From: a virus
Taxonomy: Duplodnaviria > Caudoviricetes
Reading direction: 5' to 3' (one strand)
Length of the DNA stretch: 38,922 nt
IMG/VR virus record: IMGVR_UViG_3300011971_000003
Coordinates: 1 to 38,922 of that record
In this document: in pieces, positions 1 through 38,922 of the stretch
Layout of the letters: each line of letters starts with the position of its first letter
Position numbering within the stretch: the stretch's first letter is position 1
The notes under the pieces: generated by a model
What the model saw: the letters and a program-made list of their open reading frames with translations, nothing else
Database searches by the model: none
What the model was told of the DNA's origin: nothing
Position numbers and translations under genes: made by a program

Positions 1-1732
1 GTATATGAACCTCGTGGTTATAGAAGTCCCTTGTTTTGTGGCTAAAGTCTGAATTAATCCACTGTTTTTGCTCTGCCTTAGCTTGATTGACATCAATAGA
101 TAGGTCATCATAAATCTCTTCAATGTTTCCAAACTCTAGCAATTTAAGGGCTTTTTGGGGATCGTCAAGAATCTTTCTATCCCAGAGGTTTAGGACAAAC
201 TCTTGTCTTGCTGCTGTACTCTTCGGCATTGCGCTGCCAGCAACAACACGAACGTCTGTGTTTCCTTTTAAATCCGATCCTTGGAACTCTTTTGTCTCTA
301 CTGCATTATTCTTACCGACAATCTTTATCATACGTGGTTCTAGATAGTTATCTTGGATTAGTTCAAGAACAAATTGCGCCCACTTTTCATAGGTGGATTC
401 AATGTTGTGAATAATGGGGCCTAGTTTTGTATCATCTTGTTCGGCTAGAAAACTTAACGCTACACCTGACTTAACTCCAGATGCGGCCGCCCCGTTTGAT
501 ACCTCATGAACTCCGCTAATATCCTCAAAGTCCCTTAGTTGGAGTTCTAGTTCTGCTTGAATGTGACCAGGTTCAGTGGGTGGAGTTTCCCACGTTGGCA
601 TGTTTGATCCTTGTCTATATTCAATAATCTCTCCCGGTTCCATCGTTGGATCACTGAGTAAAGAGTTTTGCTGTACTAGCAGTCGTTGATTACCTGTTCT
701 AGTTTGGTTTAGCCTTCGTTGTGTCCTAGTCTTGTTGTGTTCCCTCTGTACCGGTATGAGGTCCTCAATATTACTTGATCCATGTACTCTACCTGGTACT
801 AGGTTGTGAGCTATCACAAAGTAAGGTAAGCGTTTATAGGGCATATCCTCAAGCTGTAAGAGCTTTCCGTTGGCTATGGTGATGTGCCTTCCTTTTGAAT
901 GCTTCTTACTTGGCATCTCCCAATATTCTTTAACAATGACAGAGTTCTTTATTTTAATAGGCTTAGTGTCAACATTATTACTCCCGTTGATGTTTGCCAG
1001 CATTCCATTGAATAGATTTGTGCTTTCAAGATTTGTCTCATTGCCAACTTCAACGTCATACTCTTCTTTGACATAATCGGTTGTTCTTAGCTTTGATTCA
1101 CAGCACCATGCAGAATCGTCGAACTCGTCTGCTGATGGATCAAACCTGAAATCGAAGGGAGATACAACAGAGCAATCAACGTCACCCAGCATACTGCCCT
1201 TAGTGACTTCCTTGCCTTCTCCATCCTTCTCGAACTCTCCCTTATCGTCTAGGGTGTTGAGTTCTACCTCTTCGCCAAGTTTAGCATTCCAAAATGATTT
1301 CAATATCCCTGTACCTGTTGTGATCTGCCACAATGCGGCCTTGAATCTCTTTTCATCCATGTTTGCCCTGCGCCAGATATAATCAAGGGATTGAGTGCCT
1401 ACCTTCGCAGAGTCAATATCATCTTCATCGTTCGTAGCTGCGATGACAGTGAATTGAATCTTTGATTTAGTGATCTTTGCCAACTCTGTCCTAATAGCTG
1501 GGCGAATGCGGTTAATAGTGACCCGTTCTTCCCAATTCTCTTTAGGCTTTTCTACGATCTTCCTAGAGTTTTTATCATATGCTACCCATTGCTTACCTGT
1601 AAGGTACGCGATATTGACAGCCCATTGTTGTTCAAGGCCGATGTTCTCCGCTTCTTTGATCTTGTCCTCAACATAGGTAACCATGGATTCCTCATTAATA
1701 TCTTCCGGTTTATCGGATATAATCTTTGCCAA
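1..1732 (-). CDS. Portal protein, 5' part (continues from 38823 down to 38491; ~687 aa in total)
   Basis: TTG start after GAAGGTGG; MAKIISDKPEDINEESMVTYVEDKIK...AYLTGKQW; lies between terL and scaffold; Q/P-rich C-terminus as in P22-like portals; absent from the ORF track because it runs off the window edge. Confidence 0.85.
   Translation of the reverse strand, partial: MAKIISDKPEDINEESMVTYVEDKIKEAENIGLEQQWAVNIAYLTGKQWVAYDKNSRKIVEKPKENWEERVTINRIRPAIRTELAKITKSKIQFTVIAATNDEDDIDSAKVGTQSLDYIWRRANMDEKRFKAALWQITTGTGILKSFWNAKLGEEVELNTLDDKGEFEKDGEGKEVTKGSMLGDVDCSVVSPFDFRFDPSADEFDDSAWCCESKLRTTDYVKEEYDVEVGNETNLESTNLFNGMLANINGSNNVDTKPIKIKNSVIVKEYWEMPSKKHSKGRHITIANGKLLQLEDMPYKRLPYFVIAHNLVPGRVHGSSNIEDLIPVQREHNKTRTQRRLNQTRTGNQRLLVQQNSLLSDPTMEPGEIIEYRQGSNMPTWETPPTEPGHIQAELELQLRDFEDISGVHEVSNGAAASGVKSGVALSFLAEQDDTKLGPIIHNIESTYEKWAQFVLELIQDNYLEPRMIKIVGKNNAVETKEFQGSDLKGNTDVRVVAGSAMPKSTAARQEFVLNLWDRKILDDPQKALKLLEFGNIEEIYDDLSIDVNQAKAEQKQWINSDFSHKTRDFYNHEVHI
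2..99. repeat. Terminal direct repeat, left copy (circular assembly overlap)
   Basis: 98 bp identical to 38824-38921; portal frame continues across the join. Confidence 0.95.
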
Positions 1733-1764
1733 GTTCTTCACCACCTTCCAAATAAAAAGAAGCC

Positions 1765-2022
1765 CTATTTCTTAGGCTTCGGATAATCAAGTGGATTCTT
1801 TAGATTTTTAAAGTCATCATCCATGATAGGTTGTGATGTAGCGTTTATAAAATCCTGCTTAGTTAGTATAATGTAACCGGGTATCTCAACTTCTTTAAAC
1901 TCACAAGGCAATGACCCTAACCTTAATTCTTCCCTTAGTTTAGCTTCTGCTTCTTCTTCATTCTCAGCTATCACCGCACCTTGGATATATCGAAATCCTC
2001 CTTGATATAGCTTATAAATCAA
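1765..2022 (-). CDS. Hypothetical protein
   Basis: 85 aa ORF coupled to neighbours in the packaging operon. Confidence 0.7.
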   Translation of the reverse strand: MIYKLYQGGFRYIQGAVIAENEEEAEAKLREELRLGSLPCEFKEVEIPGYIILTKQDFINATSQPIMDDDFKNLKNPLDYPKPKK

Positions 2023-2209
2023 TGTAGTTATTCTCCTTTTCTTCCTTCGGCTTTGGTTCGACTACCTCTGTCATTTGCTTGAACTCCACAAAATCTTTAG
2101 CGTGGATACGATCATAAAGTTCCCTGCGTTCTATTGCTGTGCTTTTGTTATGATAGTAAAGAAAGGTGAGCGTTGCTAGATAAGTTAAGCACAATAAGAC
2201 GGTTGTCAT
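2012..2209 (-). CDS. Small membrane-anchored hypothetical protein
   Basis: N-terminal hydrophobic stretch; overlaps terL stop. Confidence 0.7.
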   Translation of the reverse strand: MTTVLLCLTYLATLTFLYYHNKSTAIERRELYDRIHAKDFVEFKQMTEVVEPKPKEEKENNYIDL

Positions 2210-3606
2210 AAATCTGTATACCTTCCTTTCTTCTTCTTACCACTTATTATTGCTTCGAGATGTCGTTTCGCCTGACCTGTTGGTGATGTGTCATAGTCTG
2301 GCTTCTTTGGTATTTTTGTCGGGCATGGTCTGCCAGCTATCCAATACCTTAATGCCGCTGGTGCGTGCGTAACTCCATGAGGTATTTCTGCACAGTCGTT
2401 AGGGTCTTTTTCGTCCTTTAGAATACTCTCTATCGAGCGTATAAGATTTCCGCAATTATTAAATATCTTTAAGTCCGATGTTTTGACATAGTCACCGAAT
2501 TCGTCTTGTGTCTCATGAACAACTAACCACTCTTTGAGGTTCATCCATCCTGCTACACGAGCGTTACTCGCTATCGTTATCCATATGTCATTATCGCCAA
2601 ACAGCTCCCTCATACTCTTTCCTGTGTCCTTCTGCCTTGATTCCATATCTGGAGGAGCAAGGGTGTCATATATCTTATCGTCTCCATTTACCTCATGTAT
2701 CCTTTTTGATGCCGCTGAAACGATGTGCCCTGACTCATACAGCTCTTTATACACATATGCCCTACCGCGCTCATCCGTAGTTATCCAGTAGCATGCAAGC
2801 ATATCAAAGCCATAGTCGAATACCCTATATTTACGCCAATGCTCAGGTATTGGGAACGGCTTTATGACATGTATATCTCTTCTGAATTCCTCGAAGTAAT
2901 TACCGCCAGGGATGCCATACTCTCCCAATCCAACTACCTTATATCTATCAGGGTTAGTTATCTCAAGGTCTGTAATCTTCTTTCGGTCCTGATCGTCTAA
3001 CCACTCATTACACTTAAAGGTTGTTGTTAGTGTGATTGTGTCCGGGTGTTCATTATCAAAGTATCTATCTTTAGTCCAATGTGAGTTAACCCAGGGGTTG
3101 AATGTCAATGTCACTTGTTTCCAGAGGTTGTCTGGCATTTCTCCACGGATTGACTCGTCAAAGGTGTCGAAGTCGTTCACATTATCTATCTCATAAGCTT
3201 CCTCGATCCATGCCCAACACAAGACACCGACATCCACCGTCATTGATGTTAGCTTTAATGGATCGTCGAACCCTCTAAACAATATCTTCTGCCCAGTAGC
3301 AATGTATGTGCATTCAAGAGGGGATAGAGTAAACTTCCATTTATCGAATACTCCTAACCTCTTCGCCGCCCACTTGAGCTGTGCGAATGTACTGTCCTTG
3401 TGGGTATTGAATGTTTTGCGTACTACAACAGCATTAGCTTTGCTGTGCTTCATTACGTTATAGATAAACCAAAGGGCAGTCGTAACGGATTTCTTCGATC
3501 CCCGACCGCCCTTTAATACTCGATACCTTTTCTTGCTATTCCAGAATGAAGCATACCCCTTACCGACTATATCAGGGAGATTGATTTGTTCAGTTTTAAT
3601 GCCCAA
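2206..3606 (-). CDS. terL: Terminase large subunit (PBSX-family ATPase domain)
   Basis: Walker A KGGRGSKKS, Walker B WIEEA, TFNP coupling motif, C-terminal DYG...ALRY nuclease region. Confidence 0.95.
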   Translation of the reverse strand: MGIKTEQINLPDIVGKGYASFWNSKKRYRVLKGGRGSKKSVTTALWFIYNVMKHSKANAVVVRKTFNTHKDSTFAQLKWAAKRLGVFDKWKFTLSPLECTYIATGQKILFRGFDDPLKLTSMTVDVGVLCWAWIEEAYEIDNVNDFDTFDESIRGEMPDNLWKQVTLTFNPWVNSHWTKDRYFDNEHPDTITLTTTFKCNEWLDDQDRKKITDLEITNPDRYKVVGLGEYGIPGGNYFEEFRRDIHVIKPFPIPEHWRKYRVFDYGFDMLACYWITTDERGRAYVYKELYESGHIVSAASKRIHEVNGDDKIYDTLAPPDMESRQKDTGKSMRELFGDNDIWITIASNARVAGWMNLKEWLVVHETQDEFGDYVKTSDLKIFNNCGNLIRSIESILKDEKDPNDCAEIPHGVTHAPAALRYWIAGRPCPTKIPKKPDYDTSPTGQAKRHLEAIISGKKKKGRYTDL

Positions 3607-3710
3607 TCCCTCCTAAAATGTCCGTGTGGGGTGGACTTTTACTATCTATGTGCTGTGATCCGCTTATAGATTGATTGTGAATGTTACACATCGTTATTAT
3701 GTTACATTCG

Positions 3711-3797
3711 CTAATCTTCTGTCCATCCGATAACTCTCCAAACGATAGGAGTGATGACCACGAGTGATATACCACTAATTATCATATCAGGTATCAT
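3711..3797 (-). CDS. 28-aa hydrophobic peptide
   Basis: GGAGG RBS; MIPDMIISGISLVVITPIVWRVIGWTED; starts right after terS stop. Confidence 0.5.
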   Translation of the reverse strand: MIPDMIISGISLVVITPIVWRVIGWTED

Positions 3798-3800
3798 TGT

Positions 3801-4235
3801 TTAATCCTCCAAATCCTTCTCACCTTTGAATATGACCATGTTGCTACTAACGTCAACCTTGTCAGTAAACATCGCTAAGTGCTTTCCTATCAGCTCGGTT
3901 GACTTGTTGGCTCCCGATGAATCGAACCTGTACTCTCCTGTTTCAACCATTTCCCTTAGCTCTCTGTCGAATACCATTACCGGTTCAGCTGTCATGCACC
4001 TATCAGATATGTCTTTCAAGCGCTTCAGTACCCATTCAGCATCAAGTCCGACTTTACCAGCTCTCTTTGCTTGCTCCTTTGCTATCGCTTCAGCTACTGA
4101 AGTATTATGAAGGAGTTGATAACCTTGCTCCATCGAAGTCTTAGGAGAATACCCTGCACGAACAGCACTCGCAGAAGCATTAAGGTCTACTATATATTCT
4201 CTAACAAATGCCTGTTGCTTTGGCGTTAGTGCCAT
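3801..4235 (-). CDS. terS: Terminase small subunit
   Basis: LTPKQQAFVREYIVDLNASASAVRAGYS and ELIGKHLAMFTDK Terminase_2 signatures. Confidence 0.95.
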   Translation of the reverse strand: MALTPKQQAFVREYIVDLNASASAVRAGYSPKTSMEQGYQLLHNTSVAEAIAKEQAKRAGKVGLDAEWVLKRLKDISDRCMTAEPVMVFDRELREMVETGEYRFDSSGANKSTELIGKHLAMFTDKVDVSSNMVIFKGEKDLED

Positions 4236-4248
4236 TGTGCTTACCTCC

Positions 4249-4563
4249 CTACATTAAACAAAGTTGAAGTTGTATTACGTGTAATAACTGATCTTTCCAT
4301 AGATCATATGTTAGTGTATCAGTCTTATCTTCCTTACGGGATTTCCATCTATCAATAACGAAATGCCCAACAAATAGCATTGCTACTTTCCATAGTGCAT
4401 AATTACCCGTAATAAATAACCCTGTTGTGATGGTTCCTGTCCATATAACACAATGGGCAAATAGCAAATAGTCATATTTTCCCTTGAAGTTTGCCAGGAA
4501 CTCTCCTTGTAGCGGAAAGTCGGCTATGAAGTGTAACCAAAATAGAATCATGAATTGAAACAT
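4249..4563 (-). CDS. DUF3307-like membrane protein
   Basis: HFIADFPLQ...HFVIDRWK...DQLLH motifs. Confidence 0.8.
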   Translation of the reverse strand: MFQFMILFWLHFIADFPLQGEFLANFKGKYDYLLFAHCVIWTGTITTGLFITGNYALWKVAMLFVGHFVIDRWKSRKEDKTDTLTYDLWKDQLLHVIQLQLCLM

Positions 4564-4772
4564 TATTCCATATGCACCCCTTTATTATCCCTCATCATCC
4601 TGTTAAACTCTGTAAAGTCTGGTGTATCCTCATACCTTTGTACTACACCTTGAATATCACTGCACTTCTCTATCTCTTTATCCCATACAGGGCATGAAGC
4701 ACAGTTTACCTTATCGTATCCTTCATAACCTGGTGCTGTTTTCCATTCCCTACAGCCTCTTCTATCTTGCAT
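4563..4772 (-). CDS. Hypothetical Cys-containing protein
   Basis: GGAGGTG RBS, 69 aa, CxxC. Confidence 0.65.
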   Translation of the reverse strand: MQDRRGCREWKTAPGYEGYDKVNCASCPVWDKEIEKCSDIQGVVQRYEDTPDFTEFNRMMRDNKGVHME

Positions 4773-4798
4773 GATCGTTACACCTCCATATATTGTCC

Positions 4799-5152
4799 TT
4801 ATATTTCGGCTGTATATTTAATCACCGTCTGCAATGCGCTTATCTGTGCTTGTATGGCCCTCAATGATTCCTTGCCGCTATTATATTTAAACTCAGCTAC
4901 ATCACGCAGAAACTTAAGGTTTGCTTGGTTTCCTCTTGCTATGTCGGGTATTAAGGTTACGCTCATTCCCTGTGACTTTAATAGCACTATCTCTATTGCT
5001 AGTGCATTGCGGTATTCTCTCTCTGTCTCTGCGCTTGCCTTTGCTAGTATAAAGAGTGCATCGACTCCTTTGGCTAGTCTCTGGCTTGCTGTATGTATTT
5101 CTGAGGCTATGCTTTGTATCTCTATTGCGTTCACCTCTTTATATTTAGGCAT
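4799..5152 (-). CDS. Helical phage hypothetical protein (start uncertain)
   Basis: 117 aa helical ORF; first gene after the late leader terminator. Confidence 0.7.
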   Translation of the reverse strand: MPKYKEVNAIEIQSIASEIHTASQRLAKGVDALFILAKASAETEREYRNALAIEIVLLKSQGMSVTLIPDIARGNQANLKFLRDVAEFKYNSGKESLRAIQAQISALQTVIKYTAEI

Positions 5153-5184
5153 AAGGAAAGCGCACCCATCACAAGGTACGCTTT
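5151..5184 (-). terminator. Intrinsic terminator/attenuator
   Basis: AAAGCGTACC/GGTGCGCTTT stem followed by CCTTAT. Confidence 0.6.
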
Positions 5185-5187
5185 TTC

Positions 5188-5263
5188 ACTTCCCGAGTTA
5201 GGATTCACACCTAAAACATTAACCGGGTGTCTCCGACTAATGCCGTAATTAACATGGGGAAGT
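5188..5263 (-). ncRNA. 76-nt tRNA-like three-way-junction RNA in the late-operon leader
   Basis: ACTTCCC/GGGAAGT closing stem, 11-bp internal stem, T-arm-like TTAGG-TGTGAAT-CCTAA. Confidence 0.55.
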
Positions 5264-5294
5264 AAACTTATTTTAGGGTATGACCTATGAGGTA

Positions 5295-5324
5295 ATTATA
5301 CCATATCTTTTCTTTATTTGTCAA
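5295..5324 (-). promoter_or_regulatory. SigA consensus promoter (late operon)
   Basis: TTGACA-N18-TATAAT with extended TG. Confidence 0.8.
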
Positions 5325-5342
5325 ATATGTTATGATGAAATG

Positions 5343-5672
5343 TTACATTCCTAATCGTTTCATATACTCTGGTATTTTCTTCTGTGGTTTCCTTGGCACC
5401 CTGCACTTCCCTCCACCACCCGGAGCGCTTGGTCCGTCTAGCGGTAATACTTCTTTATGATGGAGATTAGGAGGGCTTGACTTAGCCCACCATCCCCAAA
5501 AATTCTCTTTCTCTTGCATACCCATTATCTCTCTTGCACTATTCGCAGCCTCTTTAGCTATTCTCTTTTCTATTTCTGCTATTTCTCCGTGATATAGTCC
5601 GGCTATGCAATCCTTTAGCCTTAGACAATCTTCACAGTTTGACCATCCATTAGGACATTCTCTATCCTCCAT
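5343..5672 (-). CDS. Hypothetical protein
   Basis: 109 aa with RBS and Cys cluster. Confidence 0.65.
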   Translation of the reverse strand: MEDRECPNGWSNCEDCLRLKDCIAGLYHGEIAEIEKRIAKEAANSAREIMGMQEKENFWGWWAKSSPPNLHHKEVLPLDGPSAPGGGGKCRVPRKPQKKIPEYMKRLGM

Positions 5673-5685
5673 GTTATGCCCCTCT

Positions 5686-5886
5686 CTAGCTATGCGCGAT
5701 ATTGTAGATCATCATGAATTTGCCTAACTCTTCACGTTCTCTTCTGTCTGATTCATTCCTTATGTTTATTAAGCAATTCTTGCATGTTACATATTCATTG
5801 TTATCTGTCATTTCATTGCTAAACATGTATAATCCGCATCGTGTTTTACTGGCATCGTTTTTATTTTGTGAATGCATCTTCATCAT
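5686..5886 (-). CDS. Hypothetical Zn-binding protein
   Basis: H...CG...VTCKNC motif. Confidence 0.65.
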   Translation of the reverse strand: MMKMHSQNKNDASKTRCGLYMFSNEMTDNNEYVTCKNCLINIRNESDRREREELGKFMMIYNIAHS

Positions 5887-5977
5887 CTACCTTATTCCCC
5901 TTTCACCTGATCGTTCACATCCGGCATACTGAGGTATCTATCCCTTAGTGCTTTTAGAATCTCTATATACTTTTCAC

Positions 5978-6487
5978 TCATATCTTATTCCTCATCAAGC
6001 ATTCCATCGCTCCCACGGCTACCGCTGCAACATGGGTGAGTTCCTTAATTATTTGTTCGTATCCACCTAAGTTTTTCTTTGTTGCGTTGTTGAGGTATGT
6101 TTCATTGACCGCTTGGCAATACTCGCCGAACTCTTCCCCTAGTATCCCTACCCATCCTTGCTGTGAGTGGTTTTGTTCTCCCCATTTGATGTCTTGGCGG
6201 TTGCGCTCTTTGTTGATGAGCAAGATAGTTGCTAACCTTGTTTCGTAATTTGTTTCCGATTCTTCAAACTCTATGAAATGTTCACTAAAAAACGTTGCTC
6301 CCATAACATTTCTCTTAATAACGTGGACACTACTTCCTTGCTCGTTCCTTTTCGCCCTGCCTGTTCCCCTATCATCAATTATCATTTCATACGTTTTTCC
6401 TTTGATAAATGCTATATTTCCGCTTTCTTCCATTACGACATCTTTAATACACTTTATTTTCATCTTTATCTTCCCCTTATGTTGCAT
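5978..6487 (-). CDS. MazG-like nucleotide pyrophosphohydrolase domain protein
   Basis: C-terminal ERNRQDIKWGEQNH...GEEFGE...ELTHVAAVAV. Confidence 0.75.
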   Translation of the reverse strand: MQHKGKIKMKIKCIKDVVMEESGNIAFIKGKTYEMIIDDRGTGRAKRNEQGSSVHVIKRNVMGATFFSEHFIEFEESETNYETRLATILLINKERNRQDIKWGEQNHSQQGWVGILGEEFGEYCQAVNETYLNNATKKNLGGYEQIIKELTHVAAVAVGAMECLMRNKI

Positions 6488-7038
6488 TGTTGTCGTGTTG
6501 TTATCTGTTTATCATTCCATCGTTGGATTAACCACTCGTCTCGGCATCCTGTAACCTTAGCTAACTCTCGTATCATTGCGCTATACTCAGGGTAATATTT
6601 CCGTTGCCATTCCTCTAGATATGTTTGCTTTGCGCTTTTGGTTTTGCTCCCATGAATTGATTCAATACCCATAGTGTGACAGGTAACACAGACACAAACT
6701 ACATTCTCCATGCGTTGTATATACTCCGGTCCATAGCGTGTGCTCTGCCTAATAATGTGGTGATGCTGTTGGGCTTGTCCTCCGCATATAACGCACTTTT
6801 CTTCGTCTCGTTCTTCTACTTGCCTGTACGCTATTGCTTTGAGTTTTTCCTTTACTTTGTTGTGGCTCCCCTTTGGCTTGATCGGCTTAGGTTTTCTGTT
6901 AACAGGTTTTATTTTCGGCAGGGCTAAGGATTCCCAAAAAGCCTCCGTCTGTCCTTTTGTACCCTCTACTGCATCCCCGAATTTATGGCATATTGTTTTG
7001 TGTCTCTTATCCCATTTACTCCTCCGTTGTGTGGGCAT
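6466..7038 (-). CDS. HNH endonuclease
   Basis: CVICG...HHHII...ENVVCVCVTCH. Confidence 0.8.
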   Translation of the reverse strand: MPTQRRSKWDKRHKTICHKFGDAVEGTKGQTEAFWESLALPKIKPVNRKPKPIKPKGSHNKVKEKLKAIAYRQVEERDEEKCVICGGQAQQHHHIIRQSTRYGPEYIQRMENVVCVCVTCHTMGIESIHGSKTKSAKQTYLEEWQRKYYPEYSAMIRELAKVTGCRDEWLIQRWNDKQITTRQQCNIRGR

Positions 7039-7058
7039 ATGTTTACCCCCTTATTCAC

Positions 7059-7439
7059 TTATACGAGTTCCATTTTTGCATAATCTTCTTTAAGTTTATT
7101 AAGATATTTCCCAGCTTCCCACTCTCTATAAATCTCAAACCATTCATCGGCCGGCATTGTTATCATCCATGGACAGTTATTTTTTCGATGAGCCACTATC
7201 GATAATTGATCTTCCCTTGAATCCCTTTGGCTTTGGTCCATTGCGTTAGCTATGTTCAATGCCTGTACTCTCTTCACCTCAACATGGATACCGGGCAATC
7301 CAACAACATCTTCTCCTTCTAATCCGCTAAACTGTTGACCTCTCCGAACTTCGCTATACCCTTGATCCCTGCATAGTCGAGAAAACTCTCTTTCTCCCCT
7401 AGCTCCCTTTGCTCTGCTGTTTGTCATTCTGTCACCCAC
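7059..7439 (-). CDS. PD-(D/E)XK Holliday-junction resolvase-like nuclease
   Basis: SRAKGARGERE...EDV...HVEVKR. Confidence 0.8.
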   Translation of the reverse strand: MGDRMTNSRAKGARGEREFSRLCRDQGYSEVRRGQQFSGLEGEDVVGLPGIHVEVKRVQALNIANAMDQSQRDSREDQLSIVAHRKNNCPWMITMPADEWFEIYREWEAGKYLNKLKEDYAKMELV

Positions 7440-7897
7440 TCTAGGCTGTTCCTAATTGCTGTATGGGATGATTGTGCCTGTTGATGATTTAAACATGTTA
7501 GAGCGTGCTTCTGTGACCTCTGAGAGTCTTTAAATGCTTTATTGATCATGTCCAGTTTTACTTCACCCTTAGTCTTGATCTTCTCTATCATCATGTAGCC
7601 GTTGATTCTTAATTCAACTTCATTCATGGAGATAGACCCCTCAATCAATCCAAGCATTAATCCCCTCACTGGGAATTTATCGGTAAACTTCCCACCCTCA
7701 AGCATTTCCTCTATCATTTCTTTAGCCTTTTCGATATAGATTGCTTGGTCAGCGTTTTCTTCGGCAGCGTACTCTAGGACTTCTAGTGCTGTTAGGTGGA
7801 GAGGGTTGTCCTTCATGTCTGCGCCATATTTGCGGATACCTTTATCTGTCTGAGCTTCAATGCGCTTAACAATTCGATCGCTATAAGGATTTTTCAT
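7424..7897 (-). CDS. Hypothetical protein (possible dNTP pyrophosphatase-like fold)
   Basis: KGIRKYG...EENADQAIY motif. Confidence 0.6.
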   Translation of the reverse strand: MKNPYSDRIVKRIEAQTDKGIRKYGADMKDNPLHLTALEVLEYAAEENADQAIYIEKAKEMIEEMLEGGKFTDKFPVRGLMLGLIEGSISMNEVELRINGYMMIEKIKTKGEVKLDMINKAFKDSQRSQKHALTCLNHQQAQSSHTAIRNSLEWVTE

Positions 7898-8412
7898 ATA
7901 GTCACCCTTTCTTTGATAAACATTTTAGGACCTTTTTTCCAATAACTTTTTGCACTCGCTCTCTGGGCTACCTCTTCTTTGGTTAATGGACTAGTATTAG
8001 TAGCATCTTCTACGCTCCATCCATGTCTTAATCTCCATCTGTATGAATCGTATTTCACACCTTTTTGCTCTGCCTTCTTAATGTTTGCGATTGGATAAAT
8101 AGTGTTATTTCTTTTTAATTCTGCCATTGCCTCGATAATGTCTCTTCTTTGCATAACTGGCATGGTTGCAGCTTTCTCTATGCTCATTCCTAATACGGTT
8201 ACTCTTTTATAAAAGGCATCCATGGAAATGTTGTTTTCTTTTGCTATATCTGTCCATTTACCATATTTATTAGCTTTCCTTGATGGTTTGGTAATTGCCT
8301 CTTCTATTGGCCATCCCTGAACCCTCACCCTATCCGTAACTAATCTAGCGCATATTCCATTTTGTTCGGCAATCCTATAATGGTCAGGTGTGATGTAAAA
8401 CTCATATGCCAT
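7894..8412 (-). CDS. Phage protein with three internal HTH-like repeats
   Basis: Repeats of the type AEQNGI...RV..GW.IE.A.T.P. Confidence 0.75.
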   Translation of the reverse strand: MAYEFYITPDHYRIAEQNGICARLVTDRVRVQGWPIEEAITKPSRKANKYGKWTDIAKENNISMDAFYKRVTVLGMSIEKAATMPVMQRRDIIEAMAELKRNNTIYPIANIKKAEQKGVKYDSYRWRLRHGWSVEDATNTSPLTKEEVAQRASAKSYWKKGPKMFIKERVTI

Positions 8413-8608
8413 ACTTCACATAACTCCTTTTGTGATCATCAACATATCCCCCAGAGTCCCATGCGAAGATACCAACATTGCTGGGTAGATCGTTTCGTTT
8501 GCGCCAGTAACTTACGCTGTTTGGTATACAACCAAGCTCTTGAGCTATTTCTTTATCTAATAGGCCACGCTCCCATAGTTGAATCGCTTTTTCATTGTCT
8601 ATTTTCAT
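8402..8608 (-). CDS. Small HTH protein
   Basis: DKEIAQELGCIPNSVSYWR. Confidence 0.75.
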   Translation of the reverse strand: MKIDNEKAIQLWERGLLDKEIAQELGCIPNSVSYWRKRNDLPSNVGIFAWDSGGYVDDHKRSYVKYGI

Positions 8609-8619
8609 TTGTTTATCTC

Positions 8620-8811
8620 CTATCTATGCCTTAGGGCCTCAATGCACTTACCGACGTCCATTCGTACCCCTTCTCTTTTTGCAGCGTCCCACGCTCGTTC
8701 TAGGCCGTCTAGGAATGATTCTAGGTCCCTTATCCGATGCGGTTCTATTGCTTGCTTATAGGTTGGTCTGGATTTAGAGAATTTACGAGGGTTCTTTGCT
8801 ATAGTGGTCAT
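8620..8811 (-). CDS. Hypothetical protein
   Basis: AGGAGG RBS, 63 aa. Confidence 0.6.
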   Translation of the reverse strand: MTTIAKNPRKFSKSRPTYKQAIEPHRIRDLESFLDGLERAWDAAKREGVRMDVGKCIEALRHR

Positions 8812-8831
8812 GGCTTGTCCCTCCTATCGAT

Positions 8832-9518
8832 CTATAAATAGAATTTTTCTAATTCCTCAGGACTTGTTTTAGTTATCTGCTTAGGTCTGTTCCTAACTGC
8901 CTTTGCTAATAATGCTCTGATGTTGTTTGACCGCTCGTTTATATCCTCAACTAAATCTGTTTCATCTTCTTCAAAGTGTTCAATCATTCTAGGTGTGATC
9001 CGCTCAGCAATCGCTTTGACTGGTGTTCCACCCATTGCCGCAATTACTTCTTTCAACCTCTGAGGTGTTCTTGCATCCGTGGATTCCCTTTTTTCAAGTG
9101 CTTCATAAGCCATGCGAAATTGTCCTCTGATTACGTCAGGTTCTTCGCTTAAGCAAAGCCCCTTCCACCCTATGGACTCCGCTGCTTTCCTTGTTAATGG
9201 TGGTAGACTTTGCAGAGCTTCTGTCTCTCTGTAACTCCCGAAGTATCGTATTGCCTTTAATACATCTGCATAAGCGTCAGGAGCCGCCTGGATAACTTGT
9301 CCTGTCACTTGTAGGGCTGCTCCCCTAAATACTGCTGGCATTGGTAAGAAGGGGTTTTCTAGGGTTGCTATTACTTTTCGAGCTGCGGTGATTGCTACTT
9401 CATAAGGAAGGTCGTTCAGGGCATCCCAGTACACTTCCATTCTTTGTGGGGAAGGTTTTGTATCAGTGGTAATTGACGTAATGTATGAATAAAATTTAGC
9501 AAACTCAGGCTTGTCCAT
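8832..9518 (-). CDS. Helicase loader/inhibitor (SPP1 G39P-like)
   Basis: Follows the replication initiator; W..L.DL.YE...FLPMPA...IGWKGLC...RGQF pattern. Confidence 0.7.
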   Translation of the reverse strand: MDKPEFAKFYSYITSITTDTKPSPQRMEVYWDALNDLPYEVAITAARKVIATLENPFLPMPAVFRGAALQVTGQVIQAAPDAYADVLKAIRYFGSYRETEALQSLPPLTRKAAESIGWKGLCLSEEPDVIRGQFRMAYEALEKRESTDARTPQRLKEVIAAMGGTPVKAIAERITPRMIEHFEEDETDLVEDINERSNNIRALLAKAVRNRPKQITKTSPEELEKFYL

Positions 9519-10410
9519 TATCTACCTCCTCGTGCATTGCTAACCATTGGGCCGTTACATCATCTTGTACGGATGTTCCGGTTTGTTTCCATCTTGATTC
9601 AGGCTTGTCAGCTCGTTTTACGGATTTCATTTTCATGGTGAGTTGGTCGAATTTTTCCCTGAGTGTGCTAGTTGATAAGATGTTACCCATCCAAAAACTG
9701 TCCTGTTGACACCACCTGATAACCTCCTGGATCTCAACGGCTCCCCTGTTATCCCTGCGTATCATTAAGTCGATTGACTTTGCCCATGCTTGCAGATTAG
9801 GTTTCTTGGCGTTAGGGTTGTTTAAAAGGATTAGATTATAAAGTTCACAAGCGAGGGAAAGTTCAATTGCATCGTCGGAAAACTTGTTTTTCGATAAAGA
9901 AGGTTTTATATCTTTATCTATATCTAATTTTCTATCTAACTCTATCTCTAGGAGTGGATTTTCAACGGACTTCTCTTGGACTGTCCTTGGACTGTCCTTG
10001 GACACATCCCCAATTAGTGATAGTTTTTTATTAGCCCTCTCTATGCGTTTGCGATCCCTGTCTCTTTCCTTTAACTTCTCCATACCTTCAATGTTCTGGT
10101 GCTTTCCCCAATTGGTTATGAGGATTATGTTTTCGTCATATTCGATCATTCCAAGTCTCTGGAATGTTTCAAGTGCTAACTTAATTATGGTTATCGGTTT
10201 CCTGAACTTATGAGAGAGCATATCTTCTGTGTAAGGTATTCTCTCCGTTAGGTAGATGTATCCGCCAGCGTTGCACTTCCCAGCTAGAGATAAGAGTCTA
10301 ATCCATATCACTATGATTGCATCAGCTTCGGGAAGACTCGTTATGAAGTCGATCTTTTCATCATCAAACATGTCCGTTGTGATCTTGATCCACTTAACAT
10401 CAGATGCCAT
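9505..10410 (-). CDS. Phage replisome organizer (lytic replication initiator)
   Basis: VKWIKITTDMFDDEKI N-terminal domain; DSFWMGNILS..LREKFDQL C-terminus. Confidence 0.9.
   Translation of the reverse strand: MASDVKWIKITTDMFDDEKIDFITSLPEADAIIVIWIRLLSLAGKCNAGGYIYLTERIPYTEDMLSHKFRKPITIIKLALETFQRLGMIEYDENIILITNWGKHQNIEGMEKLKERDRDRKRIERANKKLSLIGDVSKDSPRTVQEKSVENPLLEIELDRKLDIDKDIKPSLSKNKFSDDAIELSLACELYNLILLNNPNAKKPNLQAWAKSIDLMIRRDNRGAVEIQEVIRWCQQDSFWMGNILSTSTLREKFDQLTMKMKSVKRADKPESRWKQTGTSVQDDVTAQWLAMHEEVDNGQA
9967..10010. repeat. Four 11-bp iterons (putative lytic origin)
   Basis: GGACTTCTCTT GGACTGTCCTT GGACTGTCCTT GGACACATCCC inside the initiator gene. Confidence 0.7.
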
Positions 10411-10423
10411 TCTTTCTCCTTTT

Positions 10424-11047
10424 CTATTGGTTAGCTTTGTAAAATGCTTGAGCGAATCCCTGGGGGGTTATACTGCGCCTGACTTGCCGCTTGTCTAATC
10501 CGCATCCTTTGTTATAGATAAATCCTTCTGGAAGTTCTGGAAGATCAGAATTAACTATGCGGTCGAATTTTCGTTTCGTGCATTCAATTGGTTTCTTAAC
10601 AGGCACAGTGAAATTTCCCCATATTTGAGTTCGTTTTCTGAGGTCGTCACCATATTCGTGTGGACTAAATTCCAATGCAGGATTACCTAAGAACTTTTGA
10701 AGGAATCCTCTTGGATTTTCTAATGCCCAAAATTTAAGAGTGGTTTTTTGTGCTGTTTTATACGGTAGCTTATATTGCTGTTGCCATATTATTTCGAGAC
10801 ATCTCTTAACGAGTTTCATTGCTTCTTCAAGATCTCTTTCTTCTTTCGCGCTCATCCTAGCAAATGAAAATTGTGTGCAAGTTGGAGCTGCGAGTATGCC
10901 GTATACCCCACTTGGAGGTTCATAGGAGAATAGGTCATGCTCTGGAAGGGTTATTAGCCTAACGTCATATCCTGCATCCTTATACGGCTTGCTCCAACTT
11001 GCTGTCCCTCCGCACAAATCAAGTACGACTTTATCGCTGTTATCCAT
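10424..11047 (-). CDS. Short C5-cytosine DNA methyltransferase-like protein
   Basis: VLDLCGG, AAPTCTQFS, ALENP, RKRT motifs. Confidence 0.75.
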   Translation of the reverse strand: MDNSDKVVLDLCGGTASWSKPYKDAGYDVRLITLPEHDLFSYEPPSGVYGILAAPTCTQFSFARMSAKEERDLEEAMKLVKRCLEIIWQQQYKLPYKTAQKTTLKFWALENPRGFLQKFLGNPALEFSPHEYGDDLRKRTQIWGNFTVPVKKPIECTKRKFDRIVNSDLPELPEGFIYNKGCGLDKRQVRRSITPQGFAQAFYKANQ

Positions 11048-11186
11048 TCTCTTGCCCTAGTGCTGCTACTTTCTTCGCCCAAAACCTTTCCATGATGGCC
11101 TTCTGCTTGTCCGGGTTCTTCTTTCTCCACTCTCTGTAGTAAGCCGGGTCCCTTGGTTTCTTATCTATAGCTGTGTTAGTAGCCAT
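11040..11186 (-). CDS. 48-aa basic phage protein
   Basis: GGAGG RBS; MATNTAIDKKPRDPAYYREWRKKNPDKQKAIMERFWAKK. Confidence 0.7.
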   Translation of the reverse strand: MATNTAIDKKPRDPAYYREWRKKNPDKQKAIMERFWAKKVAALGQENG

Positions 11187-11608
11187 CTTTGCATCCTCCA
11201 AAATTCTTTTACATTTTTTGTGTTGTGCATATTGACTAACTTACACAAGTGTTGTAATATAAACACAAGCAAAGCAAACAGACACCTTGCACAACAAGCT
11301 GATTTTTGTTTTTGCCCGGCCACTTCAATGGTCAAGCGTTCTTTGCGGAACATATTACTTAGGGCTTAGGCTCGATCGGCGTTCTCTCAGTTCCTCAATT
11401 ATTACCAGTAATTGAAGGTCTGTGAGTGCGCCAAATCCTTATTTTTCATTACGATTCATCTACCAGCTCCCTTCTATGATCGGGGCTTATTTCCTATGCT
11501 TTATTATATCACAATATGGGCAATATGTACATATAACACAACATATAATATATGAACAATTTGACCACAACATGCCTGTCTGATACAATCTATTTAGGAG
11601 TGATGAAA

Positions 11609-11791
11609 ATGTCTAGAGAAAATCCAGAAGAGAATTTTAAACGATTTCCAGCATTGCTGCGGCCTTCGCAGTTTGTGGAGATTGATCGTTATCGCCAGGA
11701 TACTGGGACATTGCCGAATACGGCAGAAGCGATCCGTGACCTAGTTGATCTTGGTTTAAAAGCATATTGGGAGGGGAAGAGCCGGGAGTGA
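11609..11791 (+). CDS. Ribbon-helix-helix-like regulator (moron)
   Basis: KRFPALL...EIDRYR...TAEAIRDLVDLGL; own promoter TTGACC-N17-TACAAT and terminator. Confidence 0.7.
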   Translation: MSRENPEENFKRFPALLRPSQFVEIDRYRQDTGTLPNTAEAIRDLVDLGLKAYWEGKSRE

Positions 11792-12130
11792 CCGGCTCTT
11801 TTTTATTCTATTTTGTTCTATTTTGTTGTACGCGCAATCAATACACACATTATCTTCCCTCACCCTATCCTCGTGGTAGTAAACTTCATCATCAACTATC
11901 GACATGATAACTTCACATTTCCGCACGAATAGGGGGTCACTGAGGATGTACGTCACTCTCCTTTCAACCTCTTCGCCTGTGTATGAACCATCGTGTTTCC
12001 AATATTACCGAAGCACTAATATGTCCCCAACTTTGAAATCTCTGTCATTTACACGCACCTCAAATGTCTTGTTTCCAGATTTTACGGCCTCGAAGTATTC
12101 GGCCCATGTTTTGAGAAAGTGCTTTGACAT
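11756..12130 (-). pseudogene. DUF3850/ASCH-like gene with in-frame TAA
   Basis: MSKHFLKTWAEYFEAVKSGNKTFEVR...GDILVLR*YWKHDGSYTG; stop at 12005-12007. Confidence 0.8.
11778..11806 (+). terminator. Intrinsic terminator
   Basis: AGAGCCGG-gagtga-CCGGCTCT then TTTTT. Confidence 0.8.
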
Positions 12131-12337
12131 AAACACAACTCCTTTTCGTTTTATCCCAATGGCTGGAAGGGAGAGCAACGCGTTTCACCCTTCCAAGGTC
12201 CGTCCATTTACCCTAAATCCGAATTGTCCACCTTTATTTCATCTATCCTGGTCTATTATTGATACCCTCGCATAAGATAGTATGATTGTGATTTTTAAGT
12301 GAAAGTGTTTAAAATGAGGGTCCGAAGCCCAGTGTTG

Positions 12338-12508
12338 TTATTCCGGTTCCCAATAACACATTTCTGACTCCATTTCTTCAATGAGATCATCAATAGTTAC
12401 AATTGGTTCATCTTGCCCTGAAAATGCTTCAAATTCAGCCTTTAGTATTCCGTTAGCCTTATTATAAATCTCAATTAGTTCAAATAATCGCATAAGTCTT
12501 TCATTCAT
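12338..12508 (-). CDS. 56-aa acidic hypothetical protein
   Basis: GGAG RBS; MNERLMRLFELIEIY...CYWEPE. Confidence 0.65.
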   Translation of the reverse strand: MNERLMRLFELIEIYNKANGILKAEFEAFSGQDEPIVTIDDLIEEMESEMCYWEPE

Positions 12509-12522
12509 GTTCCCCACTCCTT

Positions 12523-12675
12523 CTATTTAACTAATTTACTAGCGAAGTTCTTTAGCTGCCCCCCTGATAAATTAGCTCTGCACCAAGTAACATTGTTTGG
12601 TGCATTAACTATCTTCTGTTGTATGCGCTGCTTCTCTTGATAGCGAAGGCGGCGCGTGTTGTCGTTGTTTGGCAT
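12523..12675 (-). CDS. 50-aa hypothetical protein
   Basis: AGGAG RBS; MPNNDNTRRLRY... Confidence 0.55.
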   Translation of the reverse strand: MPNNDNTRRLRYQEKQRIQQKIVNAPNNVTWCRANLSGGQLKNFASKLVK

Positions 12676-12686
12676 TGTGTCAACTC

Positions 12687-13217
12687 CTAACTAATACAGG
12701 ACACTTGTTTTTCAAATAGCTCCATTTGTACAAATATGGGTATCCTATACGGTTTGGGGTAGATTCTTCGCGTATCTACATGGCAGGAATTACATAACCA
12801 TTGAACATTTAATGGCTTACTGTAATCCTCATGATGTCCTTCTAGTTTTGTTTTTTGACCACATTTAGAGCATCTAATAGGCTTTATTACTAACCCATCC
12901 CTTACTGCATTACCAAGGGCTGTTTGAGCGTGGTATTTTTCTGGATACTTATTTCTATATCTTCTTTGCGACTCTGCCTGTCTACCATCCTCTACCCATG
13001 TTTGTGTAACTTTTTTCCTAAGGGCAATACGTTGAGGATAGTTAGCTCGTTTTCTATCATACGCTTGGCAGTATTCTAGATTATCAGAACGATGTTTGCT
13101 GGCATCTTCCTTGGTACACTCTTTGCATTTATTAAGGTGTCCGTCACCCATTGTTGAGTGACGGTAAAATTCATCAATCTTTTTAGCTGCTCCACATTTG
13201 AAGCATTTTTTCATCAA
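12687..13217 (-). CDS. HNH-like Zn-finger protein
   Basis: CFKC...CKEC; CSKCG...[19 protein letters not shown]. Confidence 0.8.
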
Positions 13218-13609
13218 AAAGGTATGTCCGAATCTAGGTTAACCTCATGCCCTAAAGAGGATCCTATTGCGTTGTTGTGATCCTGTGGTTCTCCCTTGGG
13301 ACTTAAGAATTGTACATTTTCCCCAATGATTTCAGTGATATACACCTTTTGATTATCCTTGTTGGTGTAATTTCTCGTTTGTATCCGACCATCTACGGCG
13401 CACATACGGCCTTTATCCAAATAATTTGCGCATAGCTCAGCAAGCTGTTTATATACCAAAACGGGTAGGAAGTCGCATTCCTTCTCCCCTTGTGCGTTCT
13501 TGAATGTCCGGTCAACTGCTAGAGTAAAGTTGGTTACAGCAACACCCTGTGGCGTATAACGTAATTCTGGTGATTTCGTTAATCTCCCGATAAGAATAGA
13601 TTTATTCAT
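13214..13609 (-). CDS. ssb: Single-stranded DNA-binding protein
   Basis: [19 protein letters not shown]...DIPF. Confidence 0.97.
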
Positions 13610-13612
13610 TGA

Positions 13613-14272
13613 TTATCTTCCTCCTTGTTGTTGTGGTACTTTTCGGCAATCCATGCAGGTTGGTGGGTTTATTCCTTGTTGCTGGCAATACTTAACTACT
13701 CCTGGTCCTATGGGTTTACCGCATGTGCATTTACTTCCTACGTCACTTTGATTCCCTGTTGATCCAAATGGTAAGACGTTGGGCTGCGTGACACCCTGTG
13801 GACGCTGTGTGGTCTGTGGTGGGGTGTCCGTTCTACCGTTGTTGTACTTGGTGTTGTCTGCTTGCCAGTAGATATCTGCCGCGAATCCAAGAGCCTTACA
13901 GCTAACTGATATTGCATCTGTCAGGGCCATCTTAAAGCATTCATCAGAGGTATAAAGTCCACTTGATTCTTTAGCTACGAACGAGCTCCCTCCGGTCCCG
14001 GGTATAGCGTCCGACCATGCCCCCTCGACTTTGATAAATAAGTCAATATTGACGAAGGCCGCTATTTCTTCCTTGCCACCAGTTTCCAGCCATTGCTTTG
14101 TTATGACGTATTTCCAGCCAATTCCGCACATTCCGAATTGCTCCGTGAGGGACTTTAGCCTCCACATGGGATTAATGTCAGATTTTCCCTTAAGTCTGCC
14201 ACCTAGGATTGGCTTAATGGCTTCTGGTGGTGGCTGGCGTACTGCGTTGTAGACGGTTAGGTTATCGATCAT
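13613..14272 (-). CDS. Single-strand annealing recombinase (Rad52/Sak-like)
   Basis: INPMWR..LTEQFG.CGIGW...FKMALTDAI...LGFAADIY; lies between gam and ssb. Confidence 0.75.
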   Translation of the reverse strand: MIDNLTVYNAVRQPPPEAIKPILGGRLKGKSDINPMWRLKSLTEQFGMCGIGWKYVITKQWLETGGKEEIAAFVNIDLFIKVEGAWSDAIPGTGGSSFVAKESSGLYTSDECFKMALTDAISVSCKALGFAADIYWQADNTKYNNGRTDTPPQTTQRPQGVTQPNVLPFGSTGNQSDVGSKCTCGKPIGPGVVKYCQQQGINPPTCMDCRKVPQQQGGR

Positions 14273-14421
14273 CTGAAATTCTCCCTATCTTCAAATTCCG
14301 TGCATTCAATAATATTATCGTTTCCGACTCCGTCTCCATATTCGACGTTTTGTGGTCTTGCTGCGCATGTTGGTATTTCAAATATGCAAGTGTCGCATAG
14401 GTTAATTTTTGTATCTTCCAT
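14269..14421 (-). CDS. 50-aa Cys-containing hypothetical protein
   Basis: GGAGG RBS; MEDTKINLCDTC... Confidence 0.65.
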   Translation of the reverse strand: MEDTKINLCDTCIFEIPTCAARPQNVEYGDGVGNDNIIECTEFEDRENFR

Positions 14422-14425
14422 TTAC

Positions 14426-14971
14426 TCACGCCTCCAATTTTATTGACAACTTCGGTTCACGTTCAGACACAATAACTCCGGGAACTAGCTCTCCTGTGTT
14501 CCCATTGATCAACCTACCATTCTTAAGGGTGTAGTAATCCTTGATAAGATCTTTTATGGGTTCCATTTTGACCTTCAAGAGAGCTGTCTTTCTCTCCCCC
14601 TCTAAGTAAGCAACTAGCACTTCATCGTCATACTCCCATTGATCTTTCTGCTTATGGAAGTTGACTTTGCCATAAGGAGTTTTGTTGCCCTTCCACTTGG
14701 GGTCCTCCGCTATCTGCGCTTTGGCGTACTGTCCGATAATTCCCTCAAAGTATTGCCTAGTTGATTGATAAGATGAGTCTTGCTTTTCATACCACTTCGC
14801 TATGCGGTCAATCTCAGCATTGCAGAGAGCTAAGTCCTCACTGTGTGATTTCTCGAGCGTCGATAGTTTGCGTAAAGCCCAGTTAAGGGAAGATAGGTCT
14901 GTTATTTGGAAACGCTGTTCGACAAGGACCTCTTTTAGTTCTTCGGTTTCGATAGTGTCTAGCCAGTTCAT
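14426..14971 (-). CDS. gam: Mu Gam-like host-nuclease inhibitor
   Basis: FQITDLSSLNWALRKL...KTPYGKVNF...VPGV. Confidence 0.85.
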   Translation of the reverse strand: MNWLDTIETEELKEVLVEQRFQITDLSSLNWALRKLSTLEKSHSEDLALCNAEIDRIAKWYEKQDSSYQSTRQYFEGIIGQYAKAQIAEDPKWKGNKTPYGKVNFHKQKDQWEYDDEVLVAYLEGERKTALLKVKMEPIKDLIKDYYTLKNGRLINGNTGELVPGVIVSEREPKLSIKLEA

Positions 14972-15306
14972 GCCGTTTCCTCCTTATCTTCAAATCTATA
15001 TTTAGTTAATGGACGGTCTGTTTCACATCCACCAGGGCAATGACTCTCATGTTTGCAATTAGGGCAATCATCATCTATCTCAGTCTGGAAAGTGTCTACT
15101 CGTGGGTCCTTAGTCCCTCCGCATGATCCGAATATACATTCATCACAAGTAACTTCCCCAGCAAACTCATATTCGCAATCGTATTCCGTACTCTCTCCGT
15201 TAAAGCTAGAGTAACCCTTGCATTCAGTATTTTTATCAAGTATTCCGAGACTCAATTTATCTTCGTAATCGTGATCTGTTTCCTCATCCCAATCATTTAT
15301 ACTCAT
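14968..15306 (-). CDS. Cys-rich acidic hypothetical protein
   Basis: 112 aa, coupled ORF. Confidence 0.65.
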   Translation of the reverse strand: MSINDWDEETDHDYEDKLSLGILDKNTECKGYSSFNGESTEYDCEYEFAGEVTCDECIFGSCGGTKDPRVDTFQTEIDDDCPNCKHESHCPGGCETDRPLTKYRFEDKEETA

Positions 15307-15497
15307 CGTATATATCCTCCACTGTAGCGTTCTCCTAATTCCTCGCGTGACTCATGATACTCAAAATAATCCTCATTCCTTGTGCGCCTATCCTGTGGCC
15401 TTACAACTCGTTTTATGTCCTCGAATGGTTGTTGCTGAATGAAGTGTTGCGCTAGGATGTTGTCGAATAATGGATGCACTTTTTTAACGTCAATCAT
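15303..15497 (-). CDS. Hypothetical protein
   Basis: 64 aa, coupled ORF. Confidence 0.6.
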   Translation of the reverse strand: MIDVKKVHPLFDNILAQHFIQQQPFEDIKRVVRPQDRRTRNEDYFEYHESREELGERYSGGYIR

Positions 15498-15503
15498 TTG
15501 TCA

Positions 15504-15659
15504 CTACCCTCCAATCTGGTAGATAACTTCACAATCATCCGTGTCTTCAATATCTTCGACCTCTTCGACTTCTGTTATCATTCCACTTTCGTCAACCCAA
15601 ACGATTGCTACGCCAGTAAACGTCCCCTTAACCTTTGCCTTTATCTTTTTAAAACTCAT
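15504..15659 (-). CDS. 51-aa hypothetical protein
   Basis: MSFKKIKAKVKGTF...; ATGA overlap with upstream gene. Confidence 0.6.
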   Translation of the reverse strand: MSFKKIKAKVKGTFTGVAIVWVDESGMITEVEEVEDIEDTDDCEVIYQIGG

Positions 15660-15865
15660 GCTACTTCCCCCAATTTCTCCACTGATGTCCTAACCGCTTT
15701 AACCCTAACTAACGAGCCATGTTCCCGAGCATAACGATTCTCCGCTGCCCTCTCAACCATTGCCTTGTTGGCATTACGTGTGATTCTCTCAATCACTGGG
15801 TAGATGGTGAATTCTAGGCCAGCCTGCTTTAGTGTGACTTGGAGGATGATTGTGTATTTACGCAT
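15656..15865 (-). CDS. Hypothetical protein
   Basis: AGGAGG RBS before MRKYTIIL. Confidence 0.6.
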   Translation of the reverse strand: MRKYTIILQVTLKQAGLEFTIYPVIERITRNANKAMVERAAENRYAREHGSLVRVKAVRTSVEKLGEVA

Positions 15866-16187
15866 GGTGTCCCTCCTGTCGAATGATTTCTTCGGGTTCC
15901 CAAGTCGGTATGATTGCACCTTCCAAATCATCAATGGTTATGGTAGAATCAGGTTGTATAATTTCCTTTGGGCCCTCTGTATCAGCAGGGGGTTTCTCTG
16001 CGTTCCAAGGTAGTGATTCGTCAAACCAAACGGCGTAATAGGCGTCCACAACTTCCTCGATTTCTTCCATTCTTTTTAGATTTCCATGTTCCTTAATGAT
16101 TGCTCCGATTGTTCCCATGGCTGAATGGGTTAGTGACCTTCTCCCTTGGCCTATGGCAATGACTGTCATTTGCTCCATAGCTGTCAT
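15858..16187 (-). CDS. Hypothetical protein
   Basis: 109 aa with RBS. Confidence 0.65.
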   Translation of the reverse strand: MTAMEQMTVIAIGQGRRSLTHSAMGTIGAIIKEHGNLKRMEEIEEVVDAYYAVWFDESLPWNAEKPPADTEGPKEIIQPDSTITIDDLEGAIIPTWEPEEIIRQEGHHA

Positions 16188-16206
16188 CGTTAAACCCCCT
16201 TAATAT

Positions 16207-16590
16207 TCACCAGTCTTCCTTTTCATCAAGTAAGCCAATTTTATACAGAATTTCTGCTTCATCGTGCTTTACATATTTACCACCGCATGTATTCACCGAG
16301 CTTCCTAGTGGAGTTCCGGGTTTATACCACCCGTTGTCAAATTCATCTTGGGTAATTTTAGCCCCATCAGGCACCATAAATTTTTCGTTACCTCCAGTTT
16401 TCATCATGTTGTCGTAATGCTCAAACTCTACTTTTCTGTCATACCCCAGTTTGTCATAAGATCCAATTTCGCTTGCTCCGCAATTGTCACAGTAATAAGG
16501 TCCGCACTGTACATGTCCTACCCCAACATCAACCCAATCGGCCTCACATTCTGCTTTGCAATAAGGACAATTCTGCTTTTCGAAACTCAT
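16207..16590 (-). CDS. Zn-ribbon hypothetical protein
   Basis: CPYC...VDVGVG..QCGPYYCDNC. Confidence 0.75.
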   Translation of the reverse strand: MSFEKQNCPYCKAECEADWVDVGVGHVQCGPYYCDNCGASEIGSYDKLGYDRKVEFEHYDNMMKTGGNEKFMVPDGAKITQDEFDNGWYKPGTPLGSSVNTCGGKYVKHDEAEILYKIGLLDEKEDW

Positions 16591-16602
16591 TTACTATTCC
16601 TC

Positions 16603-16797
16603 CTAATCTTTCTTGAACAGATAGTCCAGGTCAATACCTAATGCCTCCGCTACCTTAGTTATGGCCTTAATACTTCCTACTGAATCTGTTTCCATTTCGC
16701 TGATCGTGTTGTGCTTCAATCCGGAACGTTCTCCCAATTCCCTCTGACTCCATCCCTTAAGGGTTCGATATTTCCTAACTTGTTTACCCATTGTCAT
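16603..16797 (-). CDS. Cro-like XRE HTH regulator
   Basis: GWSQRELGERSGL...ISEME; first gene of the leftward early operon. Confidence 0.9.
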   Translation of the reverse strand: MTMGKQVRKYRTLKGWSQRELGERSGLKHNTISEMETDSVGSIKAITKVAEALGIDLDYLFKKD

Positions 16798-16813
16798 CGT
16801 CTGCTCCCCTTTC

Positions 16814-16980
16814 TTCGTTTTTAACGAATATTCATGATAAAAAAATATCCATTTTCTTGCTCGGACTCTTAATGTGTGTGATTAACTATCTCTATTATAC
16901 TTCGCCATTTCCGAAATAGCAAGCTTTATTTTAATATGTTTCGTTATCGTTAAGGAGGATTTTGATTCGATAATAACGTA
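16814..16980. promoter_or_regulatory. Genetic switch: three TTCG-N7-CG(A/T)A operators and the early promoter
   Basis: Operators at 16814-16828, 16901-16915 and 16966-16980; minus-strand TTGCTA-N17-TATAAT (16922-16894) contains operator 2. Confidence 0.7.
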
Positions 16981-17019
16981 TACTATACGAATGGAAATAA
17001 TTTATTGAGGGGGTGCGAA

Positions 17020-17415
17020 ATGAACTACGGACAAAAAATAAGATTTGTGATGGAGAAAGTTAGGGGAGGTATGACATTAACGGAACTCCATAAAGCCACA
17101 GGTCTGTCTCTAAGCTATCTTAGTGAGGCAATAAATGGCAAGACCAATATGAGCATAAAGGCCCTAGAGAAGGTGGCTACCGCACTTAATGTTAGCTCAT
17201 CCTACCTATTGGATGAAAACGCCGTTACATTTAAAGAGGTTCTTGACGCTTCTAATTATGAACCCCCAGCCGATATAATAGACTTTCTTTCCAAGCAGGA
17301 CCAACTACCCTACATCATCCTCGCCAAGAAGATGTCAGACGAAGGAATCACCCCAGAGACGTGGGAGACAATATTTAACAATATCAAAAATATGATGGCA
17401 GCATTAGGCAAATAA
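17020..17415 (+). CDS. CI-like XRE repressor without S24 peptidase domain
   Basis: N-terminal HTH (MTLTELHKATGLSLSYLSEAING); divergent from cro. Confidence 0.9.
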   Translation: MNYGQKIRFVMEKVRGGMTLTELHKATGLSLSYLSEAINGKTNMSIKALEKVATALNVSSSYLLDENAVTFKEVLDASNYEPPADIIDFLSKQDQLPYIILAKKMSDEGITPETWETIFNNIKNMMAALGK

Positions 17416-17523
17416 ATTATATACCCTATAAAATAAAGTTATTTATTATAATTTTGTCATATATAGTCGAAAATAAACTCTTCTAGACATGATGTAATAA
17501 TGATATGATTATAGCCATAAAAG

Positions 17524-17535
17524 GAACTAGTGTTC
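17524..17535. promoter_or_regulatory. LexA/DinR (Cheo) SOS box
   Basis: GAAC-TAGT-GTTC matches the Firmicute consensus GAAC-N4-GTTC. Confidence 0.7.
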
Positions 17536-17557
17536 TATATGTAGCAAATTTAAGGAG

Positions 17558-17776
17558 ATGCAGCGAATGGAGATTATATCTTGTAAGCTGGATGGCATCA
17601 AATGGGCTATAGTTGGCGGTAAGGTGTTGGTGGACCCAAGATATATCAATGAGTATGTAATGTCTCTTAAGGAGGAAAAGGTTAGCTGTAAAACTAGGGC
17701 ATGTTTATTGGCGAAGGCTGCTGTATGCGTGTATTGTATTGGGGTTGCTATACATATTTTTGTTATGAGTGGATAG
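17558..17776 (+). CDS. Putative SOS-controlled small protein (candidate antirepressor)
   Basis: AAGGAG RBS; Cheo box upstream; C-terminal hydrophobic segment. Confidence 0.6.
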   Translation: MQRMEIISCKLDGIKWAIVGGKVLVDPRYINEYVMSLKEEKVSCKTRACLLAKAAVCVYCIGVAIHIFVMSG

Positions 17777-17860
17777 TATTAATTTTTGCAAAGTATTCCA
17801 TATTGGGTTATTTTGCGATAAAATAGAATATAACAGCTAATTAATAAGAAAAAGACATAG

Positions 17861-17940
17861 CAAAAACCTCCTGAAAGCGCTTGTTTGGTCGCGAACACTT
17901 TCAAGAGGCCCTATCGAGGAGTTATTTAATTTACTTATTT
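17861..17940 (-). ncRNA. Predicted antisense (counter-transcribed) replication-control RNA
   Basis: Promoter TAGACG-N17-TATACT (17974-17946); terminator hairpin 17867-17908 followed by TTTTT on the minus strand. Confidence 0.65.
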
Positions 17941-18017
17941 CCATAAGTATAACAAAAATAATCTCTCTCGTCTAGCATTGCTATCGTCAAAAATGTTAGA
18001 AAGAGGGATTTATTTTT

Positions 18018-18503
18018 ATGGACATACTAAAAGTTGTTGGTATTGATTCAATGGGATATGGAAAGATCCCAAAGATGGTTATGCAGGACCGAAGGTTAAC
18101 ACCAGAAGCTAAGTGCATTTACTCTTATTTTGCTAGTTATGCCGGATCTGGTAACAGCGCTTTCCCCAGTGTTGTTAAGATACTCTATGATCTTTGTATG
18201 GGACGCGCTCGTTACTATAAGCACTTTACATTACTGATCGACTACGGATACATAGAAGTAGAACAAGCCAAAGAGTCGGGAAAGTTCAGCCATAACGTCT
18301 ATATACTAAACTGCCAAATATCAGACAAAAAACCGTGTACCCAAAATCGGACTACGGTAAATGAGACTACGGAAAATCGTACCACTAATACTAACAATCT
18401 TAAAAAGAACAGTATTAATAAAAGAAAATATAAAAAAGAAAAAAAGGCAACAACTTCCGGGGATCCAAGTAAAAAGGGGAAATACGACTCATTCTATTTA
18501 TAA
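18018..18503 (+). CDS. HTH-domain replication initiator (plasmid-type Rep)
   Basis: YGKIPK.VMQD..LTPEAKCIYSY..SYAG....AFPS winged-HTH; intragenic repeats. Confidence 0.75.
   Translation: MDILKVVGIDSMGYGKIPKMVMQDRRLTPEAKCIYSYFASYAGSGNSAFPSVVKILYDLCMGRARYYKHFTLLIDYGYIEVEQAKESGKFSHNVYILNCQISDKKPCTQNRTTVNETTENRTTNTNNLKKNSINKRKYKKEKKATTSGDPSKKGKYDSFYL
18342..18386 (+). repeat. Three 15-bp iteron-like repeats followed by an A-rich tract (putative second origin)
   Basis: CAAAATCGGACTACG GTAAATGAGACTACG GAAAATCGTACCACT. Confidence 0.65.
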
Positions 18504-18516
18504 GGGGTGAATAGCC

Positions 18517-18972
18517 ATGTACGTAACACTCAAAGCATGTGCCGATAAAGCAGGAATAAATATCAGCTCGGCTCGATTTTACAAGGATAAGTTTCTCCAA
18601 TACTTCGCTACATCTGGGGAAGGCCGCAACACAAAGTACGACGAAGAATCAACTGTAGAAATACTAGCATTGATTAGCAAATTATATAAGCAGAACATGG
18701 ACGAAGCGCAGATAATTGAGGAATTAGAGAATAGGTATGGAATACCCACTGTTGGGCATTTGGTCCAACAAGAGAAAGACAACAACTCCGAGACAACACA
18801 ACAAGAGCTTATAAATGCAGTTACAGAGGTATTTAGGGGAGAAATATCTAGGTTGGAGGATAAGATAGATGAGCTTGCACAGGGAAGTAAGTCGAGGGAT
18901 GAGTTGCTTATGGAGACCCTTGTTGCTATTAGGGAGAGGGATAGAAAGAAGAGTTGGAAGTGGTGGAAATAG
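18517..18972 (+). CDS. MerR-type HTH/coiled-coil protein (DUF3967/pSK1 Par/TubY-like), candidate partition protein
   Basis: N-terminal HTH, coiled coil, RDELLME motif, KKSWKWWK tail. Confidence 0.7.
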   Translation: MYVTLKACADKAGINISSARFYKDKFLQYFATSGEGRNTKYDEESTVEILALISKLYKQNMDEAQIIEELENRYGIPTVGHLVQQEKDNNSETTQQELINAVTEVFRGEISRLEDKIDELAQGSKSRDELLMETLVAIRERDRKKSWKWWK

Positions 18973-18997
18973 AAAAGAGAGCCGTTAAGCTCTCTTA
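18973..18997. terminator. Terminator between convergent operons
   Basis: AAGAGAGC-cgttaa-GCTCTCTT. Confidence 0.65.
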
Positions 18998-18998
18998 A

Positions 18999-19163
18999 TT
19001 AATTATCTAACCTTTCATATGCGGTATCAATGAATCCAAATACCCATTCTGTAAATACTTCTTGTATTTCTTCTTCTGTTGTATCATTATCAAATTCAAC
19101 TATTTCCTCACTTGGGTTTACGTTTCCACTTTGTGGACTATAGAAAAATCTATACTTCTTCAC
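18999..19163 (-). CDS. 54-aa acidic protein
   Basis: AAGGAGGT RBS; GTG start; EEIVEFDNDTTEEEIQEVFTEWVF. Confidence 0.7.
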   Translation of the reverse strand: MKKYRFFYSPQSGNVNPSEEIVEFDNDTTEEEIQEVFTEWVFGFIDTAYERLDN

Positions 19164-19340
19164 TTATTCCACCTCCTTAATATCCTCAATAGTAATCCTA
19201 ATCTTTTTAACCTTAAACTCCGACATTAAATCATCCATAGTTTGGTTAGGAAACATACCAATTTGTGCATCTTCTTTTGTTTTAAAGATTCCCAGATCGT
19301 CATAGCTTCCCCCTAAGTAACCCTCTATTACCTTTTTCAC
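19164..19340 (-). CDS. 58-aa hypothetical protein
   Basis: GTG start; MKKVIEGYLGG...KKIRITIEDI. Confidence 0.65.
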   Translation of the reverse strand: MKKVIEGYLGGSYDDLGIFKTKEDAQIGMFPNQTMDDLMSEFKVKKIRITIEDIKEVE

Positions 19341-19528
19341 TATTCCCCATCCTTATATATCCTTGGCTCATATTCAAAACTGCCAATTCCTTCATTAACT
19401 TCTTCTAGCATTAGCAAGCAATCAAGGCTTTTATGGATAAATAATTCTGGCGAATCATCGTTAAACTGAATAATTAAAACTTTATCTCCCTCGAGTATGG
19501 GGATTAAACACCCCTCGCAGTTAATCAC
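19340..19528 (-). CDS. CxxC protein ending YEPRIYKDGE
   Basis: ORF track; shared 3' repeat. Confidence 0.7.
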   Translation of the reverse strand: MINCEGCLIPILEGDKVLIIQFNDDSPELFIHKSLDCLLMLEEVNEGIGSFEYEPRIYKDGE

Positions 19529-19546
19529 TTGTTCATCTTCTCCTAT

Positions 19547-19762
19547 CTATTCAACTACTTTTAGTTCGTCTTTCATTTCGGAAAAGTTAAAGTAATCCTT
19601 TACGTGCCCTATTGTGTAAATTCTTCCGCAGTTATAACAGTTTAGAGATATAGGCCATCCATACCCGGAACCCTCCCCTTTTGCTGTATCCCAATCGCAT
19701 CCAGTAAAACCAACGGTTAGCTTTAGGCTTGAGTTGCATGAGGGACATTTTAGTTTATCCAT
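19547..19762 (-). CDS. Zn-ribbon hypothetical protein
   Basis: CPSC...CYNC. Confidence 0.7.
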   Translation of the reverse strand: MDKLKCPSCNSSLKLTVGFTGCDWDTAKGEGSGYGWPISLNCYNCGRIYTIGHVKDYFNFSEMKDELKVVE

Positions 19763-19768
19763 TAGCTA

Positions 19769-20011
19769 TTACCCCCATGACATAATTACTGTACCATCCG
19801 GAAGAAATGGTTTACCACGTAATAAATACGTTACTTTTTTACTGAGTTCGTGACCTGTGTAAATCTTATTGATAGGATCAAATCTTTGGAGAGTTAGCGT
19901 ATCTCCAACCGAAAACACTCGATCGTCTTCCTTCCTAAACTCGAATGTCTTCTCACCAGAATCCACAGCGTCATAAAATTCAGGCCATGTTTTTAAAAAA
20001 TGTTCGGTCAT
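19769..20011 (-). CDS. DUF3850/ASCH-like protein (intact copy)
   Basis: MTEHFLKTWPEFYDAVDSGEKTFEFR...VGDTL. Confidence 0.85.
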   Translation of the reverse strand: MTEHFLKTWPEFYDAVDSGEKTFEFRKEDDRVFSVGDTLTLQRFDPINKIYTGHELSKKVTYLLRGKPFLPDGTVIMSWG

Positions 20012-20015
20012 CTTC

Positions 20016-20393
20016 TTATTCCCCCTCCTTATATATCCTTGGCTCATATGGATAGCTGGATAAAACGGCGCAATCATGGCAGACAATGTTATTATCTAGT
20101 GGGACGAAATAGACTATCTGCACGCCTTCTTCAAATGGATCGAATGGATCTCCGCATACCCGGCAATGGGTGGAGTAGATGCGCTTTAGGGTTATGGTGT
20201 CAGATTTTTCGCGTTCATTATCCAAGTCCTTGTATTTGGCGTACGTAGCATTTCTGTACCTAATATATAATTCATCATCTTCTGTCATTTCCTTGTTGCA
20301 ATCGTTTTCGCATGTAATTTTCTTAGATTTCCTAGCCATTAGCTCTTCTTTAGTAATCCCGTTATACTCATTTGTAAATTCATAGCTCATCAT
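20016..20393 (-). CDS. CxxC protein ending YEPRIYKEGE
   Basis: ORF track; shared 3' repeat. Confidence 0.7.
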   Translation of the reverse strand: MMSYEFTNEYNGITKEELMARKSKKITCENDCNKEMTEDDELYIRYRNATYAKYKDLDNEREKSDTITLKRIYSTHCRVCGDPFDPFEEGVQIVYFVPLDNNIVCHDCAVLSSYPYEPRIYKEGE

Positions 20394-20557
20394 TTCTCCC
20401 CCTCCTTCTGTATCCTTGGTTCATAGAATTCGTTCTCTTCATTATAAAAAGAGCAGCCATTACAATTTCCTGGTATCGAACAAGAAGAGCACATAATTTG
20501 TTGTAGTCGTCTTGCAAATCTCGGATCTTTCTTTTTTGATGGAACAGTATCGCTCAT
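20390..20557 (-). CDS. 55-aa CxxC protein ending YEPRIQKEGEK
   Basis: AAGGAGGT RBS; ATGA coupling at both ends. Confidence 0.65.
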   Translation of the reverse strand: MSDTVPSKKKDPRFARRLQQIMCSSCSIPGNCNGCSFYNEENEFYEPRIQKEGEK

Positions 20558-20712
20558 CTATCCACCTCCTTTTGTATCTCCCTTAAAGCTAATGATCTCA
20601 AAAATGTACTAGCTGGCATACCGCGTTTTCTTGCAAACTCTTTTATTATTGCTTCTTCTTTTTTGTCTAGGAAATAGACTTTGATGTGCGAGCGATAGGT
20701 TTTTTCTACCAT
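20554..20712 (-). CDS. 52-aa ribbon-helix-helix regulator
   Basis: HIKVYF...EEAIIKEFARKRGMPASTFLRSLAL. Confidence 0.7.
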   Translation of the reverse strand: MVEKTYRSHIKVYFLDKKEEAIIKEFARKRGMPASTFLRSLALREIQKEVDR

Positions 20713-21101
20713 CTCACGCGCTCGCTAAGTTTTTCAAAACTAACTGACTCGGAGTAATAACCGTTCGACTCCCCAAACCAACGAATAGTAACGTAACCTT
20801 TTATTGTTGAGAATTTGTAGAATGTCCAGGTAAAACTGTCGTAAACATTCGGTTCGCTACCGTCAAGTTTCTTATCGCTTGTTGCTTCGTCGGACATTAA
20901 TATAGGACTTCCGATAAGATCATCAATATTACCGCATATGTCTTCAATAGTAACGGACTCGCAGCAATCTTGGTCGTGTGACATTACATACTTCTCTCCG
21001 TCTTGGCAGGTGAATACTATTTCATCCTGTTCGCGATTAACATCTACGCTTGATAATATTTTACCTAGAAGTTCGGATACGCTTCGTTCCATTAATACCA
21101 C
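20706..21101 (-). CDS. Conserved phage hypothetical protein
   Basis: HDQDCCESVTIEDI.G...TWTFYK..T.KG.VTIRW.GESNGYYSE. Confidence 0.85.
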   Translation of the reverse strand: MVLMERSVSELLGKILSSVDVNREQDEIVFTCQDGEKYVMSHDQDCCESVTIEDICGNIDDLIGSPILMSDEATSDKKLDGSEPNVYDSFTWTFYKFSTIKGYVTIRWFGESNGYYSESVSFEKLSERVRW

Positions 21102-21124
21102 TCCTTAAATATGTTGCTATCTAT

Positions 21125-21153
21125 ATTATAGTACCTTTATGGTACTAAGTCAA
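21125..21153 (-). promoter_or_regulatory. SigA promoter with palindromic operator
   Basis: TTGACT-N17-TATAAT; TAGTACC-N5-GGTACTA at 21129-21147. Confidence 0.75.
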
Positions 21154-21204
21154 GTATTAAGGGATAACCATTCTCATATACTCCACTAGAAAAGAGGTGA
21201 GTAT

Positions 21205-21324
21205 ATGACATTAGCTTGGATAATAATAGCGATCCCCTTCATCTTTATTTTGAACGGCGCAGAACCAACAGAAATTAGAGCAGAGAGAAATAGTAAATCG
21301 AAAAAACTTCGTCGGCATGTATAG
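21205..21324 (+). CDS. 39-aa membrane peptide
   Basis: GAGGTG RBS; MTLAWIIIAIPFIFILNG...KSKKLRRHV. Confidence 0.55.
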   Translation: MTLAWIIIAIPFIFILNGAEPTEIRAERNSKSKKLRRHV

Positions 21325-21481
21325 AACAATAGAGTTGTGGACAAACTGGATCATACGGATAACCTCTCCCCCACTCTTGTGAAAAAGTTAATTTATCCCC
21401 TCTCTTGGATATGTTGGGAGGGAGAACGTGAAGAGGGGAGGGGAAGCTGGGGTTAAAATCCGAACGATAGAGAAGGTCAAA

Positions 21482-21516
21482 TAAAAAAGGGAGACAGCAA
21501 TTAAGCAATCTCCCTT
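21482..21516 (-). terminator. Intrinsic terminator
   Basis: AAGGGAGA...TCTCCCTT then TTTT. Confidence 0.75.
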
Positions 21517-21519
21517 CGG

Positions 21520-21641
21520 TGAGTAGATAGATGGGATTTGAACCCATGCGCCTGTTTTTCTCCAGTATCTAAACTGTCATTTGGTAATCCATCCAGGCTG
21601 TATTTAGTCTCAAGCTTGTGGCCACTCGCTCACTATCTACC
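21520..21641 (-). ncRNA. ~122-nt tRNA-like RNA with no valid anticodon arm
   Basis: GTAGATAG/CTATCTAC acceptor-like stem, D-like AGC-GAGTGG..-GCT, canonical ATGGG-TTCAAAT-CCCAT; TGnTATAAT at 21656-21648. Confidence 0.65.
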
Positions 21642-21673
21642 ACCTATATTATACCATGTTTTGAGCTAATTAG

Positions 21674-21871
21674 CTAGAAATTCGACTTGTCAGTTGGATT
21701 ATTTAAAAGCCCAACCAAAACAGCTATCTGCAAAATTCCTGCAACTACGTCCCCGACCACACCTGTGTCAATGCCATACTTGGCCCATATGCCAGTAAGT
21801 TGACCAATTGAGATTACCTGAGCGACAACAGAACTCCAAAAGACAGGTGATTTCCAACGTGATTGATTCAT
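21674..21871 (-). CDS. Holin
   Basis: QSRWKSPVFW...GLLNNPT; two TM segments. Confidence 0.85.
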   Translation of the reverse strand: MNQSRWKSPVFWSSVVAQVISIGQLTGIWAKYGIDTGVVGDVVAGILQIAVLVGLLNNPTDKSNF

Positions 21872-21887
21872 TCAGATCATCCTTTCA

Positions 21888-22034
21888 TTAGTACCAAGTT
21901 TGTGTTCCTAGAGTACAATTGCAAAAACCTGAGGCAAATTTATTGACCATTGGATTATTAGGACATTTTATGCAAGGACTTTCCGTACACCATGCCTTAG
22001 CTGTTGCTATTTCCCATGCTGGTATTTTAATCAT
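21888..22034 (-). CDS. 48-aa Cys-rich protein in the lysis cassette
   Basis: AAGGA RBS; MIKIPAWE...CIKCPNNP...GFCNCTLG. Confidence 0.55.
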   Translation of the reverse strand: MIKIPAWEIATAKAWCTESPCIKCPNNPMVNKFASGFCNCTLGTQTWY

Positions 22035-22052
22035 AGTTAGATCATTCCTTTC

Positions 22053-22688
22053 TTATGCGAGTTCTAATTTTTGGCAAGCAAATCCAAGTTTACGGATATC
22101 GGCTATGGCTTGATCTGCTAAATTATCAAGAACCCTCACGCTGAGATAAATATCGTTTGGGGCAATAGGTCCTTTTACTGGCCTAATTTCTTCTGACACA
22201 CTTACCACTCCTTTTAAATCATTAAATAATCTATTCCACGGGAAATTAGGGCCAGGGCAATTGGGACGGTCAACAGAGTCAATTCTGTAATGTCCTATAA
22301 TATGTTCATCGTCAATAGGGATATTGTATTTATTAGTCAACTCTCTATGGAGAAATAGAGTTGCTTGGTATTGTTCCTCAGTTAGACTTCCGTCATATCC
22401 TTCATGCTCGATTCCAATAGTGTAACGATTAGGATTAGTGCCATCATATAAGCTCCAATGAGGATTATTCACGACACCTACATCATAAGCAGCATTTCCT
22501 TCCTTAACGAGCTGAATGATCCTTCCTGACCTTGTGATAAGATAGTGAGCAGATGCCTTAGACACTGGGTTCTGTAGCCATTCAAGGCATCCTGGGAAGT
22601 CTCCTGATGTTATGTGATCTACGATGGCTATTATGCTTCTTCCATTTCTACTCCCGAAGTTGGGGGATGGCGACCATTCTTCTAGCAT
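22053..22688 (-). CDS. Endolysin, N-acetylmuramoyl-L-alanine amidase (Amidase_2)
   Basis: IVDHIT, SAHY, IGIEHE, IIGH, CPG motifs. Confidence 0.92.
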   Translation of the reverse strand: MLEEWSPSPNFGSRNGRSIIAIVDHITSGDFPGCLEWLQNPVSKASAHYLITRSGRIIQLVKEGNAAYDVGVVNNPHWSLYDGTNPNRYTIGIEHEGYDGSLTEEQYQATLFLHRELTNKYNIPIDDEHIIGHYRIDSVDRPNCPGPNFPWNRLFNDLKGVVSVSEEIRPVKGPIAPNDIYLSVRVLDNLADQAIADIRKLGFACQKLELA

Positions 22689-22922
22689 CTATCTCACCCC
22701 CACTGTTAATATGAACACTGTCAGACCTGTTGAAACAGTAAGTAGGCCGGATAGTATTAAGACAATTGCCCAACTAGGTCTTCCTTTAATTGCCTCATCC
22801 AGCTTGTTTTCTATTCGTCCGAACTTGGTTTCAATGCTGATTTCCATTGCATCGACTCTATTTCTCAGGGAGCAGACCTGCTCGTTTAAAACTGCTACTG
22901 CTGTTACTTGATCTTCACTCAA
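22689..22922 (-). CDS. Coiled-coil plus C-terminal TM protein (holin/XhlA-like)
   Basis: GAGGTG RBS and TTG start; directly upstream of the endolysin. Confidence 0.65.
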   Translation of the reverse strand: MSEDQVTAVAVLNEQVCSLRNRVDAMEISIETKFGRIENKLDEAIKGRPSWAIVLILSGLLTVSTGLTVFILTVGVR

Positions 22923-22947
22923 TAAAAGCACCTCTTTCATTTTTGTC

Positions 22948-23090
22948 AAAAGAAAAGACACTCGATTGCTCGAATGTCTGTGGTGCTGCGTTGCACCCTA
23001 GTCAAGGGTTTTGTCCAATATGACTAAGGGGAACCGGGACAAACGGTTTTGTCGCAAAGTAGCTTACACCTTGCCAATCCCCTTAGTAAC
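22948..23090 (-). ncRNA. Structured leader/sRNA ending in a terminator upstream of the lysis genes
   Basis: Several stems, mutually exclusive pairings, terminator AGACATTCGA/TCGAGTGTCT then TTTCTTTT. Confidence 0.5.
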
Positions 23091-23174
23091 TTAAATAATA
23101 ACATAAATGTAATATCTTCCACAATGCCAGTAAAATATTGTATAATAATAATAAAAATACGAGGGGGAAAAGAA

Positions 23175-23555
23175 ATGAGATTTATTAAAGCAGTAATTCT
23201 AGCCATGACACTAACTTTAGTCTTTGTAATGCCCGCAATGGCTGACGAGACAACCGATGCCGCTGTCGTGGCACAGGAGATTGCAACCGTGAGGTCAATG
23301 GAAGTATTCGGCATGATCACACTTGACGCGAGGATATTTGACCTGACCACTGAGTTACAGATTCATAAGTTAAAAGCAGAGCCAAATTCAACGTTCGTTA
23401 CTGCGGCTCAGGGGTTAATGCTACCAATGAGTGATATGTCTAAGTTGTCCTTGGATGGAAGAAAGTTCAATTGTATAGCCCTCTTGTCGATGTATGGGTT
23501 TACAAGTGATGATGAGGCGATATCACAGTTGCAAGAACTAAGATTAGCACAGTAA
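23175..23555 (+). CDS. Secreted protein (moron)
   Basis: GAGGGGG RBS; signal peptide MRFIKAVILAM...PAMA. Confidence 0.75.
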   Translation: MRFIKAVILAMTLTLVFVMPAMADETTDAAVVAQEIATVRSMEVFGMITLDARIFDLTTELQIHKLKAEPNSTFVTAAQGLMLPMSDMSKLSLDGRKFNCIALLSMYGFTSDDEAISQLQELRLAQ

Positions 23556-23559
23556 ACAT

Positions 23560-23742
23560 ATGGATAAGAGAAAAAGAGAAGCACTTGGAACAGGGATATT
23601 TATAATGGCTGTCCTATTTGGAGATATATTCGGAGGGTATACGTTTAAATGGATATGGATAATAGGCATCGGGGTATTATTCTTATTTTTCGCCATCGTT
23701 CCAGATAACAACAGCCCAATAAGGTTCATAGAGAGGGATTAA
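23560..23742 (+). CDS. Two-TM small membrane protein (moron)
   Basis: Hydrophobic 60 aa; follows the secreted protein gene. Confidence 0.65.
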   Translation: MDKRKREALGTGIFIMAVLFGDIFGGYTFKWIWIIGIGVLFLFFAIVPDNNSPIRFIERD

Positions 23743-23749
23743 ACCCTCT

Positions 23750-26700
23750 CTATTTTAATTTAAACTTATCGTTAGCCGCCTTAGCAATCTCCAACATGCG
23801 TATTTGCAAAGTTTTTATCTGTGCATCTTTTTCCTCACTTGTCAATGTCCCTGCCTGTACCTTGTCGATTTGTTTGCGAATATCACCAAGTTTAGTGCTA
23901 GTTTTATTAAACATAGTTTTATAATTATGCCCTAGTTCTAAACCCTTATCCCCTGTTGCCTTGGCATCACTAGCACTCGTTGAAATCTTATCTAAGGTAT
24001 TATAGAAATCTCCTATAATGTCATTAGAGAAGGTTGGGTCCGCTGTTACTTGTTTCTTGAGTGTGCCACCAATACTTGCATTTTTAGTAGTGGCAGGAAT
24101 ACCGAGTTGAGCAACACCACCCAGGTAACTACGGGCTAGATAGTCAATTTGCTGTGGAGATTGGTTTAATTTATTTCCTATCCACTTTGCTGGCTCACTT
24201 GTTTTTTCGTCAAACTGATATTTTGGAGATAGTTTGGATACTGCACTAGAAACTACGGGAGCGTCTAGGAAGTTCTTGTTTGAGCGAATATCACTTAATG
24301 GAGCAAGAATTGATCTTGTTGGGGGGGTGAAATTTGTCTTTACTGTTTCCATAAATCGATTAAAGGCATCCGGGTCACTATCTTGCCATTGTCTAAGGGA
24401 TCGCTCGACAGAACTCCCGAACATAACTCCTATTTCTCTAGGCTTTGGTATTTTGATAAAGGTTCCGTCTGCTTTGGGGAATAGAAAGTTATTGTCTTTG
24501 ATATAATCACTAAGCTGTTGATATGCAGGGTTATTGTGGTTGAGTTGGTATAATACGATAGTTGGGAATGTAACTGCCGCTACAGCCTTTATTGGTGCCT
24601 GTACGGGGTTATCTTTGAATGTTCTGGCTAGCTTATCTATCCCTTGCCATGCTGCGTTTAGGTAAGGAAAAACAGCATCAGCATCTTTTATGACATTACC
24701 GGATCTACTAAAGTTCGTTGTTACATCGTTTGCTTCATACAGGCCCTTAATCTTCGCGTCATAGGTCCCGGGCTTAGAAACTCTTTTGAACTCTGCCAAA
24801 CGTGGTGCAGACTCTACCACATTATTAAATCTCTCTAGTGTTCCGATTCCAGTATCAAACATTTTCTTGGATGATCTTAAGGGATGCGTTACAAGCTCCT
24901 TCGCTGTTTGTAGCGGATGCTTCGCACTTAACGTACTAGGAAGTAGCCTTGCCTTACTCTCCGCTAACGTGTTCCTACTTGCAGATACAGAACTTGAAGC
25001 ATACCCACCACCCATTGCCTTATATGATTTATATACTTCCTTGTTTCCCATAATATCAACGATTGAACCAAGTAAGTCCTTACCAAATACAAGGGGGTTA
25101 TTTGTACTTTTCGAGTTAATAAATGCTGTGGGAATATCGCGCCATATGTTGCGGGCTAATCCAAATACAGGGTTAATTCCTGTTGTAAGGTTCTTCATGA
25201 CCCTCGTCACGCTGCCAAGTGCCGCTATAACATTCTTTTGCGCTTGTGGCTTAAGGTTCGTTAGTGCATCTAATAATAAAGGATCGTTAACCCGTACGTG
25301 TACCTTTTCTCCATTAACCAAGCCGGTAACTACATTGCCAAGGTCAAGTCGTTGCTTCTTTGCGCTGAATACATCGTCAAACTGTTTATTAAACGCTTCA
25401 ACTACTCCGTCTATACCTTGTGTTTCGAGGGTTTTGTTTATGTCCTCTAACATACCCTCTTTAAGTTGACTATCCGATGGTATAACTTCGGCCCAACCCT
25501 TAAACTCTTCTGGATTCTTCTCTATGTTTCTGATAAGGGACTGCATGACCTCATTGCGCCTAGCTACCTTAACATACTGCTCAGTGTGTTCCATGATAGT
25601 CTCTATTGGGCTTATGATCTTTCTCTGTGAACCTGTTCGTGCCTTAACCGGGTTTGATTGTCCAGCAAACCCTCTTTTTGCAGGTAAGCCAAACCCCGGC
25701 TTTTCTAATTCACTAAAGAAACGATTATTGGGGACATAATTAGGATTATCAATTACCCATTTACCGTATTCCTCTGGTGAAACTATGCCAGTGTCTACTA
25801 ACCACGACTTCGTTAATTTGTTCTGAAAGTCATAGAGTTTATTGGAGAGGTCCTTAAACTCAGGGTGAGCTGCTTCAATTTCCTTAACCTTGGCCTCTGA
25901 TATTTCAGGAGTCATTGCCATTTCGTCGGGATATACCTTTTCTCCCGCCTTCATACGAGTAATAGCGTGTTTGTTGACGAGATAATCATCAAAGGATTGC
26001 ATGTCCTTTGAATTCTTTAATTGATTTGTTATTGTTTTGAGTGAATCTCCAATCTTTACGCCTTCTGGATTGACAAGTTCTTGCTCTAAGATATGACTTG
26101 ACGTTGAGCCTGTCCCCCTGCTATTCAATCCCAGCATATACGTTTTGTCCTGGGGAGCAAGTTTAGAACCGGTTACTTTTTCAACATACTGGTCTAATTG
26201 ATTAAAACGATGAAGATTATCGGTCGTTTTAATGTAAGCGTTAGTCCTCAGGGTTTCAAGGTTAGTAGGTTGTCTCTCTGTCTTTGATACAATATGGCTA
26301 GCTGTGTCTGGGAGAGTGGCGGGAAGTTCATTACTAAACCGTTGAAGACTCATAGGAATTCTAGGTTCTATCACAGGTTGGCCGAATCCTAAGTTTTGTA
26401 GGTTATTAGTTGTTCCTTGAATTTGCGCAGGTTGCCTACCTGGCAATTGATCCAAGTTATCAGGCGTAATAGACCGAATAGGTAACGGTCCCGATTGGCC
26501 TAAGTTATCTTTATTTGTCCATTGTAGAGGCTGTGGTTTTTCGGGTGGAGATCCTCTGAAGTTAGGGTCTAAGATTTGTTGTGGTGTTTTAGGCAAAATA
26601 GTAGTTGGTTCAAACTTGGTTATCTGACCAGTTTTACCACTTGGAGAAACATTACCATTCGGATCTAACATTATTAATACTTGGTGCGGGTCCTTGCCTG

Positions 26701-27778
26701 TCCTTTGCCCTCCTGTGTGGGTATAAGCATCATATCCGGTTTGTTTTAAATCAGATGTCATATTGTCGAAGTAGTCGTGAAACTCGGATATAGGTATTTG
26801 GTCCTGATGGGACATGGTGCTTATTTCATCGGATAATTTAAGCCAAACCTTTTCTCCAGTAGCGCCTTCAGAATGAAGTTTATTTATAGATTGAACCAAT
26901 TCGGGGTTATCATAATTTTGTGATATCTGGTTAGCAGTTTTACTGATTACATTAAAGGCATCATCTGGCAATGTTTTTTGAAGATCAAGAACATTTTTTA
27001 CATCGACATTGGCATTATAAATAGTCGGAGTATTAGTTTTTTTACTTCTAGATTCTGCATATCCATTAGCTATTTCAGGATTATCAGTTAGATATACTCC
27101 TTGCCCAAATAGACCATCAATTTTTGTCATATTGGTGTTGAGTGCTTCCGGGGTTAACCCTTGTGTGCCTGTGCCATGATACCATTGTTTTTTATTTATA
27201 GCCTGTGGGTTGTCCGTATATGTTGGTCTGCCAAAAGCACTCTGAGTATCAGCCTGTTTTTGTTGGAGTAATTCAGATGGGTCCATGCCTTGCTTTGATA
27301 ATGTCCGTCCTGTCTGTCCTAAGTTATTTGTGCTATCAGAAAACGTATTGTTGAGTTGTTGTTCTGTTGCTGTTCTCAGTGATACAGGGTTATTATATGC
27401 CCCTTGAAGATCCGCTAAAGGATTTGTGCTTATCTCTGGAAGTTGTGTTGCTTTATTGAATCTAGCATAGTCAACTCCCGATTTTACACCATTTCCCAAT
27501 AACTGCCCTGCTCCATGAAGCGCTGTCCCACCCAATGCCATCAGAGGAACTTGTTTTTCTCTCTGTATTAAGCCCTGTAGTCCATCACCTTGAAGTGCGG
27601 TTTCCATAGGAGCAATACCTAACCCATATGTTGCCCCTGCCCTTGCCCCTGTTCCTAATGCTGGTGTAATTGCCTTAGGAAGAAAGCTTAATCCTTTTGC
27701 TACTGGTGCAGTTTTAGCAAGCATCCCTAACGGTTTTGCGACCAGAGCATCACCCAGCCATCCACAAGCCTGCATCAC
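23750..27778 (-). CDS. Large polyvalent ejection-type protein (ART domain, LPD38-like C-terminus); main part of a frameshifted gene starting at 28163
   Basis: WYHGT/GVYLTD/GYD ART motifs; VTTNFSRSG, FPYLNA..QG, IKIPKPRE LPD38-like motifs. Confidence 0.8.
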   Translation of the reverse strand: MMQACGWLGDALVAKPLGMLAKTAPVAKGLSFLPKAITPALGTGARAGATYGLGIAPMETALQGDGLQGLIQREKQVPLMALGGTALHGAGQLLGNGVKSGVDYARFNKATQLPEISTNPLADLQGAYNNPVSLRTATEQQLNNTFSDSTNNLGQTGRTLSKQGMDPSELLQQKQADTQSAFGRPTYTDNPQAINKKQWYHGTGTQGLTPEALNTNMTKIDGLFGQGVYLTDNPEIANGYAESRSKKTNTPTIYNANVDVKNVLDLQKTLPDDAFNVISKTANQISQNYDNPELVQSINKLHSEGATGEKVWLKLSDEISTMSHQDQIPISEFHDYFDNMTSDLKQTGYDAYTHTGGQRTGKDPHQVLIMLDPNGNVSPSGKTGQITKFEPTTILPKTPQQILDPNFRGSPPEKPQPLQWTNKDNLGQSGPLPIRSITPDNLDQLPGRQPAQIQGTTNNLQNLGFGQPVIEPRIPMSLQRFSNELPATLPDTASHIVSKTERQPTNLETLRTNAYIKTTDNLHRFNQLDQYVEKVTGSKLAPQDKTYMLGLNSRGTGSTSSHILEQELVNPEGVKIGDSLKTITNQLKNSKDMQSFDDYLVNKHAITRMKAGEKVYPDEMAMTPEISEAKVKEIEAAHPEFKDLSNKLYDFQNKLTKSWLVDTGIVSPEEYGKWVIDNPNYVPNNRFFSELEKPGFGLPAKRGFAGQSNPVKARTGSQRKIISPIETIMEHTEQYVKVARRNEVMQSLIRNIEKNPEEFKGWAEVIPSDSQLKEGMLEDINKTLETQGIDGVVEAFNKQFDDVFSAKKQRLDLGNVVTGLVNGEKVHVRVNDPLLLDALTNLKPQAQKNVIAALGSVTRVMKNLTTGINPVFGLARNIWRDIPTAFINSKSTNNPLVFGKDLLGSIVDIMGNKEVYKSYKAMGGGYASSSVSASRNTLAESKARLLPSTLSAKHPLQTAKELVTHPLRSSKKMFDTGIGTLERFNNVVESAPRLAEFKRVSKPGTYDAKIKGLYEANDVTTNFSRSGNVIKDADAVFPYLNAAWQGIDKLARTFKDNPVQAPIKAVAAVTFPTIVLYQLNHNNPAYQQLSDYIKDNNFLFPKADGTFIKIPKPREIGVMFGSSVERSLRQWQDSDPDAFNRFMETVKTNFTPPTRSILAPLSDIRSNKNFLDAPVVSSAVSKLSPKYQFDEKTSEPAKWIGNKLNQSPQQIDYLARSYLGGVAQLGIPATTKNASIGGTLKKQVTADPTFSNDIIGDFYNTLDKISTSASDAKATGDKGLELGHNYKTMFNKTSTKLGDIRKQIDKVQAGTLTSEEKDAQIKTLQIRMLEIAKAANDKFKLK

Positions 27779-28163
27779 CTAGATTGGAGCCAACGAAGTC
27801 AAGTGCCTTGTCTCCAAGGGTTTTAGGTTGATAATCAGGGAGCATTGGAGTAGGTGTTCTGAAATCTCCATTAGCTAAGGCAGCACCGAGTTTATACCCG
27901 ATACCGCCTGTTATGCTCTCCGTTAATCCTTTGCCTAGCTTTTGCAGTATGCTTGGTTCGATTGTGGTTGATTGACGCGGTTCGTGAGCTGAAATCATTT
28001 TCACTGGTTCAGCAGATGGCAATGGCGCAGTATTTGGCTGCTGAAATCTACGTTCAAGAGGTAGTATTTTATTATCGGGGAGTAAATCAGCGAACATGTT
28101 ATTGCTCATATCCAAGGAATTAGGATTATCTAGTAAGTCTGCAAACATATTTTTCCTATCCAT
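27750..28163 (-). CDS. N-terminal part of the large ejection protein (before the frameshift)
   Basis: GGGGTGA RBS; ends GCT GGG TGA, and the +1 frame continues GDALVAKP. Confidence 0.7.
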   Translation of the reverse strand: MDRKNMFADLLDNPNSLDMSNNMFADLLPDNKILPLERRFQQPNTAPLPSAEPVKMISAHEPRQSTTIEPSILQKLGKGLTESITGGIGYKLGAALANGDFRTPTPMLPDYQPKTLGDKALDFVGSNLGDAGLWMAG

Positions 28164-28178
28164 CTAGAATATCACCCC

Positions 28179-29627
28179 TTATCCATTCCATTGGAATGTT
28201 TTGTCTGCCCAAGTTCTTAATGCACTCGTATTTACCCCTGCTCCCTCGAACCTTCCCGAATTATTGTTCAAGGATTGCATAATCTGCGTTTTTGTTTTTC
28301 CTTGGTTGGCTAATTCATTCAGAAAGTCCATGGCGTCAGAAGTGGCGGCATCTGTTTTTTGTCCTGCCGTTTGCTTACCTTTCCCAGGGGATGAAAGTGA
28401 ATTATTTATCTTCTGATAAGCATCCCATACACCATTAGCCCAATTAGGGTCAGTGGCATATCCAGAAGCTTTCTGATAGGCTTTTATGCTTTCTAGAGAA
28501 ACATTGCCTGAGAATTTATTAGCTATGGAGTTTGCTGCCCATTGGAGTTGCTTTGTGTATGATCCTGGTGAGTCTTGGTAATTACTGTTTGGGTTACCTG
28601 CATCGTATACTCCTACTCCTAATGAAAACCCATCTCTGCCAGCACCTAGGGTTCCGTATCCCGTTTCATGCTGAGCAATTGCTGCAAGTAGAGTTGGATC
28701 TACGCCAGAAGCATTACCGGCATTTACAGCTGCATCCCAAAAGTCAGTCGGTACAGTAGTCGGTGAACTAACAGGGGCTATTCCTGCACTTGTATTAGCG
28801 TTTTGCTTTTGGATGGCTAAGGAACGTCCAAACTGACTTTCATCAGCGGTAAGTTTTCTTCCGAATTGGCTCTCATTAGATGCCAGACTAGCATTAAATT
28901 GGGCGCCCTGTATGTCCTGAGCACGCTGGGCTAGGGTTTTATTGCCCTGGTAATTGCCCATCATATCTCCGACTTTGTACTCATTATTGAAAGCATCCTG
29001 AGTGACACCGTGATCATATGTTTTCTGAGCTAGATTATTAGCTACTGAATTTTGCCCCATTTGAGCCTCTAATTGTAGCCTAGCCATAGTAGGTGTGCCC
29101 ATGTTTGCATCGGCCCTAGGTGCCGATAGATTGGCCTGTGCTGCCTTAATTTGTGATGCTAGGTCTTGACTATAGTTATCATAAGCCTTTGAAGTGTCTT
29201 GTGCTGTGTTTCCGGCTAGGCGAATCGCTCCATGGAGAGCTGAGTTGGATACCCCTGTTCCCTCTCCCCCCAGAAAAACATCCTGTGCTGTTAATTGAGT
29301 TTGACCGGGTGTGTAAAGATTGACATTTTTGCCAGGGTTAGCGTTTACATCAGCTTGTAGGCCATATGTCTTAGATACCGAACCAGCTTGTGGTGGGATA
29401 ATACTTCCAGGTTTACTGTTGTTATAATGGTCTAAGGCGAGGGCTGTGCCATTGGCATCGTCACCATATACCCTGGTAGCCTGTCCAACCATTTCATCTG
29501 TCACGCCTGTCCCCGGTCCACCCAGAAATACATCACCTGCCGTTAATTGAGTTTGACCAGGAACATATAGGGATACATTCTTGTTTGGATTTGCTAAAAT
29601 ATCGGGTTGTAGCCCATAGATAGCCAT
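28179..29627 (-). CDS. Ejection-type protein with lysozyme-fold muralytic domain and two N-terminal repeats
   Basis: GVDPTLLAAIAQHETGYG...YATDPNWANGV; Q/N/A-rich middle. Confidence 0.8.
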   Translation of the reverse strand: MAIYGLQPDILANPNKNVSLYVPGQTQLTAGDVFLGGPGTGVTDEMVGQATRVYGDDANGTALALDHYNNSKPGSIIPPQAGSVSKTYGLQADVNANPGKNVNLYTPGQTQLTAQDVFLGGEGTGVSNSALHGAIRLAGNTAQDTSKAYDNYSQDLASQIKAAQANLSAPRADANMGTPTMARLQLEAQMGQNSVANNLAQKTYDHGVTQDAFNNEYKVGDMMGNYQGNKTLAQRAQDIQGAQFNASLASNESQFGRKLTADESQFGRSLAIQKQNANTSAGIAPVSSPTTVPTDFWDAAVNAGNASGVDPTLLAAIAQHETGYGTLGAGRDGFSLGVGVYDAGNPNSNYQDSPGSYTKQLQWAANSIANKFSGNVSLESIKAYQKASGYATDPNWANGVWDAYQKINNSLSSPGKGKQTAGQKTDAATSDAMDFLNELANQGKTKTQIMQSLNNNSGRFEGAGVNTSALRTWADKTFQWNG

Positions 29628-29648
29628 TTAATCAACTCCCTTCATTTG

Positions 29649-30806
29649 TTATTTACCTCCACCATCTCCACGAGGTCCACCCGCCGATGTTGAAGTTGGG
29701 CTATTGTAAGTTGGGGTAGTTGGCTTAGTGGGTAGATAATAAACAGGTGATCCAGTGGTAGAAGTTGACGTAACAAGTGGAGTTGTAGTCGTAGATGTAA
29801 CTGGTCCTGACGCTGACGTATCCGCAACACCCTTTACGTAATGAATACCGTTATACCACCCTGTCAGAGTTCCCTCTGCAATTCCGTTATTAAACGTATT
29901 CTGAGCTTGTCCTGCTGCAAATGTCTGCGCCCATTGAGACATACTAGCATTAAATTGATCCCTGCTAAGTCCTAATGATTGTGCAAACTGATTGGCTTGT
30001 TGATTGAGTTGGGCAGTATTAAAGGCATTTTGTACGCCATTTTGGGCAATCTGTGCAGCTAGTTGTTGTTGGGACATGCCTAGTGTTTGCGCGAATTGGC
30101 TAGTTTGGTTGTCTATTTGTTGTTGCTGCATCCCTAATCCCTTATCTGTATTTGATTGTGAAATTAGTGCTGCGAGTCGTTGTGATTCGGTATCAGCTGT
30201 TGCTCCTGCCATGTTATATCCATAATCAGCTTGAGTTTGTGCTATGGCCTGTTTGAGCTTATTAACTGCATCTTGTTGCTGTAGGTTATATCCACCGATT
30301 TGGTTGGCCGTAGATGCCCCGTTAGCTGTCTGAGCTGTTTGGTTTGCACCACTACGCCAGTTTCCTTGTGATGCTTGTTGCTCTGTGATGGCGCGGCTAT
30401 TTTGCTCACCCTGTAATGATGCTTGATTGCGCAGGGGTTGGTATTGACCGGGTAGCGCGTCAACTTGTTGATTATACCCGTTTACTGCCGTGTCTCTAGC
30501 CTTTGCTAGTGCGGCAGCCTTTGCCGCTAATGCTGCCTGTGATTGCTGGTTTATCATATCTGAGGTCGAAGTAGTTGGAGCAGGGGTAGAGGCGGGAGTG
30601 GTAGATGTTGGAGTGGTTTCGTACGATAAGTTTAAACCGTATTTTGCATTGGTGTTGCTTAGCCAATCTTTGTATTTTTGCTGTGTTACATCCGCCCCGC
30701 TGCTAATTGCCCCTTGTATAGAAGCCTTTGCATAATCTTCTGCCGATTGTCCTGTATTTTTTTGAACAAAATTTTGATTAGCTTTTATCTCTTCTGCTGT
30801 CGCCAA
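29649..30806 (-). CDS. Q/A-rich ejection/pilot-type protein
   Basis: Composition and position after the tail genes. Confidence 0.7.
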   Translation of the reverse strand: MATAEEIKANQNFVQKNTGQSAEDYAKASIQGAISSGADVTQQKYKDWLSNTNAKYGLNLSYETTPTSTTPASTPAPTTSTSDMINQQSQAALAAKAAALAKARDTAVNGYNQQVDALPGQYQPLRNQASLQGEQNSRAITEQQASQGNWRSGANQTAQTANGASTANQIGGYNLQQQDAVNKLKQAIAQTQADYGYNMAGATADTESQRLAALISQSNTDKGLGMQQQQIDNQTSQFAQTLGMSQQQLAAQIAQNGVQNAFNTAQLNQQANQFAQSLGLSRDQFNASMSQWAQTFAAGQAQNTFNNGIAEGTLTGWYNGIHYVKGVADTSASGPVTSTTTTPLVTSTSTTGSPVYYLPTKPTTPTYNSPTSTSAGGPRGDGGGK

Positions 30807-30872
30807 TTAATTCACTCCTTTCAGGTAAAAAAAGAGATATATTTTCTTCTATCGTTAATGCACATAATACGT

Positions 30873-31001
30873 CTACTGCGCAGTAATGTAATCATACTCT
30901 TCTTGCGTAATCTTTCCTTCAGCTTTCATAGAATCCAGCTTAGAGACAGCCACTTTCCCCTGAGCATATAGCCTTTTAAGGCTTTCAACTAATGTACTCA
31001 T
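30873..31001 (-). CDS. XkdX-like 42-aa protein
   Basis: MSTLVESLKRLYAQGK...GKITQEEYDYIT. Confidence 0.75.
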   Translation of the reverse strand: MSTLVESLKRLYAQGKVAVSKLDSMKAEGKITQEEYDYITAQ

Positions 31002-31369
31002 CAGATAATTCCCCCCTCTATTAATGTGAGTGTGTAATCATCAATAGCCTTGGTCTTTTCGGCATTTATCATGCTGTCAAGCCGTTCGTTGTTCTGATTG
31101 TGGATAACTATCTCTTCTTCATCCAACCTTTTGTAAAGCATAGCTGTTGATAATAACTTCCCATCTGTGCCAGTTGCCATAAGCCCACCACCCTGTAAGT
31201 CGTCAGTAATAACAATTAAGGCAGGGGTAGCGCTAATATACTGTTTTAGCACGTTAGGTATTTCGTTAATTGGTACAACGTTAATATAGGTTGTCATTTC
31301 TTCTTTTGCCCGTTCAATAAGGGAAATTTCAGGTGCTGAATTTGGATTATAAATATAGATAGCTTTCAT
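31001..31369 (-). CDS. Tail-fibre-associated protein
   Basis: Between fibre and XkdX-like gene; IDDYTLTLIEGGII tail. Confidence 0.65.
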   Translation of the reverse strand: MKAIYIYNPNSAPEISLIERAKEEMTTYINVVPINEIPNVLKQYISATPALIVITDDLQGGGLMATGTDGKLLSTAMLYKRLDEEEIVIHNQNNERLDSMINAEKTKAIDDYTLTLIEGGII

Positions 31370-31378
31370 GGTTACCTC

Positions 31379-33445
31379 CTACAATTGTTGTGTTAATATC
31401 GTGCCTACAGAACCAGAAGCACCCGATCCACCGACTTCACCAGCTCCCGTCTTGGCTCCGCCGCTTCCTCCACTCCCGCCGTTTGCCTGAATAGTTCCGT
31501 TGTTGACGTAGGCAGTTTTGTAAAGCAGAGCAATTACTCCACCACCCGCTCCGCCGCCTCCCCCTCCCCCACCACTATCTATAAGGGTAGATGCATAACC
31601 GTTTCCACCATTTCCGCCGTTTGCTTTGATAAAAGCCCCTGCGTTAATTGTTATAGTTCCTTTAGCAATTATTAGTATAAAACCGCCCGCATATTGACCG
31701 TCTTTTCCTGTTGATGCCACCTGGACAGGGGCTAATCCGCCACCTCCCCCGCCGCAGCATTTACCTGATGTTACAGTGAATGATCCGCCGCCTATTGGAG
31801 ATATTCCTCCAGCACCATTAAACCCGTCAATGCTAACTTGTGGACCTGAAACATTAGTGCTGGTTAACCTTGCAACTCCTCCGCCTAATTCCGCAAAGTC
31901 TATACTTCCTCCAGCCCCGCCTATAAGAGGTAGACTATAAGCCCCGCCTCCGCCGCCTCCTCCAAATCCACCTAAATTCTGTCTACCTGCACCACCAGTC
32001 CCAGCCAAGGTTTGACGATAAATAGAACCGCTATATCCTCCACCATATCCGCCATTACCTCCCGAACCGCCTTTTAAAGCCTGTAGTATGGTTGAAAGTT
32101 TAAAATATTTATCAATTGTTGCAGTACCAGTTGAATTTTTCTTAGTCAGCACCATTGGAATAATTCCACCATTCGGGGCAAGTCCCGCTTTCTGGCTCAT
32201 ATCAATAGTGCCAGAAATATTTACGTCACCCTGAGAATATAAGATTAAACCTTGACATGGATTGTCAGTAATTATTTCGTAGCCTGCGGGAATGGTAATG
32301 GTGGCGAAATTTTTAACTACCACTTCGCTTTGGGATGTAACAAGGTAAAAAATACGCCATACAAAACTTGTCACCAAATCTCCACTTGATTTACGGTTAA
32401 ACATGCAATTTGTTATCGTGAGCGTGCAGTCAGACCCCCCTGATTTTAACACAAGTCTCCAATATCTATAGGCCCCTGCTGTTGCATAGTTTATTGCGTA
32501 ATTTGCAGGAGATGTCCCAACAGCTGTTACTGCCCCATATTGATACCAAGTTATATTGTCAGATGAATATTGTAAGGCTATATTTCTCACACCTGTAGAA
32601 ATACTCAAGTTCTCTGGGCTTACAGCCCAAGGAATTGACGAAACGGATGTAAATACCTGAGGACTACCAAAGTCCATAGTAAATACTACTTGGTCACTCG
32701 CACTACTCAAAGTTCCTGTGGTAAAGGTTGTACTTGAGTTCATATCCCATAAATTTGCTACCGTACCGCCGTTGGGTGCTGTCGTGCATGTATTAAGGTT
32801 AGGAATTGCTCCGTCAGACCCATCACCATAGAACTCACTTAGTCCGCCAGAGCTATCGGCCAAAAAACTTGTACCGACTTTTTTGAAAGTATACGGTCGT
32901 CCTGCAACCATTTCCCCTGCGGTATAAGCTGTGCCGTCTTGCTTTAATAAAGCTGTAGCTCCTTTACCGTCCCAATTAAGCGTAGGCGAAGATCCGCAGT
33001 CGATATGGGGAATAATGGTTACGCCTATTCCTTCGGAGTAGGCTGACAATGCAGGAGTTGTACTCCCTGTATACGCCGTGGATGTTCCCCCCGTTGGATT
33101 GATATAACCTGGTTGCCGCACATAATCCGCCAAATGCGCAGTAAGGTTTGAGTTGGTAGTGTCTAACTCAACCTGTGTTGCAGGATCAAACGACAACTTA
33201 GGTATAGTGATTGAACCATCCGGTATTTGGCCTAATACAACATTTTGTAATTCGCTAAGCGTTGCATATGTTGTGCTAAGCCCACCTTTGGTGGCTTGCA
33301 AGTCAACGTCAACCGCATTTACCGCATCCCTAGCTTGATCCATAAGAGATTGTATCTGCGATCTACCTTCGAGTTTTGTCGTAGGGTTCGGAAACGCTGC
33401 CGCGTCATTAAATCCAATCACAGGACTGTATTGAAATTCGGACAC
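31379..33445 (-). CDS. Tail fibre/receptor-binding protein
   Basis: LTAHLADY hinge, discoidin-like LQYSSDNITW..YRYWRL, glycine-rich C-terminus. Confidence 0.85.
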   Translation of the reverse strand: MSEFQYSPVIGFNDAAAFPNPTTKLEGRSQIQSLMDQARDAVNAVDVDLQATKGGLSTTYATLSELQNVVLGQIPDGSITIPKLSFDPATQVELDTTNSNLTAHLADYVRQPGYINPTGGTSTAYTGSTTPALSAYSEGIGVTIIPHIDCGSSPTLNWDGKGATALLKQDGTAYTAGEMVAGRPYTFKKVGTSFLADSSGGLSEFYGDGSDGAIPNLNTCTTAPNGGTVANLWDMNSSTTFTTGTLSSASDQVVFTMDFGSPQVFTSVSSIPWAVSPENLSISTGVRNIALQYSSDNITWYQYGAVTAVGTSPANYAINYATAGAYRYWRLVLKSGGSDCTLTITNCMFNRKSSGDLVTSFVWRIFYLVTSQSEVVVKNFATITIPAGYEIITDNPCQGLILYSQGDVNISGTIDMSQKAGLAPNGGIIPMVLTKKNSTGTATIDKYFKLSTILQALKGGSGGNGGYGGGYSGSIYRQTLAGTGGAGRQNLGGFGGGGGGGAYSLPLIGGAGGSIDFAELGGGVARLTSTNVSGPQVSIDGFNGAGGISPIGGGSFTVTSGKCCGGGGGGLAPVQVASTGKDGQYAGGFILIIAKGTITINAGAFIKANGGNGGNGYASTLIDSGGGGGGGGAGGGVIALLYKTAYVNNGTIQANGGSGGSGGAKTGAGEVGGSGASGSVGTILTQQL

Positions 33446-33449
33446 GTTA

Positions 33450-35297
33450 TCACCTCACCTTTTTAGTAATATTGAAGTATGTTTCCATGTCCATAATGGG
33501 TAAGTCTTGGTTTATCTCATTGTTGACAATCTCCATCTGCCAATAGATAGTCTTTTTAAGCTTTGGTCTTAGCCTAAATGTTTTAGGGACATGCAGAACA
33601 TCCCATGTGAAGAGATCCCAATTGAACGTGTCCCAGCTAAATGATGCACTAATGAGAGGGATTGCGCTGACCAAGTTGCCATCAGAATCAAGTAAATTGA
33701 TGGTTAGGGAGGTATTTGCTACTTCTCTCATCCGAAAATAGACTTCCTTGATTGTTTTCAGCCATTCAGGATATCCAAAATGAAAGAGTTTGCTTCTCCA
33801 TACCCCATTGATTGCTATGCCGAAATCGTTCAATCTGTGGTATTCATCTCCATAAATAGAGGTAGATTGTTGAATATGAACGATATGCCCCATGTCACGC
33901 TTGCCGTAATAAAGTTCTCTATCTCTAATAAGCCACAAATTGGCATTGAAATTAACCCACTTAAACCACGCTAACGTCGAATCATCTCCTTGATATGGAG
34001 AAAGGTTATAGTCCCATACATAAATATTATCACCGACATTAAGCCAGTATTTGTTGTCGAAATCCACGCTTGATGCTGCAACAAGATTAGACTTTGTTTC
34101 GTCCAGCAAACCCGGTCGATATGGTGCTCCGTTAATATTTCCACTAACAGGCATGACGTTCTTTTCTTCCCTGACGGTTGTTGCTGTGACGATATGAACT
34201 CCTTTGTAGGTATTGCAAAATACAGGGTAATTGCTAATCATCTGAATCGTGTTGGGCATATCGCACCCGATTGTTGAGTGAATTGGTCGCCAATCAAACA
34301 CAGCAATACCACTGACAATGGAGAAATCATCACGCCAAATTGAGCGTTCCTTGAATAACAAAAGGTTTGTATAGTGAACGAGGAACCCTGTGTTCCTGTC
34401 GCTATCTTCTCCGACTGCACCCGATGATTGCTCAGGCCAATAAGTAGGGTCCATAACTCCACTACGGTACACTGTAGCTGGGTAATCTACATTACCTGTT
34501 AAATGTACCCTACTGTCGTTTTCCCCTCCGTAAAGGGCATTGTATTTGCAATTGAGTATATTGGCAGGGTCCATGAGTCCTGCCTTAGTGCCTTGAATCA
34601 TGACGTGATTTGTTCCTGCTCCCGGCGCTACTGCCATCGTTACCTTATTAATTCCGTCGAATGTAAATAATGTCGTTTCTGTCCCATACACAAAAACTCT
34701 GACAGAATCAGCATTTCGTGCTAGATAAAATACGGTTGTTGCATCAATGGTGTAGGAATACTTTTGGTACCAACTATTGCACATGAAGTTGTAATCATCG
34801 AGAGGTGTTCCGCTTCCTGCGGTTGCCGGATCACAATTAACTAATGCCGTTGGGATATGTGGAATTACCACGCTTACTGTTGTACCATCGTATTGAAGAA
34901 ATCCACTTGGCAAAATGTAATAAAACAAGTCGTTAAAAACAAAAGCCGCGCCCTCTGCGTCAGAAAGCCCGGTTAATATCTGTACTGGTTGTGCTGTTCC
35001 TGTTTGAGTGTAGAGCTTAACACCATGATGAAGCAACGTCTTTACTGTGCCGTCTCGCTTGCGATAGTCTGAGTATAGGTGGACGGCCCCTGCTCCCAGC
35101 GAGGTGAGATATACCAGTTCTTGCCCGGGTCGCTTGGATAAAGCTCCTCTATCGTCACAGGTTGTATTGAGTGAGTAAGGGGATTGATTATCTAAGATGT
35201 TGGATCGCTCATCCCTTAGATTAAGGCCACCATCCAGCCGGGGAACCCTGTAGGGGGGTGGCTCTGGGGAAAGTCGAATATTGGGCGCAGTAATCAT
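33450..35297 (-). CDS. Tail nozzle/DNA-stabilization protein
   Basis: GGLN N-terminus, beta-rich 615 aa, follows adaptor. Confidence 0.75.
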   Translation of the reverse strand: MITAPNIRLSPEPPPYRVPRLDGGLNLRDERSNILDNQSPYSLNTTCDDRGALSKRPGQELVYLTSLGAGAVHLYSDYRKRDGTVKTLLHHGVKLYTQTGTAQPVQILTGLSDAEGAAFVFNDLFYYILPSGFLQYDGTTVSVVIPHIPTALVNCDPATAGSGTPLDDYNFMCNSWYQKYSYTIDATTVFYLARNADSVRVFVYGTETTLFTFDGINKVTMAVAPGAGTNHVMIQGTKAGLMDPANILNCKYNALYGGENDSRVHLTGNVDYPATVYRSGVMDPTYWPEQSSGAVGEDSDRNTGFLVHYTNLLLFKERSIWRDDFSIVSGIAVFDWRPIHSTIGCDMPNTIQMISNYPVFCNTYKGVHIVTATTVREEKNVMPVSGNINGAPYRPGLLDETKSNLVAASSVDFDNKYWLNVGDNIYVWDYNLSPYQGDDSTLAWFKWVNFNANLWLIRDRELYYGKRDMGHIVHIQQSTSIYGDEYHRLNDFGIAINGVWRSKLFHFGYPEWLKTIKEVYFRMREVANTSLTINLLDSDGNLVSAIPLISASFSWDTFNWDLFTWDVLHVPKTFRLRPKLKKTIYWQMEIVNNEINQDLPIMDMETYFNITKKVR

Positions 35298-35845
35298 TAC
35301 ATCACCCCGTAGACACTTTTAATTTTTCTCACTTCACCAATGTTGGGGTTAATAGAGTTGAGCCCATCATTCCACAGATTGAGCCAATAACCCGAGGTGG
35401 CTAAGTCGTTGTTGCCACCCTCAATTAAGAAATATTGATAGATTGCATAAAAGCAAAGTATTTGGTGATCAACGACGGACTCAGGGATATCAAGTATGTC
35501 TGCTCCGTTCACTAAGTTGGCAGGAAGATAGTTATATAGAATTGTTACGCTCGTGTAGCAAGGTACCTTGATTTGGGTAGTCGACAGCCGTTCCCACTCT
35601 AATTCACTGCCGTTTTCATCGGATATTTTCTTTATTTTAAGGAGTTGCTTTGTTAAATCTGTTATGATAAATACCTCATCGACAAGTCCTATTGTCTCGC
35701 TAAAGTCCGGGGAATATCTCTCTCTTGCAATCTTTCCCTTGGCGTAGTTGATTGCGGCAATAAAGCGAGGCGAATACTCTATCTTATCCGATGAGTCATT
35801 ATCTGTGTTGACCAATATTAGGGTTATCATTTCATCTAGTGTCAT
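35297..35845 (-). CDS. Head-tail adaptor
   Basis: MTLDEM...INYA...DIPE..H; position in module. Confidence 0.7.
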   Translation of the reverse strand: MTLDEMITLILVNTDNDSSDKIEYSPRFIAAINYAKGKIARERYSPDFSETIGLVDEVFIITDLTKQLLKIKKISDENGSELEWERLSTTQIKVPCYTSVTILYNYLPANLVNGADILDIPESVVDHQILCFYAIYQYFLIEGGNNDLATSGYWLNLWNDGLNSINPNIGEVRKIKSVYGVM

Positions 35846-35866
35846 GGGGATTCCCCCTCGTTCCTT

Positions 35867-36160
35867 TTATAGGCACTTCCTCTGATCCCTTACGGCATCT
35901 TCGGCATTCCTTAAGCGTTCCTTCTCTAGGGCTATCTCTAGTGCATCGTTGTGGTTATCTATTACTTTAAACGGATCATAACCACGCCGAATATCGATCT
36001 TTTGCATATGCGTCAAGAGTCGTGCATCAAGTGGTCGAGGCCACTCTAAAACATATTGGCCTTTGTGGTAGATCGTATAATTTCCATTGTTAAACTTCAT
36101 CGATAAATCGGGATCTAATTCTTGGAGTCTCTGCTCGATGTTATAAATATCACCTGTCAT
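35867..36160 (-). CDS. Hypothetical protein
   Basis: 97 aa; GAGGTG RBS. Confidence 0.7.
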   Translation of the reverse strand: MTGDIYNIEQRLQELDPDLSMKFNNGNYTIYHKGQYVLEWPRPLDARLLTHMQKIDIRRGYDPFKVIDNHNDALEIALEKERLRNAEDAVRDQRKCL

Positions 36161-36211
36161 AAAAGCACCTCTAGAAAGAAGAAGTAGGAGGGGTTTCCCC
36201 CTCCCCTAATA

Positions 36212-37384
36212 TTAGGATTCAGTAATGTCATCTAAGGTGGTTTGAGAATTACGTGAAGAACAACCAAGCTCTAGGTAACGATACAGGGTTGCTCCATAGG
36301 AATCTTTACCAGCCACACGCGAGAGGATTGCTCCATCCTCGGACATCCAATCAATGTCAGACAATTGATAGATTTTAAGAGCATCAGTGTCTAAGAAAGC
36401 AATCTTCCCGATAGGAGCATCTTTATCTGCAATCAAGGGAATACCGTTATAATCGAGGGCTTTCTTACCACCCTTAAGGTCCATTGTATTCATATATTGA
36501 CGGTTTGTGGTTAACAGGTTTTGATATGCTCGGCGTACCCCGAAACTAGTTACGATAGCCTTAACTGTTCCGTCTGAGTTTGTTTCCGTGGCATCCATAG
36601 CTTGTTGCATGAGAACTTCGGTAATTGCCCGGCCTGTTCCACCATTAGCAAGAACGTTAGGTGTCCACCACGGGTAGGTTGCAGGGTCTAAACCTTGCAC
36701 AATTTTAGTTGACGAGAGGATGCCGCCTAGTCCCATGACTTCAATGTTTCGGGAGCCAGAGATATAAACTGAGAAGGTGTTATCTGTAGTGATTGCTGCT
36801 CCTGAGATAACGAAGGCTGTTGCAGATGTAACAGAGACAACAGTCCTTGCAGTTGCTCCTGTTCCCGTTGCTCCTGTAGCAGATACTAGAACATCAATAG
36901 CCATTCCGGCGCGGATGAACTTTGTGGAAGCAACAACTACCGTTGTGGATGCCGTAGTAGTACCACAAGCACTTAATGATCCTGAGCCATCATTCCAGAA
37001 CATACGGTTCAATTGACGCTTGAAGTCTTTGGCTGCTCCTTTCATTTCAGAATCAATGGCACGGACAAATGACCCAGCATCAGTTTTAGCCGCCTTAATT
37101 GTAGGACCGGTGATTTCGATTGTAGAGTATACATAGCGCATAGGAACAATAGATTCTTTGTATTGTTGCGCCCCTGCCCCTGGTAATGCTCCACCCTCTG
37201 CGACAGCTGCGAACCCTTCATTACCACCAACATGTAAAGGAATAGTGAAGTTTTTACCGACTACAGAGTCTTGGTCTTTGTCGAGTAGGTCAAGCAGGGT
37301 TACCTCGTAGTTAACTTGTTCTCTCAAGGGTCCGATGTACTGATTTTTGAGGATCGAATCTAAAGTTGTGAGAGTTGCTCCCAT
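36212..37384 (-). CDS. Major capsid protein
   Basis: 390 aa after the scaffold; AVAEGGALP, SEMKGAAKDFKRQLNRMFWNDGSG. Confidence 0.88.
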   Translation of the reverse strand: MGATLTTLDSILKNQYIGPLREQVNYEVTLLDLLDKDQDSVVGKNFTIPLHVGGNEGFAAVAEGGALPGAGAQQYKESIVPMRYVYSTIEITGPTIKAAKTDAGSFVRAIDSEMKGAAKDFKRQLNRMFWNDGSGSLSACGTTTASTTVVVASTKFIRAGMAIDVLVSATGATGTGATARTVVSVTSATAFVISGAAITTDNTFSVYISGSRNIEVMGLGGILSSTKIVQGLDPATYPWWTPNVLANGGTGRAITEVLMQQAMDATETNSDGTVKAIVTSFGVRRAYQNLLTTNRQYMNTMDLKGGKKALDYNGIPLIADKDAPIGKIAFLDTDALKIYQLSDIDWMSEDGAILSRVAGKDSYGATLYRYLELGCSSRNSQTTLDDITES

Positions 37385-37389
37385 TAAAA

Positions 37390-38118
37390 TCATTCCTTCC
37401 TAAATTGTAAATTTAATAGTTCCATACTTTGACGTTTTGCATCAGCGAAGGACTTTGGCGCAGTTGCCGTAGTAACAGGGGTTTGCCCTGTGCCTTCTAC
37501 TGTTCCCTGTGGTCTGGTTTTAGCAGCAAGGTATTCCTTAACTGCGTTATCTTTGGCTTCCTTGATTTTTGCTTCATGATTTGCGATAATATCCGGCATT
37601 TTCTGTTCAGCTAACAGGGTGTAGGCTGTTGCATAATCGCAATTAGCTCTTTTTGCTAGGTCTTTAACTTCATCTTTCCAATCGTTAAAGAATGGTTTTG
37701 GTGCTAAGGACTGTTCTTGCTCACTTTGTGTTCTTTCACGTTCATAACTACTCAGTTTTTGTTCTGCGCTGCTTAATCGAGCATATAGTTCCGGGTCATA
37801 TCCCTTTTGTTCAGCTTCAACCCTGACTCGTTCAGCTTCGATTGCGCTTTGATAATCGGAATAGGTCTTAATTCCGTGCGACTCTCCATACATCTCGGCA
37901 ATGACGGAATCCCTAGCACGTTGTTCGGCCTTACTTGATTCTTCCTTTAGTCTGTGGGAAAAGGCTTGAGTTTGGGTTATATCTTGTTGTGGTTCTGTTA
38001 CAACTCCCTCTGTACTCGCTTGTACTTCGCTTGTAGATTCAGTTGTGGCATCAGTATTGGAGTTGGCGATCTCCCCGGTTGATTCAACCGCATTAGCAGC
38101 CATTGTATCATCTGGCAT
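37390..38118 (-). CDS. Scaffolding protein
   Basis: Acidic disordered N-terminus, helical body, upstream of capsid. Confidence 0.8.
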   Translation of the reverse strand: MPDDTMAANAVESTGEIANSNTDATTESTSEVQASTEGVVTEPQQDITQTQAFSHRLKEESSKAEQRARDSVIAEMYGESHGIKTYSDYQSAIEAERVRVEAEQKGYDPELYARLSSAEQKLSSYERERTQSEQEQSLAPKPFFNDWKDEVKDLAKRANCDYATAYTLLAEQKMPDIIANHEAKIKEAKDNAVKEYLAAKTRPQGTVEGTGQTPVTTATAPKSFADAKRQSMELLNLQFRKE

Positions 38119-38195
38119 TTAATTCATTCCCTTCGATTGTGACGGATGGCGAATCACCGTCAATTTGCAGCCAAATTTAAGCATAATAAAAGAGC

Positions 38196-38297
38196 CTAAA
38201 GGCTCGCTATTTGTCTTGATATTCTTCGATGTTTCTGCCTACACTCGTAATTTTTACGTTCTTTCCAATAGATCATGAAGCCCTTTATTATTTTCAA
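38196..38297 (-). CDS. 33-aa basic peptide
   Basis: GAGGTG RBS, TTG start; MKIIKGFMIYWKERK. Confidence 0.4.
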   Translation of the reverse strand: MKIIKGFMIYWKERKNYECRQKHRRISRQIASL

Positions 38298-38321
38298 TCC
38301 GTTCCACCTCTTATAATTAAC

Positions 38322-38510
38322 TTACATTCCTTTTCCTTGCATCATGGACATCATTTTGTCCATCTTGGCATTCATGGAGGACATCATTTTCATCATTGAA
38401 CCGTCTTTTTCTTGTCCCATTGGATTATCTGGAGTCATTGGCTTTGCTGGAGTCATTGCTTCCGTAGCATCCTTTTTAGCAGAGATCCATTTATCCTGTG
38501 GCATTTTCAT
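38322..38510 (-). CDS. Met/Lys-rich 62-aa protein
   Basis: AAGGAGGT RBS before MKMPQDK. Confidence 0.65.
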   Translation of the reverse strand: MKMPQDKWISAKKDATEAMTPAKPMTPDNPMGQEKDGSMMKMMSSMNAKMDKMMSMMQGKGM

Positions 38511-38922
38511 TGTTACCACCTCCTTGTTGTCCACCTATTACTTGGTCTATCAACTCAGGATGTTTTGCTAGTACAGCCTGTTCCTGTGGGCTTAATGATG
38601 CCATTATAGCGTTTATATCAAGTTGTTGGGGTTGTTGTTGTGGCGTCATACCTTGTGGTGCTTGTGGCATACCTGGGGACGTGCCAGGCGGCATCGTTTG
38701 AGGTGCTTGTGGTGGTGGTTGCATAAATACCTTGTGTTCTTCAACGTGAGCGTCTACTTGTTGTTGTACTTGAGGGTCTAACTCCTCGTAATCAGTAGAC
38801 TTCCTGAACTTGTTATGTTCAGTTATATGAACCTCGTGGTTATAGAAGTCCCTTGTTTTGTGGCTAAAGTCTGAATTAATCCACTGTTTTTGCTCTGCCT
38901 TAGCTTGATTGACATCAATAGC
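38491..38922 (-). CDS. Portal protein, 3' part
   Basis: In frame with 1732..1 across the circular join; HEVHITEHNKFRKS, Q/P-rich tail. Confidence 0.85.
   Translation of the reverse strand, partial: AIDVNQAKAEQKQWINSDFSHKTRDFYNHEVHITEHNKFRKSTDYEELDPQVQQQVDAHVEEHKVFMQPPPQAPQTMPPGTSPGMPQAPQGMTPQQQPQQLDINAIMASLSPQEQAVLAKHPELIDQVIGGQQGGGNNENATG
38824..38921. repeat. Terminal direct repeat, right copy
   Basis: Identical to 2-99. Confidence 0.95.

Follow-up and report, generated by a model that had tools for sequence, protein, structure and literature searches.

In pSK1 Par of Staphylococcus aureus and RocS of Streptococcus pneumoniae, a MerR-type winged helix-turn-helix (wHTH) is combined with a coiled coil, a DUF536 segment and an amphipathic helix, and the available sections of the source treat motor-free DNA segregation by one DNA-binding protein as an open question for both (PMC11500499). 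In the same sections, RacA of Bacillus subtilis is described as anchoring the chromosome via DivIVA during sporulation (PMC11500499). TubY is a component of the type III partition systems of pBc10987 and phage c-st (PMC7762940, accessible part), and the tails of TubY and RocS bind membranes only once the proteins have oligomerised, as far as the accessible parts of both sources describe it (PMC7762940; PMC11500499). An anatomy of stem-loop IV and pre-emptor has been described for pT181, and likewise for pIP501 (PMC5703833, in the part available). For confirmed plasmid prophages of Bacillus, the accessible text of PMC11526630 names only ParM-type systems. Phage-plasmid screens look for rep and partition genes through profiles already known (PMC7969092, in excerpt), and phages with a repressor but without an integrase or partition NTPase may therefore be missed.

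We analysed a stretch of 38,922 nucleotides from a virus of the Caudoviricetes (IMG/VR record IMGVR_UViG_3300011971_000003), hereafter called the window. With good confidence, our results point to an integrase-free temperate podophage whose lysogens would carry it as a plasmid under antisense copy control. That a stand-alone partition protein acts here by membrane tethering is an evenly balanced proposition, drawn by analogy with known proteins. As a whole, we slightly favour the reading of a low-copy circular plasmid prophage with an antisense-controlled second replicon and a single tethering protein for its inheritance. Plasmid lysogeny had already been proposed in the initial annotation. 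It is now well supported by comparison, because Rep has homologs in EF62phi and in a tested replicon, the attenuator in front of rep is conserved, the Rep slot is swappable and four near-complete relatives are free of recombinases, while the plasmid state itself is read from sequence. Each part of this arrangement has precedent, and the combination seems not to have been met in the literature. In the openly accessible literature, we found no report of a prophage joined with a stand-alone protein of the Par/RocS type. The features discussed below are collected in Table 1.

Table 1. Features of the window and of related loci (coordinates without a prefix refer to the window).
Feature	Coordinates	Strand	Basis or remark
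Separate initiator of lytic replication, with 11-bp repeats of its own (19/22 matches)	9505..10410	-	PF09681, E 8e-45
cro-like HTH repressor, head of the lytic early operon	16603..16797	-	HTH_3, E 3e-12; position kept in relatives
cI-like repressor, likely start 17020	17005..17415	+	HTH_3, E 2e-9
72-aa ORF between cI and rep, VxVDP motif, hydrophobic C-terminus	17558..17776	+	no family match
Predicted antisense (countertranscript) RNA, ~80 nt: single-stranded 5' tail, then terminator hairpin and U-run	17860..17939	-	fold, covariation
Predicted pre-emptor (anti-terminator) GAGGAG	17916..17921	+	complementary to terminator 5' arm; covered by antisense RNA tail
Sigma-A-type promoter of the antisense RNA, leftward, TAGACG-17-TATACT with TG	17946..17974	-	sequence match
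Terminator-like hairpin containing the rep RBS (18002-18008), then T-run to ATG	17962..18017	+	-21.2 kcal/mol
Winged-helix replication initiator (Rep), 161 aa, PCP63/EF62phi type, ending KYxxFYL	18018..18503	+	HTH_36, E 2e-9
Imperfect 15-bp tandem repeats inside rep, three copies, predicted iterons	18328..18382	+	21/30 matches
A+T-rich tract, predicted unwinding element	18383..18445	+	84% A+T vs 58% genome-wide
Par-like protein, 151 aa: MerR-type wHTH 1-75, flexible linker, coiled coil 93-142, tail KKSWKWWK; family associated with DUF3967	18517..18972	+	
Terminator-like hairpin, two-way, at the end of the rep-par unit	18975..18996	.	
DnaA-box/22-bp-repeat origins	L004:9846-9982; L007:9849-9981; L009:9238-9371		

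The earlier view that the genome is circularly complete agrees with three observations. After trimming of one base per end, the termini overlap exactly over 98 nt, which gives a circle of 38,822 bp. The portal gene, of P22/SU10 type, is a 700-codon open frame across the join, and the join is also spanned by a contig of soil run X1 (possibly the source sample). Depth in this run was 635-942 over the 20 kb examined, and no high-depth host junction was found among the contigs listed for its reads against window positions 1-20000. No RNA dataset was among those listed as containing the window. The IMG/VR class 'linear' and the CheckV completeness of 66% are both contrary to a circular reading; we infer that they reflect the 60-68-kb relatives. 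Matches to Pfam and PHROGs comprised terminase, portal, capsid, holin, amidase and cro/cI, with a weak match to the SU10 adaptor, which amounts to a complete temperate set. Tape-measure and tail-tube proteins had no match among the window ORFs in these collections, so that a podophage fits. No named relative came close in searches with cI, capsid, amidase and terminase, which placed the host no finer than Bacillota. Many window ORFs were without a family match in Pfam and PHROGs.

The cI/cro switch was confirmed, since both genes match HTH_3. Homologs of cI in four relatives (L004, L006, L009, L011) are 41-51% identical, and ORFs similar to the small ORF behind cI occur in L004 and L006. In L003, the position of this ORF is taken by a protein with a HELYH motif, presumably ImmA-like. 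Recombinase, transposase, protelomerase, ParA, ParM and tubulin families were absent from the 82 ORFs in Pfam and PHROGs searches. Six-frame searches of the window for PF00589, PF07508 and PF01656 came back empty, with positive controls in 14/14, 2/14 and 14/14 genomes, respectively, and TubZ (PF00091) had no match in the window. The sole Walker-A-like string in frames of at least 140 codons lies within 13613-14272, which has an exonuclease-family PHROG match. The reported lack of a tyrosine or serine recombinase, ParA, ParM and TubZ is thus borne out by profile scans of all ORFs and by six-frame searches.

Presence of a separate lytic initiator implies that the rep gene on the cI side belongs to a second replicon. 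Its product has 106 matches among 72,556 plasmids, the best of them to 28-35-kb elements of E. faecalis, an element of P. sordellii and plasmids of C. perfringens. The E. faecalis elements (of a type named EF62phi in the phage collection) and the P. sordellii element have been deposited as circular plasmids and are tailed phages. Beside rep, a ParA-like ATPase is found in the EF62phi-type elements and ParM in the P. sordellii phage-plasmid. Identity is 53-55% with the EF62phi-type proteins (residues 2-97) and 48% with the C. perfringens plasmid proteins (residues 2-106). In the C. perfringens plasmid, rep, parA, parB and PCP03 measure 906, 753, 1278 and 363 bp, sizes that match the PCP63-parA-parB-PCP03 region, and a 2.3-kb fragment with a PCP63 homolog replicates, according to the part of PMC4459074 that is accessible.

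The N-terminal domain of Rep is homologous to that of the EF62phi-type elements and the pCP13/pBCNF5603 replicon. The EF62phi-type elements resemble our phage also in their tailed-phage nature, in the closeness of rep to the repressor and in having a separate set of genes for lytic replication. However, the EF62phi/pCP13 type uses ParA or ParM, its Reps are ~300 aa long and its repeats precede rep. In the window phage, which has no NTPase of this kind, Rep measures 161 aa, the repeats lie within rep and the leader resembles an attenuator. A truncation artefact was considered and rejected, since forms of 157-171 aa with an identical-type KYxxFYL tail recur. The family of Rep alone is not diagnostic, because the lytic initiators of integrating staphylococcal phages have the same HTH_36-type HTH. 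The HTH_36 match, the repeats and the A+T tract uphold the earlier description of a second HTH initiator with 15-bp iterons and an A-rich tract. The iterons are real but modest evidence when taken alone, as one other genome position, and only one, equals their score. Period-15 repeats also occur in L006 and L011, and a period of 22 with DnaA boxes in L004, L007 and L009. Near the window rep, DnaA boxes were not found.

Upstream of rep lies a conserved structured leader (17860-18017) that is new compared to the initial annotation, whose 'two-gene' module thus undercounts the components. The predicted anatomy of this leader is that of an antisense attenuator of the pT181/pIP501 type, a hallmark of plasmid copy-number control: an antisense promoter within the rep leader, a terminator containing the RBS, and a pre-emptor upstream of it. 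Unlike pT181 and pIP501, the leader has no Rfam sequence match, and its place is behind cI in a phage, where it fronts three unrelated Rep types. Rfam gave no relevant match at E<=10 for window positions 16500-19500, and nothing relevant at the gathering level in L003, L004 and L006. The hairpin at 17867-17908 is assigned to the minus strand, as terminator of the antisense RNA, because an A-run precedes it. The fold of the predicted 80-nt RNA has a z of -3.75, with none of 200 shuffles as good.

The stability of the RBS hairpin was reached by 0/200 shuffles in the window and by 0-4/200 in all seven relatives tested. When the RBS arm was forced open in constrained folds, the 5' arm of the terminator paired with the purine-rich segment just beyond the first hairpin. 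This pre-emptor duplex was matched by one of 300 shuffles in the window. Over 10 loci, pairing with the own partner gave -9.3 kcal/mol versus -7.4 kcal/mol for permuted partners, with the own partner ranking best in one locus. The antisense promoter is at chance level in the window alone (87/300 shuffles); 10-11 of 12 positions match at the equivalent place in five of nine relatives. Covariation across the 10 loci showed 88.5% of cells paired and 9 of 15 pairs changed on both sides, a score reached by none of 500 shuffles (a control inflated by sequence kinship), and slid controls paired at 33-60%. A combined attenuator test, with thresholds set after the positives were seen and control starts chosen automatically, was passed by seven of the 10 par-like loci. 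It was passed by 0/13 ParA, ParM or other plasmid-type loci, by 0/63 other Rep loci (those with Rep frames of at least 200 codons) and by 0/36 other window genes.

A search with the par-like gene yielded nine viral and 11 metagenome loci, on partly shared contigs, and the Rep alignment added two more loci with par. Where the flank was available, gene order was cro, cI, small ORF, leader, rep and par, with the exceptions of an HNH gene inserted in L064 and L011, and of other genes between the repressor pair and rep in L065. The HNH-type genes (L064:10510-11322, named by eye, and L011:5603-6322) lie in the rep-par gap or the cI-leader gap. Three types of Rep occupy the same slot, all under the same leader. 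The first is found in the window, L064 and L065, and the second, with 27-33% identity to the window Rep, in L003, L006 and L011. The third (L004, L007, L009) is lambda-O-like, without BLAST similarity. This lambda-O-like initiator has 128-129 aa and no C-terminal domain, and its gene is followed by a DnaA box, three 22-bp repeats, an A+T tract and another DnaA box, both boxes being perfect. L017 has the cro/cI/par layout without a rep ORF; instead, it contains a non-coding stretch of ~600 nt in which long inverted repeats occur (8970-9620) and a sub-threshold Rfam match to ctRNA_pGA1 at the antisense position (8971-9046, minus strand, E 5e-4). Its par is frameshifted, and intact in a cluster member. 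Possibly, judging from these sequence features, L017 has a Rep-less, RNA-primed origin.

Whole-record profile searches covered 49 records of 91 viral loci, namely the nine with a par-like gene and 40 for comparison. PF00589, PF00239, PF17989 and PF13614 were absent from all nine par-like records, four of which are 90-100% complete. In contrast, 37 of the 40 comparison records carried a recombinase or an actin-like ATPase, and three carried neither. None of the par-like records was classed as provirus. These relatives are kin, mostly from similar or few datasets, and hence the nine records are not nine independent tests. TubZ was absent from all five relatives searched, and the ORFs of at least 140 aa in G001, G002 and part of G003 included no recombinase or partition family. 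The par-like protein had no match among 50,697 cultured-phage records, and GTDB representatives yielded no close relative of par when screened with patterns of its close homologs. In three 60-68-kb relatives, an FtsK/SpoIIIE gene and an M23 peptidase gene directly follow par (L035:10180-12747, L031:13972-16542, L029:3589-6483), with a Replic_Relax-type gene matched in two of the three; the window is without these genes, and the FtsK could be a segregation aid. On a 6.8-kb contig of Anaerophilus nitritogenes (L048), which may be a small plasmid, an HTH_36 rep precedes the gene of a tailed MerR protein and an integrase-like gene.

The par gene follows rep at a distance of 13 nt, and both share a terminator. 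In pSK1, likewise, the Par gene adjoins rep. The initial annotation had recognised a MerR-HTH/coiled-coil protein ending in KKSWKWWK. The predicted model (89 sequences, pLDDT 88.5, pTM 0.54) agrees, in that a disordered linker (80-88) separates a wHTH from a helix at 93-150, although the MerR_1 match itself is weak (E 0.0016, below the cut-off). The DNA-binding domain of RacA aligns with this model at a Z of 8.5 and an rmsd of 2.5 over 67 residues, and metal-sensing MerR regulators match it structurally just as well (Z 9.6, tied). The family profile hits the TubY tetramer domain (7C7Y) via an RD..LM motif at E 0.003, a weak and coiled-coil-biased match; the single homolog P0042 gave no match to this domain. 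The pSK1 Par structure was not among the structural matches listed, an absence that carries no weight against kinship. DUF536 was not matched in the window protein, and in at most one of 89 family members. DUF3967 (PF13152) was matched in seven of 89 aligned homologs and four of seven plasmid homologs, not in the window protein, and is carried by 12-83% of the members in Atlas neighbours. The basic-aromatic tail is present in 97 of 123 full-length homologs compared to 20 of 156 control ORFs; its hydrophobic moment is 0.54-0.70, and it is shorter than the usual amphipathic membrane-targeting helix. No cysteine effector site was seen beyond C8.

In its three-part architecture, the terminal basic-aromatic tail and the lack of an NTPase partner, the protein resembles pSK1 Par and RocS. 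It differs from them in that DUF536 is almost missing from its family, centromere repeats were not found in 10 loci, and its gene lies on a temperate phage, co-oriented behind rep. With TubY it shares a MerR HTH, a coiled coil with the RD..LM motif and a tail that may be amphipathic, and with RacA the wHTH fold and a coiled coil, tethering of DNA being RacA's function. The architecture that had been taken as common to pSK1 Par, TubY and RacA thus holds for wHTH and coiled coil, with the tail as a candidate membrane-targeting helix, but DUF536 went undetected in the window protein, the pSK1 Par structure was not among the matches listed and the TubY link is weak. TubY itself is no precedent for a single-protein system, since it acts with TubZ and TubR.

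All eight PLSDB matches are plasmids of 5-12.5 kb from genera of Bacillales that we take to be spore-formers. The features of seven of them (three in part, and the feature table incomplete) included no partition NTPase. One of these homologs is on a 5-kb MobV plasmid, which is likely high-copy. The family profile matches 22 of 401 sampled Bacillota genomes, and 11 of these homologs, without the tail, adjoin genes that we presume to be aroE/aroC-like. Tailed homologs among chromosomal housekeeping genes occur in three Bacillota loci (L146, L149, L150), possibly as RocS-like chromosome tethers.

Across 10 loci, no conserved centromere-like array was seen near par, and apart from the motifs of leader and RBS, the loci had no non-coding 9-mer in common. 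The par linker contains an ACAAC-rich stretch that appeared conserved, and ACAACRCAACA occurs nine times at up to one mismatch, compared to 1.8 expected. This candidate centromere was rejected and the repeats are read as codon content, because eight of the nine copies share the strand of their neighbouring genes and, in the plasmid homologs, conservation is limited to the QQ residues.

How such a plasmid prophage might be maintained can be outlined in four steps. Repressor cI would silence the lytic operon together with the lytic initiator, and a rightward transcript would cover rep and par. The 80-nt antisense RNA would pair with the leader and block the pre-emptor, so that the RBS-containing terminator forms; a higher copy number would then lower the output of Rep, as in pT181 and pIP501. 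Rep would bind the 15-bp repeats within its own gene, open the A+T tract and recruit host helicase loaders, perhaps via its conserved KYxxFYL tail. We consider these first three steps quite probable. In the fourth, the Par-like protein would bind phage DNA by its MerR wHTH and oligomerise by its coiled coil, and several tails would insert into the membrane, as for TubY and RocS, while growth or entropy would passively move the sister copies apart. Given the preceding steps, this last one is somewhat favoured.

The fourth step is where other explanations enter. The MerR/coiled-coil protein of a plasmid prophage might mainly be a transcription regulator or modulator of copy number, and inheritance might depend on the antisense RNA holding the copy number at a moderate level. 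The fold is tied with those of MerR regulators, no centromere was found in 10 loci, homologs occur on small plasmids and chromosomes, and TubY itself activates tubRZ and binds the promoter region (PMC7762940, accessible part). Yet, retention of the tail in most homologs, the lack of an effector cysteine site beyond C8 and the position of par in the slot that ParA or ParM occupies in relatives of the window Rep argue against a mere regulator, and we regard this explanation as rather unlikely. Alternatively, the tether might mainly be a sporulation device that, in the manner of RacA, fixes the phage genome to the membrane at the pole or septum and so brings the plasmid prophage into the forespore. 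This would suit the RacA-like wHTH, the presumed spore-forming genera of all eight plasmid matches and the homolog on a small plasmid that should need no vegetative partition. However, par is apparently co-transcribed with rep, as the 13-nt gap and shared terminator suggest, and such a specialised function appears improbable.

A third possibility is that there is no stable plasmid, either because host recombinases or an unrecognised enzyme integrate the phage, or because the rep on the cI side serves transient early or carrier-state replication only. The many ORFs without a family match leave space for this, the Rep HTH is also used in lytic initiators, three of the 40 comparison records likewise lack both recombinase and ParM, and L017 combines a missing rep with a broken par. 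Against it stand the absence of a recombinase from the window and four near-complete relatives, the lack of any provirus among the nine par-like records, and the attenuator and DnaA-box origins, which are plasmid features. We therefore consider it quite unlikely, and retain the plasmid prophage with a tethering protein as the preferred reading.

A wider reading is more tentative. The relatives may form a clade of Bacillota podophages with a plasmid cassette in which the initiator is swapped freely (three Rep types and the Rep-less L017) and the attenuator and tether protein stay fixed. The DUF3967/MerR protein might then be a second TubY-related, NTPase-free partition lineage, sufficient on its own for genomes of 39-68 kb, and perhaps also for their passage into spores. 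If true, this would explain why small plasmids of Bacillus and chromosomes of clostridia carry the same protein family, and DUF3967 would gain a function. The locus provides a 151-aa candidate in a self-contained 1.2-kb replicon with natural variants, which makes the membrane-tether model directly testable.

Several other features of the window deserve mention. A 1342-aa LPD38 polyvalent protein (23750-27778), with a weak ART-PolyVal match (E 2e-4, below the cut-off), is likely ejected. Small ribbon-helix-helix-like ORFs lie at 11552-11791 (+) and 20554-20712 (-), the latter with weak RelB/NikA-like matches, and no toxin partner was recognised for either. A 42-nt repeat that encodes 'EPRIYKEGE' and an RBS occurs three times at gene ends (19341-19382, 20017-20058, 20394-20435). 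It is found in L003 too, and its copies are possibly points of cassette exchange.
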